From: an uncultured Solirubrobacterales bacterium
GTDB taxonomy: Bacteria > Actinomycetota > Thermoleophilia > Solirubrobacterales > 70-9
Length of the DNA: 64,000 nucleotides
Assembly (NCBI GenBank): GCA_963767285.1
Contig: CAVYDJ010000003.1
Span: 365,049-429,048 of the forward strand
Reading direction: 5' to 3'
In this document: positions 1-64,000 of the stretch, piece by piece
Layout: each line of letters opens with the position of its first letter
How positions within the stretch are numbered: the stretch's first letter is position 1
Program-made: the position numbers and the translations under genes
Notes under the pieces: model-generated
The model's database searches: none
What the model was told of the DNA's origin: nothing
Seen by the model: only the letters and a program-made list of their open reading frames with translations

Positions 1-1
1 C

Positions 2-1510
2 GAGAACGCGGCCTTTGCGACCGCGCTCGAGGAGGCCGGGCTCGTGTTCATCGGCCCGCCCGCCGCGGCGATCGAGGCGATGGGCTCGAAGACCCGGGCG
101 CGCGAGATCATGAAGGAGGCCGGCGTGCCGATCGTCCCCGGCTCGACCGAGCCCTCGCCGGACGTCAAGGCGGCCGCCAAGGTCGCCAAGGAGATCGGCT
201 ATCCGGTCGCCTGCAAGGCCGCCGGCGGCGGTGGCGGCAAGGGTTTCCGGGTCGCCCAGACCCCCGACGACCTCGAGGAGGCGTTCGAGGGCGCCGCCCG
301 CGAGGGCGAGAAGTTCTTCTCTGACGACCGCGTCTATCTGGAGCGCTATCTCGAGGACCCGCGCCACGTCGAGGTCCAGGTGCTCGCCGATTCCCACGGC
401 AACGTGATTCACCTCGGCGAGCGCGACTGCTCGATTCAGCGCCGCCACCAGAAGCTGATCGAGGAGGCGCCGGGCCCGCACGTCGACGAGGAGATGCGCG
501 AGCGGATCGGCAAGATCGCCACCGACGCCGCCCTGGCCGTCGACTACCGCGGCGCCGGCACGGTCGAGGGGATGCAGGTCGGCGACGAGTACTTCTTCCT
601 CGAGATGAACACCCGCGTCCAGGTCGAGCATTGCGTGACCGAGCTGGTCACCGGCTTCGACATCGTCCGCGAGCAGGTGCTGATCGCCGCCGGCGAGAAG
701 CTCTCGATTGGCCAGGAGGACGTCGAGCTGCGCGGGCACGCGATCGAGTGCCGGATCAACGCCGAGGCCGCGCACAAGAACTTCGCCCCGGCCCCCGGGA
801 AGATCGACCGCTACATCGAGCCGGCCGGACCCGGCGTCCGTGTCGACTCCGGGCTCGAGGCCGGCGGCGAGGTGACGCCGCTCTATGACCCGATGGTCGC
901 GAAGCTGATCGTCTGGGACAACGACCGGGCGGCGGCGACCGCACGGATGCTGCGCGCCCTGGGCGAGTACGAGATCGAGCCGCTGACCACGCTGATCCCC
1001 TTCCACAAGGCGATCCTGGCGACCGAGCAATGGGCGAAGGGCGAGACCTGCCGCGACCTGACAGAGGACAAGAAGTGGCTGAAAACGCTGGCGCCCGAGG
1101 CGCCGCCGAAGCCGGCCGAGGGCGAGGAGGAAGAGGAGAAGACCGAGCGCACGTACGCGGTCGAGGTCGATGGGCGCCTGCACGCGGTGAAGGTGATCGG
1201 CGCCGCCGCTCCCGCAGGAGGCAGCGCGCCGGCCGCGGGCGCTCGCCGGCCCCCGAAGCGCGAGCGCAGCGGAAGTGCCGGCGGTGGCGGCGCGAGCGGC
1301 CCGGCTCTGCCCTCTCCGCTGCAGGGCACGATCCTCAAGGTCGCGGTCGAGAAGGGCGCCGAGGTCGAGGAGGGCGCGCTGATCTGCGTGATCGAGGCGA
1401 TGAAGATGGAGAACGAGATCACCGCGCACCGGGCCGGCAAGGTGTCCGAGCTCAACATCTCCGAGGGCGTGGCGATCAACGCCGGCGACCAGATCTGCGT
1501 GATCGAGTGA
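2..1510 (+). CDS. Acyl-CoA (acetyl/propionyl-CoA) carboxylase alpha chain: biotin carboxylase plus C-terminal biotin carboxyl carrier domain; 5' end lies outside the window
   Basis: The frame of ORF 44..1510 stays open back to base 2 (ENAAFATALEEAGLVFIGPP). ATP-grasp/biotin carboxylase motifs GGGGKGFRV and EMNTRVQVEH. C-terminal biotinyl-lysine motif EAMKMENEI. Confidence 0.9.
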   Translation, partial: ENAAFATALEEAGLVFIGPPAAAIEAMGSKTRAREIMKEAGVPIVPGSTEPSPDVKAAAKVAKEIGYPVACKAAGGGGGKGFRVAQTPDDLEEAFEGAAREGEKFFSDDRVYLERYLEDPRHVEVQVLADSHGNVIHLGERDCSIQRRHQKLIEEAPGPHVDEEMRERIGKIATDAALAVDYRGAGTVEGMQVGDEYFFLEMNTRVQVEHCVTELVTGFDIVREQVLIAAGEKLSIGQEDVELRGHAIECRINAEAAHKNFAPAPGKIDRYIEPAGPGVRVDSGLEAGGEVTPLYDPMVAKLIVWDNDRAAATARMLRALGEYEIEPLTTLIPFHKAILATEQWAKGETCRDLTEDKKWLKTLAPEAPPKPAEGEEEEEKTERTYAVEVDGRLHAVKVIGAAAPAGGSAPAAGARRPPKRERSGSAGGGGASGPALPSPLQGTILKVAVEKGAEVEEGALICVIEAMKMENEITAHRAGKVSELNISEGVAINAGDQICVIE

Positions 1511-2388
1511 CCGACCTGCCGCAGCCGCCTGGAAAGGTGCCGCTGCGGCGAAAGGGGAGCTGGCGCAAGCAGTGGCGCTACCTGGGCGCGTTCAGCGACG
1601 AGCTGATGCTGTGCGCGGCGCGGGTGCAGGTCGGGCCGGCGGGGCAGACCTTCTGGGCGATCTGGGACCGCGAGCGGGGGCGGCTCCACGAGCGCACCCG
1701 CATGACCGCACCGCGAATCGCGCGCGGGGAGGTGTGGACTGAGCTCGAGGAGGGCCAGCACACCGGCCGGATCGACTGGGCGCCCGGCGAGGGCGGGACG
1801 CTCGTCCGGATCGAGGCCGAACCGAAGGGTGAGGAGGAGGAGCAGATCCGCGCCTTCCTGCACGCGGGCGAGGGCGAGTGGCACCAGGCCGTCTGCCCGA
1901 CGGGCGAGGACGACGGCTACGTCTGGACCCGCAAGCGCCCGGTCGCGGTCGAGTGCGACGTCCGGATCGGTGAGCGCCGGATCCGCTGCGAGGCCCGTGG
2001 GGTGGAGGACGAATCGTGCGGATACCACCCCCACCACACGGTCTGGGACTGGTCGGCCGGGGTGGGCGAGACGACCGACGGGCGGGCAGTCGCATGGAAC
2101 CTGGTCAACGGGATCAACGACCCGCCGGAGGGCTCAGAGCGCGCGGTGTGGGTCGACGGCAAGCCGAGCGAGGTCGGCCCCGCGACCTTCATCGGGCTCG
2201 ACGCGATCGAGGTGGACGGCGCGCGCCTGGACTTCACGGCCGAGGCCGAGCGCAGCAAGGAGGAGTCGAAGCCCTGGGCGAAGTACTCCTACCGCCAGCC
2301 GTTCGGAACCTTCACCGGCACCCTTCCCGGCGGCCCCGAGCTCGCCCGCGGCCTCGGCGTCATGGAGCACCACGACGCGCAGTGGTAG
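1507..2388 (+). CDS. Conserved hypothetical protein (reminiscent of the DUF2804 family; unverified)
   Basis: In-frame GTG at 1507 overlaps the upstream stop (GTGA). The 1030..1506 part of the listed ORF overlaps the carboxylase in another frame. Third-position GC is strong from 1507 onward. Confidence 0.6.
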   Translation: MTDLPQPPGKVPLRRKGSWRKQWRYLGAFSDELMLCAARVQVGPAGQTFWAIWDRERGRLHERTRMTAPRIARGEVWTELEEGQHTGRIDWAPGEGGTLVRIEAEPKGEEEEQIRAFLHAGEGEWHQAVCPTGEDDGYVWTRKRPVAVECDVRIGERRIRCEARGVEDESCGYHPHHTVWDWSAGVGETTDGRAVAWNLVNGINDPPEGSERAVWVDGKPSEVGPATFIGLDAIEVDGARLDFTAEAERSKEESKPWAKYSYRQPFGTFTGTLPGGPELARGLGVMEHHDAQW

Positions 2389-2389
2389 A

Positions 2390-3016
2390 TCAGGGGTACA
2401 CCGACTCGACCCGCCAGCGCCACGGCGGCTCCTCGCCGGCGGCCCAGTCGTACTGGTCGCGGCCGTCCAGGGTTTCGAGCGCGACCAGGGCAGGGACCGC
2501 GTCGTCGAGCAGGGTGGTCGGGGCGAGACTCGCGATCTCGGCCGAGGTCACACGCCGGGGGATCCTCTCCCAGCCGATCGTCGGGCGGTAGAGCCAGTAG
2601 GTGATCTCGGCGAGGCCGGCCGACGAGCGCCGGTCGTCGACCGCGACGAAGGCGGTGACACGGCGGTTGGATGCCGTGTGACCGGGATCGGGGCCGGGCG
2701 CGGCGCAGCTCGCCGAGCGGCAGTAGCGGAAGTCGACCGGGAGCAGGCCGGAGCGGGTGGTGGGCGGGGGCGCCAGCGCGCGCACCGCGCCGGCGAGCGG
2801 GCGGCCGTAGGCGAGCGTCAGCGGGTCGCGCCAGCAGGGGCCGGGGCCGATCGCGGCGCAGCGCAGCTTGCGCGCCAGCGTCGAACCGAGCTCGCGGCCG
2901 CTCTGGTCCGAGCCGGCGGCCATCGCGGCGATCGCCGCGCCGAGCAGGAGCGCGACCAGCAGGACGAGCCCGGCGTGCTCGACGGTGGCGGCTCCGGATT
3001 GCGAGCGGGCACGCAT
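2390..3016 (-). CDS. Hypothetical membrane-anchored protein with a Flp/TadE-like prepilin-type N-terminus
   Basis: N-terminus MRARSQSGAATVEHAGLVLLVALLLGAAIAAM: a G/AATVE-type leader followed by one hydrophobic helix. High GC3. Confidence 0.55.
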   Translation of the reverse strand: MRARSQSGAATVEHAGLVLLVALLLGAAIAAMAAGSDQSGRELGSTLARKLRCAAIGPGPCWRDPLTLAYGRPLAGAVRALAPPPTTRSGLLPVDFRYCRSASCAAPGPDPGHTASNRRVTAFVAVDDRRSSAGLAEITYWLYRPTIGWERIPRRVTSAEIASLAPTTLLDDAVPALVALETLDGRDQYDWAAGEEPPWRWRVESVYP

Positions 3017-3106
3017 CGTGCGCGGACGCTAGGCGCTGAGGTGTGCCTCAGGACGCGGCGGACGTGCCGGTTCGGTGCCGGAGGACGAGAGACGCCCTCC
3101 CGGGCC

Positions 3107-3400
3107 TCAGGACAGGCCCTCGCGGGCCTCGCGCACCAGGGTGACCGACTCCGGGAACACGACCCGGATCGCGTCGCGTACCTGCATCGCCTGCTCGTCG
3201 CTGGAGCCGTGCAGCTCCAGGCGCGCGATCGCGGCGACCGTCATGTCGACGGCGAGCTTGATCGCGTTGTCGGCCCAGGCGACCTTCTGGGCGCCCTGCA
3301 TCTGCTCGGCCATGTCGGCCAGACGCGCGCGTAGCTCGTCGGGGTTGCCGAACAGGCCGAAGGGATCGCTGCCTTCCATGCACTCGATCATAGACAGCAC
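3107..3400 (-). CDS. Hypothetical small acidic protein
   Basis: 97-codon ORF with strong third-position GC bias. No recognisable motif. Start ambiguous (several in-frame ATGs at 3400/3391/3379). Confidence 0.5.
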   Translation of the reverse strand: MLSMIECMEGSDPFGLFGNPDELRARLADMAEQMQGAQKVAWADNAIKLAVDMTVAAIARLELHGSSDEQAMQVRDAIRVVFPESVTLVREAREGLS

Positions 3401-3419
3401 GTTCTCTACGCTGGCGGGC

Positions 3420-3884
3420 GTGCTCAGACGCGCCGTCCCACTTCTCGCCCTCGCCCTGCTCGCCGCCGGCTGCGGTGAGAAATCGGAGCCCGACCTCTCC
3501 GGGGTCCCGCCTCCACCGCAGCCCCGGCCGCCGACGCCCCCGCAGGGCCTGCCGGAGGCCGTGATCGGCCAGTGGACCGGGACCCTGGATCAGAAGGGGA
3601 TCAAGCCGTTTCCGATCACGGTCAGGATCGTCTCGGCGACCGAGCCGAAGCAAAACGCGGTCCGCTACGGCGGCGAGATCGACTGCTCGGGCACCTGGAC
3701 CTACCTGGACGCCGAGGGCCCGGACGTGCGCTTCCGCGAGCGGATCACCGACGGCACGGGCGGCAAGTGCAAGGGGACCGGCACGGTGACCGTGACCCCG
3801 CTTGACGGCAACGGCGGCAGGCGGCTCGACTACCGGTTTGCCGGCGGCGGGATCTCCAGCCACGGCGTGCTGAGCGGGCAGTAG
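3420..3884 (+). CDS. Putative lipoprotein
   Basis: Signal peptide plus lipobox (VPLLALALLAAGC). Start is either ATG 3378 or GTG 3420. The upstream part of ORF 3075..3884 is antisense to the neighbouring gene. Confidence 0.6.
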   Translation: MLRRAVPLLALALLAAGCGEKSEPDLSGVPPPPQPRPPTPPQGLPEAVIGQWTGTLDQKGIKPFPITVRIVSATEPKQNAVRYGGEIDCSGTWTYLDAEGPDVRFRERITDGTGGKCKGTGTVTVTPLDGNGGRRLDYRFAGGGISSHGVLSGQ

Positions 3885-3887
3885 GGG

Positions 3888-4553
3888 TCAGCCGGCGCGG
3901 CGTGCGGTCGCCGCCAGCTCGCCACCGTGGCGGCCGATCGCCGCGCCGAGCTCGAGCGGAGCCGAGACCAGCAGCACGAGCGGAGCGCCGAGCACGGTGA
4001 CCACGAGGTCGACGGCGAACCGCAGCCGGCTCTGGGCGGTGCCGGGTCGCAGGCGCCCGGCCCGCACCTCTCGGGCGAAGTTCGTGTGGAAGGTGAGCGC
4101 GTTGAGCAGCGTCTGCCACATCGAGGCCTGGGCCCGGCTGGAGACGGGCGTGCGCCGCCGCTCGACGACGTGGTCGTTGCGTTCGGCGAGTAGCTCGAGG
4201 CTTCCGGGGGTGTGGATCAGGCGGCCGGGGTACCCGTCGATGGCCGCCCAGCCGACCTCGCCGATCCAGGCCTGCAGGCTGGCACGGTTCGGGATCGCGA
4301 TCTCGCGCATGCCCGGGTCGCCCGCCCGGCAGACGGCCTCCCACTCGTCGGCGAGGTCGATCGCCCGCCCGCGCTCGACCGCGACGCCGCAGTTCTCGCA
4401 GCGGTCGATGATCCGCTGCAGGTCACCCTCCGCAATCGGTACGCCGATCCCCGCGCCGCCCGCCGGCGGCAGCGCGATCCAGCCATAGAGCTGCTGCCCG
4501 CAGAGCGGGCAGGGACCGGGCTCCGCCGTCCCGCCGTTCGATGAGCCTGCCAT
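3888..4553 (-). CDS. Hypothetical protein with N-terminal zinc-ribbon (CPLC...CENC) and a C-terminal TM helix
   Basis: Cys pairs CPLCGQQ and CENCGV. Hydrophobic segment FAVDLVVTVLGAPLVLLVSAPL near the C-terminus. Good GC3. Confidence 0.55.
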   Translation of the reverse strand: MAGSSNGGTAEPGPCPLCGQQLYGWIALPPAGGAGIGVPIAEGDLQRIIDRCENCGVAVERGRAIDLADEWEAVCRAGDPGMREIAIPNRASLQAWIGEVGWAAIDGYPGRLIHTPGSLELLAERNDHVVERRRTPVSSRAQASMWQTLLNALTFHTNFAREVRAGRLRPGTAQSRLRFAVDLVVTVLGAPLVLLVSAPLELGAAIGRHGGELAATARRAG

Positions 4554-4591
4554 GGACGCCGCATCGTAGGGACCCGGATATCGTTCGCCCC

Positions 4592-5038
4592 GTGCAACTG
4601 CGCGAGATCATGACCGCGGGCGTGGTCACGGCCGGTCCCGACACCGACGTGCTCGCCGTCGCCCAGCTGATGCGCGACCACTCGGTCGGCTCGGTTGTGA
4701 TCTGCGACGCGGAGGGCGAACCGGCGGCGATGGTCACCGATCGCGACCTGACCGTCCGCGCGCTGGCCGAGGAGCGCCCGGCCGGCGAGCCCGTCGCCGA
4801 CCACTGCTCGCGGCCGCTCGTCACCGGGGAACCGGAGATGGACCTCGAGGAGGCGGCGGCGCTGATGGTCCAGCACCGCGTCCGCCGCCTGCCCGTGGTC
4901 GAGGACGCGCGCCTGGTCGGGATCGTCACCCTCGACGACATCGCGGTCAGGACCGGCAACCTCGAGGTGGCCCAGCGGATGACCCAGGAAGTGATCGAGG
5001 GCGCACTGCCCGGCTTCTTCTTCCACGAGCGCGGCTGA
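4592..5038 (+). CDS. CBS domain pair protein
   Basis: Two CBS repeats (VQLREIMTAGVVTAGPDTDV...VVICD and EAAALMVQHRVRRLPVVEDARLVGIVTLDDI). GTG 4592 avoids overlap with the divergent gene. Confidence 0.8.
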   Translation: MQLREIMTAGVVTAGPDTDVLAVAQLMRDHSVGSVVICDAEGEPAAMVTDRDLTVRALAEERPAGEPVADHCSRPLVTGEPEMDLEEAAALMVQHRVRRLPVVEDARLVGIVTLDDIAVRTGNLEVAQRMTQEVIEGALPGFFFHERG

Positions 5039-5048
5039 CCCGAGCACG

Positions 5049-5273
5049 ATGCCCTCGACCCCGCAGCAGCTGCGCACCCGGGCCCGTTTCGAGGCGGTGA
5101 TCGGCCTCGGCGCCCCGGCGCTCGACCTCGTGCTCGCTGCCGGAGAACGGATATCGCGGATCGCGGGACGCAACGACGACTACGTCCCGATCCGGTCCGC
5201 CGGCGACCGGCTCGAGCTCGACGCAGCCGGCCGGCGGTCCCCGCGGCGCGGAGAGCGCCTGCCCCGCGGATGA
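5049..5273 (+). CDS. Hypothetical small protein
   Basis: 74-codon ORF with high GC3. Its stop overlaps the next start (ATGA at 5270). Confidence 0.4.
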   Translation: MPSTPQQLRTRARFEAVIGLGAPALDLVLAAGERISRIAGRNDDYVPIRSAGDRLELDAAGRRSPRRGERLPRG

Positions 5274-6136
5274 ATCGCCAGCAGATCCTCGAGCGCGAGC
5301 GTCGCGGCCAGCGCCTTGCCGCCTGGGCGGCGCTCGCGGCCGCGCCGCTCTACATCGTCTCGCTCTTCAGCCTGCGTGGCACCGGCGTCCCGCTGACCGG
5401 ACTGGCGACCGAGCAGCTTCGCGCCGTCGACGAGGTCAGCGCCCAAGTGGTCCTTGCGGGGGTCCTCTCGGCGCTCGCGCTCGCGCTGATCACGATCCCG
5501 CTCTACTACCTGTTCCGCGCCGCTCAGGCGCGCAGCGAGCGGGTCAACCCGGCGATGATCGGCTTCGTGTTCATCGGGCCGCTGCTGCTCGGGGCCCAGA
5601 CGTTGATCAAGGCGATCGCCCAGGTCCAGCTCGCCTCCGACTTCGTCGCCGATTCGGCCCGCGGCGGCGATATCTACACGCTGCTCGACGACCTGATCGA
5701 CGAGAGCACGCTGAACCAGGTCGGCTCGTACCTGATCCTCCCGGCCCTGCTCGCGCTTGTCGTCGCGATGGTGTACGTGCCGCTGAACGCGATGCGGGTC
5801 GGGCTACTGAGCCGGTTCTTCGCGACCCTGGGGATGGCCCTCGCCGCGTCGCTGATCCTGATCCAGCCCCAGCTCTCGCTGCTCGCGCTGATGATCTGGT
5901 TCGGATGGCTCGGGTTCGTGATCCTCGACAAGGTGCCGCGCGGCCGCCCGCCCGCGTGGGACGCCGGCGAGGCGATCCCCTGGCCGCGGCCGGGCGATGA
6001 GCCGCGGCCCGCGGTCGCGGCGGAGGGCGTGGTCGACGGTGACGCGAGCGAGGTCTTCAGCGAGCCCGCCGCTCCCCAGGACCATTCGGCTCGCCGCGAG
6101 CGAGCCCGCAAGAGAAAGCGCAAGCGACGCCGCTAG
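5270..6136 (+). CDS. Hypothetical multi-pass membrane protein with a poly-basic C-terminal tail
   Basis: About six hydrophobic segments. Tail RRERARKRKRKRRR. Coupled to the upstream small ORF. Confidence 0.6.
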   Translation: MNRQQILERERRGQRLAAWAALAAAPLYIVSLFSLRGTGVPLTGLATEQLRAVDEVSAQVVLAGVLSALALALITIPLYYLFRAAQARSERVNPAMIGFVFIGPLLLGAQTLIKAIAQVQLASDFVADSARGGDIYTLLDDLIDESTLNQVGSYLILPALLALVVAMVYVPLNAMRVGLLSRFFATLGMALAASLILIQPQLSLLALMIWFGWLGFVILDKVPRGRPPAWDAGEAIPWPRPGDEPRPAVAAEGVVDGDASEVFSEPAAPQDHSARRERARKRKRKRRR

Positions 6137-6191
6137 CTGGACCGCGGCGTGACGGTCGGTTAGATTCTTGCCTGCGAACGAGGGAGCAAGG

Positions 6192-6950
6192 ATGCGTTCT
6201 GCTGTTGCATTGGTGGGTGTCGTGCTCGCGGCGGGAGTGATCCCGGCGTCGACCGCCCTTGCCGACGGCAAGGGAGTGGAGCACCACTCGGACTTCGCGG
6301 TGACGCTGAGCGGGCCCCAGGAGGCGTCGGTCGAGGGCCGCGCCACCTACGAGATGCAGATCACCAACACCGGCCCCGACGCCACGGAGCCGAAGTTGCG
6401 CTTCAACCGCGGCAAGAACGCGACGGCGGCCGACTTCGACGAGGGCAAGTCGGTTCGCACGATCTCCCAGACGGCGTCCCAGGGCGACTGCACCACCGAC
6501 GCGGACGGCGTCATCTGCAAGCCCGGCACGCTCGCGGTGGGCGAAACGGTCGACATCGAGGTGGTGATGAAGATCTTCGACGACTACTCGCCGAAGCTGA
6601 CCGTGCAGGCGACCGTGGCGCCGGAGCTGGTCCCGGCGTTCGACACCAACCACGACAACGACCACGCCACGGTGTCCACGAAGGTCCGGCCGCCGATCTC
6701 CGTCGACGGAGTGCCCGATAACTGCGCGAGGAGCCCGTTCAAGCTCAAGATCGAGACCGACGTCCCGAAGGCGAAGAAGACGAAGGTGGCCGTCGACGGC
6801 AAGGTACTCGACACCAGCTCCGCCGAGAAGTGGTCCGTGACGGTGAAGCCGGACGACCTCGACAAGGGCTCGCACAAGCTCTCGGTCGTCGTCCAGGGCG
6901 GTAGCGGCGGCGCCCTGGCGAAGCTGGACGACAAGTTCAAGACGTGTTGA
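6192..6950 (+). CDS. Secreted protein with DUF11/CARDB-like Ig-fold repeats
   Basis: GGGAG 5 nt upstream of ATG 6192. Signal peptide MRSAVALVGVVLAAGVIPASTALA. TYEMQITNTGPDATEP-type repeat signature. Confidence 0.55.
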   Translation: MRSAVALVGVVLAAGVIPASTALADGKGVEHHSDFAVTLSGPQEASVEGRATYEMQITNTGPDATEPKLRFNRGKNATAADFDEGKSVRTISQTASQGDCTTDADGVICKPGTLAVGETVDIEVVMKIFDDYSPKLTVQATVAPELVPAFDTNHDNDHATVSTKVRPPISVDGVPDNCARSPFKLKIETDVPKAKKTKVAVDGKVLDTSSAEKWSVTVKPDDLDKGSHKLSVVVQGGSGGALAKLDDKFKTC

Positions 6951-6980
6951 GTACCGCCTGATTCGAGGCGTGGCCGGAAG

Positions 6981-7017
6981 GTAATCGATCGGTTACTCTG
7001 TGTAATCGAGTGATTAC
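6981..7017. promoter_or_regulatory. Two 16-bp inverted repeats, probable TetR operator pair
   Basis: GTAATCGATCGGTTAC (6981-6996) and GTAATCGAGTGATTAC (7002-7017). Arms are GTAATC/GATTAC, centres 21 bp apart, ending 4 nt before the TetR start. Confidence 0.5.
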
Positions 7018-7020
7018 CTA

Positions 7021-7641
7021 GTGGCCGCCCCACGCGACACCAGAGCCCGGATCCTCGCCGCCGCGATCGAGCTGTTCGCCGAGCGCGGCTACACCGGCAC
7101 GTCGATCGGCGAGATCGAGGCCGCCGCGGGGCTGGCGCCGAGGTCGGGCGGCCTCTACAAGCACTTCGCGAGCAAGGACGCGCTGCTGGAGGCGGCGCTC
7201 TCCGAGCGGCTGGGCGAGATCGAGGCGTTCAATGCCCGGCTCGAGGTCGAGCCACTCGGCGACCTGCGCGCGGAGCTGACCCTGACCGCCCGCTGGGGCC
7301 TCGCCGAGCTCGCCCGCGAGCGCCAGCTGGTGCGGATCGTGATGCGCGACGGCGGCCGTGTCCCAGAGCTCGCCGAGCGCTTCCACGCCGCGATCGTCCG
7401 GCCCGGGATCGAGCTCACGATCCGGGGCCTGAAGCGCTACGCCGGCGAGCGCGGCGCATCGGTCCCCGACCCGGAGGCGCTCGGCGAGGTCGTCTGCGCG
7501 TCGCTGGTCGGGTTCAGCCTCCAGCAGACCCTGTTCGGCGAGCGGTTCGCCGGCGTCGACGCGGACCGCTTCGCGGCCGCCTGGGTCGACTCTTGCCTCG
7601 CGATCATCGAGAACCTCGAAAGGAACGAAGTCCATGCCTGA
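7021..7641 (+). CDS. TetR/AcrR family transcriptional regulator
   Basis: N-terminal HTH RARILAAAIELFAERGYTGTSIGEIEAAAGLAPRSGGLYKHFASKDALL. Confidence 0.85.
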   Translation: MAAPRDTRARILAAAIELFAERGYTGTSIGEIEAAAGLAPRSGGLYKHFASKDALLEAALSERLGEIEAFNARLEVEPLGDLRAELTLTARWGLAELARERQLVRIVMRDGGRVPELAERFHAAIVRPGIELTIRGLKRYAGERGASVPDPEALGEVVCASLVGFSLQQTLFGERFAGVDADRFAAAWVDSCLAIIENLERNEVHA

Positions 7642-8704
7642 TCCCTGCTCGACCCCGACCCGGCACCGAACCGCGATCCGCGCCGCGCTCGGCGGCGTCG
7701 GCCTGATCCAGGTCTTCAACGGCCTCTACGCGCTGTTCGCCCCGAGCTCGTTCTACAGCGACTTCCCGCTCGGGCGCGGCTGGGTCGAGGCGCTGCCCTC
7801 CTACAGCGAACACCTCGTCCGTGACGTCGGCGGGCTCTTCCTGGCCACCGGGGCGGTACTGCTCGCCGCGGCGTGGACACTGCAGCGCCGGCTGGTGATC
7901 GTCGCCGCGGCCGCGTTCCTGCTCTTCTCGCTCCCGCACGCGATCTACCACTTCCTCAATCTGGGCCCGTACTCGACCGGCGACGCGATCGCCAACGCGC
8001 TCGGGGTCGCGACGCTCGTCGTGCTTCCGCTCTGGGTCCTGTTCGAGCTCCGCCGCCAGAGCAGTCATCCGGCGCCAAGCGCGCGCGGGGCGGGGCCGAC
8101 CGACGGCAACGCGCGAATCGCCGGGGTTCCGGAGGACACCCGCAATCCGCTGGTCCGCTACGGCTATCGCGAATCACGCCGTCGCTACGGCGAGGTCATG
8201 GACCCGCTGCGGATCTACGCCCACCACCCCAAGGTGATGCTCGGCTATGCGGCGCTGGAGACCGCCTCGGAGCGCTCGACCCTGGTCGACGAGCGGCTCA
8301 AGCACCTGGCGCAGGTGCGGGCGGCGATGGTCTGCGGCTGCGAGTGGTGCCTGGACTTCGGCTCCTCGATCAGCGAGGAGGCCGGGGTCGGCGAGGAGGA
8401 CCTGCGCGAGCTGCCGACCTATGCCTCCAGCGACCGGTTCAGCGACCTCGAGAAGGCGGTCCTGGACTACGCGACCGGGATCTCGCGCAGCCCGGTCGAC
8501 GTTCCCGACGAGCTGTTCGACCGCCTGCGCTCGCACCTCGACGAGCCGCAGCTCGTCGAGCTCACCCACATGATCGCGCTCGAGAACTACCGCGCCCGCT
8601 TCAACTGGGCGTTCGGGATCGAGGACCAGGGCTTCTCGGAGGGCGCCTACTGCGTGCGGCCGGCGGCGAGCGAACCGGTGCTTGCGGGAAAGCCCCTTCC
8701 CTAG
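7634..8704 (+). CDS. Fusion protein: N-terminal 4-TM membrane domain plus C-terminal carboxymuconolactone decarboxylase/AhpD-like domain
   Basis: ATG 7634 overlaps the TetR stop by 8 nt. Hydrophobic N-terminal 140 aa. C-terminal half carries the CMD-type CxxC (MVCGCEWCLDFG) and alkylhydroperoxidase-like helices. Confidence 0.65.
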   Translation: MPDPCSTPTRHRTAIRAALGGVGLIQVFNGLYALFAPSSFYSDFPLGRGWVEALPSYSEHLVRDVGGLFLATGAVLLAAAWTLQRRLVIVAAAAFLLFSLPHAIYHFLNLGPYSTGDAIANALGVATLVVLPLWVLFELRRQSSHPAPSARGAGPTDGNARIAGVPEDTRNPLVRYGYRESRRRYGEVMDPLRIYAHHPKVMLGYAALETASERSTLVDERLKHLAQVRAAMVCGCEWCLDFGSSISEEAGVGEEDLRELPTYASSDRFSDLEKAVLDYATGISRSPVDVPDELFDRLRSHLDEPQLVELTHMIALENYRARFNWAFGIEDQGFSEGAYCVRPAASEPVLAGKPLP

Positions 8705-8714
8705 AGTCCCCTCG

Positions 8715-9953
8715 GTGATTTCGCGACGGATCGCGGTGGGGATCGCCGTATGGCTGACGCTCGGTGCGGCGACCGCCCAGGCCGACGCCGGCGAGGACGT
8801 CGTCTCCAGCAAGGTGGCGGCGCGCCCCGCGGCCGTGCGCGACTACTGGACGCCGGAGCGGATGCGCATGGCGAGCCCGGCGGACATGGTGGTGGACGCG
8901 GCCGGCGAGCTCGTGCGGGAGGCCGGCCAGCCGCGCGTGGCGACCGACGTCAGCGCGGCCAGTCAGAGCTTCCCCGAGCGGGTTCACGGCAAGGTCTTCT
9001 TCACGATCCCGGCCGGTTCCCAGCCCGGCGATTACGTCTGCTCGGCGACGGCCGTACGCTCGAACAGCCACACGCTCGCCTGGACCGCGGGCCACTGCGT
9101 CAACGACCCCGAGTTCGGGGGCGGCTTCGCCACCAACTGGACCTTCATTCCCGGTTACCTCAACGGCGAGGCGCCGTTCGGCGAGTGGCCGGCAACCGGT
9201 CTGCTGACGACGGCCGCCTGGGGCGAGGAGGCCAACATCCGCCAGGACCTCGGCGCCGCGGTCCTGGCACGCAATGCGGAGGGCCAGGGAGTCCAGGACG
9301 CGGTCGGCGCCCGTCCGATCGACTTCAGGCTGGCGCGCGACCAGCAGTTTGCGGCCTTCGGCTACCCGGCCCAACCGACCCTCTTCAATCCGACGTTCGA
9401 CGGCCAGCGGCTCTACTCGTGCCTCTCGCCCGTGACCGGATCCGACAATCCGCCCGGCGACGGCCCGGAGACGATGCAGATCGACTGCGACATGAGCGGC
9501 GGCTCCAGCGGCGGCGGCTGGGTGACCGCGAACGGCTCCGTCAACGGGCTGACCAGCTACGGCTACGAGCTCGACTTCGACCATCTCTACGGGCCGTACT
9601 TCGGGACCGAGGCGCGGAACCTCTACCACGAGGCCGCCGGTAAGGGGCAACGCTGCGGCGGCTTCGAGGTGACGAACCTCGGCGGCTCCGGACCCGACGA
9701 CTTCAGCGGCGGCGACGGACCCGACGCCTTCAAGGTCAAGGGCGAGGCCGATCGGGCCCGCGGCTTCGCCGGCGACGACATCGCCTGCGGCGGCGACGGT
9801 GACGACAAGCTGAAGGGCGGCGAGGATGCCGACACCCTGCGCGGCAGCGACGGCGACGACGTCCTCAACGGCGGCCCCGGCAACGACCTCTGCATCGGCG
9901 GCCCGGGCCGTGACCGTGGCCCCGGTTGCGAGGACAAGCGCCAGATCCCGTAG
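8715..9953 (+). CDS. Secreted trypsin-like (S1) serine protease with C-terminal Ca-binding GGxGxD repeats
   Basis: Signal peptide ISRRIAVGIAVWLTLGAATAQA. His motif WTAGHCV. Ser motif DCDMSGGSSGGGW. Tail GGSGPDDF...GGDGDDKLKGGEDADTLRGSDGDDVLNGGPGND. Confidence 0.75.
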   Translation: MISRRIAVGIAVWLTLGAATAQADAGEDVVSSKVAARPAAVRDYWTPERMRMASPADMVVDAAGELVREAGQPRVATDVSAASQSFPERVHGKVFFTIPAGSQPGDYVCSATAVRSNSHTLAWTAGHCVNDPEFGGGFATNWTFIPGYLNGEAPFGEWPATGLLTTAAWGEEANIRQDLGAAVLARNAEGQGVQDAVGARPIDFRLARDQQFAAFGYPAQPTLFNPTFDGQRLYSCLSPVTGSDNPPGDGPETMQIDCDMSGGSSGGGWVTANGSVNGLTSYGYELDFDHLYGPYFGTEARNLYHEAAGKGQRCGGFEVTNLGGSGPDDFSGGDGPDAFKVKGEADRARGFAGDDIACGGDGDDKLKGGEDADTLRGSDGDDVLNGGPGNDLCIGGPGRDRGPGCEDKRQIP

Positions 9954-10157
9954 CTCTCGATACCGTCGGCGCCGACGTCTTACCTCCTCGGCGACGGGAC
10001 GATCACGACGCAGAACATCAGGCTCGGCGACAGCCCTGAGATCGCGGCGCCGATCGTCGGCGGGACCGGTGCCTACGAGGGTGCGCTCGGCACGCTCGCG
10101 ATCCCGGACCCCGACTCGCACGAGCACACGCTCGAGCTGCTGTTGCCCGCGGACTAG
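9954..10157 (+). pseudogene. Orphan C-terminal coding fragment (dirigent/allene-oxide-cyclase-barrel-like, GGTGAYEGA motif) with no start codon, in frame behind the protease stop
   Basis: 67 sense codons with coding-type GC3 directly follow TAG 9951-9953 in the same frame: LSIPSAPTSYLLGDGTITTQNIRLGDSPEIAAPIVGGTGAYEGALGTLAIPDPDSHEHTLELLLPAD*. Confidence 0.45.
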
Positions 10158-10444
10158 CCCGCCGCGTCGTCGATCGCAAACCACGCGACGCTCATGTCGA
10201 CCCGGGCGCCCGCGAAGGGCGTTCCCTCTCCCTCGAGCAGCTTGCGCTGCCGATCGCCCTTCGCCAGCGAGCCGTCGGCGCGAACGACCCGCTGCCAGGG
10301 CAACCTCGGGTCGTCGCTGTGCGCGAGCACCGCGCCGGCGAACCGGGGCGCCTCCGGACAGAGGTCCCCATAGGTGGTCACGAAGCCGGGCGGGACCGTC
10401 TTCAGCCGCCGGATCACCTCGTCGGCCCGCGCCGTGGAGGTCAT
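10154..10444 (-). CDS. Alkyltransferase-like (ATL) protein: MGMT DNA-binding domain without the acceptor cysteine
   Basis: VPPGFVTTYGDL...LPWQRVVRADGSL. The canonical PCHRV site reads PWQRV (Cys to Trp), as in ATL proteins. Confidence 0.7.
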   Translation of the reverse strand: MTSTARADEVIRRLKTVPPGFVTTYGDLCPEAPRFAGAVLAHSDDPRLPWQRVVRADGSLAKGDRQRKLLEGEGTPFAGARVDMSVAWFAIDDAAG

Positions 10445-10458
10445 CGCGACCGCCCGCC

Positions 10459-12084
10459 CTAGCCCAGGGTGCTGACCCCGGGGGGAGCGTCCGCCGCCTG
10501 CGCGGCGGCGATGCGCTTGCGGTGGGTGCGGATCTCGCTGAGGATCCGCTCCAGGCGCGGCTCGGTGCTGGAATCGACGTGGGTCATCGCCGCGGCGACC
10601 GCCGGGTGCACCTGCGCGATCCGCTCGTGCATCGCCTGGGCGACGGCGCGATAGGTCGGGTGGCCCTCGCGCCCGGAGCGCAGCTCGCAGAGGTGCATCG
10701 CCTCGCGCGCGTTCAGGTCCAGCACGTAGCGGATCCGGTAGCCGAGGCAGAGCGCGTACGGCGCCGCCTCGACCAGACCCGCGGTCTCCAGCCGTTCGAA
10801 CTCCGCCCGCGATAGCTCCAGCGCCGCCTCGTATTCACTCCCGGCCCCGGCCTCGCGCACCTCGTCGGGGACGCCGGCCCCGAGCTCGGGGCCGAGGCGC
10901 TGCCATTGGCAGGTCAGCATGCGGTGGCGTTGGAGGTCGCGGAAGCCCCCGTAGTCGGAGACGATCTCGAACCGGTAGCGGACCGCCTCCCAGCCGCGCC
11001 CGGGCCGGTGGCGGCGGTTGCGCCGCTCGCCGGCCAGCTCGCCGATCAGCTCGGCGCGCTCGATCGGATCCAGGGTCGCGACGCGGCTGCGGATCTCGGC
11101 CTCCGGCGTCCCGGCCGACTCATAGAGCGAGGCGGCGAGCAGGTCCTCCTCCGAGCCGTCGACATGGACGAGCTCGACCGACGGGGCCCCGTCGCCCTCG
11201 CGGCGGTCGAGGCCGAGCCGGGCAACGGCCCGCTCGGTCGCCTCGCGGCGCTCGCGCAGGTGGGTGACCCAATCGCCGCCGCGGTCGGGCCGGTCGACCC
11301 GGGCGACGAAGCTCGGGATCACCCGCTGCAGCTCCTCCAGCAGCAGCTCGCCGTAGGCGCGCGCCTCCGGCAGAGGCGAGGCCGCCAGTCGCAGCAGCAG
11401 CTGCTCGTAGGCCTGGCCCGACGCGAAGATCCCGACGTGGCTGAGGGTCGCGGCGGGCAACAGGCCGCGCAGCAGGTCGAGCGCCTTCGCCCGGATCGAG
11501 CCGCGCCAGGCGCCCTCCGGCTGCTCGGCGTCACGGGGCCAGCGCTCCGCGGCCCACGCCTGGACGGTCTCGAGGCTGCGCGAGTAGATCCCGAACAACT
11601 CGTCCATCGCCTCCCCGTAGCGGGGGCCGAGGTCGCCGTCGGAGTAGTAGCGGTAGCCGCCGATCCCCTCGATCGGCTGGTCGTAGGGGATGTAGCGGGT
11701 CGACTGCTCGAGGTACGCGGCGAGCCGGCCGCGCTGCAGGACCTTGGTGAGCACGTTGGAGACCCACTCGCAGGCGACGTGGGCGCCGCCGACCTGGGCG
11801 ATCGAGTCGTCGCCGAAGCCGATGAAGACGCGCTCGTAGAGGCCCGCGGCGCGCTGCCCCTCGATCCCGTCGAACGGCCGCTCGCCGGCCGGCACGTCGC
11901 CGGCGAACTCCTCCAGGAACATCCGCCGCAGCGTCCCGGGGTATCGCGAGTAACGCGCGAACATCGCCCCCTTGACGGTCTCCGGCAGGTTGACGAGCCC
12001 GAATACCGGCCGGTCGAGGTTGGTGAAATGCGGCTCCAGGAGCCGGCGCTCCTCGGGACTGAACTCCTCGCTCGGGTACCGCAC
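10459..12084 (-). CDS. Long-form ThyX-family (FAD-dependent thymidylate synthase-like) protein
   Basis: About 540 aa, roughly twice a normal ThyX. C-terminal half has the ThyX signature FRDLQRHRMLT. N-terminal half is ThyX-like but degenerate (AMFARYSRYPGTLRRMF). Start GTG 12084 is provisional; the ORF extension to 12522 overlaps the divergent gene. Confidence 0.65.
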   Translation of the reverse strand: MRYPSEEFSPEERRLLEPHFTNLDRPVFGLVNLPETVKGAMFARYSRYPGTLRRMFLEEFAGDVPAGERPFDGIEGQRAAGLYERVFIGFGDDSIAQVGGAHVACEWVSNVLTKVLQRGRLAAYLEQSTRYIPYDQPIEGIGGYRYYSDGDLGPRYGEAMDELFGIYSRSLETVQAWAAERWPRDAEQPEGAWRGSIRAKALDLLRGLLPAATLSHVGIFASGQAYEQLLLRLAASPLPEARAYGELLLEELQRVIPSFVARVDRPDRGGDWVTHLRERREATERAVARLGLDRREGDGAPSVELVHVDGSEEDLLAASLYESAGTPEAEIRSRVATLDPIERAELIGELAGERRNRRHRPGRGWEAVRYRFEIVSDYGGFRDLQRHRMLTCQWQRLGPELGAGVPDEVREAGAGSEYEAALELSRAEFERLETAGLVEAAPYALCLGYRIRYVLDLNAREAMHLCELRSGREGHPTYRAVAQAMHERIAQVHPAVAAAMTHVDSSTEPRLERILSEIRTHRKRIAAAQAADAPPGVSTLG

Positions 12085-12220
12085 GCGGGCGATCGTAGTG
12101 ATTGCTCCGGCGGGGCCGAAGCTGGCCGAATGTACCTCCCCACACCCCGTCGGCGAGGAGTAGTGTTTTTGGTCGGGTAGCGGGCAATATGGGGCCGGAC
12201 CAGAATCTCGGCACCGGGGG

Positions 12221-13438
12221 TTGGGAGTGAATGGGAGTGTCAAGCGGTTGATCGTTGATCGCCCAGGGGATCGTGGACTCGAGGTTCGCGACCGCAATGC
12301 GGCGGTCGCCGGGGTGCTCTGCGCGGGCGCCTCGCTGTGCACGCTGGCCAGCTCGCTGGCACTCGAGGCGGCGCCGGCGCTGACCGCGATCGGCCTGGCC
12401 GCCTTCGGCCTGCTCCTCTCGTTCCTCTGCTTCGTCGTCCCGTGGAGCCGGGTCGCCCCGGCGCTCAACGAGCTCGCGCCTGCCGCCGCGACGATCGCGA
12501 TCGCGACGGCGACCACGACCATCGATCCGACTTATGGCTTCTACCTCGTCCTCGTCGCGGGCTTCGTCGGCTATGCGTTCCGCCGGCCGGGCGTGATCGG
12601 CGGGCACCTGGCGCTGATCGGGCTGGCGCTGATCGCGCCGATCCTGCTCGAGCCCGAGGGGACGCGCAAGGCGATTGCCTGCGCATTGATCTTCGGTCCC
12701 GGCGTGTTCGCCGTCACCGCGCTGGCCATCTCCGCGCGGCGCAGCACCGACGCGCGCGACCTCGCCTACCGCGAGTTCGCGACCGACGCGCTCGCGCTCG
12801 CGTCCAGGATCCGCGCCCGGGTGGGTCCGGGCGCGGCCGGACCGGTGAGCGCGCCGGAGTGGCTCGAGCGCCCGGCGCCGGCGATCCCGCTTCGAAACGT
12901 CGGGATCGCCAGGGTCGTCAGGGCCGATGTGACGGCCGCGAGCTCCGTCGTGCGGCTTCGCCACCGGCTGCCGATGACCGCGGTCGCGGTCACGGCGTCG
13001 GTGATCGCGGTGGTCGCGACGACGACGGCGCTGGTCCGCGACGGGGCCGAGCGGCGGACCGGAGGCGACCGCTCTCCAGCGCTCGTCCGCGACCCAGAGC
13101 CGCGCCAGCCGATCGCGAGTTCGACCCGAGCGGATTCGGATCGGCGACGACGCGATCGCGACGGGGCGGCGTCCGCCGCGGCGTCCGCGCCGGCCGCGGG
13201 CACCCCGGCCCCCGAGGCCGGCGAGTCCGGCGGTGGCGGCGGCCCGCAGCCGACCTCGCCGTCGCCCTCCCCGGCCCCTGAGCCGCCGGTCCAGGTCCGC
13301 CCGCCGTCCGGCGAGCCACAGCCGCAGTCGTCCACGCCGACCCCGGTTCAGCAGCAGACGCCGGCCGCGCCGATCCAAAGCCCGATCGAGCTCGCGCAGC
13401 AGACGGTCGCGCCGGTCGTTCCCGAGCTCAAGCCCTGA
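12221..13438 (+). CDS. Hypothetical multi-pass membrane protein with a Pro/Ala/Ser-rich disordered C-terminus
   Basis: 5-6 hydrophobic helices in the first 170 aa, then low complexity (PAPEAGESGGGGGPQPTSPSPSPAPEPP). Start uncertain (TTG 12221 or GTG 12227). Confidence 0.55.
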   Translation: MGVNGSVKRLIVDRPGDRGLEVRDRNAAVAGVLCAGASLCTLASSLALEAAPALTAIGLAAFGLLLSFLCFVVPWSRVAPALNELAPAAATIAIATATTTIDPTYGFYLVLVAGFVGYAFRRPGVIGGHLALIGLALIAPILLEPEGTRKAIACALIFGPGVFAVTALAISARRSTDARDLAYREFATDALALASRIRARVGPGAAGPVSAPEWLERPAPAIPLRNVGIARVVRADVTAASSVVRLRHRLPMTAVAVTASVIAVVATTTALVRDGAERRTGGDRSPALVRDPEPRQPIASSTRADSDRRRRDRDGAASAAASAPAAGTPAPEAGESGGGGGPQPTSPSPSPAPEPPVQVRPPSGEPQPQSSTPTPVQQQTPAAPIQSPIELAQQTVAPVVPELKP

Positions 13439-13461
13439 ACAAGGGCGAAGCGGACGCGTCG

Positions 13462-13484
13462 ACCTAAAGGGGGTCTGACCCCCT
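13462..13484. terminator. GC hairpin between convergent genes; copy 1 of a shared palindromic element
   Basis: ACCTAAAGGGGGTCTGACCCCCT. Stem AGGGGG/CCCCCT with loop TCTGA, lying between stops at 13438 (+) and 13491 (-). Confidence 0.55.
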
Positions 13485-13490
13485 CTCGAG

Positions 13491-13847
13491 TCAGCTCGAG
13501 GGCGGCGCAGCCGCCATCAGCTCGACCCGGTGGCCGCCCGGTGAGATCGCGAACGCCCGCCGCGCCCCCCACAGCTCTCGCGTCTCGGTGATCTCGTGAC
13601 CGGCCGCGGCGACGCGGTCGAGCGCATCCTGGAAGTCGTCGACGACGACGGCGGCATGCCCGAGGACGGGGACGCTGGCCTCCTCGGTGTGGATCAGGTG
13701 GATCTGCGTGCCGCCGCGCTCGAGCCACGTGACGTACCCGCCGAGCCCCTCCGGCGAGTCGACGCGGTCGAACCCGAGCAGGCTCCAGAACCCGACCGCG
13801 GCCTCGGCCTGGGCGGGCGCGATCTCGATCGAGACGTGCTGGAGCAC
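13491..13847 (-). CDS. VOC/glyoxalase family protein
   Basis: MLQHVSIEI...FWSLLGF...HAAVVVDD...ISPGGHRVELM, the typical vicinal-oxygen-chelate fold pattern. Confidence 0.75.
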   Translation of the reverse strand: MLQHVSIEIAPAQAEAAVGFWSLLGFDRVDSPEGLGGYVTWLERGGTQIHLIHTEEASVPVLGHAAVVVDDFQDALDRVAAAGHEITETRELWGARRAFAISPGGHRVELMAAAPPSS

Positions 13848-13852
13848 GGGCC

Positions 13853-14263
13853 TCAGGCCAGGCCGGCGGCCCGGCGGGCCTCGTCCCAGTCGGCGAAGGC
13901 GTCGATCCTGACGACCTCGTCACCCCGGAACGTCGCGAGGTGGGCGTACGCGGTGGTGACCTCGTCGCCGGACTCGCGCTCGGTGCCGTGAAAGGTGATC
14001 AGCGCGAGCACCCGGCCATCGCTCGCCTCCTCGAGCGCCTCGACCTCGAGCTGGAACAGCGCCCACGGCTCCTCGATGAAGGTGGTCCAGAACTCGACCA
14101 TGCCCTCGCGTCCGTGATAGACGGACTCGATCCCGGGGAAGATCTGCGCGGTGTTGAACTCCAGCTCCGGCGCGGCCTGCTCGAGGATCCAGACCAGATC
14201 GCGCCGGTTCCACGCCTCCAGCGCCTCGCGGTAGCGCTCGACGTTGTCGCTTGGCTCGCTCAT
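13853..14263 (-). CDS. SnoaL-like / NTF2-fold protein
   Basis: YREALEAWNRRD...EFNTAQ...HGREGMVEFW pattern typical of SnoaL-like polyketide-cyclase-fold proteins. Confidence 0.6.
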   Translation of the reverse strand: MSEPSDNVERYREALEAWNRRDLVWILEQAAPELEFNTAQIFPGIESVYHGREGMVEFWTTFIEEPWALFQLEVEALEEASDGRVLALITFHGTERESGDEVTTAYAHLATFRGDEVVRIDAFADWDEARRAAGLA

Positions 14264-14292
14264 GTCTCAATCACTATCACGACGCCGGTCGC

Positions 14293-15826
14293 TCAGCCGA
14301 GCAGGCTGCCGATCGCGTCGCCCGCCGCGTTCGCCCAGTCGACCAGCGGCGAGGGGATGATCCCGAAGAAGACCGTCGCCGCGGTGACCAGCAGGGTCAG
14401 GCCGAGGATCACCTTGCAGCGGGCGCCGGTCACCTCGGCGTCAGCCTCCTGCGAGCCGCCCGCGATCGCCGGAGCTGGGGCACCGGCCGCGGGTTCGGCG
14501 CCCGGGCGCATCCAGACGGCCGCGATCACCCGCAGGTAGTAGGCGAGCGAGATCATCGTCCCGATCGCGATCATCACGCCGAGCCAGGTGTAGTCGGCGG
14601 CGACCGCGGCCTCGATCAGATACAGCTTGCCGATGAAGCCAACCGTGCCCGGGGAGACCGGCGAGCGCCAGCATCGAGACGGTCAGCGCGGTCGCCAGGA
14701 AGGGCCGTTCGGCGCCCAGTCCCTGGACCGAGCGGATGTCGTCGCCGAACGCCGTCTCGCGCTCGCGGATCGTGATCACCGCGAACGCCCCCAGGTTCAT
14801 CAGCGCGTAGGCCGCGAGATAGAAGACCAGCGCATTCACGCCCGCCTCGCTGGCCGCGACCACGGCGACCATCATGTAGCCGGCCTGGGCGACGCTCGAG
14901 TAGCCGAGCAGGCGCTTGAGCGAGTTCTGACCCAGCGCGCCGGCGTTGCCGACCACGATCGAGACCGCCGCCAGCGCCGCCAGCGCCGGCCGCCAGTCAT
15001 CGGCCGCGGCGCCGAGCGCCACCTCGAAGAAGCGGACCAGGACGCAGAACACGGCGGCCTTGGTCGCCACCGACATGAACGCCGTCACCGGGGTCGGCGC
15101 GCCCTGATAGACGTCGGGCGTCCACTGGTGGAAGGGGGCGATCGAGAGCTTGAACGCGAGACCGGTGGCGGCCAGCGCGATCCCGATCAGCAGCAGCGGG
15201 TCGTCGACCACCGAGGTGCCGACCGCGGCGCGGATCCCCGAGAAGTCGGTCGACCCGGTCGCCCCGTAGACGAAGGCGAGCCCGTAGAGCAGCGTCGCCG
15301 AGCCCAGAGAGCCGATGATCAGGTACTTCAGCCCCGACTCGAGCGACTCCTTGCGCCGCAGCGCGGCGCCGCAGAGGACGTATAGCGGGATCGAGAGCAG
15401 TTCGAGGGCGACGAAGAACGCGACCAGGTTCTGGGCCTGGGTGATCATCGTCATCCCGAGCACCGAGCAGAGCAGCAGCGCCTGGAACTCGCCGTGGCCG
15501 CTCGGCCCCAGCGGCCGGTCGAAGGCCTGCTCGCGCCACGACAGCGGGATGCAGAAGGCAGCGGCGCCGATGCAGATCAGGCTGGTCGTGATCGCCAGGT
15601 CGTCGAGCCGCAGGGCGCCGGCGATCAGGTCCTTGTGGGCGCCCCACTGGGCGATCAGCAGCCCGGCGGTGACGCCGAGGGTGGCGAAGCCGACGATCGA
15701 GACGACGATCCGCTGCTGCTTCCGGCTGCCGAACAGGCCCGCGACGAGCGCCAGCACGGTCCCGGCGGTCAGCGCGATGATCGGCGAGATGCCCGCGTAG
15801 TTGATGTCGGGAGCGTTGAACTCCAT
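14293..15826 (-). pseudogene. nuoN: NADH-quinone oxidoreductase subunit N, interrupted by an apparent 1-nt insertion (+1 frameshift) at 14648-14654
   Basis: ORF 14441..15826 is NuoN up to ...MLALAGLPG, then turns into Arg-rich nonsense. The conserved continuation TVGFIGKLYLIEAAVAADYTWLGVMIAIGTMISLAYYLRV runs in the frame of ORF 14293..14577. Total length is 1534 nt (3n+1). Confidence 0.85.
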
Positions 15827-17319
15827 CAGCGCTCCGCCTCGGCCAGAACCTGTGATTCGCCGGTGGCCGCCTCGACCGCCGCCTCGACCGACTTCTCGCC
15901 CCGCTCCAGGATCAGGCCCGGATAGAACGCCAGGGCCACGATGATCGCCACCAGCGGCGCAAGGACGATCCCGTCGCGGACCCCGATCTCACGCGACTCG
16001 GCGCCCTCGGGGAGGCGGTTGTGCATCGCCCGCTGGTACATCCTCAGGCTGTAGAAGGCGGCGAGCGCGATCCCGATCGAGGCGACGAAGGCGAGGACGA
16101 TCTTCGACTGGAAGACGCCGTTGAGGATGTAGAACTCGCCGATGAAGTTGGCCGAGCCGGGGATCGCCAGGTTCGCCATCGCGATGACCAGGAACAGCGC
16201 CGCCAGGAAGGGCGCCCGCATCGCCTGGCCGCCCATCCGCGTCAGGTCCTCCGTCTTGAAGCGGTCGTAGAGGATCGCGATCACCATGAAAACGCCGGCG
16301 ACGACCAGGCCGTGGTTGACCATCTGCAGGACGGCGCCGTCGGCTCCGTCGGCGCGCAGGCTGAAGATCCCGATCGTGATGAAGCCGAGCTGCGCGATCG
16401 ACGAGTAGCCCGCGATCAGGCGGACGTTGGTCTGCGTGAACGCCATCACCGAGCCGTAGAGGATCGAGGCCAGCGCGACCAGCATGATCAGCTCCTGGAA
16501 CTCGGTGGTCGCCTCGGGGAAGAGCGGCAGCGCGACGCGCAAGAAGCCGTAGGCGCCGACCTTCGACAGGACTGCCGAGAGCAGGATCAGGACCGGCAGG
16601 GGAGCCGCCCGGTAGGCGTCGGGCATCCAGCCGTGGATCGGGAAGGCCGGCATCTTGACCAGGAAGGCCGCGGCGAAGAAGCAGAAGATCCACTCCTGGC
16701 TGCCGCTCGACAGCAGGTGCTGCGAGAGCACCGGGATCGAGAAGCTGAGCTCGCCGACCGAGTCCGACGCGAGGACCGCGGTCGCGATCGCGCCGACCAG
16801 CATCAGCAGCGAGCCGACGAGCGTGTAGACGATCATCTTCGTCGTCGCCGCGATCCGGTTCTCGCCGCCGAAGGTCCCGATCAGGAAGAAGAACGGGATC
16901 AGCATCAGGTCGAAGAAGAGGACGAACAGCAGCAGGTCCTGGGCGAGGAACGCGCCCAGCGCGGCGGTCCCGGCGAGGCCGACGAGGAAGTAGTAGAGCT
17001 TCTCGCGCTCGTCGCCCGGCTCGCCGCGAAGCGCCGACCAGAGCGTCACCGCAAACCAGAGCGCCGCCGTCAGCAGAACCAGGAAGACGCTGATCCCGTC
17101 GACGCCGAGGAAGTAGCGGACCCCGAGGTCGGGGATCCAGGACTCGTCGATCACGTGCTGCAGGCCGGCGGCATCGGGGTCGAAGTCGGCGACCAGCCCG
17201 ATCGCCAGCCCGAGCGTCACGAGGGCGCCGAGAACGGCCACCCAGCGCGCCGCCACCCGCGGCAGGAGCAGGATCAGAACTCCGGTGATCAGCGGCGTCC
17301 ACAGCAGCACGCTGAGCAT
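15826..17319 (-). CDS. nuoM: NADH-quinone oxidoreductase subunit M
   Basis: Starts MLSVLLWTPLITGVLILLLP at ATG 17319, overlapping the nuoL stop (TGATG). Antiporter-like 14-TM protein. Its stop overlaps the nuoN ATG (TGATG). Confidence 0.9.
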   Translation of the reverse strand: MLSVLLWTPLITGVLILLLPRVAARWVAVLGALVTLGLAIGLVADFDPDAAGLQHVIDESWIPDLGVRYFLGVDGISVFLVLLTAALWFAVTLWSALRGEPGDEREKLYYFLVGLAGTAALGAFLAQDLLLFVLFFDLMLIPFFFLIGTFGGENRIAATTKMIVYTLVGSLLMLVGAIATAVLASDSVGELSFSIPVLSQHLLSSGSQEWIFCFFAAAFLVKMPAFPIHGWMPDAYRAAPLPVLILLSAVLSKVGAYGFLRVALPLFPEATTEFQELIMLVALASILYGSVMAFTQTNVRLIAGYSSIAQLGFITIGIFSLRADGADGAVLQMVNHGLVVAGVFMVIAILYDRFKTEDLTRMGGQAMRAPFLAALFLVIAMANLAIPGSANFIGEFYILNGVFQSKIVLAFVASIGIALAAFYSLRMYQRAMHNRLPEGAESREIGVRDGIVLAPLVAIIVALAFYPGLILERGEKSVEAAVEAATGESQVLAEAER

Positions 17320-19325
17320 CAGTTGCTCACCGCCAGGAAGTAGACGCCGAGCGCCGCGAAGCCCCCGACGAGGAGTAGCGCGTAGGCGCGCACCAGACCG
17401 GACTGGGCGCCGCGGACGACCGAGCCGGCGCCCTTGACGACCCCGGTTGCGGCGCCGACGATCCCGTTGACGACGACCCGCTCGATGACCGCGTTGGCAA
17501 AGCGCCCGGTCGCGATCGCCGGCCGGTAGATCAGCGCGTCGATTACCTCGTCGAAGTACCACTTGTTGAGGAGGAAGCCGTGCAGGCGGCGGTACCGCTC
17601 GGCCATCCGCACCGTGACCCCGGGCCGCCGCACGTAGCAGTGGTAGGCGAACGCGATCCCGATGATCGAGATCGTGCCGCCGACGAGCAACCCGATCCAG
17701 GAGTCCGCGGTCGACGGCTCCTGGTGGTAGAGAGTCGAGCTCTCGAACGTCCCCGCGAGGAAAGTGGTGACGACGTGATCGACGCCCGGGACCTGCAGGA
17801 GGCCGGCGAACAGGGCGCCGAAGCCGAGGATCCCCATCGCGACCCGCATCGGCCATTCGCGCTCGGCGATGTGGTGCTCCTCACCTGGGAACCCGACGTC
17901 GACGTCTTCGGCCTCGCCGGTGTGCGGGTTGGTCGGCTCGGCGTGGTGCATGTGCCCCTGCTCGAGCTCCTCGGCCTCCTTGCACGGTTTACCGGCGGTG
18001 ACCCGGAAGCCGATCCGGAACGCGTAGAAGGCGGTCATCAGCGCCCCGATGTAGCCGCCGATCGCGAAGATCCAGTACATGCCGCCGCGGTTGGCGGCGA
18101 AGGCGAGGATCTCGTCCTTGGAGAAGAAGCCGGACGTCCCCGGGAAGGCCGCCAGCGCGAGGCAGCCGACCAGCAGCAGGGCCGACGTGAACGGCAGCGC
18201 CTTGCGGAAGCCGCTCATGTCGTCGACGTTCTGGTTGTTGGCCATCGCCGAGATCACCGAGCCGGCGGCCATGAACAACAGCGCCTTGAAGAAGGCGTGT
18301 GCCATCAGCATGAACAGGCCGCCGACGTAGGCGCCGATCGCGACGCCCATGATCATGTAGCCGATCTGGCTCATCGTGGAGTAGGCGATGATCCGCTTCA
18401 GGTCGGTGACCGCGAGCGCAATCGTCGCCGCGATCAACAGCGTCGCGAGGCCGACGAAGGCGGCGATGTCCGCGGCGGTCGGCGCGAGCTCGAAGAGCGG
18501 GAACATGCGGGCGATCAGATAGACGCCGGCGGTGACCATCGTCGCGGCGTGGATCAGCGCCGAGACCGGCGTCGGGCCCTCCATCGCGTCCGGGAGCCAG
18601 GTGTGGAACGGGACCTGGGCGGACTTCGCGAACGCGCCGACGCAGATCAGCAGGCAGATCGCGACCACCACGCCCTGGTTGGGGGAGAAGGTCTCACGGG
18701 CGGCGTCGAACGACGCCAGGTAGTCGAACGTCCCGAGCTCGCGGAAGACGAAGAAGGCGGCGAGCACGAGGCCGATGTCGCCGACGACGTTGATCACGAA
18801 CGCCTTCATGCCCGCCTTGGTCGCGGTCTCGCGCCGGTACCAGAAGCTGATCAGCGCGTAGGAGGCGAAGCCGACGAAGGCCCAGCCGACGATCAGCAGC
18901 ACGAAGTTGCCGGCCAGGATCAGCAGCAGCATCGAGAAGACGAAGAAGTTGAGGTAGGAGAAGAACCGCGCGTAGCCGCGGTCCGAGCCCATGTAGGCGA
19001 GCGAGTAGAGGTGGATCAGGGTCGAGATCCCCGTGACCACCAGGCACATGTAGACCGACAGCGGGTCCACCAGGATGTTGAGCTGGATGTCGAGCCCGCC
19101 CGCGGAGGCGTAGCTGTAGAGCGAGTCGGTGAGCTGGCGCTCCTCGACGGGGTGGTCGAGCAGCGCCAGCAGCGCGCCGATTGAGCAGGCGAAGGCGAGC
19201 GCGATCGCGCCGGTCCCGATCCAGGCAGGCGTGCGGCCCGGCATCGCGGCGCGGCCGAAGGCGATCAACATGCTGCCCGCGAGCGGGAGGACCAGCACGA
19301 GCCAGCCCCAGGTCGTCGCGCTCAT
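17319..19325 (-). CDS. nuoL: NADH-quinone oxidoreductase subunit L
   Basis: 668 aa. MSATTWGWLVLVLPLAGS..., an antiporter-like subunit with the long C-terminal lateral-helix region. Confidence 0.92.
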   Translation of the reverse strand: MSATTWGWLVLVLPLAGSMLIAFGRAAMPGRTPAWIGTGAIALAFACSIGALLALLDHPVEERQLTDSLYSYASAGGLDIQLNILVDPLSVYMCLVVTGISTLIHLYSLAYMGSDRGYARFFSYLNFFVFSMLLLILAGNFVLLIVGWAFVGFASYALISFWYRRETATKAGMKAFVINVVGDIGLVLAAFFVFRELGTFDYLASFDAARETFSPNQGVVVAICLLICVGAFAKSAQVPFHTWLPDAMEGPTPVSALIHAATMVTAGVYLIARMFPLFELAPTAADIAAFVGLATLLIAATIALAVTDLKRIIAYSTMSQIGYMIMGVAIGAYVGGLFMLMAHAFFKALLFMAAGSVISAMANNQNVDDMSGFRKALPFTSALLLVGCLALAAFPGTSGFFSKDEILAFAANRGGMYWIFAIGGYIGALMTAFYAFRIGFRVTAGKPCKEAEELEQGHMHHAEPTNPHTGEAEDVDVGFPGEEHHIAEREWPMRVAMGILGFGALFAGLLQVPGVDHVVTTFLAGTFESSTLYHQEPSTADSWIGLLVGGTISIIGIAFAYHCYVRRPGVTVRMAERYRRLHGFLLNKWYFDEVIDALIYRPAIATGRFANAVIERVVVNGIVGAATGVVKGAGSVVRGAQSGLVRAYALLLVGGFAALGVYFLAVSN

Positions 19326-19621
19326 CCCTTCAGCTCCCGGATCTCGTCGACGTCGAGGGCGATCTGGCGGCGGAACATGGCGACGATCAGGCCGAGCCCG
19401 ACGACCACCTCACAGGCCGCGACGACCATCACGATCAGCGCGAAGATCTGGCCCTCCTGGTTGCCGTTCGAGCGCGCGAAGGCGACCAGGGCGAGGTTGC
19501 CGGCGTTCAGCATCAGCTCGAGGCAGAGCAGGATCACCAGCGGGCTGCGCCGCAGGAGCACCCCGCACGCGCCGGTGGCGAAGAGGAGCGCTGAGAGGAC
19601 GAGGTACCAGGAGGTATCCAT
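19322..19621 (-). CDS. nuoK: NADH-quinone oxidoreductase subunit K
   Basis: 99 aa MDTSWYLVLSALLFATGACGVLLRRSPLVILLCLELMLNAGNLALVAF. The ORF extension to 19942 overlaps nuoJ. Confidence 0.9.
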   Translation of the reverse strand: MDTSWYLVLSALLFATGACGVLLRRSPLVILLCLELMLNAGNLALVAFARSNGNQEGQIFALIVMVVAACEVVVGLGLIVAMFRRQIALDVDEIRELKG

Positions 19622-19623
19622 GA

Positions 19624-20187
19624 TCAGCCGGCCTCGCCCGAGTCGACACCCGGCACGCCCGGAGGCGAAGCTGAGGACGTGGCCGGTTTGTTCCGGCCCG
19701 CGAGCACGATCGCGCCGACGGCGGCGATCAGCAGCAGCATGGAGGCGGCCTCGAAGGCGACCAGGAAGCGCTCGAGCAGGAGCCGCCCGATCTCGCCCGG
19801 CGAGCCGAAGCCGGCCGGGATCACCGGGCCCTCGGTCTCGATCGACACGAGCGAGGTGCCGACGACGGCGATCGAGACCTCCACAAACAGGGCGGCAGCC
19901 AGCAATGGGGCGAGGAAGCGCTGCCCCGGGATCGGCTCCCACAGCGGCTCCTCGATCCCGCCGACGTAGGCGGCGACGAACAGGTAGAGGACCATGACCG
20001 CACCGGCATAGACGACGATCTGCGCCGCCGCCAGGAACTCCGCGTGCAGGAGCAGGAACAGCCCGGCCAGCGAGATCAGGTGGACGATCAGCGCCAGCAC
20101 GCTGTAGAAGGGATTGCGAAGCGCGATCACCGCGATCGCGCCGCCAAGCGCACCAATCGCCCCGGCGAAGAACGCCACTTGAACCAC
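19624..20187 (-). CDS. nuoJ: NADH-quinone oxidoreductase subunit J (C-terminal tail encoded by repeat copy A)
   Basis: GTG start 20187. MVQVAFFAGAIGALGGAIAVIALRNPFYSVLALIVHL. Tail is GRNKPATSSASPPGVPGVDSGEAG. Confidence 0.9.
   Translation of the reverse strand: MVQVAFFAGAIGALGGAIAVIALRNPFYSVLALIVHLISLAGLFLLLHAEFLAAAQIVVYAGAVMVLYLFVAAYVGGIEEPLWEPIPGQRFLAPLLAAALFVEVSIAVVGTSLVSIETEGPVIPAGFGSPGEIGRLLLERFLVAFEAASMLLLIAAVGAIVLAGRNKPATSSASPPGVPGVDSGEAG
19647..19694 (-). repeat. nuo-operon repeat, copy A (in frame in the nuoJ 3' end)
   Basis: Minus strand reads GGAACAAACCGGCCACGTCCTCAGCTTCGCCTCCGGGCGTGCCGGGTG. Confidence 0.8.
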
Positions 20188-20229
20188 TACGCGGCCACCT
20201 CCTCGGCTTCGCCTGCGGGGGTGCCGCGG
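20181..20229 (+). repeat. nuo-operon repeat, copy D (nuoI-nuoJ spacer, includes the nuoJ SD and start)
   Basis: Plus strand reads GAACCACTACGCGGCCACCTCCTCGGCTTCGCCTGCGGGGGTGCCGCGG. Confidence 0.8.
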
Positions 20230-20249
20230 TTAGCCGGCGAGCTGCTCAC

Positions 20250-20810
20250 TCACTCCCCTTCCCGCCGCAGGGGGTTGCGCTCGAGCGGCTCGGCGAGCAG
20301 CATCTCCTTGGTGAAGATCAGGTCGCCACGGTCGTAGTCGGCCATCTCGTACTCGTGGCCCATCGTGATCGCGTCGAACGGGCAGGCGACCTCGCAGTAG
20401 CCGCAGAAGATGCAGCGGGCGAGGTTGATCTCATAGACGGCGGCGTAGCGCTCGCCGGCCGAGACGCGATCGGCCGGGTCGTTCTCGGCGGCGACGACCC
20501 GGATGCAGTCCGCCGGGCAGGCCGCGGCGCACAGCGAGCAGCCGACGCACTTCTCCAGGTCCGTGTCCTCGAACTTGTGCAGCTTGTGGCGGCCGCGGAA
20601 GCGCGGGTAGACCGGCGTCTTCTCCTCCGGGTACTGGATCGTCATCGGGCCTTCGAAGACGCGCGCCAGCGTCGTCTTCAGGCCGCGCAGGGTCTCACCG
20701 AAGGCGCGGTAGGCGCCCTTCGCGCCGCCGGGCTCCGGCCCGCGCTGGACCGAGACGACCTCGTCGGCGTCCTTCAGATAGGGGAACTCGGACTTGGCTT
20801 CTTCGCTCAT
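20250..20810 (-). CDS. nuoI: NADH-quinone oxidoreductase subunit I (2x[4Fe-4S] ferredoxin)
   Basis: ATG 20810 overlaps the nuoH stop (ATGA). [12 protein letters not shown] and [12 protein letters not shown] cluster motifs. Confidence 0.92.
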
Positions 20811-21805
20811 GCCACCACCACCAGCACCGCCGTGACGAGGATGTTCAGGGTCGCCAGCGGCAGCAGCACCTTCCAGCCGAGGCTCATCAGCTGGTCGTAG
20901 CGCAGCCGGGGCAGGGTCGCGCGGACCCAGATGAAGACGACGATCAGGGCGAAGATCTTGGCCAGCATCCAGATCGGGTCGAGCCACTCGGGACCGGGGC
21001 CCATCCAGCCGCCGAGGAAGAAGGCGACCGCGATCCCCGAGATGACGAAGATCTCCAGGTACTCGGCGAGCAGGAAGGAGGCGAAGCGGGTGCCGCCGTA
21101 CTCGGTCTGGTACCCCTGAACCAGCTCCGCGTCCGCCTCGGGCAGGTCGAACGGAGTGCGGTTGCTCTCCGCGAACCCGGCGAGCATGAAGACGATGAAG
21201 CCGACGAACTGGGGGATGATGTTCCAGACCTCGCCCTGGGCCTCGACGATCGAGACCAGCGAGAGCGAGCCGGACATCAGGATCACGCCGAACAGCGAGA
21301 GCCCCATCGCGACCTCGTAGGAGATCAGCTGGGCGGCGCCCCGCATCGCGCCGAGGAAGCTGTATTTCGAGCCCGATGACCAGCCGGCGATCAGCAGGCC
21401 GTAGAAGGCGAACGAGCCGAACGCGAAGAAGTAGAGGACGCCGATCGGGACGTCGATCCCATACCAGCCGACCCCGTCGTGGACGTCGCCGAAGGGCAGG
21501 ATCGCGATCGTCGTGATCCCGGAGAAGATCACCAGCGCCGGCCCGAGCGCGTAGAGGAACGGGATCGCCGCGTCGGGGCGGAAGAACTGCTTGCCGGCCA
21601 GCTTGATGATGTCGGCGAGCGGTTGCATCAGCCCGACCGGCCCGACCCGGTTGGGCCCGTAGCGGTGCTGGAAGCGGCCGATCGCCTTGCGCTCGACCAC
21701 CGTCAGGACCGGGACGATCATGAACACGACCAGGAAGATCAGGATCGACTTCACGACCATGATCCAGGTCGCCTCGGTGAAGCTGGTGTCGGCGAGGGGA
21801 ATCAC
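20807..21805 (-). CDS. nuoH: NADH-quinone oxidoreductase subunit H
   Basis: GTG 21805 overlaps the nuoG stop (GTGA). [29 protein letters not shown] signature. Confidence 0.92.
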
Positions 21806-21847
21806 GGCCCGGCCACCTCCTCGGCTCCGCCTGCGGGGGTGCCGGGG
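21798..21847 (+). repeat. nuo-operon repeat, copy E (encodes the last 14 aa of NuoG; includes the nuoH SD and start)
   Basis: Plus strand reads GGAATCACGGCCCGGCCACCTCCTCGGCTCCGCCTGCGGGGGTGCCGGGG. Confidence 0.8.
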
Positions 21848-24270
21848 TCAGCCGAGATTCGAGTGATCTCCACCGTTTCCGCGCCGTTGAAGACGTTCGC
21901 GTTGTGCTGCGCGGTGCCCTCGATCAGGAAGGCCGCGCCGGGTCGAATGCGCTCGCGGAGGGTGACCCGTGCACGAACGCTCGTCCCGTTCGAGCGCACG
22001 TTGACCTCGTCGCCGTTGGCGAGGCCGAGCTTCTTCGCGTCCGAAGGTGCCAGCTCCACCCGCTGCTCGGGTGCGAGGAACTTCAGCGCCACATTGCGGT
22101 CGGTGACCTCGTTCGCCCACAGGTCGCGATACGTCCCGAGGCGCAGGCCCCCATTCGCGGACGGCGCGGCGACGGTCGCCGGCGTCTCGGTCTCAGGCGG
22201 CTTGAACGACGACGCCGCATCCCGGTCCTGCCAGCGGACTCCGGTGCCGCCGATCTCCTTGGGGTTCAGGCCGCCGTAGAACGGGACCTCATTGGCGATC
22301 GCTTCGAGTGCCTCGGGGGCCGAGTCGATCTCGGTTTCGTCGCCGAGGCGGGCGCTGAGCTCGGCAAGGACCTGCCAGATCGGGCGGACCTCGCCGGGGC
22401 GGGGGACGGAGGGCCGGAGGCGCTGGAGGCGGCCGTCCGGGTGGGTGACCGTGCCCTCCTTCTCGGCGTAGGCCTCGGCGGGGAACACGATGTCCGCCGC
22501 CTTCGTGGAGGCGTCCTCGAAGCTCGAGATCGCGATCACGGTGCGGGCCTGGTTCAGCGCCTTCGCCCAGCCCGGACCGTCGGGGAGGTCGCGGATCGGA
22601 TCGGCCTGCAGCAGGATGACGCCGTCGAGCTCGCCGGAGGCGAGGCCCTGCTTGATCGCTTCGAGGTCGTCGCCGGAGCCCGCGGCGGTGAGCCCGGGAC
22701 CGGCGCCGGGGACACAGCCGACCTCGCGGATTCCGCGGGCGTTGGCGCCGTCGGGGACGGAGAAGACGCCGCCGCCCGCTCCGGCGCACTTGAGCTCGGC
22801 GGCGCAGTTGCGTAGCGCGTTAAGGGCGCCTTCGCCGTTCGGTCCGCGGCCGATCCGCTCGCCCCAGATGATCAGCGTCCTGCCCGGGCGCAGCTCGCCG
22901 GCGAGGCGCTCGGCGTCCCCCACATAATCGCCCCGCACGCCCGGAGCCGAAGGCGAGGACGTGGCGGGAGTTGTTCCGTGGCTGAGCTGCGCGGCTAGTG
23001 CAGCCAGGAACGCCGCCGCTTCGCCGGGGGCGTAGCGGGCGGTCTCCTCGGCGCCGCCGTCAAGCGCCGTCGGGCGGTCCGAGGCGATCACCAGACGCAG
23101 CTGGTGGTGGCGAACCGCCTTGCGCAGCCGCAGATCCAGGATCGGCATCGAGTTCAGCGGGTCGGCTCCGATCAACAGCACCGATTCGACCTCGTCGATC
23201 GCGGCGATCGGGGCCCCGAGCTCGGGTGAGGAGAGCGCCGCCAGCGGCCCGGCCGGGAGCTCGTCGATCGCCGTTGCGTTGCCACCGGCGATCCGCTGCA
23301 CCAGGTACGCCTCCTCGTTGGAGGCCGGGCCGCCGGCGATCGCGGCGATCCGGCCGGCGCCGAGCTTCGCCGCGGCGACCTCGAGCGCCTGCTCCCAGCC
23401 GGCCTTGTTTCCCGCGATTCGCGGCTCGATGATCCGGTCCTCGGAGGAGATCATCTGGAAGCCGAAGCGGCCCTTGTCGCAGAGCCAGCCGTTGTCGACC
23501 TCGTGGTTGTCACGCGCCAGGACGCGCTGGACCCGCTCGTCGCGGACCGTGAACTTGACGTTGCATTGGCTCGGGCACAGCGTGCAGATCGAGCCCGCGT
23601 CCTCGATGTCCCAGGGCCGGGCGCGGAACCGGTAGGCCTCGGCGGTGAGGGCGCCGACGGGACAGAGCTCGATGATGTTGCCGTGGAAGGGGGCGATGTA
23701 GGGGCGGTCGTTGAAGGTGCCTACATAGCTGTTCGACCCCCGCTCGAGCAGCTGCAGCTGCTCGTCCTCGGCAACCTCCTGGCTGAAGCGCACGCAGCGG
23801 TAGCAGAGGATGCAGCGCTCGCGGTCGATCCGGACCAGCGGCGAGAGCGGCACCGGCTTGCGGAAGTGGCGTTTCGGGTCCGTGACCCGGCTGCGGCCCG
23901 GCCCCCAGCCCATCGCGATGTCCTGCAGGGGGCACTCGCCGCCCTTGTCGCAAACCGGGCAGTCGAGCGGGTGGTTGACGAGCAGGAACTCGACCACCGC
24001 GTTCTGGGCCTCGATCACCCGGTCGGTGCGGGTGTAGACGACCATCCCGTCGCGCACCGGGGTCGAGCAGGCGGTCTGGAGCTTGGGGATCCCCTCGATC
24101 TCGACCAGGCACATCCGGCAGGCCCCGACCGGCCCGCCGAGCTTCGGCTCGTAACAGAAGACCGGGATCTCGACGTCGCCGCCCTTCGCGGCGTCGACGA
24201 GCATCTCGCCCTCGGGGGCGTTCACCTCGACGCCGTCGACGACGAGCGTGATCTCGGGCCGCTCGGTCAT
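21802..24270 (-). CDS. nuoG: NADH-quinone oxidoreductase subunit G (contains repeat copies C and E in frame)
   Basis: ATG 24270 overlaps the nuoF stop (ATGA). N-terminal 2Fe-2S/4Fe-4S motifs ([37 protein letters not shown]). 822 aa. Confidence 0.92.
22931..22977 (-). repeat. nuo-operon repeat, copy C (in-frame insertion inside nuoG)
   Basis: Minus strand reads GGAACAACTCCCGCCACGTCCTCGCCTTCGGCTCCGGGCGTGCGGGG. Confidence 0.8.
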
Positions 24271-25532
24271 GCCGCCAGGACCTCCGGCTGCTCCATGGCT
24301 TCCTCGAACTCCGAGCGGAACTTCTTCACCATCGCGCCGACCGGCATCGCCATCGAGTCGCCGAGCACGCAGAGGCAGTTGCCGATGATGTTCTCCTGCA
24401 CGCCGGCGACGACCTCGAGGTCGATCGGCGTCGCCTCGCCGCGGGTGATCCGCTCCAGCATCTTCACCGTCCAGTTGGTGCCCTCCCGGCAGGGAGTGCA
24501 CTTCCCGCAGGATTCGTGGTGGTAGAAGCGCGCCGTGCGCAGCGCAAGCTTGGGGATCGAGACGGTGTCGTCGGCGACGATGATCGACCCCGAGCCGAGC
24601 ATCGAGCCGGCCTCGGCCATCGCCTCGAAGCTGTAGGGCAGGTCGAGCTCGGCCTCGGTCAGGACGGGCGACGACGAGCCGCCCGGGAACCAGGCCTTCA
24701 CCCGCCGGCCCTCGGGCAGGCCGCCCGCGAGGTCGAAGATGATCTCCCGCGAGGGGACCCCGAGCTCGACCTCGTAGTTGCCGGGCCGCTCCACGCAGCC
24801 GGAGATCGAGACGACCTTCGTGCCCGGCGACTGTTCGGTGCCGAATCCCTTGAACCAGTTCGAGCCGTTGTTGACGATGTGGGGCAGGTTCGAGAGCGTC
24901 TCGACGTTGTTGATCAGCGTCGGGCCGCCGTACAGGCCCTGGATCGCCGGGAACGGCGGCTTCAGCCGAGGGTTGCCGCGCTTGCCCTCGAGCGCGTCGA
25001 GCAGCGCCGTCTCCTCGCCGCAGATGTAGGCGCCGGCGCCGCGGTGGACGACCAGCTCCACCCTGGTCCGGGCGCCGAGGATGTTGGGCCCGAGGTAGTC
25101 GGCCTCGTACGCCTCGGCGACGGCGCGGTCGAGGATGTCAGCGATCTCCCAGTACTCGCCGCGGATGAAGATGAACGCGTGCTGGGCGCCGACCGCGATC
25201 GCCGCGATCGCGACGCCTTCGATCAGCTGATGGGGGTTCTTCATCATCAGCTCGCGGTCCTTGAAGGCGCCGGGCTCCGACTCGTCGGCGTTGCAGCAGA
25301 CGTACTTCGCCATCTCGCCGCGCGGCAGGAAGGAGCCCTTCTTGCCCATCGAGAAGCCGGCGCCGCCGCGCCCGCGCAGGCCAGAGTCCTCGAACCCGGC
25401 GATCAGGTCGCCGGGCTCGAGCTCCCTGACCGCGCGCTCCAGCGCCTTGTAGCCGCCGAGCTCGCGGTAGCGATCGATCGACGCCAGCTCCGGGTCGTCG
25501 ATATGGCGGAAGAGGAGCCGCGTTTCAGGCAA
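24267..25532 (-). CDS. nuoF: NADH-quinone oxidoreductase subunit F (NADH/FMN-binding)
   Basis: GLRGRGGAGFSMGKK, the FMN/NADH motifs, and ESCGKCTPCREG 4Fe-4S motif. Confidence 0.93.
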   Translation of the reverse strand: MPETRLLFRHIDDPELASIDRYRELGGYKALERAVRELEPGDLIAGFEDSGLRGRGGAGFSMGKKGSFLPRGEMAKYVCCNADESEPGAFKDRELMMKNPHQLIEGVAIAAIAVGAQHAFIFIRGEYWEIADILDRAVAEAYEADYLGPNILGARTRVELVVHRGAGAYICGEETALLDALEGKRGNPRLKPPFPAIQGLYGGPTLINNVETLSNLPHIVNNGSNWFKGFGTEQSPGTKVVSISGCVERPGNYEVELGVPSREIIFDLAGGLPEGRRVKAWFPGGSSSPVLTEAELDLPYSFEAMAEAGSMLGSGSIIVADDTVSIPKLALRTARFYHHESCGKCTPCREGTNWTVKMLERITRGEATPIDLEVVAGVQENIIGNCLCVLGDSMAMPVGAMVKKFRSEFEEAMEQPEVLAA

Positions 25533-26250
25533 CGTCCGTCCCCTCCATCCGCGGGTCGGGATCGGGCTCCGCGCCCCCCGCCGCCGGGCGCCTGCTGAGC
25601 GCCTTCTCGTCCGGCGGCGGATTGCCGGCGCGCAGGGCGTCGATTGCGGCGACCGCGTCGGCCGCGTCCAGCGGCCCGTAGTAGCGCTCGTCGATCGAGA
25701 CCATCGGCGCCAGGTCGCATGCGCCCAGGCACTCGAAGCCCTTGACGAAGAACTCGCCGTCCGCCGAGCTGGCCCCGTGGTGGGCGGCCTCGTGGTGGTC
25801 GGCGCCGGCCGCCTCGCAGAACGACTCCAGCAGCTCGTCGCCGCCGTTCATCCAGCAGGAGATGTTGGTGCAGACCAGGACCCGGTGGCGGCCGACCGGC
25901 TGAGTGGCGAACAGGTCGTAAAACGAGGCGACCGACTCCAGGTAGGCGGGGGTGACTCCCATCACCGCGGCGGCCTGGCGGATCCCGTCCGGCGTGCACC
26001 AGCCGTAGTGGCGCTGGACCGCCCACAGCGCCGGGATCGACGCCGAGCGCAGCTGCGGGTAGCGCGACATCGCCGACTCGATCTGCTCCTGGAGCTCCGG
26101 CGGGATGTCGACCTCGTGCAGCTCCGGCACTCCCTCGGCGTCGGAGGGGCGCATGGAGGCGATCAGCCGCTTGCGCTCCTCGGCGGTGAGGTCGTCCGTC
26201 GGCTCGAGCAATGAGAGCTCGGGCTGCTCAGAGGTCACGTCCTCGACCAC
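25525..26250 (-). CDS. nuoE: NADH-quinone oxidoreductase subunit E (2Fe-2S)
   Basis: VCTNISCWMNG...ECLGACDLAPM thioredoxin-like 2Fe-2S motif. GTG start 26250. Confidence 0.9.
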   Translation of the reverse strand: MVEDVTSEQPELSLLEPTDDLTAEERKRLIASMRPSDAEGVPELHEVDIPPELQEQIESAMSRYPQLRSASIPALWAVQRHYGWCTPDGIRQAAAVMGVTPAYLESVASFYDLFATQPVGRHRVLVCTNISCWMNGGDELLESFCEAAGADHHEAAHHGASSADGEFFVKGFECLGACDLAPMVSIDERYYGPLDAADAVAAIDALRAGNPPPDEKALSRRPAAGGAEPDPDPRMEGTDVA

Positions 26251-26313
26251 CGCGCACGCCCGGAGGCGAAGCCGAGGACGTGGCGCGAGTTATTCACGTG
26301 GCGCGAGATATTC
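26250..26313 (-). repeat. nuo-operon repeat, copy B (nuoD-nuoE spacer) with an 18-nt internal tandem duplication
   Basis: Minus strand reads GAATATCTCGCGCCACGT GAATAACTCGCGCCACGTCCTCGGCTTCGCCTCCGGGCGTGCGCGG. Confidence 0.8.
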
Positions 26314-26314
26314 C

Positions 26315-27604
26315 TCATCGATCCACCCCGCCGAGGATCGGATCCAACATCCCGAGGTTCTGGATCAGGTCGGCGACGTACCCGCCGATGCACATGTCGC
26401 GCAGGCTCTGGAGGTTGACGAACGAGGGGTCCCGGAAGTGGACCCGGGCCGGCTTCGCCGAGCCGTCGGCGAGGATGTAACAGCCGAGCTCGCCGCGCGG
26501 CGACTCGATCGGGTTGTAGATCTCGCCCGGCGGAACGCGGAAGCCCTCGGTGACGAGCTTGAAGTGATGGATCAGCGCCTCCATCGAAATCGCGAGCTCC
26601 TCGCGCGGCGGCAGCACGACCTTGCGGTCGTCGGCGATCCACGGTCCCTCGGGCAGCCCGTCGAGGCACTGCTCGATGATCCGCACCGACTCGCGCATCT
26701 CCTGCATCCGGCAGCGGTAGCGGTCATAGCCGTCGCCGACCGTGCCGACCGGGATCTTGAAGTCGACGTCGCCGTAGGCGAGGTAGGGGGCGGCCTTGCG
26801 GAGGTCCCACGGCTCGCCCGAGGCGCGCAGCAGCGGCCCGGTCACACCGAGCTCGAGCAACCGCTCGCGGGGAACGATCCCGACCCCTTTCGTCCGCGAC
26901 AGCCAGATCTCGTTGCGGTCGACCAGCGCCTCGTACTGGCTGATCCGGGTCGGCATGTCGTCCAGGAAGGCGCGGAGCTTCTTCTCGAACCCGACCGGGA
27001 TGTCCTCGAAGACCCCGCCGACCTGGAAGTAGCGGGTGTGCATCCGCTGGCCGGTCGACATCTCGAACAGGTCGATGATCGTGTCGCGCTCGCGCAGCGC
27101 GTACCAGAGCATCGAAACCGCGCCCAGGTCAAGCGCCGTAGTCCCGAGCCAGAACAGGTGCGAGTGGATCCGGTTGAGCTCGAGGTGGATCATCCGCAGG
27201 TACTTCGCGCGGGGCGGGATCTCGAGCTCGAGCATCCGCTCGACGGCGCCGCAGAAGGCCTCCATGTTGAAGAAGTAGGACAGGTAGTCCATCCGCTCGA
27301 TGAACGGGATCACCTTCCAGTAGCTCTTGTCCTCGCAGCTCTTCTCGATCCCGGTGTGGACGTAGCCGACGATCGGCTTGAGGTCGATCACCTCCTCGCC
27401 CTGGAGGCTGACCAGCAGGCGCAGCACCCCGTGCGTGGCGGGGTGGTGCGGCCCCATGTTCACGGTCATCAACTCGTGCTCGGGCTCGAGGGTCTCCCCG
27501 GCCTCGGTGGTCTCGATCGGCGAGGTGCCGATCACCGTTGCCGTCGTCGCGGCGATCACGTCCCCGCCCCTTGCCGGCGCGCTGCCTACTTCCTCGACCG
27601 CCAC
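26315..27604 (-). CDS. nuoD: NADH-quinone oxidoreductase subunit D
   Basis: MTVNMGPHHPATHGVLRLLVSLQGEEV...GGVDR C-terminus. GTG 27604 overlaps the nuoC stop by 1 nt (TAGTG); an alternative GTG lies about 45 nt downstream. Confidence 0.88.
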   Translation of the reverse strand: MAVEEVGSAPARGGDVIAATTATVIGTSPIETTEAGETLEPEHELMTVNMGPHHPATHGVLRLLVSLQGEEVIDLKPIVGYVHTGIEKSCEDKSYWKVIPFIERMDYLSYFFNMEAFCGAVERMLELEIPPRAKYLRMIHLELNRIHSHLFWLGTTALDLGAVSMLWYALRERDTIIDLFEMSTGQRMHTRYFQVGGVFEDIPVGFEKKLRAFLDDMPTRISQYEALVDRNEIWLSRTKGVGIVPRERLLELGVTGPLLRASGEPWDLRKAAPYLAYGDVDFKIPVGTVGDGYDRYRCRMQEMRESVRIIEQCLDGLPEGPWIADDRKVVLPPREELAISMEALIHHFKLVTEGFRVPPGEIYNPIESPRGELGCYILADGSAKPARVHFRDPSFVNLQSLRDMCIGGYVADLIQNLGMLDPILGGVDR

Positions 27605-28179
27605 TACTCCTCCGACCAGCCCGGAGCCGAGCGCTCGTTGTGGGTGAAGATCACCGGCTCGCCGCCGATCGGGAAGTCGCGGCGCTGCGGCCACCCGACG
27701 TAGACCTCCGGCATCAGGATCCGGCGCAGGTCCGGGTGGCCGCGGAAGAAGATCCCGAAGAAGTCGTAGACCTCGCGCTCCTGGAAGTCGGCGGTCGGGA
27801 ACAGCGGCACGCAGCTCTCGATCGACGGCAGCAGCATCCCGTCGACCTCCTCGGTCTCCCCGGTCGACGGTCCGGAGGGCGCGCCGGGATCGGGGATCGC
27901 CGCCCGCACCCGGATCCGCTCGACCCGGTCGCGGTTGAGGAGCTCGTAGTGGACCCCGAAGCGCGGCTCGGCCGGCAGGTAGTCGACGCCGTGGAGGCTC
28001 GCGAGGAACCTGTACTCCTGGCCCGGCGTATCCCGCAGCCAGCGCAGCACCTCGAGGACCTGGTCGGGGTCGACGATCAGGCACGCCTGTCCGTGCTCGT
28101 GGTAGGTGCCGAGGACGCTGTCGGGGTGGGCGTCGCGCAGCTCGCCGGCGATCAGCTCGAGGCCGGGCGCGTCAGGCAC
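27604..28179 (-). CDS. nuoC: NADH-quinone oxidoreductase subunit C
   Basis: FPTADFQEREVYDFFGIFFRGHPDLRRILMP signature. Start GTG 28179 (MPDAPGLELIAGEL) chosen because upstream codons lie within repeat copy F. Confidence 0.85.
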   Translation of the reverse strand: MPDAPGLELIAGELRDAHPDSVLGTYHEHGQACLIVDPDQVLEVLRWLRDTPGQEYRFLASLHGVDYLPAEPRFGVHYELLNRDRVERIRVRAAIPDPGAPSGPSTGETEEVDGMLLPSIESCVPLFPTADFQEREVYDFFGIFFRGHPDLRRILMPEVYVGWPQRRDFPIGGEPVIFTHNERSAPGWSEE

Positions 28180-28183
28180 GGTC

Positions 28184-28235
28184 AGAACAACTCCCGCGGC
28201 TGCTCGGCTTCGCCTCCGCTGCCGCGGGGTGCGGG
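28184..28235 (+). repeat. nuo-operon repeat, copy F (nuoB-nuoC spacer), most diverged
   Basis: Plus strand reads AGAACAACTCCCGCGGCTGCTCGGCTTCGCCTCCGCTGCCGCGGGGTGCGGG. It shares GAACAACTCCCGC with copy C and CTCGGCTTCGCCTCC with A and B. Confidence 0.65.
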
Positions 28236-28274
28236 CCGACGCCCACACAGGCGACTGGGACGGCAGCTTCGTCG

Positions 28275-28997
28275 CTACTTCGCATCGCGCACCGCCTCAC
28301 GCGCCTGCGCGTAAGCCGCCTCGGCCGCCTCGGAAGGCTGGCCGGCGATCACGTCGTCGCGCGCCCATTCCTCGGTGCCGATCGCGTTGTAGCGGCGGCG
28401 CCAGCCCATGTCCGGGTGCCCCTGGATCTGGTGCTGCAGCTTGCCGAAGCCGTAGAAGAGCGCCTCGGGTCGGGGCGGACAGCCGGGCACGTGGATGTCG
28501 ACCGGCATGAACTTGTCGGCGCCCTGGACGACCGCGTAGTTGGCGAACATCCCTCCCGACGAGGAGCAGGCGCCCATCGAGATCGCCCACCGCGGCTCGA
28601 GCATCTGGTCGTAGAGGCGGCGGATGACCGGCGCCATCTTGATCGAGACGCGGCCCGACAGGATGATGAAGTCGGCCTGGCGCGGCGAGGCCCGCAGCGC
28701 CTCCGCCCCGAACCGCGCCTGGTCGTTGCGGGGGGACCCGACCGCGGCGATCATCTCGATCGCACAGCAGGCGAGCCCGAACGTCAGCGGGAACATCGAG
28801 TTCGAGGCTCCCCAGGCGAGCAGCTTCTCGAACGACGTCGTCAGCACCGCCTGCGAGACGTGCTCCTCGAGGTCCTCATCGGGGAGGTCGCCGCGAAGCA
28901 GGTCGCGGGCGCGCAGCTGGCGGACCCGCAGGTGCTCGGGGGAGCCCGGCTCGGCGAGCGGGGACAGCGCCCGCAGCTTCTCGCGCCTTACCTCCAA
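28275..28997 (-). CDS. nuoB: NADH-quinone oxidoreductase subunit B
   Basis: [10 protein letters not shown]...[16 protein letters not shown]...[11 protein letters not shown]...[13 protein letters not shown]3 stays coding-like up to TTG 28997 (10-nt overlap with nuoA), so the start is provisional. Confidence 0.85.
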
Positions 28998-29353
28998 TCG
29001 AGCGCACCCCGGCGCCAGACGTAGCCCAGCGCGACGAGCAGCAGCGTCACGAAGATCAGCAGCTCGACGAGTACGAAGACCGAGTCGGCCGCCTGGAAGA
29101 TCACCCCGACCGGATAGAGGAAGACGACCTCGATGTCGAACAGGATGAAGAGCATCGCGATCATGTAGAAGCTGACCCCGAAGCGGAAGGTTCGGGAGAC
29201 CTCGCTCGGCAGCCCGCACTCGTACGGCTCGGTCTTCACCGAGCGGCCGCGGACGCCCTTGCGGCCGATGATCACGTTCAGCAGGGCGAAGGCCCCGCCG
29301 ACGATCGCGCCGAGGGCGATAAAGACGAGGACGGGCAGGTAACTCTCCAGCAC
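28988..29353 (-). CDS. nuoA: NADH-quinone oxidoreductase subunit A
   Basis: 121 aa, three TM helices, EPYECGLP and [13 protein letters not shown] signatures. Confidence 0.9.
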
Positions 29354-29458
29354 GAGCCCCCGAGTTCTATCCGAGTTTGTGATGGGTTGCTACATAGTGA
29401 GCTTCCGCATCAGAAAGCCGAAATCCCGACCTCGTTCGTCTGCTTTGATCCTCCGGCG

Positions 29459-29896
29459 ATGGAGACCCTCCACCTGGTCGTCGGCGTCGGCGTCCTGATC
29501 ACGAACCTCGCCGCCGGCGTCGTCGGCGCGATCGCCTGGCTGCGGCGCGAGCCGAGCGTGCCGTTCTGGTACCTGCTGCGGGTCGCCCAGGCCGCCGTCG
29601 TCCTCCAGGTGCTGCTCGGGACGATCCTCCTTCTGCTCGGCCACGAGTCGCCCGACGACTTGCACTACGTCTACGGCGTGCTGCCGCTGCTGATCACCCT
29701 GCTCGCCGAGGCGGCCCGCGTCGGCGCGGCCGAGCGCGAGCTCGAGGGGGTCGACTTCGACTCGCTGCCGAAGGACCGCCAGCAACGCTTCGCGCTCGCG
29801 ATCGTGCGCCGCGAGACCGGGATCATGGCGGTCTCGGCGCTGGTCGTCTTCGGGCTCGCGCTGCGTGCCGCAGGCACGAGCGGGGCCCTGTTCTGA
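29459..29896 (+). CDS. Hypothetical 4-TM membrane protein
   Basis: METLHLVVGVGVLITNLAAGVVGAIAWL... Divergent from nuoA. ATG 29459 preferred over the ORF start at 29387. Confidence 0.55.
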   Translation: METLHLVVGVGVLITNLAAGVVGAIAWLRREPSVPFWYLLRVAQAAVVLQVLLGTILLLLGHESPDDLHYVYGVLPLLITLLAEAARVGAAERELEGVDFDSLPKDRQQRFALAIVRRETGIMAVSALVVFGLALRAAGTSGALF

Positions 29897-30116
29897 TCGC
29901 GCCGTGCAAGTTGGCCAGATGTTTCGTAAACGACCGCGACTTCTGTGCCGATGGGTGTTACGAGATGCAGATGGGCGATCAAGCCACCAAGCGAGCACAG
30001 ACGCAGACTCGGACACGCGGTGCGACGAGCACACAGAATCCGGCTGAGATCGCCAGGCGCGAGCTGATCGCCTGGTGTCAGGCGCACCAGCTCCCGGTCC
30101 CCGCCGAGCGCCAGCC

Positions 30117-30593
30117 TCAGTCCAGCGGCCGGTAGCCGCCCGCGAAGAAGACCAGCGGGTCGCCGCCCTCCCCGCCGGCTTCGAGCACCTCGCCGATCGC
30201 GACCTCGTGATCGCCGCCCGGGTGCAGCTCGCGCAACGCGCAGGCGACCCAGGCGACGGCGCCGTCGAGGATCGGAACCCCGGACCGCTCGCTCCAGCCC
30301 GCGTCGCGGAACTTCTCGGTGTGGGGCGCCTTCGAGGCGAACCCGCGGGCGATCGCCTCCTGGTCACCGGCCAGGACGCTGACCCCGAAGGCACCGCCGG
30401 CGCGGAGCACATCGAGCGTCCGCGAGCCGCAGTCCAGACAGGCCAGCATGAGCGGCGGATCGAGCGAGAGCGAGGTGACAGCGTTGGCGGTCGCCCCCGC
30501 CGGGCCCTCGGATCCGGCGGCCGTGACCACGGTCACCGCGCTCGGGGCGAGCGCCATCACGCTGCGTAGCTGGTCGGGTGTCGGCGCGGGCAC
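30117..30593 (-). CDS. Flavin reductase domain protein (HpaC/NADH:FMN oxidoreductase-like)
   Basis: LRSVMALAPSAVTVVTA...ANAVTSLSLDPPLMLACLD...VPILDGAVAWVACAL. GTG 30593 is provisional; the remaining 300 upstream codons of the ORF are antisense to cytochrome c/serS. Confidence 0.7.
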   Translation of the reverse strand: MPAPTPDQLRSVMALAPSAVTVVTAAGSEGPAGATANAVTSLSLDPPLMLACLDCGSRTLDVLRAGGAFGVSVLAGDQEAIARGFASKAPHTEKFRDAGWSERSGVPILDGAVAWVACALRELHPGGDHEVAIGEVLEAGGEGGDPLVFFAGGYRPLD

Positions 30594-30620
30594 TGGGTCG
30601 AAAAGTATGATGCCGCCGCG

Positions 30621-31049
30621 GTGCGACCCCTTCTCGCCCTCACAGTTGCGATCGTCGCTGCGCTGGCCTTTGCGGCCTGCGGCACCGAGGGCATCCAGCT
30701 TGCGGACGACGATCCCAACTACGACGGGGCGGTGCTGTTCTCCGAGCGCTGCGGCGGCTGCCACACGCTGACCGCCGCCGGCACCCAGGGCTCGGCCAAC
30801 CGCCAGCTCCGCAATCAGGGACCGAACCTGGACGAACGGGTCGAGAGCTCGGAGGACGTGATCTACGCGATCCGCAACGGCGGCTTCTCGGGCGCGATCA
30901 TGCCGCAGAACATCCTCGTCGGCGACGAGGCGCAGGCGGTCGCCGATTTCGTCGCCGAGTACTCGGGCACCGAGATTGATCGCCCGGTTCAGCCCGGCGA
31001 CGCGAGCGAGCTCCAGTCGGACGAGGAAGCGGCCGCCGCCGGCGGCTAG
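30621..31049 (+). CDS. Membrane-anchored (lipoprotein) class I cytochrome c
   Basis: Lipobox LAFAAC. Haem-binding CGGCH. Distal Met region GAIMPQN. Confidence 0.8.
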   Translation: MRPLLALTVAIVAALAFAACGTEGIQLADDDPNYDGAVLFSERCGGCHTLTAAGTQGSANRQLRNQGPNLDERVESSEDVIYAIRNGGFSGAIMPQNILVGDEAQAVADFVAEYSGTEIDRPVQPGDASELQSDEEAAAAGG

Positions 31050-31067
31050 CCCTCGGACGCGCGCACG

Positions 31068-32333
31068 GTGCTCGACCTCCGCGCGATCCGTGAGGACCCC
31101 GAGCCGGCCCGCGCCGCGCTCGCCCGCCGCGGTGCCGCGGAGCAGCTCGACGAGCTGCTGACGCTCGACGCACGACGACGCGAGCTGCTGCCCGAGGTCG
31201 AGGGGCGCCGGGCTGCCCAGAACGCGGCGTCGGACGAGATCGCGACCGCGAAGCGCGAGGGCGGCGACGCGAGCGAGGTGATCGAGCGGATGAAGGCGGT
31301 CTCCGCCGAGCTGAAGACGATGCAGGCCGAGCTGACCGAGGTCGAGGAGCGCCGCGACGCGCTCGCCGGAACGCTGCCCAACATCCCTCACCCGGACGCC
31401 CCGGAGGGTGGCGAGGACGACGCGGTCACGCTCCGCGAGGTCGGCGAGCCGCCGAGCTTCGATTTCGAGGTCCGCGACCACCTCGACCTCGGCCTCGAGC
31501 ACGGCTGGATCGAGATGGAGAAGGCGGCCGAGGCCTCGGGCTCGCGGTTCGCCTACCTGCTCGGCGACCTGGTGATGGTGGAGCTGGCGCTGATCCGGCT
31601 CGCCGTCGACATGGTGCGTGCCGAGGGCTTCGAGCCCGTGGTGCCTCCCGTCCTGGTCCGCGAGGGCCCGCTGCGGGGGACCGGGTTCTTCCCCGGCGAG
31701 CGGGAGATGATCTACGAGGTCGAGCGCGACGAGCTGTTCCTGGTCGGGACCTCGGAGGTCTCACTGGCCGCGCTGCACGCGGACGAGATCCTCGAGGCGG
31801 CAGACGTCCCGCGCCGCTACGCCGGGATCTCCACCTGCTTCCGGCGCGAGTCCGGGGCGGGCGGCAAGGACACCCGCGGGATCTTCCGCGTCCATCAGTT
31901 CGACAAGGTCGAGATGTTCTCGTTCGTGCGCCCGGAGGACTCGACCGCCGAGCACGAGCGCATCCTCGCGATCGAGGAGCGGATCCTCGGCGCGCTCGAG
32001 ATCCCCTACCGCGTGGTCGACATCGCGCTCGGCGACCTCGGCGCTCCGGCGGCCCGCAAGTTCGACTGCGAGGCCTGGATCCCGAGCCAGGGCCGTTACC
32101 GCGAGCTGACCTCGTGCTCGAACACGACCGATTACCAGGCCCGCAGACTCGGCGCGCGCTTCCGGCCGGAGCCGGAGGCGCCCCCCGAGGTTCTTCATAC
32201 GCTGAACGGGACGGCGGTCGCCGTCAGCCGCACCCTGATCGCGCTGATCGAGAACGGCCAGCGGGCGGACGGGTCAGTCCGGCTGCCGGCCGCGCTGGTT
32301 GCGGCCGGGGCGCCGGAGCTGATCGGGGCCTAG
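31068..32333 (+). CDS. serS: Seryl-tRNA synthetase
   Basis: N-terminal coiled-coil arm [12 protein letters not shown]... Class II motifs [21 protein letters not shown] and [18 protein letters not shown]. Confidence 0.93.
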
Positions 32334-32734
32334 CTCTCGTCCTTCGGGTCGAAGTCCAGCGAGCAGCTGTTGATGCAGTAGCGCAGCCCGGTCGGGTTCG
32401 GCCCGTCGTCGAAGACGTGGCCGAGGTGGCCGCCGCAGCGCTTGCAGACGACCTCGGTGCGCTTCATGAACAGGCTGTTGTCCGGCCGGCTCTCGACCGT
32501 CTCGTGATCCATCGGGTCGAAGAAGCTCGGCCAGCCGGTGCCGGAATCGAACTTCGTGTCCGAGTCGAACAGCTCGGCGCCGCAGCCCTTGCAGCGGTAC
32601 ACGCCGTCTTCGTGGTTGTCCCAGTAATCACCGGTGAAGGCGCGCTCGGTGCCCTGCTCGCGGAGCACGTGATACTCCTCGGGCGAAAGCTCCGCCTTCC
32701 ACTCGGCCTCCGTCTTTTCGACCTTCTCCATCAC
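32330..32734 (-). CDS. msrB: Peptide-methionine (R)-S-oxide reductase
   Basis: [11 protein letters not shown]...GWPSF...[12 protein letters not shown]...RYCINS. Confidence 0.93.
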
Positions 32735-32757
32735 TTGTCTCCTAGGTTAGTGCGCTG

Positions 32758-33549
32758 ATGTCCTCTGCCTTTTATGTCCCCGATGGGGGTGAATTCGTTT
32801 CATCGGAGCTCACCCGTGGGCCGTGGGATCCGGGCGCCCAGCACGCCGGGCCGCCCGCGGCGTTGATCGCGCGCGAGCTGGAGCGCGCCACGCCGGCGGG
32901 ATGGTTCCTTGGCAGGGTCACCTTCGAGGTCCTCCGCCCGGTGCCGATCGCTCCACTCCGCGTGGAGACGCAGGTCCTGCGGCCGGGGCGCTCGGTCGAG
33001 TTGCTTGGCGCCACTCTGCGCGACCGTTCCGGCGAGGCGCTGGTCCGGGCCTCGGCCTGGCGGCTGGCCGAGCGCGAGACCGAGATCCCGTCCGGACTGC
33101 CGTGTCCCAAGCCGCTTCCGGGCCCCGACGAGGCCGAGGAGAAGCCGTTCTTCGACACCGGCTGGGACGTCGGGTACCACACGGCGATGGAGTACCGGTT
33201 CGTCGCCGGCTCGTTCCGCGAGCTCGGCCCGGCCACCGTCTGGATGCGGATGCGCCAGCCGCTGGTCGCCGGCGAGGAGCCGAGCCCGCTGCAGCGCGTG
33301 CTCGCCGCCGCCGACTCGGGGAACGGGGTCAGCGCCACCCTCGACCTCGCGCGTTACATCTTCATCAACGTGGACCTCACGGTCCACCTGCACCGGCTGC
33401 CGGAAGGGGAGTGGGTCTGTCTCGACGCGATCACGCTGCCGGAGCCGAACGGCGTCGGGATGTCGGACACGGCGCTGCACGACGAGCGGGGCCAGATCGG
33501 GCGGGCGCTGCAGACTTTGCTCGTCCGCGCACGCGAAATTTCCGATTAG
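32758..33549 (+). CDS. Acyl-CoA thioesterase-like (double hot-dog) family protein
   Basis: TRGPWDPGAQHAGPPAALIAREL...VTFEVLRPVP pattern typical of the TesB-like/thioesterase-superfamily group. Assigned from memory. Confidence 0.6.
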   Translation: MSSAFYVPDGGEFVSSELTRGPWDPGAQHAGPPAALIARELERATPAGWFLGRVTFEVLRPVPIAPLRVETQVLRPGRSVELLGATLRDRSGEALVRASAWRLAERETEIPSGLPCPKPLPGPDEAEEKPFFDTGWDVGYHTAMEYRFVAGSFRELGPATVWMRMRQPLVAGEEPSPLQRVLAAADSGNGVSATLDLARYIFINVDLTVHLHRLPEGEWVCLDAITLPEPNGVGMSDTALHDERGQIGRALQTLLVRAREISD

Positions 33550-33598
33550 TGCCTGCTGCCACCCAATCGGGTGGGCGGCGGTAGGCTTTGCCGGGGTC

Positions 33599-34237
33599 AT
33601 GGGGTCTATCAGCATCGTGCTAGCGGACGATCACGCAGTGGTGCGCAGCGCCCTGCGTTTGCTTCTCGACGCCGAGGAGGACTTCGAGGTCGTCGCGGAG
33701 GCCGGCGACATCGGAGAGGCGGTCCGCTACACGCGCGGCCACAAGCCCGACGTCCTGATCCTCGACCTCAACATGCCCGGGGGCCCGAGCATCGGGGCCG
33801 TACCGGAGCTCCGCGATGCCTCGTCGGGGACCGGCATCGTGGTCCTGACGATGGAGACCGAGCCCGCGTTCGCCCGTCAGGCGCTGCTGACCGGCGTGCT
33901 CGGCTACGTCCTCAAGGAGGCCGTCGACGAGGAGCTGGTCACCGCCGTGCGCCTTGCCGCCGACGGACGCACCTACCTGCAGCCGGAGCTCGGCGCGAAG
34001 CTCGCCGCGGACCCCGGCGAGACACCCGACGGACTCTCGGATCGCGAGCTCGACGTGCTGCGGTTGATCGCGCTCGGCCATACCAACTCCGAGATCGCCG
34101 ACGAGCTCTTCCTGAGCGTCCGCACGGTCGAGTCCCATCGCGCCCACATCCAGCAGAAGCTGCAGCTCACCAAGCGCTCCGAGCTGGTCCGTTACGCCCT
34201 CGGCCGCGGACTGCTCGAGGCCGCCGAGTCCGGCTGA
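33599..34237 (+). CDS. NarL/LuxR-family response regulator (no adjacent kinase)
   Basis: Receiver domain (IVLADDHAVVR...DVLILDLNMPG). C-terminal LuxR HTH (LSDRELDVLRLIALGHTNSEIADELFLSVRTVESHRAHI). Confidence 0.9.
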   Translation: MGSISIVLADDHAVVRSALRLLLDAEEDFEVVAEAGDIGEAVRYTRGHKPDVLILDLNMPGGPSIGAVPELRDASSGTGIVVLTMETEPAFARQALLTGVLGYVLKEAVDEELVTAVRLAADGRTYLQPELGAKLAADPGETPDGLSDRELDVLRLIALGHTNSEIADELFLSVRTVESHRAHIQQKLQLTKRSELVRYALGRGLLEAAESG

Positions 34238-34262
34238 CCGCCAGGCGGGGGAGAATCCCCGC

Positions 34263-34742
34263 GTGCGCAACGAGCGGATAGCCCAGCGGGCCGCACGGGC
34301 GGTCTACGGATCGATCATCGCCCTGGCCGTGATCGTCGTCCTCGACAAGGGCGGCGCCGAGGCCGACGAGGTGATTGCCGCCGTGATCGGCTCGGTGATC
34401 GCGGCCACGCTCGCCGAGCAGTACGCGGAGTACATCGCCCACGTGATCCGCGAGTGCCGGCATCTGACCCGCCCCGAGATCGTCCTACAGGCCAAGGACG
34501 GCGCCGCCGGCGCGCTCGCGGCGCTGGTGCCGATCCTCCCGTTCCTCGCCGTCCAGTTCAACTGGATCGAGACTCCGACCGCCTATGAGATCGCTCCCTG
34601 GCTCGGCCTCGGCGTGATCGGGTTCTACTCGCTGGTGGCCAATCGCGAGGCGGGCCTGCGCGGGGGCACGAACCTTGCGGTGACCGCCGTCGCCGTCGCG
34701 ATCGGGGTGACCCTGATCGTGATCAAGACGATCACGCACTAG
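34263..34742 (+). CDS. Hypothetical integral membrane protein
   Basis: 4 hydrophobic segments. GTG start. High GC3. Confidence 0.55.
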   Translation: MRNERIAQRAARAVYGSIIALAVIVVLDKGGAEADEVIAAVIGSVIAATLAEQYAEYIAHVIRECRHLTRPEIVLQAKDGAAGALAALVPILPFLAVQFNWIETPTAYEIAPWLGLGVIGFYSLVANREAGLRGGTNLAVTAVAVAIGVTLIVIKTITH

Positions 34743-34781
34743 GCAATAGAGTCGGGCCTCTCACTCGAAAGGAGATTCGCG

Positions 34782-35141
34782 ATGGGATTCATGGACAAGC
34801 TGAAGGGGGCCGCGGAGTCGGTCCAGGCGCAGACGAGCAAGGTCGGGGTCGGCGCCGACCGCGGCCAGATGGACCTCGCCAACCGGGCGAAGAAGCTGAT
34901 GAACTCGGGCGTCGACACGCCGGCGACGATCGACTCGATGGAGCCGACGGGTGCCACCGACACGCCGGGCGGCGCCGAGAACGTGATCACGGTGACCGCG
35001 AATCCGGGCGGCGCCGAGGCTCGCCAGCTGACCTTCAACCAGTACATCTACCCGGCCGCCCCGTTCAGCGTGGGCGATTCGGTGACGCTCAAGGTCGATC
35101 CGGACGATCCGAGCGTCGCGATGATCTTCAACAAGGCCTGA
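34782..35141 (+). CDS. Hypothetical small soluble protein
   Basis: Strong RBS GAAAGGAG 8 nt upstream of ATG 34782. Its stop overlaps the next ATG (TGATG). Confidence 0.6.
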   Translation: MGFMDKLKGAAESVQAQTSKVGVGADRGQMDLANRAKKLMNSGVDTPATIDSMEPTGATDTPGGAENVITVTANPGGAEARQLTFNQYIYPAAPFSVGDSVTLKVDPDDPSVAMIFNKA

Positions 35142-55139: not shown

Positions 55140-56138
55140 TCAGTCGCCGCGGCGCTTGACGCCGTCGCGGGCGAACGGCGCGAGCCGCTGGCCGCTGACG
55201 ATCGTGTCGCCGAGCGCCTCGTCGATCGCCGCCAGCGTGTCGGCGCTCAGCTCCACGCCGGAGGCGGCGACGTTCGCGTGCACCTGCTCTGGACGCGAGG
55301 CGCCGATGATCGCCGCGGCCAGCTCGTCGCGGCGCAGCGTCCACGCGAGCGCCAGCTCGGCCATCGACAGGCCGGCTTCATCGGCGACCGGGCGCAAGCG
55401 ATCGACCGCTTCGAGCACGGCGTCGTCCATCAAGCGCTCGATCGCGAAGCTCATCTCGTCGTTGGCGGCCCGTGAGTCGGCGGGCGGCGCCTCGCCGGGG
55501 TGGTACTTGCCGGTCAGCACGCCCTGGGCGAGCGGCGACCAGACGATCTGGGAGATCCCGTGGTCCGCGCAGAGGCCGAAGACCTCCTCCTCGGGGGCGC
55601 GCCAGATCATGTTGTACTGCGGCTGGGAGGAGACGAACTTCCGCGCGCCGTCGACCTCCAGCCCGGCGCGGATCTGCTCGGGCGTCCACTCGGAGAAGCC
55701 GATGTGTCGCGCCTTGCCCGCCTCGACGACCGCCGTCAGGCCCTCCATCGTCTCCTCGATCGCGACGTCGGGGTCGAAGCGGTGGCACTGGTAGAGGTCC
55801 ACGTAGTCGGTTTGCAGCCGGGTCAGCGAGGCGTCGATCTGCTTTTCGATCTGCGCCGCCGACAGGCCGGAGTCGGACTCCGACATCGGAAAGTGGACCT
55901 TGGTCGCGAGGATGTACGAGTCGCGGGGGTAGTCCGAGAGGATCTCGCCCCACGCCTCCTCCGCGGCCCCGACGCCGTAGACGTTGGCGGTGTCGAAGAA
56001 GTTGATGCCGGCCTCGAAGGCGGCCTTCGTGCAGGCCTCGGTCTGCTCGCGCTCGATCCCGCCCGAGTAGGTGAGCCAGGAGCCGAGCGCGATCTCCGAG
56101 ACCTCGATCCCGCTGTCGCCGAGCTGTCGTCTGTTCAT
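55140..56138 (-). CDS. Aldo/keto reductase
   Basis: GINFFDTANVYG, ATKV, YVDLYQCHRFD, and the C-terminal IIGASRPEQV. Confidence 0.88.
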   Translation of the reverse strand: MNRRQLGDSGIEVSEIALGSWLTYSGGIEREQTEACTKAAFEAGINFFDTANVYGVGAAEEAWGEILSDYPRDSYILATKVHFPMSESDSGLSAAQIEKQIDASLTRLQTDYVDLYQCHRFDPDVAIEETMEGLTAVVEAGKARHIGFSEWTPEQIRAGLEVDGARKFVSSQPQYNMIWRAPEEEVFGLCADHGISQIVWSPLAQGVLTGKYHPGEAPPADSRAANDEMSFAIERLMDDAVLEAVDRLRPVADEAGLSMAELALAWTLRRDELAAAIIGASRPEQVHANVAASGVELSADTLAAIDEALGDTIVSGQRLAPFARDGVKRRGD

Positions 56139-56145
56139 CGGTCCC

Positions 56146-56313
56146 TCAGCTTTCGAATCGGTAGTTGCAGACCTGGCAGCGGCCCTTGCCGAGCTCGACC
56201 TGGGCGCCGCAAAGATGACACTTGCGGGTCGGGTGGTGACGCCAGATCCGGACCGTGATCGAGAGCGCCAGCAGGACGGCGACGGCGCCGATGTAGATGT
56301 AGAGCGGGTTCAC
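56146..56313 (-). CDS. Small membrane-anchored zinc-ribbon protein (55 aa)
   Basis: GTG 56313 overlaps the upstream stop (GTGA). [26 protein letters not shown] helix, then [18 protein letters not shown]. Confidence 0.5.
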
Positions 56314-56978
56314 CCGGAGCCGACGGCAGCGCCGTGACTCTCCTTCGCCGCTTCGATCAGCGCGAGCACCTCGCGTTCGCGGCCCTCGCGGACCAGCTCG
56401 ACCGGATCCGGGTCGCCGTTGACGATCCCCTCGAAGAAGGCCTTGCGGTCCTGGTAGGTGGGCAGCGTCGCCTTCGCCCAGCCGCGGGCGTCGTTGAGGA
56501 TCACCGCCAACCGGGCGTAGGGCTCGCCGAACTGATCGGCGATCTCGCGCTTGATCCGCTTCGCCAGTGCGGGCGACGCGCCGGCGGTCGAGATCGCGAT
56601 CGCCAGCGGCCCGTTGCGGACGATCGCCGGGAGGATGAAGTTGCACAGCGACGGGACGTCGACGACGTTGACCAACATCGCGCGGCGCTCGGCCGCCTCG
56701 TAGACGGCGATGTTCACGTCGGTGTCGCCGGTCGCCGCGATCGCCAGGAACTTGCCCTCGAGGTCGGCCTCGGCGAAGCCGCGCCGCTCCCAGGTGATCG
56801 AGCCCTCCTCGGCGAGCCCGCGCAGCTCTCCGACCGCCTCCGGGGAGATCAGGGTCACGCGCCCGTCGCAGGCGAGCAGCCCCTCGACCTTCTCGAGCCC
56901 GACGTCCCCGCCGCCGACGACCAGGCAATCGCGCCCGGACAGGCGCAGGCAGGCGATGTAGAACGGCGTCTCGAGCAT
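56310..56978 (-). CDS. Precorrin-2 dehydrogenase / sirohydrochlorin ferrochelatase (SirC/Met8-like, siroheme synthase N-terminal domain)
   Basis: [23 protein letters not shown] Rossmann motif...[17 protein letters not shown]...[15 protein letters not shown]. An alternative upstream ATG at 57059 would add a Cys-rich 27-aa extension. Confidence 0.75.
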
Positions 56979-57133
56979 CCCCCGCACGCAGCTCTGATCG
57001 CAGGTCCCGCGCTGGTACTGGCAGACGCATTCCTTGCCTGCATATGACTGGGCCGGCATCGCCCCCCAGAGGGTAGAGCCACGAACCGGCGTGCGCCCGG
57101 CGAAGCTCGGCTACGTTGGCCCGCGTGCGTGGG

Positions 57134-58639
57134 ATGGGGATGGCGATCCGATCGGCGCTGACGGGACTGCTGGTCGCGGCGCTGCTGGCCGCGCCGGCCG
57201 CCGCGAGCCCGGCCGAGCCGCTCGGCCACGCGGGCCGCTGGATCACCGACGCGAAGGGGCGCGTGGTGATCCTGCACGGCGCCGCGGTGGTCGTCGGCGG
57301 CTCCTTCGACGCCGCCGACCGCGAGCGCACCGCCGCGCAGGTGGGATTCCGCCGCGCCGACGCCCGCTTCCTCGCCCGCCAGGGCTTCAACGTCGTCCGC
57401 CTGGGGATGTTCTTCCGCGGCTACTCGCCCGAGCCGGGGACGTATGACGACAAATACCTGGGGAGCTTCGCCCGCACCCAGCGCCAGCTCGCACGCGCCG
57501 GGATCTTCAGCCTGGTCGACTTCCACCAGGACCAGCTCGGCCCGCCCTACAACGGCCGCGGCTTTCCGGACTGGTTCCTGATCGACGACGGGCTGCCGAA
57601 CCCGGCGTCTCCATTTCCCCAGGGGTATTTCGACAACCCGGCCCTGAACCGCGCCTACGACCACCTCTGGGCCAACGACCCCGGTCCGGGCGGGGTCGGC
57701 CTGCAGGACCGCTTCGCGGCGGGCTGGGCGCGAGTCGCGGCGCGCTTCGCGCGGGCGCCCGGAGTGCTCGGCTACGACATCTTCAACGAGCCCTGGCCGG
57801 GGTCGGACTACGCCGCCTGCGCGAACCCGGCCGGCTGTCCGCCCGGCGGCTTCGACCAGGTCGAGCTGACGGCGTTCTCGAACCGGATCATCGCCGCGAT
57901 CAGAACGGCAGACGCGCGCCACCTCGCCTTCTACGAGCCGAACCTGCAGTTCGACGTCGGCGCCGCCACCGGCCACGGCCAGGTCGACGATCCCAACGCC
58001 GGCTTCTCGTTTCACAACTACTGCCTCGGCGCCGCGCCCGGGCTGCCGCACGTGCCCGATCCGATCAACGCGTGCCGTGACGTCGGCGAGACGCTCGTCT
58101 TCCGCAACGCCGAGGCGCACAGCGCCGAGACCGGCGCCGCGCTGCTGATGACCGAGTTCGGCGACACCGAGGATCCGGCGATCCAGTCGCGGGTCGCCGA
58201 GCTCGCCGACCGGTTCATGGTCGGCTGGACCAACTGGGCCTACATGGGTTCGACCGGGCAGATCAAGATCGAGGACTCGAAGCCGCCGACGCCGGACAAC
58301 ATCCGCCGCGATCGGCTCGACGCCGTCGTGCGCCCCTATCCGCAACTGGTCGCCGGCACGCCGCTCGAATACACGTGGGACGGCGAGCGCTTCCAGCTCG
58401 CCTTCAGCACCCGTTCGGCGGACGGTTCGCGGCGGTTCGGGCGTGGCTCGCGGAGCGAGATCGTCGTCCCCCGGGCCCGCTTCCCGCACGGCTACGGGGT
58501 GGAGGCCACGGGCGCCAGGGTGGTCTCGAAGCCCGATTCCAAGCTGCTCGTTCTGCGCACCTGCGCCCACGTCAGGCGGGTCGAGATCGCGGTCGCGAAG
58601 GGCCTGGGAGCTCCTTCCGGCTGTCGCGCGCACGCGTAA
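57134..58639 (+). CDS. Secreted GH5-family glycoside hydrolase (endoglycosylceramidase-like)
   Basis: Signal peptide. Acid/base DIFNEPWPG and nucleophile LLMTEFG. Start is one of 57116, 57134 or 57140. Confidence 0.75.
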   Translation: MGMAIRSALTGLLVAALLAAPAAASPAEPLGHAGRWITDAKGRVVILHGAAVVVGGSFDAADRERTAAQVGFRRADARFLARQGFNVVRLGMFFRGYSPEPGTYDDKYLGSFARTQRQLARAGIFSLVDFHQDQLGPPYNGRGFPDWFLIDDGLPNPASPFPQGYFDNPALNRAYDHLWANDPGPGGVGLQDRFAAGWARVAARFARAPGVLGYDIFNEPWPGSDYAACANPAGCPPGGFDQVELTAFSNRIIAAIRTADARHLAFYEPNLQFDVGAATGHGQVDDPNAGFSFHNYCLGAAPGLPHVPDPINACRDVGETLVFRNAEAHSAETGAALLMTEFGDTEDPAIQSRVAELADRFMVGWTNWAYMGSTGQIKIEDSKPPTPDNIRRDRLDAVVRPYPQLVAGTPLEYTWDGERFQLAFSTRSADGSRRFGRGSRSEIVVPRARFPHGYGVEATGARVVSKPDSKLLVLRTCAHVRRVEIAVAKGLGAPSGCRAHA

Positions 58640-58696
58640 TTGCGCGCCCGCGAGCCCTTTGGAGCCGTTTGGACCCCCTGCTACTCTCGCGCCGCA

Positions 58697-61060
58697 ATGA
58701 GGCTGATCATCACGGAGAAGAACAACTCGGCGAAGAAGATCGCCGAGATCCTGTCCGGCGGGGCGGCGAAGGCCGACGCCACCTACAAGGTGCCGTTCTA
58801 CACCTGGACCGATGCCGACGGCGAGCAGATGACCGTCGGGCTCAAGGGTCACGTCATGGGCATCGCCTTCGCCGAGGGCTACGGGAACTGGCAGGAGACC
58901 GACCTCCACGACCTGATCGACGCCGACCTGGTCCCCGAGCCGACCGACAAGAACGTCGTCAAGGCGGTCCGCAAGCTCGCCAAGGACGCGGACTCGGTCG
59001 TGATCGCCACCGACTTCGACCGCGAGGGCGAGCTGATCGGGCTCGAGGCCCTGCGCGAGGCCGTCGACGTGAACGCGGAGGTCGCCCGAACAACCGACGC
59101 CGGCTTCGCCGGCTCCACCCAGGAACTTCTGGCGGCCCGCCCGCCGGTCAAGCGCGCCCGCTACTCCGCGCTGACCAAGGACGAGATCGAGCGGGCGTTC
59201 TCCGAGCTCGACGTCCTCGACTACGACCTCGCGTTCGCCGGCGCCGCGCGGCAGGACATCGACCTGATCTGGGGCGCGACGCTGACCCGCGCCGTCTCGC
59301 TCGCCAGCCGCCGCTTCGGCTCCAACTTCCTCTCGGTCGGGCGCGTGCAGAGCCCGACCCTGGCCCTGATCGTCGAGCGCGAGCTCGAGCGCCGGGCCCA
59401 CGTCCCGAAGCCCTACTGGGAGCTGTTCGCGAACTTCGCCCATCCCGACGGCTCGTTCGAGGCCCACCACGCCACCGACAAGTTCTGGGAGAAGGCAGAG
59501 GCCGACGCGGCGCTGGCCGGGACCAAGAGCCCCGGGATCGTCAAGGGAGTGACCTCGAAGCGCAATACGCGCAAGCCGCCGACGCCGCTGAATACAACGG
59601 CGTTCACCACCGACGCCTCGAGCCGGCTCGGGATCACGCCGGCCGCGGCGATGCGCCTGGCCGAGGACCTCTACATGGACGGCTTCATCTCCTATCCGCG
59701 CACCGACAACACGGTGTATCCGCCCTCGCTGAACACCAAGGAGCTGGTGGCATCGCTCGTCCGGATACCGGAGTTCTCGGCCGCCAAGGGGCTGCTCGAC
59801 AAGCCGCTGGAGGCGACCCGTGGCAAGAAGGAGACCACCGACCACCCGCCGATCTACCCGACCGCTGCGTTGCATCCGAACGCGCTCGGGGAGGGCCCCA
59901 AGCAGCGCGTCTACGAGTTGGTCGTCCGCCGCTTTCTCGCCACCTTCAGCCCGCCGATGATCACCGAGTCGACCCGCGCCGACATCGAGGCGGGCTCGGA
60001 GATGTACTTCGTCCGCGGCTCGGTCGTGGTCGATCCCGGCTATGCGGCGATCTACACCTACGCCCGCTCCTCCGACGACGAGATCCCGAAGCTCGAGGAG
60101 GGCCAGAGCCTGGACCTCGATGGCGAGCCGTGGATCGTCGACAAGGAGACCCAGCCGCCGTCGCGGATCAGCCAGGGCAAGCTGATCGAGCTGATGGAGG
60201 AGGCCGGCCTCGGCACCAAGGCGACGCGCGCCGACATCATCCAGAAGCTCTACGACCGCGGGTACGTGCACTCGAACCCGCCCGAGCCGTCGGAGACGGG
60301 GATCGCGATGTATGAGGGGTTCCACGAGTACGTGCCGCGGATGGCGACGCCGGAGATGACCGCCGAGCTGGAGCGCGACATGGACCAGATCGCCGCCGGC
60401 CAGACCTCCAAGGACGAGGTCGTCGGGATCAGCCGCGAGATGCTGCACTCGACGGTCGCCGCGCTCGAGGACAAGCGCGAGGACTTCGCGAAGCTGATCT
60501 GGAAGGGGATGGACGAGGACAAGTTCATCGGCCCCTGCAAGGTCTGCGAGGAGGCCGGGCGCAAGCGCTCCAACGGCGAGCCCAACCGGTTGCGGATCAT
60601 CGACCTGAAGGGCGGCAAGCGGATGTACGGCTGCGAGGGCTGGGTCAGGCCGCCCGAGACCAAGGAGGGCGAGCCCCCGCCACCCCCGAACCCGGATTCC
60701 TGCCCGGTCAGCGGCCCGCTGCCCGGCCGCTTCTTCGAGCTCTGGCGGCTCGAGGAGCGCTGCTCGGTCTGCGGCGAGCGACCGCGGCTGACGGTGAAGA
60801 AGAAGGGTCCCGGGCGGCCCTGGAAGCTGTGCCTGAACGACGACTGCCCGACGATGGTCGAGATGCGCGAGAAGCGCGCCGAGCGCGAGGCCGCGAAGGA
60901 AGCCGCCGCGGCGGCGAAGGCGGCGGCCGGGGAGGGCGACGGCGCCGAGGCCGACGGCGCCGAGGCGCCCAAGGCACCGGCGAAGTCCGGAGCGAGGCGG
61001 CGGCCCAAGAAGCCGGCGCCGACGACCGCGCGCACCAAGCGGGCCCGCTCGAGCACCTAG
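58697..61060 (+). CDS. topA: Type IA DNA topoisomerase, archaeal-TopA/TopoIII-like N-terminus, C-terminal zinc ribbons and a Lys/Ala-rich tail
   Basis: MRLIITEKNNSAKKIAEILSGG Toprim start. ATDFDREGE. Active-site Tyr in ISYPRTDN. CKVCEE...CEGW and CSVCGE...CLNDDC. Confidence 0.85.
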   Translation: MRLIITEKNNSAKKIAEILSGGAAKADATYKVPFYTWTDADGEQMTVGLKGHVMGIAFAEGYGNWQETDLHDLIDADLVPEPTDKNVVKAVRKLAKDADSVVIATDFDREGELIGLEALREAVDVNAEVARTTDAGFAGSTQELLAARPPVKRARYSALTKDEIERAFSELDVLDYDLAFAGAARQDIDLIWGATLTRAVSLASRRFGSNFLSVGRVQSPTLALIVERELERRAHVPKPYWELFANFAHPDGSFEAHHATDKFWEKAEADAALAGTKSPGIVKGVTSKRNTRKPPTPLNTTAFTTDASSRLGITPAAAMRLAEDLYMDGFISYPRTDNTVYPPSLNTKELVASLVRIPEFSAAKGLLDKPLEATRGKKETTDHPPIYPTAALHPNALGEGPKQRVYELVVRRFLATFSPPMITESTRADIEAGSEMYFVRGSVVVDPGYAAIYTYARSSDDEIPKLEEGQSLDLDGEPWIVDKETQPPSRISQGKLIELMEEAGLGTKATRADIIQKLYDRGYVHSNPPEPSETGIAMYEGFHEYVPRMATPEMTAELERDMDQIAAGQTSKDEVVGISREMLHSTVAALEDKREDFAKLIWKGMDEDKFIGPCKVCEEAGRKRSNGEPNRLRIIDLKGGKRMYGCEGWVRPPETKEGEPPPPPNPDSCPVSGPLPGRFFELWRLEERCSVCGERPRLTVKKKGPGRPWKLCLNDDCPTMVEMREKRAEREAAKEAAAAAKAAAGEGDGAEADGAEAPKAPAKSGARRRPKKPAPTTARTKRARSST

Positions 61061-61067
61061 GGCCCGC

Positions 61068-61658
61068 GTGTTCATCACCCTCGATGGCATCGACCGCTCC
61101 GGCAAGACGACCCAGGCGGCGCTGCTCGCCGAGGCGCTCGGCCCCGAGACGATCCGGCTGCGCGAGCCGGGCGGCACCCCCGCGGGCGAGCGGATCCGCG
61201 AGCTGCTCAAGGATCCCGATCTGGAGCTGACCCCCGGCGCCGAGCTGCTGCTCTTCAACGCCGCCCGGGCCCAGCTCGCGGCCGAGGTGATCGCCCCGGC
61301 CCGCGAGCGGGGCGCCGACATCGTCTGCGACCGCTACATCGACTCGACCGTCGCCTACCAGGGGGTCGCCCGCGGGCTCGGGGTCGAGCTGGTCGAGCAA
61401 CTCAACTCGCTGGTGGTCGGCGACTGCGTGCCGGACCTGACGGTGCTGTTGCGGGTCGATCCCGAGCGCGCGGTCGAGCGCTCCGGTGACGCCGCGGACC
61501 GATTCGAGTCCGAGGGGGTCGAGTTCCAGCGCGCGGTCGCGGCCGCCTACGACGAGCTCGCCGCGCGGCATCCCGAGCGGATCGAGGTGGTCGACGCGGT
61601 GGGTGAGGTCGACGCGGTGGCGGCACGCATCCTGGAGCTGGTCGAGGCGCGTCGATGA
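61068..61658 (+). CDS. tmk: Thymidylate kinase
   Basis: P-loop FITLDGIDRSGKTTQ. REPGGTP. DRYIDSTVAYQG. Confidence 0.92.
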   Translation: MFITLDGIDRSGKTTQAALLAEALGPETIRLREPGGTPAGERIRELLKDPDLELTPGAELLLFNAARAQLAAEVIAPARERGADIVCDRYIDSTVAYQGVARGLGVELVEQLNSLVVGDCVPDLTVLLRVDPERAVERSGDAADRFESEGVEFQRAVAAAYDELAARHPERIEVVDAVGEVDAVAARILELVEARR

Positions 61659-62773
61659 CGGCCCTCGCCGAAGCGACCACCGACCAGCCCGCGGCCAGCG
61701 CGGCGCTGACCGCGGCCGTCGACAACCCCTTCCACGCCTACCTGCTTGCCGGGCCGCCGGGCGCCGGCAAGGCGGCGGCGGCGCGGGCGCTCGCCGCGGA
61801 ACTGCTCGCGGGCGGCGCCGACGACCCGGAGAGCGCGCGCCGCCGGGCGCTTGCGGACCCCTCGCCGCACCCGGACCTGGTCTGGCTGCGCCCGCCGGGG
61901 ACCCAGCACCTGGTCGAGGAGGTGCGCGAGCGGGTGATCGGCCAGATCGCCTACCGCCCGTTCGAGGGCGAGCGGCGGGTGTTCGTGATCGAGGACGCCG
62001 ACGCGATGGCGGAGGAGAGCCAGAACGCGCTGCTCAAGACGCTCGAGGAGCCGCCCCCGTTCGCGCACCTGATCCTGGTCAGCGCCGAACCCGAGTCCCT
62101 GCTGGAGACGGTGCGCTCACGGTGTCGCGCGGTGCGCTTCGCACGCCTGACGCCGGAGGCGGTCGAGGCGCGGTTGGAGGAGTTCCCGGCGGGTTTTGAG
62201 CGCAGCGCCGCGGCGCGGCTGTCGGGCGGCGACACGACGCGGGCACGGTTCCTGCTCGGCGAGCAGGGCGGCGAGCTGCGCGCCGCGGTCGAGGGTCTCG
62301 CGCGAGCCGTGCGCACCGGCGAGCTCGGCGACGCTCCGTGGGAGTCGCTCGCCGCCGCCGCAGACGCCGCGGGCGAGGCCGAGTCGGACGCCGTCCGGTC
62401 CGCTGCCGCGGCCGCCGAGGAGGACGCCGCGGAGCGCACCGGTCCGACCGCGCGGCGCCGCGCCCGCGACGCCGAGGACGCCGCGAAGCGCGCGTCGCGG
62501 CGGGCCCGCAACGCCTCGCTCGACCTCGGGCTCGCCCTGCTCGGGACCTGGATGCGCGACCTGGCCGCCGTCGCCGAGGGCGCTCCGGAGCTTGCCCTCA
62601 ACAGCGACCGCGCCGCCGAGCTCGCCGAGCTCGGCCATGGCCTCGACGCCCGCCGGGCCCGGCGCGCCGGCGAGCTGGTGCTCGACACCCGCCGGCGGCT
62701 GACCGTCAACGTCTCCGAGGCTCTGGCGCTGGAGGCGCTCGCCTTCCGGCTCGAGTTCCTGCTCGCGCGCTAG
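61655..62773 (+). CDS. holB: DNA polymerase III delta' subunit
   Basis: HAYLLAGPPGAGK. VFVIEDADAMAEESQNALLKTLEEPP. SRCRAVRF. Confidence 0.88.
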   Translation: MTALAEATTDQPAASAALTAAVDNPFHAYLLAGPPGAGKAAAARALAAELLAGGADDPESARRRALADPSPHPDLVWLRPPGTQHLVEEVRERVIGQIAYRPFEGERRVFVIEDADAMAEESQNALLKTLEEPPPFAHLILVSAEPESLLETVRSRCRAVRFARLTPEAVEARLEEFPAGFERSAAARLSGGDTTRARFLLGEQGGELRAAVEGLARAVRTGELGDAPWESLAAAADAAGEAESDAVRSAAAAAEEDAAERTGPTARRRARDAEDAAKRASRRARNASLDLGLALLGTWMRDLAAVAEGAPELALNSDRAAELAELGHGLDARRARRAGELVLDTRRRLTVNVSEALALEALAFRLEFLLAR

Positions 62774-63054
62774 GCGTCGCGCTCGAGCACGACCTCGGTC
62801 TGGTCGACCGACGCGCGGGTGCCGGGAGTGTCGCCGGCGTCCATCGCCTGGAACACGGCATCCGCGTCGCGCATGTCCTGCTCGGTGGCGAAGAAGCCGA
62901 CGAAGATGCCGACGGAGGTATCGGCGTCGTAGAGCAGCTTCATCCCCGTCGCGTTGACCCCGGGTGGGGGTCCGTCGTTCTCCTCGACCCGGGCCTTGAT
63001 CTCCTCGATCCGCTCGGGGGTGACGTCCGTGAACCTCACTACGCGTGCGTACAT
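62770..63054 (-). CDS. Hypothetical small protein (ABM/dimeric alpha-beta-barrel-like)
   Basis: 94 aa, high GC3. Stop overlaps the holB stop region. Confidence 0.5.
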   Translation of the reverse strand: MYARVVRFTDVTPERIEEIKARVEENDGPPPGVNATGMKLLYDADTSVGIFVGFFATEQDMRDADAVFQAMDAGDTPGTRASVDQTEVVLERDA

Positions 63055-63123
63055 GGGAAACCTCCTGAGATGGGTGTTCGCCGATCCTAACCCTGCGTCG
63101 GGGCCCCGGGTGATAATTCGGAA

Positions 63124-64000
63124 ATGGCGCGCTCACGCGCATCCACTCCGCGCTCGGTGCGCCGGCGGCCGTTCGGCGTCCGCCTCTACCTGGCGATCGC
63201 CTTCGCCGCGGTGGCGATGATCACCGCCGGGCTCGCCTACCTGCTGGTCTCCGACACCGGCGTCGAGGCCGCCGACGAGGACCTGACCGAGCTCGCGATC
63301 GGGCGCACGGTCGGGCTCGCCGACGAGATCGGCGTCCGGCCCCAGAAGGCTGCCAGGACGACGCTGGCCGGGATCACCGAGCAGGGCTACTCGGCCTGGG
63401 TCTTCGCCGTCGACGGCCGCCTGCTGACCGCGAAGACGTCGGGCGGGATCGAACTGCTCACCGTCGCCGGCGGCCGCGGCGGCGTGCAGAGCGCGCTGAT
63501 CGGCAGCCGCTACGTCGAGGAGCTGCCGGGCGGCGTCACCGTGGTCGCGGTCCCGATCTTCCGCGACGGCGCGATCGATGGCGCGATCCTAGGCCGCTCG
63601 GTGCGCTCGCCGGAGGTCCAGTCCGCGATCGAGGCGCTGCGCGGCGACCGGCTGACCGCGCTCGGGGCCGCGGTTCTGGTCGCGATTCTGATCTCGTTCC
63701 TGATCGCGAGCGCGATCACATCGCGGGTCAAGCGCCTCGCCGAGAGCGCGGCGCGGATCAGCGAGGGCGAGCTCGACGAGCCGCTCGAGGGCGCCGGCGG
63801 CCGCGACGAGATCACCGACCTCGGCCGGGCGCTGGAGCGGATGCGCGGTGCCCTGCGCCAGACGTTCACCGCCCTGCGCGAGGAGCGCGACCGGCTCTCG
63901 GCGATCTTCGAGGCGCTCTCCGACGCGGTCATGGTCGTCCAGCCCGACGGCGAGGTGCGCTTCTTCAACGCCTCGGCCCGCGACCTGATCCGCGCCGACG
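63124..64000 (+). CDS. Sensor histidine kinase, N-terminal part (TM - extracytoplasmic domain - TM - HAMP - PAS); 3' end lies outside the window
   Basis: Not in the ORF track because it is open at the window end. ATG 63124. TM helices LYLAIAFAAVAMITAGLAYLL and LGAAVLVAILISFLIASAI. HAMP RVKRLAESAARISEGELDEPL...EITDLGRALERM. PAS start LSAIFEALSDAVMVVQPDGEVRFFN. Confidence 0.8.
   Translation, partial: MARSRASTPRSVRRRPFGVRLYLAIAFAAVAMITAGLAYLLVSDTGVEAADEDLTELAIGRTVGLADEIGVRPQKAARTTLAGITEQGYSAWVFAVDGRLLTAKTSGGIELLTVAGGRGGVQSALIGSRYVEELPGGVTVVAVPIFRDGAIDGAILGRSVRSPEVQSAIEALRGDRLTALGAAVLVAILISFLIASAITSRVKRLAESAARISEGELDEPLEGAGGRDEITDLGRALERMRGALRQTFTALREERDRLSAIFEALSDAVMVVQPDGEVRFFNASARDLIRAD

Follow-up and report, generated by a model that had tools for sequence, protein, structure and literature searches.

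The nuoA-N operon of an uncultured Solirubrobacterales bacterium carries six copies of a hairpin repeat of 38–48 bases, which belongs to a soil Actinomycetota (Solirubrobacterales) group and was previously undescribed. We consider it probable (roughly 65%) that the repeat represents a lineage-wide, non-autonomous family of dispersed palindromes similar to REP, RPE and MIRU elements, vertically inherited, under constraint, and built into translational coupling at the nuo junctions. By this best reading, the palindromic element is new and resides in a Solirubrobacterales clade.

Six repeat copies in the nuo operon

The window, i.e. the whole 64-kb stretch of DNA analyzed, was searched with an nhmmer profile made from the six copies listed in an initial annotation. 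All six strings match the window exactly in position and strand. The profile recovered each of them with E-values of 9e-13 to 6e-9, while the best match beyond the six had E = 0.26. A covariance model built on 112 copies from other genomes was run on the window with filters off and found the same six copies (E = 3.5e-18 to 6e-9). The next matches were a 14-nt fragment (E = 0.018) and a single full-length match (E = 0.02). Neither the profile nor the covariance-model search therefore yields a seventh copy in the 64 kb, in agreement with the initial annotation. The repeat is a genuine family rather than a chance similarity. All six copies lie within 8.6 kb of the minus-strand nuo operon. By our own scan-statistic arithmetic, the chance of six randomly placed copies sharing one 8.6-kb span of 64 kb is about 2e-4. 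The claim that the repeat is found only in the nuo operon is therefore correct for the window, but not genome-wide, as the element is dispersed in Solirubrobacterales genomes.

Pfam domains and gene calls placed the 14-gene operon for NADH:quinone oxidoreductase, with all six copies, at 14294–29353 on the minus strand. Gene calls were made on the source contig L106 (window position = 31806 minus the L106 coordinate). They gave NuoA at 28988–29353, NuoB at 28275–28997, NuoC at 27604–28179, NuoD at 26315–27604, NuoE at 25525–26235, NuoF at 24267–25532, NuoG at 21802–24270, NuoH at 20807–21805, NuoI at 20250–20810, NuoJ at 19624–20187, NuoK at 19322–19621, NuoL at 17319–19325, NuoM at 15826–17319 and NuoN at 14294–15826, all on the minus strand. 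Neighboring genes overlap by 1–10 nt, as had been noted, apart from a 2-nt gap at nuoJ/K and three exceptions. These are the true spacers nuoB/C (95 nt), nuoD/E (79 nt) and nuoI/J (62 nt), and the gene calls confirm the earlier claim that each holds one copy. The three remaining copies were correctly described as in frame, two in nuoG and one in nuoJ, with the refinement that two of them form C-terminal tails (of NuoG and NuoJ) at junctions. Five of the six copies are located at cistron junctions (B/C, D/E, G/H, I/J and J/K), and only copy C is truly protein-internal. In this genome, the element supplies all three real intercistronic spacers as well as the C-terminal tails of NuoG and NuoJ.

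Copy F (28184–28235, plus strand) lies in the NuoB/NuoC spacer, antisense to the mRNA. Its outer stem of 8 bp is perfect (CCCGCGGC...GCCGCGGG). As a family member the copy is degenerate, its covariance match (28184–28231, E = 6e-9) reaching 38.9 bits versus 62–71 bits for the other five copies. It stops 5 nt ahead of the NuoC GTG (28179). Copy B (26250–26295, minus strand, 70.6 bits) is in sense orientation in the NuoD/NuoE spacer. The hairpin covers 26250–26287. Counted from the first base of the NuoD TGA, its 5' base comes 30 nt further downstream, and the candidate NuoE starts, GTG 26250 or GTG 26235, are at or just past its 3' arm. Immediately 5' of copy B, a partial duplication was read from the sequence (26296–26313, minus strand): the 12-mer CTCGCGCCACGT, consisting of the 5' arm and the stem start, occurs twice around GAATAA, and weak partial profile matches were obtained at 26296–26314. 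An orthologue of copy B with the same CGCG stem is present in L102. Copy C (22931–22977, minus strand) is sense and in frame in NuoG, where the 16-residue peptide that it encodes lies in the molybdopterin-like domain, within a loop that is variable. The copy has a compensated inner-stem variant, GCC-TTC-GGC.

Copy E (21798–21847, plus strand) is antisense and translated as the final 15 codons of NuoG. It places GGAGG 10 nt ahead of the NuoH GTG (21805), which overlaps the NuoG TGA (GTGA). Copy D (20181–20229, plus strand), antisense in the NuoI/NuoJ spacer, likewise has GGAGG 10 nt ahead of the NuoJ GTG (20187), and fold prediction places the Shine-Dalgarno-like bases in paired positions. Copy D is traversed by a bridging mini-ORF (20187–20249, minus strand, GTG...TAG, 20 codons, VSSSPANRGTPAGEAEEVAA). 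This ORF begins directly behind the NuoI TGA, and its final TAG shares bases with the NuoJ GTG (TAGTG); L076, L080 and L017 retain both the frame and the TAG/GTG overlap. Copy A (19647–19694, minus strand) is sense and in frame in the NuoJ C-terminal tail past the Pfam domain (GRNKPATSSASPPGVPGV...), and the NuoJ stop is followed after 2 nt by the NuoK ATG (19621). With copy A, the tail exceeds the empty tails in L017 and L080 by 12 codons (36 nt).

Structure of the repeat unit

The unit is a bulged hairpin of 38 nt, usually preceded by a weak A-rich 5' head (GAAYAAC); together they make 48 nt, or 16 codons. The hairpin consists of an outer stem C-S-S-G, a bulged C, a stem CAC-S-TCC, a small internal loop and a GGC-TTC-GCC tip. 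Stem cells were paired in 98.3%, with 149 double-sided changes across 8 of the 14 pairs. This level was matched by none of 500 shuffles, and sliding the partners as a control left only 37–58% paired. At pair (-2,+19), which the search pattern did not constrain, 53 copies have C-G, 67 have G-C and a single copy is mismatched. The outer-stem pairs, lying outside the pattern, flip between C-G and G-C at 79:32 and 62:44. Hardly any variation is seen in the hairpin centre (TCCTCGGCTTCGCCT-S-CGGG), whichever the orientation and whether the copy is coding or not. The T·G "pair" at columns 19–38 is invariant; read on the antisense strand it is an A·C mismatch, a point against the best reading. Compensatory variation of the pairing is strong and surrounds an almost invariant centre. 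The hairpin nature of the repeat and its compensatory stem variation were absent from the initial annotation.

Distribution and gene context

The exact 28-nt core was found in at least 105 stretches of Solirubrobacterales genomes and in 84 metagenome contigs, giving 189 sampled loci. At these loci, 218 copies define about 126 distinct sites by their flanks, scattered over many Solirubrobacterales genomes, so that the earlier statement that all copies cluster in one operon had to be abandoned. Copy number per genome is roughly 50–100, which is an extrapolation and not a count. The element occurs mostly as singletons, with tandem arrays at some loci (L029, L168 and L170). Because of the genome-wide scatter at about 126 sites, we regard it as a generic dispersed palindromic repeat. 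The initial annotation had reserved the label of a generic REP or MITE for copies scattered genome-wide with no operon bias; the scatter is seen, but so is an operon bias: 10 of the 189 independently sampled loci are in nuo (5 of 105 genome and 5 of 84 metagenome loci). The operon contributes about 5% of the sampled copies versus about 0.3% of a genome, and nuo I/J/K is the site most often recovered. Six extra copies were counted in 40 kb of nuo loci, compared with ten in about 800 kb outside them. The element is unusually concentrated in the nuo operon, a recurrent hot spot.

Context classes were assigned with a home-made GC3-based heuristic and include some shadow-frame miscalls. Of 118 copies classified in this way, about 71 were placed within co-directional genes or between them (35 in sense and 36 in antisense orientation), 14 in convergent-gene gaps and 3 in divergent-gene gaps. 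Typical placements are 2–16 nt past stop codons, gaps between co-directional cistrons, C-terminal tails and flexible protein loops. In-frame copies in the preferred frame comprise about 29 internal ones and about 12 C-terminal tails. Hosts include HypE, ArgC, UvrC, CarB, FtsK, Der, an Lhr-type helicase, GcvT, TrpF and CimA; SMC and FtsY were added by inspecting translations. Inside proteins one reading frame per orientation is used, yielding the peptides ...ATSSASP(P/A)GV(R/P)G (sense) and ...PGTP(G/A)GEAE(E/D)VAG (antisense). That about a quarter or more of the copies elsewhere are in-frame insertions in housekeeping proteins had been missed initially.

Inheritance and turnover of the nuo copies

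Orthologous nuo copies are about 94% identical overall (145 of 152 positions in comparisons free of search-pattern bias), versus 69–76% identity at four-fold sites of NuoH. They have site-specific stems in common. A rare GCGG/CCGC stem at nuo I/J occurs in four genomes (window, L017, L076 and L080), and the E/F copy with the CGGTCGCC variant is identical at 38 of 38 positions between L017 and L102. Tail residues flanking the element diverge freely, but the element itself does not. Occupancy of the sites varies between genomes. The I/J site is empty in L055. The G/H site (copy E) is filled in the window, L076 and L055 and empty in L017 and L080, where NuoG ends in ...EKA/EKL with an ATGA or TTGA overlap. 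The NuoG loop of copy C holds an antisense copy in L076 and is a shorter GPDPAPEGP loop in L017, L102 and L080. The filled/empty matrix over six nuo operons corresponds to gains or losses. Element-free junctions in L017, L080 and L102 (ATGA, TTGA and TGATG overlaps) are already tightly coupled and several copies are absent in relatives; therefore, no nuo copy is essential. By orthologue comparison, the copies are shown to be vertically inherited, under nucleotide-level constraint and, apparently, occasionally lost. We saw no mobilizing enzyme, no target-site duplication and no event of recent transposition, and infer mobility from the dispersal and the filled and empty sites only.

Possible function and alternative explanations

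We propose that the element spread in an ancestor and survived only at sites where genes stay unbroken, only one frame per orientation being presumably tolerated inside proteins. Each nuo copy would fold into a stable hairpin in the polycistronic mRNA. In the antisense copies, the GGAGG upstream of the next start (NuoH, NuoJ) would lie within the hairpin 3' arm. This putative ribosome-binding site may be exposed only by ribosome read-through of the NuoG tail or the 20-codon bridging ORF, and translation of neighboring subunits would thereby be coupled. Sense copies may act as post-stop hairpins, stabilizing the mRNA or pausing ribosomes. Since GGAGG is confined to the CACC/GGTG subtype (53 of 121 copies), donation of a ribosome-binding site is not the general function of the family. 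The GGAGG-at-junction anatomy was found at about four independent sites (nuo E/F, G/H, I/J and L028) and falls short of statistical significance.

Equal conservation of the centre in both orientations is not accounted for by simple RNA-hairpin roles and points instead to DNA-level recognition or gene conversion. The element might be a protein-recognition site in DNA, bound by a domesticated HUH/RAYT-like transposase, by gyrase/topoisomerase (cf. E. coli REP/BIME) or by a nucleoid protein. The nuo excess would then reflect the need for such a protein in a long, heavily transcribed operon, with RNA and translation effects being secondary. The near-invariance of a centre that is asymmetric, whether coding or not, fits this idea, as do the 35:36 orientation split relative to transcription, constraint on orthologous copies well beyond synonymous sites, and the REP-like anatomy, in which a bulged hairpin comes after a single-stranded head rich in A. 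The antisense-strand tip, GCGAAGC, also has the sequence of an exceptionally stable DNA mini-hairpin. However, no candidate protein was identified, the head differs from the GTAG/CGTC tags of known REPs, and copies are mostly singletons rather than inverted pairs. A tblastn search for IS200 TnpA and E. coli RAYT, with approximate queries in a small 1.19-Mb sample, gave no match, which counts weakly against the idea. We regard a DNA site as possible but rather unlikely.

Purely selfish or neutral DNA, with the nuo excess due to insertion preference or tolerance and conservation due to gene conversion or re-insertion, would account for the patchy presence among closely related nuo operons, for empty junctions that function with simple overlaps and for tandem duplications at some loci. 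The NuoG loop, sense in the window and antisense in L076, likewise suggests re-insertion or in-place inversion. Yet the stem variants shared by orthologues at I/J and E/F oppose both homogenizing conversion and independent insertion, pairing is preserved by compensatory changes, and only the flanking tail residues are free to diverge, so we think this explanation improbable. A nuo-specific cis-regulatory element would suit the six window copies and the rank of nuo as the most frequent sampled site, but about 95% of the sampled copies are in unrelated genes. Copies in infA, trpF, uvrC, carB, ftsK, der, smc, ftsY, argC, gcvT and hypE refute it, and we give it practically no credence. Equally implausible is a conserved peptide module, with selection on the protein and DNA similarity as a by-product. 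The single frame per orientation and the recurring peptides of the in-frame copies speak for it. However, peptides from the two orientations are unrelated, many copies are found in intergenic positions or post-stop between convergent genes, conservation extends to synonymous positions, and covariation in the stems follows base pairs, not codons. In the window, the intergenic copies B, D and F contradict it.

Relation to known repeats

MIRUs, whose features were reportedly described by Supply et al. in 1997, are 40–100 bp long and typically tandem, lie between operon cistrons, all in the same orientation with respect to the operon, and are not known to form hairpins. A mini-ORF abutting or overlapping the flanking stop and start codons is a MIRU hallmark. 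The likeness to MIRUs proposed initially holds for an actinobacterial repeat tied to cistron junctions, for the small ORF of copy D, kept in three other genomes, and for some tandem arrays. Of the differences noted then, copies in both orientations and in-frame coding copies are real, but the clustering of all copies in one operon is not supported. In addition, the present element has strongly covarying pairing, is mostly single and is frequently inserted in frame in proteins.

REPs have known roles as stabilizers of mRNA 3' ends and as protein-binding sites. The REP/BIME elements of Enterobacteria and Pseudomonas, associated with RAYT, resemble our element as imperfect bulged palindromes of 20–40 nt with a short conserved single-stranded head, which number dozens to hundreds of copies, take either orientation and are inherited vertically at orthologous sites. 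They too are located in transcribed regions, post-stop and between cistrons, and are rare between divergent genes. In contrast, the element described here has a GAAYAAC head instead of GTAG/CGTC and an Actinomycetota host. REPs are by definition extragenic, but about a quarter or more of the copies of the present element undergo translation. These copies are mostly single rather than paired (BIME/REPIN), and no RAYT was found in the 1.19 Mb with approximate queries.

Prokaryotic MITEs (Correia, ERIC, QMITE and Chunjie) are non-autonomous, can reside inside operons without breakage and may be fused in frame with ORFs (PMC10969869). Our element is likewise non-autonomous, dispersed, tolerated in operons and fused in frame with ORFs, but it is much shorter and has no recognized terminal inverted repeats around an internal segment, target-site duplication or parent IS. 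The RPE of Rickettsia are palindromic in-frame insertions in unrelated housekeeping genes, with a conserved fixed-frame peptide, and are kept between related species (PMC10969869). The present element is also palindromic, dispersed and in frame in housekeeping genes with a fixed-frame peptide. RPE differ in length (about 100–150 bp versus 38–48 nt) and lineage and have no sequence similarity to it, and many of its copies are also intercistronic. Because in-frame copies in housekeeping proteins are frequent and the unit is a hairpin, its closest analogues are REP and Rickettsia RPE as much as MIRU.

The nuo copies and their setting

The six repeat copies proposed in the initial annotation were confirmed as exact matches in the window, at 19647-19694 (copy A), 26250-26295 (B) and 22931-22977 (C) on the minus strand and at 20181-20229 (D), 21798-21847 (E) and 28184-28235 (F) on the plus strand. 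Their host is a minus-strand nuoA-N operon, as identified with Pfam; three copies (A, B, C) are thus sense and three antisense to the nuo mRNA. A profile built from the six copies returned exactly those six in the window (E = 9e-13 to 6e-9), with the next match at E = 0.26. A covariance model built from 112 copies, all from other genomes, was applied without filters to the full window and recovered the same six (E ≤ 6e-9). No seventh window copy was found by this model. Below the six came only a fragment of 14 nt (E = 0.018) and, at 23582-23632, a full-length match (E = 0.02) that is not convincing as a copy. Copies A, C and B were also grouped as one family by a repeat-finder (D11). The G+C content of the window is 70.7%.

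Gene calls were taken on the source contig (ENA assembly ERZ25039516, contig_31929, 505,949 bp). They bear out the description of neighbouring nuo genes as joined by 1-10-nt overlaps, with J/K 2 nt apart. The exceptions are three spacers, at B/C (95 nt), D/E (79 nt) and I/J (62 nt), which hold copies F, B and D, respectively. Copy E forms the last 15 codons of NuoG, whose stop codon lies in a GTGA overlap with NuoH, and copy A lengthens the NuoJ tail by 12 codons. A loop of NuoG holds copy C. Five of the six copies are therefore held by cistron junctions. All are single, with no tandem units. Just 5' of copy B, at 26296-26313 on the minus strand, the 12-mer CTCGCGCCACGT of the hairpin 5' arm is duplicated, flanking GAATAA; the duplication resembles an incomplete second unit or a scar left by slippage.

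Anatomy of the element

The anatomy was derived from an alignment of 121 copies, anchored on the invariant core. Information content climbs from about -19 to +28 and is flat beyond. The element consists of a weak A-rich head (consensus GAAYAAC, 0.5-0.9 bit per position) and a 38-nt hairpin, 38-48 nt overall. The hairpin reads, in order, C-S-S-G, a bulged C, CAC-S-TCC, TC, GGC-TTC-GCC, T-S-C, GGG-S-GTG and C-S-S-G. It has 14 pairs, and 98.3% of the cells are paired; pairing falls to 37-58% if the partner column is shifted by 1-3 positions. We counted 149 double-sided changes across 8 of the 14 pairs, a number equalled by none of 500 shuffles. Pair -2/+19, which is free (S...S) in the search pattern, is C-G in 53 copies, G-C in 67 and mismatched in 1. 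Outer-stem pairs, which lie outside the search pattern, flip 79:32 and 62:44. The 71% GC background keeps the folding z-scores of single copies modest (-1 to -1.9, with copy E at +0.9). Hence it is covariation, and not thermodynamics alone, that proves the hairpin. Unlike the covarying stems, the hairpin centre is almost invariant, and its tip reads GCGAAGC on the antisense strand.

A search of the nuo region against Rfam at a permissive E-value gave noise alone and nothing matching the element. An intrinsic terminator was rejected, since no T run follows the hairpin 3' in either orientation and copies sit within essential ORFs. The mycobacterial topoisomerase I site (CGCTTC/G) was also considered and set aside, as the consensus tip GGCTTC differs from it.

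Spread through genomes and excess in nuo

GTDB representative genomes were scanned with a degenerate 28-mer. The scan gave at least 105 stretches, almost all of them, among the matches listed, in Solirubrobacterales MAGs and often on many contigs per MAG. A scan of JGI metagenomes added 84 further matches. Among the matches listed, most 8-kb loci carried one copy, and clustering of 400-nt flanks reduced 218 copies to about 126 sites. The initial annotation had placed the repeat only in the nuo operon. This is true of the window but wrong for the genome, as the element is dispersed at many non-nuo sites.

Nevertheless, the nuo bias itself stood. The nuo operons hold 5 of the 105 genome loci (among the matches listed) and 5 of the 84 metagenome loci. 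This is about 5% of the sampled copies versus about 0.3% of the genome, the latter figure resting on an assumed genome size of 4-6 Mb; the Poisson probability is about 1e-8 and the excess in the complex I operon 15-20-fold. The largest flank cluster, among the matches listed, is the merged nuo I/J-J/K site. Beyond the copy that retrieved each locus, six more were present in 40 kb of the five genome nuo loci, versus ten in about 800 kb elsewhere. From those ten copies in non-nuo flanking DNA we extrapolate to a density of roughly one copy per 50-100 kb. Of the earlier interpretation, the MIRU-like behaviour at gene junctions and the preference for nuo are thus retained, while exclusivity to nuo gives way to a dispersed family. 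Outside Actinomycetota-labelled genomes, the only exact core match among the matches listed was at 2651-2682 of locus L053 (UCIA01000003.1, labelled Rhizobiales bacterium AFS083231). Its outer stem and head are unlike the family; the assembly may be mislabelled or contaminated, or the match may be distantly related.

Placement relative to genes

The gene context of 118 copies was assigned by local GC3-based frame scoring, a heuristic that gives some shadow-frame calls (the "S phase 2" cases). Co-directional genes contain or flank about 71 of the 118 copies, 35 in sense and 36 in antisense orientation; convergent gene pairs flank 14 and divergent pairs 3. A stop codon precedes the hairpin by 2-16 nt in about 25 cases, and one copy sits just past the infA stop codon. 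About 29 of the 118 are in-frame internal copies and about 12 make up the C-terminal tail of a protein. Each orientation keeps to one reading frame. Sense copies encode (P)ATSSASP(P/A)GV(R/P)G and antisense copies (D)PGTP(G/A)GEAE(E/D)VAG. Antisense internal copies are in phase 0 in 18 of 19 cases and sense internal copies in 11 of 16, the rest of the latter being probably shadow-frame miscalls.

The hosts are ordinary housekeeping proteins. In-frame copies were found in HypE, ArgC, UvrC, CarB, FtsK, Der, an Lhr-type helicase, a geranylgeranyl-reductase family protein and GcvT, and inspection of translations added SMC and FtsY. Tails are formed on TrpF, citramalate synthase and an aminotransferase. 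Its presence explains unusual spacers, extended C-terminal tails and insertions in loops among annotated Solirubrobacterales proteins, for example NuoG, NuoJ, UvrC, CarB and FtsK. Gene callers and assemblers can be misled by it, and it is usable as a lineage marker.

Filled and empty sites in six nuo operons

We compared the nuo operons of the window and of five loci from other genomes (L102, L017, L080, L055 and L076), where a junction is not covered if the locus stops short of it. At B/C the window has a degenerate antisense copy and L102 is empty; at D/E both have a sense copy. The other four loci do not cover these two junctions. At E/F an antisense variant is present in L102 and L017. A degenerate extra copy was sought at this junction in the window and the site is empty; L080, L055 and L076 do not cover it. 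G/H carries an antisense copy in the window, L055 and L076 and is empty in L017 and L080. At I/J an antisense copy is present in the window, L017, L080 and L076, and L055 is empty. J/K carries a sense copy in the window, L055 and L076 and is empty in L017 and L080. L102 covers none of these last three junctions. Every nuo copy is dispensable in some lineage.

Site-specific stems are common to orthologous copies, such as the rare GCGG/CCGC at I/J in four genomes and the variant CGGTCGCC at E/F. This argues that copies of a common ancestor were inherited and then lost. Empty G/H junctions read ...GAGAAGGC-ATGA-TCC; the filled one is longer by 54 nt and keeps the xTGA overlap. Filled J/K tails exceed empty ones by 36 nt, and the net insert at E/F is about 36 nt. 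No target-site duplication was visible between filled and empty sites at G/H, J/K and E/F.

Orthologous hairpins are 94% identical overall, and 145 of 152 positions are identical where the search pattern gives no bias. In the same genomes, four-fold degenerate NuoH sites are 69-76% identical, and in the NuoG and NuoJ tails the amino acids next to the element vary freely. Constraint at the nucleotide level therefore acts on the retained nuo copies, or perhaps partial gene conversion does.

The NuoG loop carries the hairpin in opposite orientations, sense in the window (22931-22977) and antisense in L076 (1060-1105), and each insert spans 63 nt from one conserved anchor to the other. This suggests that the hairpin was inverted in place or re-inserted at a hot spot. 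In L017, L102 and L080 the same loop is short, a 33-nt GPDPAPEGP segment, which could be a deletion remnant; L055 does not cover it.

Possible roles in the operon

The element is a hairpin-forming dispersed repeat that genes tolerate at their ends and, in each orientation, in a single reading frame. It is inherited vertically under constraint and is concentrated in nuo. In the antisense copies E and D, and in the E/F copy of L102 and L017, GGAGG lies within the 3' arm, 10 nt ahead of the downstream start codon. In the predicted fold of copy D these bases are paired. Copy E is read through as the NuoG tail and ends on the GTGA overlap. Copy D is read through as a 20-codon bridging ORF, with GTG directly after the NuoI TGA and a TAGTG overlap on the NuoJ start; this frame and the TAG/GTG overlap are retained in L076, L080 and L017. 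A masked GGAGG that is read through by a tail or a bridging ORF is the arrangement expected for translational coupling. At the RNA level, the ribosome-binding site in the 3' arm would be masked until the upstream ribosome unmasks it, and the sense copies B and A may act as post-stop or tail hairpins. In L017 the NuoI/NuoJ spacer is about 420 nt (about 1361-1737), and the open frame through the element, with the same TAG/GTG overlap, gives a bridging ORF far longer than the 20-codon one of the window.

Donation of a ribosome-binding site was rejected as a family-wide role, since GGAGG is confined to the CACC/GGTG subtype. The GGAGG-start-codon spacing occurs at only about four independent sites, and at the empty nuo junctions overlapping genes already provide coupling. 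Both orientations preserve the invariant centre to the same degree, as would be expected of a site recognised in DNA more than of a generic RNA hairpin. A tentative and on balance rather unlikely reading is that the hairpin is a selected cis-element of the clade, a sequence-specific DNA or RNA site for a dedicated protein. Repeated recruitment would have brought it into the complex I operon and essential genes, where it would set subunit stoichiometry, the stability of mRNA segments or local DNA topology. Such a role would explain about 94% identity where synonymous sites reach only about 70%. Constraint, compensatory stems and the complex I excess make the element a test case for whether long operons have co-opted such repeats for translational coupling or mRNA architecture, and the coupling hypothesis is open to direct testing.

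Relation to known repeat families

Like MIRUs, the element occupies intercistronic positions, at nuo junctions in five of six window copies and between co-directional genes in many others. A small ORF that overlaps or abuts the flanking genes is present in copy D, but copies B and F have an open frame without a start codon. Copies are single in the window, and two-unit tandem arrays occur at L170 (about 639-740, element-sense coordinates), L168 (802-895) and L029 (5294-5414), with units of 49, 66 and 86 nt. In the L168 array each unit ends in its own stop codon. These arrays may represent VNTR-like behaviour, reminiscent of MIRU loci. The element differs from MIRUs in being a hairpin and in its orientation, which is not fixed relative to transcription (3 versus 3 in the window, 35 versus 36 in the wider sample). 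With REPs, imperfect palindromes of 20-40 nt, it shares a head and a bulged hairpin of 38 nt with compensatory changes, placed after stop codons and between cistrons. However, the head is the A-rich GAAYAAC and not a 5' GTAG or CGTC tetranucleotide, and with about 29 internal and about 12 tail copies among 118 it is not strictly extragenic. REPs typically flank a cognate RAYT gene (HUH Y1 transposase). A tblastn search with IS200 TnpA and E. coli RAYT gave no match in 1.19 Mb of sampled DNA, a weak test in so small a sample. Between inverted copies, no transposase was found at L085, where they flank a gene for a small, secreted-looking protein, or at L064, where they are placed in SMC and FtsY. 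The element shows neither hallmark of a MITE, terminal inverted repeats or a target-site duplication, and no duplicated target is seen at G/H, J/K or E/F.

The same in-frame behaviour in housekeeping genes has been described for Rickettsia palindromic elements (RPEs; PMC10969869). The element resembles these as a palindrome inserted in unrelated genes in a fixed frame with a conserved peptide. RPEs are about 100-150 bp long and belong to the Rickettsia lineage, whereas the element is three times shorter (38-48 nt), has Solirubrobacterales hosts and has no Rfam match. Searches of the literature for palindromic or REP repeats in Solirubrobacterales or Conexibacter gave nothing relevant. As no description of it was found in Rfam or the searchable literature, we class the element as a new family among small dispersed palindromic repeats, with hybrid behaviours. 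One tiny unit unites the post-stop hairpin of REPs and the in-frame peptides of RPEs in essential proteins with, at some loci, MIRU-like bridging ORFs and tandems. The phenomenon is well precedented and the family itself is new; it joins the few palindromic repeats known inside bacterial coding sequence and comes from a soil order that is abundant though little studied.

Other repeats in the window

Two 260-nt segments at 53184-53443 and 54174-54433 are 77% identical and 990 nt apart, and are probably paralogous neighbouring genes. At 51982-52092 there are three to four tandem 33-nt units (ACGCCGCCGTCGAGCGG...GACGCCGCCG), which presumably encode a protein repeat of 11 residues. At 9678-9887 repeats recur every 27 nt and are rich in GGC/GAC codons (GGxGxD-like), which suggests a calcium-binding, RTX-type repeat protein.

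Follow-up and report, generated by a model that had tools for sequence, protein, structure and literature searches.

A hairpin repeat inserted at the nuoI-nuoJ overlap of an uncultured Solirubrobacterales bacterium, and a 20-codon reading frame that may carry translational coupling across it

Stop/start overlaps of the TAGTG type are typical of translationally coupled genes. In the window, as the whole 64,000-nt stretch of DNA analysed here is called, such an overlap precedes nuoJ, yet the stop codon in it belongs not to nuoI but to a 20-codon mini-ORF that fills the spacer between the two genes. This raises the questions of where the spacer came from and whether the mini-ORF conveys ribosomes from nuoI to nuoJ. 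The layout had been described in an earlier note on this DNA, and each of its elements is present in the sequence (Table 1): the mini-ORF GTG abuts the nuoI TGA with 0 nt between them, its TAG shares the G at 20187 with the nuoJ GTG (20187-20185), GAGGAGGTGG stands 7 nt upstream of that GTG, and the TGATG overlaps at nuoL/M and nuoM/N to which the junction had been likened are real. An independent gene caller, run on a 99.78 % identical contig, agrees to the base on where nuoI ends and nuoJ begins, and the nuoJ start is positionally homologous to the start codon, ATG or GTG, of its relatives. The datasets holding this sequence are exclusively DNA soil metagenomes and the organism is an uncultured MAG; the C-terminal tryptic peptide predicted for the mini-ORF is GTPAGEAEEVAA.

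Table 1. Features of the nuoI-nuoJ junction and copies of the repeat elsewhere in the nuo operon (window positions)
Feature	Position	Strand	Remarks
nuoI stop codon TGA	20252-20250	-	arose as the insertion divided the ancestral TAG
purine-rich GGGAAGGGGAG	20253..20263	-	last nuoI codons (R-E-G-E); now directly 5' of the mini-ORF GTG
insertion	20189..20251	-	63 nt = 21 codons; element hairpin and flanks; 2-nt GT ambiguity at joints
mini-ORF	20187..20249	-	GTG 20249-20247, 20 codons VSSSPANRGTPAGEAEEVAA, TAG 20189-20187
SD-like GAGGAGGTGG	20195..20204	-	7 nt (CCGCGTA) 5' of the nuoJ GTG; base-paired within the predicted hairpin
imperfect hairpin of the element, CGCGGCACCCCCGCAGGCGAAGCCGAGGAGGUGGCCGCG	20190..20228	-	predicted -23.6 kcal/mol as RNA; SD in the 3' arm
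nuoJ	19624..20187	-	187 aa; C-terminal tail (…PATSSASPPGVPG…) encoded by a reverse-oriented element copy
element copy, NuoJ tail	19648..19689	+	reverse relative to mRNA, in frame; nuoJ TGA 2 nt 5' of nuoK ATG
element copy, NuoG C-terminus	21809..21847	-	forward, SD subtype, in frame
element copy inside nuoG	22931..22971	+	reverse, in frame, in a variable linker
element copy, nuoD/nuoE spacer	26249..26290	+	reverse
second bridging mini-ORF, nuoD/nuoE	26235..26318	-	27 codons, MRNISRHVNNSRHVLGFASGRARWSRT
degenerate sixth copy, nuoB/nuoC spacer	28203..28232	-	nhmmer E = 0.027

The origin of the spacer is apparent from relatives in which it is missing. A soil contig of run X2 skips exactly the 63 nt of 20189-20251 and is thus an empty site, and the two closest NuoJ relatives (L190, 90 %; L201, 88 %) are likewise empty and read GAG TAG TG; other empty sites carry TGATG (L110) or TAATG (L111). 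The TAGTG is therefore the ancestral overlap of the nuoI stop with the nuoJ start and was not brought in by the element. Judged from this comparison, the spacer is an insertion of a dispersed hairpin repeat into the ancestral nuoI stop, between its T and its AG, at the point where that stop overlapped the nuoJ GTG. Homologous GAGGGCGAG or GGGAGGGCGAG immediately precedes the TAGTG or TGATG of L190, L201, and L110, which suggests that the GGGAAGGGGAG stretch at the end of nuoI was the native Shine-Dalgarno (SD) sequence of nuoJ. MITEs are recognised by terminal inverted repeats, a target-site duplication, and a parent insertion sequence; at this site, the hairpin arms form inverted repeats, and the joints show only the 2-nt GT ambiguity.

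The view that the spacer is a repeat copy, already taken in the earlier note, is supported by the existence of a dispersed family. The conserved core of about 40 nt, whose flanks are weakly conserved, is matched exactly more than 108 times; the overwhelming majority of these matches fall in Solirubrobacterales MAGs, where they are spread over many contigs of a genome. The hairpin is under selection: across 85 copies, 91 % of cells are paired, pairs 5-39, 6-38, and 11-32 alternate between C:G and G:C, and double-sided changes number 104, a value attained by 0 of 500 shuffles (45±4) and contrasting with 28 or fewer in slid controls. One subtype has GGAGGTGG in its 3' arm; its orientations, 8:2 versus 7:7, show a trend that falls short of significance (p = 0.14). 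Both orientations are represented among the copies as a whole, 10 of 77 lying between convergent genes, and 17 of the 77 sampled are in frame within genes. Further copies are fused to gene ends, about 13 being joined to the upstream protein, with a stop that coincides with the next start or lies no more than 2 nt from it, and about six forming N-terminal extensions whose start overlaps the upstream stop. Selection for a repeated peptide in the protein was rejected, because the DNA is conserved whichever way a copy is oriented and also outside coding sequence. A CRISPR-like array was rejected too, copies being single or directly abutting without spacers; the sole tandem array seen (L119) consists of three units of 44 nt. 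Literature searches returned no account of such a repeat from Solirubrobacterales or Thermoleophilia, and an Rfam scan of the whole window gave nothing at the element copies at gathering score. The sole Rfam match in the window is a c-di-AMP riboswitch (45163-45310).

Occupied orthologous sites were compared in three cases only, the window, L191, and L008, with spacers of 62, 63, and 61 nt, respectively, and the GTG...TAGTG mini-ORF is kept in all three. The gap between the nuoI TGA and the mini-ORF GTG is 0, 1, and 2 nt in the same order; among these sequences, the single indel within the mini-ORF measures 3 nt, and indels outside it measure 0-2 nt. We consider it somewhat better than an even bet that the mini-ORF is a translated relay that preserves nuoI-nuoJ coupling across the 63-nt insertion. 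The first inserted bases rebuilt the nuoI stop (T+GA), and the old TAG, whose overlap with the nuoJ GTG persists, now closes the 20-codon ORF. The GTG of this ORF would be used by ribosomes finishing nuoI or binding the putative old nuoJ SD; in crossing the element, these ribosomes would melt the hairpin that is predicted to conceal GGAGGTGG, stop at the TAG overlapping the nuoJ GTG, and then restart on nuoJ. The relay peptide itself would be without function. Both the translation of the mini-ORF and the dependence of nuoJ on it are what we infer from the sequence.

The mini-ORF may, on the other hand, be incidental, its 20-codon frame being open simply because G+C-rich DNA contains few stop codons (open frames are cheap at 70 % G+C), and nuoJ being initiated independently at the element-borne GGAGGTGG and GTG. 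With a strong SD placed 7 nt 5' of the nuoJ GTG, this could happen if the hairpin breathes, and some copies do give SD-like sequence to genes without upstream coupling, for instance on the minus strand of L083 and in L202, where the element lies 5' of nuoJ with no nuoI upstream; at nuoI-nuoJ, however, the SD is taken up by base pairing within the -23.6 kcal/mol hairpin, the stem of which is selected. The 3' TAGTG being ancestral, the exact bridge is also partly inherited rather than created by the repeat. An incidental frame nevertheless fits poorly with a start GTG that remains in frame in the three orthologues despite shifts of 0, 1, and 2 nt from the nuoI stop, and it arises rarely by chance, a bridge forming in only 1-4 % of shuffled spacers: when the mononucleotides of the 62-nt spacer are shuffled, 1.1-2.5 % of trials give an ORF running from at or beside the nuoI stop to an end on the nuoJ start, and 1.5-3.7 % do so when the ancestral TA before the GTG is held fixed. 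We regard an incidental mini-ORF as rather unlikely, though it has to be reckoned with.

Recurrence at other loci bears on the same choice. Exactly bridging ORFs are also found at L007, L013, L019, L116/L119 (one versus three tandem copies), and L131. By manual reading of gene starts, a procedure stronger but less objective than the automated count, 7 of 17 independent element-bearing spacers have a bridging ORF versus 27 of 262 element-free ones (Fisher p = 0.0017), an approximately four-fold enrichment that speaks against an incidental frame. With automated calls only, the enrichment is weak (4/15 versus 27/262, p = 0.07), and the simple codon-usage gene caller behind this count missed several junctions. 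An incidental origin can, in turn, point to the 10 % of element-free spacers that bridge too and to the absence of a bridging ORF from roughly 10 of the 17 independent element-bearing spacers that separate co-directional genes.

The choice of frames adds to this picture. All three frames of the element are open in either orientation, and mini-ORFs at other loci read other frames of it, so that the mini-ORF is not intrinsic to the element. By contrast with this latitude at junctions, intragenic copies are confined to benign frames, all 13 forward genic copies reading the TPxGEAEEVA frame. Relay ORFs also use Arg-rich frames (L013, L116), which is consistent with a functionless peptide.

The window itself contains six copies, five strong and one degenerate, every one of them within the nuo operon (uniform-placement p ~2e-4), and its five occurrences of the 20-nt core pattern compare with 0.12 expected by chance. 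A nuo-specific regulatory motif was nonetheless ruled out, since copies found elsewhere in the genome scan adjoin many unrelated genes, among them pth, hisH, hom, rsmA, trpB, purQ, and rpsP. At nuoG/nuoH, the same layout as at nuoJ had been claimed, with the frame fused to NuoG, and this holds: GAGGAGGTGG is followed by 7 nt (CCGGGCC) and GTG, and the C-terminus of NuoG, whose TGA overlaps the nuoH GTG (GTGA), is encoded in that same frame. A second bridging mini-ORF lies between nuoD and nuoE, where its ATG (26318-26316) overlaps the nuoD TGA (26317-26315) and its TGA (26237-26235) overlaps a GTG at 26238-26236, the candidate nuoE start. Its 3' end varies in the 99.78 % identical contig (GTGA versus ATGA) with the bridge retained; a bridge at this spacer arises in 57-61 % of shuffles once the flanks are fixed.

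The earlier note had gone further and seen in the repeat a portable unit combining a coupling ORF, an SD, and a start codon, a proposal that is partly borne out. The repeat is indeed dispersed, one subtype carries the SD, the ORF is kept in L008 and L191, and bridging ORFs recur. However, the start codon and the overlapping stop are not carried by the element, as the empty sites in L190, L201, L110, L111, and the soil contig indicate, and the GTGA overlap at nuoH is present in relatives without the element. Nor is the ORF a fixed property of a core of about 40 nt with all frames open, other frames being used elsewhere and about 10 of 17 spacers having no bridge.

Apart from these coding features, the hairpin may act mainly through the RNA or the DNA, by stabilising mRNA or by serving as a processing site, a protein-binding site, or a transposition substrate, with the coding features as side effects. 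Roles of this kind have been proposed for REP elements. They would suit a covariation made purely of G:C to C:G swaps, workable on either strand, the use of both orientations with 10 of 77 copies between convergent genes, and the clustering of six copies in one long operon, but they leave unexplained the single frame of the 13 forward genic copies and the near-constant readthrough of junction copies to the next start. The hairpin, moreover, is not followed by a T-tract terminator; a scan of 19500-20900 found no such tract 3' of it and no promoter-like or terminator-like site, and the reading of this region as a terminator or internal promoter was dropped for that reason. A mainly RNA- or DNA-level role thus appears improbable to us, but such a role and the relay are compatible and not mutually exclusive.

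Readthrough or recoding of the nuoI TGA would make the mini-ORF a C-terminal extension of NuoI, parallel to the element-encoded tail of NuoG, and in the window the mini-ORF does begin right past the TGA in the nuoI frame. This phase follows from the insert being 63 nt long, however, and readthrough is rejected as very improbable because the same ORF stands at +1 (L191) and +2 (L008) relative to nuoI; in addition, NuoI closes at ...REGE* in every relative. An assembly or polishing artefact at the hairpin, conceivable in a MAG whose 99.78 % identical counterpart shows clustered indels beside another copy (26171-26248), is scarcely credible given that this second contig has an identical nuoI-nuoJ junction, that homologous occupied junctions exist on the independent metagenome contigs L008 and L191, and that soil-metagenome contigs cover the spacer.

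Among known repeats, the closest analogue of the element, by description rather than by sequence, is the mycobacterial MIRU, which is described as inserting at start codons and as containing an ORF coupled at -4 nt (PMC12548453, section 11, citing Supply et al. 1997). The two share a short length and a dispersed distribution at operon gene junctions; both have a repeat-internal ORF coupled to the flanking genes via overlapping stop and start codons, and both can be read as insertions with little effect on downstream expression, as far as this section describes MIRUs (PMC12548453). Here, such overlaps or abutments are seen at nuoI/nuoJ (TGA|GTG...TAGTG), at nuoD/nuoE (ATGA...GTGA), and at L007, L013, L019, and L116/L119. 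MIRUs, however, belong to Mycobacterium and are typically tandem units of ~46-100 bp, whereas the present element is found in uncultured Solirubrobacterales, mostly as single copies. It also differs in being a selected imperfect hairpin, predicted to hide an SD, that occurs in both orientations and often in frame inside proteins, and in having an ORF that is not intrinsic, the frame varying by locus. The same source describes termination-reinitiation and 'ribosome-delivering' short ORFs, with which the mini-ORF shares a stop/start overlap or adjacency at both of its ends and, if it is a relay, the sole role of delivering a ribosome and opening the structure around a downstream ribosome-binding site (PMC12548453). 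That is a mechanism and not a family, and here two coupling steps would be chained by an inserted repeat. Rickettsia palindromic elements (RPE) often lie in frame within genes and are translated as part of the host protein (PMC10969869, section 4.2). The present element resembles them in being palindromic and in its 17 in-frame copies among 77, with strongly non-random frame use, translated in-frame insertions being predicted in the nuoG interior, the NuoJ tail, and the NuoG C-terminus. It is not a member of the RPE family, which is ~100-150 bp long and limited to Rickettsia, versus a core of ~40 nt and an insertion of 63 nt in Solirubrobacterales, and the RPE description in that section includes neither intergenic relay ORFs nor SD content (PMC10969869).

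The likeness to REP/REPIN sequences is one of structure. These are mobilised by RAYT (Y1) transposases, whose cognate gene has copies on its flanks, are extragenic by definition, carry a conserved GTAG beside the stem, and commonly occur as inverted pairs. As with REPs, the present copies are imperfect palindromes of ~35-40 nt, many per genome, with compensatory stem changes, often at gene 3' ends and between convergent genes. In contrast to them, many copies are intragenic (the 17 of 77 above being in frame in genes) and most are single hairpins; the flank consensus of the copies shows no conserved GTAG.

Across loci, the surviving copies between or inside co-directional genes would mostly be ones that ribosomes read through, by in-frame fusion or by a relay ORF. 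We put forward, with somewhat less than even confidence, that a previously unrecorded hairpin-repeat family of Solirubrobacterales colonises stop/start overlaps and coding regions and persists by being 'translation-transparent', with its SD opened only by an upstream ribosome. If so, coupling would be rebuilt in two steps, via either an extended host protein or a short relay ORF, and the family would add an independent second example of a strategy known to date from mycobacterial MIRUs alone, with a REP-like structure; the notion that translational coupling filters selfish repeats, and can be rewired by them, would thereby become testable. The junctions would provide a natural, reporter-ready series of chained coupling, from empty sites through 61-, 62-, and 63-nt spacers, and from a single copy to three in tandem. 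They also carry a warning for annotation, as copies extend NuoG, NuoJ, and many further proteins by short linker-like peptides, and gene callers leave the spacers empty. Should the nuoI-nuoJ relay be real, a selfish repeat can enter 1- to 4-nt overlaps and protein interiors without breaking an essential respiratory operon, and a mechanism proposed only for mycobacterial MIRUs would extend to a deep actinobacterial lineage.

At the nuoI/nuoJ junction, minus-strand nuoI ends in ...R-R-E-G-E-TGA, and the codon directly after this TGA is a GTG that opens a 20-codon mini-ORF (VSSSPANRGTPAGEAEEVAA) closed by a TAG, whose G also begins the nuoJ GTG; the Shine-Dalgarno (SD) match GAGGAGGTGG lies 7 nt 5' of the latter. 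These observations of the earlier note are all confirmed, as are the nuoL/M and nuoM/N overlaps (TGATG) and the layout of the nuoG/nuoH copy, in which the same frame forms the NuoG tail and then meets nuoH in a GTGA overlap. In L001, a 99.78 % identical contig (ENA ERZ25039516 contig_31929), the gene caller places the same nuoI end and nuoJ start and leaves the intervening 62 nt without annotation; the nuoJ start position is homologous to an ATG or GTG in relatives.

Positions of the element copies, the junction features and other features in the window
Feature	Position	Strand or orientation	Remark
c-di-AMP riboswitch (RF00379)	45163-45310	+	71.5 bits, gathering score 38
Three 33-nt tandem units	51982-52092		ACGCCGCCGTCGAGCGG...; repeat finder
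260-nt direct-repeat pair	53184-53443 / 54174-54433		990 nt apart, 77 % identity; repeat finder
ORF in nuoB/nuoC spacer	28180-28275	minus	38 codons; overlaps nuoB end by 11 nt, nuoC GTG by 8 nt
Degenerate element copy, nuoB/C spacer	28203-28232	forward on mRNA
nuoD/E mini-ORF	26235-26318	minus	27 codons
ATG of nuoD/E mini-ORF	26318-26316	minus	overlaps nuoD TGA
Candidate nuoE GTG	26238-26236	minus	overlapped by mini-ORF TGA, 26237-26235
Element copy, nuoD/E spacer	26249-26290	reverse on mRNA
Element copy inside nuoG	22931-22971	reverse on mRNA
Element copy, NuoG C-terminus / nuoH	21809-21847	forward on mRNA
R-E-G-E codons of nuoI	20263-20253	minus	GGGAAGGGGAG
nuoI TGA	20252-20250	minus
GTG of nuoI/J mini-ORF	20249-20247	minus
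Element copy, nuoI/J spacer	20192-20227	forward on mRNA
Element loop, nuoI/J copy	20206-20212		includes GCGAAGC
SD match	20204-20195	minus	GAGGAGGTGG
TAG of nuoI/J mini-ORF	20189-20187	minus
nuoJ GTG	20187-20185	minus
Element copy, NuoJ C-terminal tail	19648-19689	reverse on mRNA

The spacer belongs to a dispersed repeat with six copies in the window, five strong and one degenerate, every one of them within the nuo operon. This operon covers 15 kb (14294-29353) of the 64 kb, so that uniform placement would give such clustering with a probability of about 2e-4; in relatives, too, the element recurs at nuo junctions. When the 20-nt core GGCGAAGCCGAGGASGTGGC was searched against prokaryotic genomes, one for each species, at least 108 stretches matched, and the matches listed came overwhelmingly from Solirubrobacterales-labelled MAGs, often from many contigs per MAG, with unrelated genes as neighbours. 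The conserved part, CSSG-GCAC(S)CCCG(S)AGGCGAAGCCGAGGA(S)GTGGC-CSSG, spans some 40 nt between weakly conserved flanks and folds as an imperfect hairpin (91 % of cells paired over 85 distinct copies). Its stem is under selection: the 85 copies carry 104 double-sided changes, versus 45±4 when shuffled (a count as high in 0/500 shuffles) and no more than 28 with slid partners, and three stem pairs switch between C:G and G:C. One covarying pair sets two subtypes, CACC...GGTG, which yields the SD match GAGGAGGTGG, and CACG...CGTG, which yields GAGGACGTGG. The loop region includes GCGAAGC, a motif that can form an unusually stable DNA mini-hairpin. Rfam holds no family matching the element, and no description of it was found in full-text literature searches.

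Among 47 nuoI-nuoJ junctions recovered from relatives, and more obtained via protein look-ups, the junction is hypervariable, with 1-nt overlaps (TGATG or TAATG), 4-nt overlaps (GTGA), spacers 0 to 37 nt long, spacers with the element and, at 12 loci or more, 0.4-5 kb of foreign genes. These last, unrelated genes, such as an opposite-strand SCO4226-like gene or a 3-demethylubiquinone methyltransferase-like gene, cut the operon in L119, L132, L133, L137, L139, L141, L192-L198 and others. The nearest NuoJ relatives have an empty site, GAG TAG TG (L190, 90 %; L201, 88 %), empty sites elsewhere read TGATG (L110) or TAATG (L111), and one soil-metagenome contig omits precisely 20189-20251 (63 nt, 2-nt joint ambiguity), restoring GAG TAG TG with the joint after the first T of the stop. 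Because the empty-site relatives and this contig lack the segment, the element and its flanks must have inserted into the nuoI stop codon. The first bases of the insert recreated a nuoI stop (T+GA), and the ancestral TAG, overlapping the nuoJ GTG as before, now closes the new ORF. Given the overlap at empty sites and an insertion within the nuoI stop, the nuoJ start codon and its overlapping stop are ancestral. The proposal that the element is a portable unit combining coupling ORF, SD and start codon is thus partly supported: it is right about the bridging ORF, the SD and the dispersal of the repeat, but not about the start codon and overlapping stop, which are present in empty sites, nor is the ORF a fixed property of the element. 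The purine-rich R-E-G-E codons, immediately 5' of the nuoJ start in empty sites, probably served as its native SD; in the window they now immediately precede the mini-ORF GTG.

The bridging ORF is conserved among the three orthologous occupied sites compared. The spacer measures 62 nt in the window and identically in L001, 63 nt in L191 and 61 nt in L008, with gaps of 0, 1 and 2 nt between the nuoI TGA and the GTG, and the mini-ORFs of the latter two loci read VSSQAADRGTPGAEGEEVAA and VILAADPGTPGREAEEVAG, respectively. The mini-ORF is therefore in a different frame relative to nuoI in each orthologue, whereas the homologous GTG is in frame with TAGTG in all, the single intra-ORF indel being of 3 nt; compensatory swaps occur in the loop-proximal stem. 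Bridging also recurs, as independently arisen nuoI/J spacers are crossed by ORFs ending on TGATG: VGEPGESAG in L003 (31 nt), MTRPHTGHRRPPR in L084 (37 nt), whose ATG overlaps the nuoI TGA, and VSDELLVASCSLLG in L199/L200 (36 nt, 7-nt tandem repeats). The L199/L200 spacer (2465-2500) is made of four such units (GTTGCTA/GTTGCTC). In a single case, L202, where a reverse-strand gene lies between nuoI and nuoJ, the element is kept, the ORF start is lost and the SD has decayed to GAGGCGGTGG.

Of 77 element copies sampled without bias, 17 are in frame within genes, 24 lie between co-directional genes, every case of which was judged by eye, and 10 between convergent genes. About 13 copies form the C-terminus of the upstream protein, with a stop overlapping the next start or at most 2 nt away (e.g., window G/H and J/K, L010, L048, L060, L084, L112-114), and about six form N-terminal extensions whose start codon overlaps the upstream stop (L078, L079, L083, L092, L099, L020). 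Exactly bridging mini-ORFs are found at nine junctions, about seven of them independent. The nuoD/E mini-ORF of the window runs through the reverse-oriented copy; in L001 its 3' end is ATGA in place of GTGA and bridging is retained. Others run from ATGA to ATGA (L007), GTGA to GTGA (L013) and TGATG to TGATG (L019), over 61 codons in L131, and from the nuoL stop (ATGA) to the nuoM start (TTGA), one ORF each in L116, with one copy (6275-6305), and L119, with three abutting copies of 44-nt period (10965-11083). Intragenic copies use benign frames only: forward ones read TPxGEAEEVA (13/13), reverse ones ATSSASPPGV (7) or HVLGFASGRA (3), and Arg-rich frames are never used. Since relay ORFs, such as those of L013 and L116, also use Arg-rich frames, their peptides are arguably not functional products.

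Several further differences surround the window copies. Beside the nuoD/E copy, 12 of the 45 differences from L001, indels included, cluster at 26171-26248 (L001 3940-4017); the altered stretch of the window (GGTCGAGGACGTG) pairs with the 5' arm of the element in a stem of 13 pairs, and the cluster would fit templated change at a quasi-palindrome, a recombination tract or a difference in polishing. The nuoG copy is in frame and situated in a variable linker, where L008 (~7393-7423) has the element in the opposite orientation (...TPDRPAGEAEDVAA...) and L112 has none. The element-encoded NuoJ tail is found in either orientation in L003, L084, L110, L112-L114 and L125, with the flanks inverted too, pointing to a hot spot where either insertion has happened repeatedly or the whole element has inverted. 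Near the nuoN 3' end, a 1-nt indel (window 14647, L001 15541) alters the predicted NuoN C-terminus, leaving an ORF of 461 aa versus 510 aa in L001; either strain variation or faulty assembly could explain it.

The best-supported reading of the nuoI/J junction is a two-step translational relay. Ribosomes would (re-)initiate at the GTG occupying the former nuoJ start position, open the hairpin by translating through it, terminate at the ancestral TAG overlapping the nuoJ GTG and re-initiate there, aided by the SD now exposed. The hairpin is predicted at -23.6 kcal/mol, with most of GAGGAGGUGG paired, and promoter-like or terminator-like sites are absent from the nuoI/J region. The sequence comparisons show the insertion and its ancestry, the selection on the hairpin, and that bridging ORFs are conserved and recur, whereas translation of the mini-ORF and a dependence of nuoJ on it are inferred. 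The main rival holds that nuoJ initiates independently at the element's SD, the ORF having arisen incidentally from G+C-rich sequence and inherited flanks. It is favored by ten or so independent element-bearing spacers that lack bridging ORFs, mostly long and resembling operon boundaries, and by the nuoD/E bridge, which arises in ~60 % of shuffles with the flanking ATGA and GTGA held fixed. At nuoI/J, 1-4 % of spacer shuffles yield a bridging ORF, with its start on or beside the nuoI stop and its end on the nuoJ start. Across the family, bridging ORFs cross 7/17 independent element-bearing spacers versus 27/262 element-free co-directional spacers judged by the same criterion (Fisher p = 0.0017), or 4/15 versus 27/262 in the purely automated subset (p = 0.07).

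Among known repeats, the element resembles Rickettsia palindromic elements (RPE) in its frequent in-frame genic copies (PMC10969869) but differs in size and host, and REP/REPIN in its hairpin and covariation, although its copies are often intragenic and without the conserved GTAG. MIRU are the closest analogue, with matching behavior: as described in section 11 of PMC12548453, which cites Supply et al. (1997), they insert at start codons, with coupling at -4 nt between the repeat's internal ORF and the gene, an arrangement thought to keep the effect on expression minimal. Because host and architecture differ, the element is unlikely to belong to MIRU. The principle of a repeat with a coupled ORF thus has a precedent from 1997, and the Solirubrobacterales element offers a well-documented, experimentally tractable case of how translational coupling and a selfish hairpin repeat can exist side by side.
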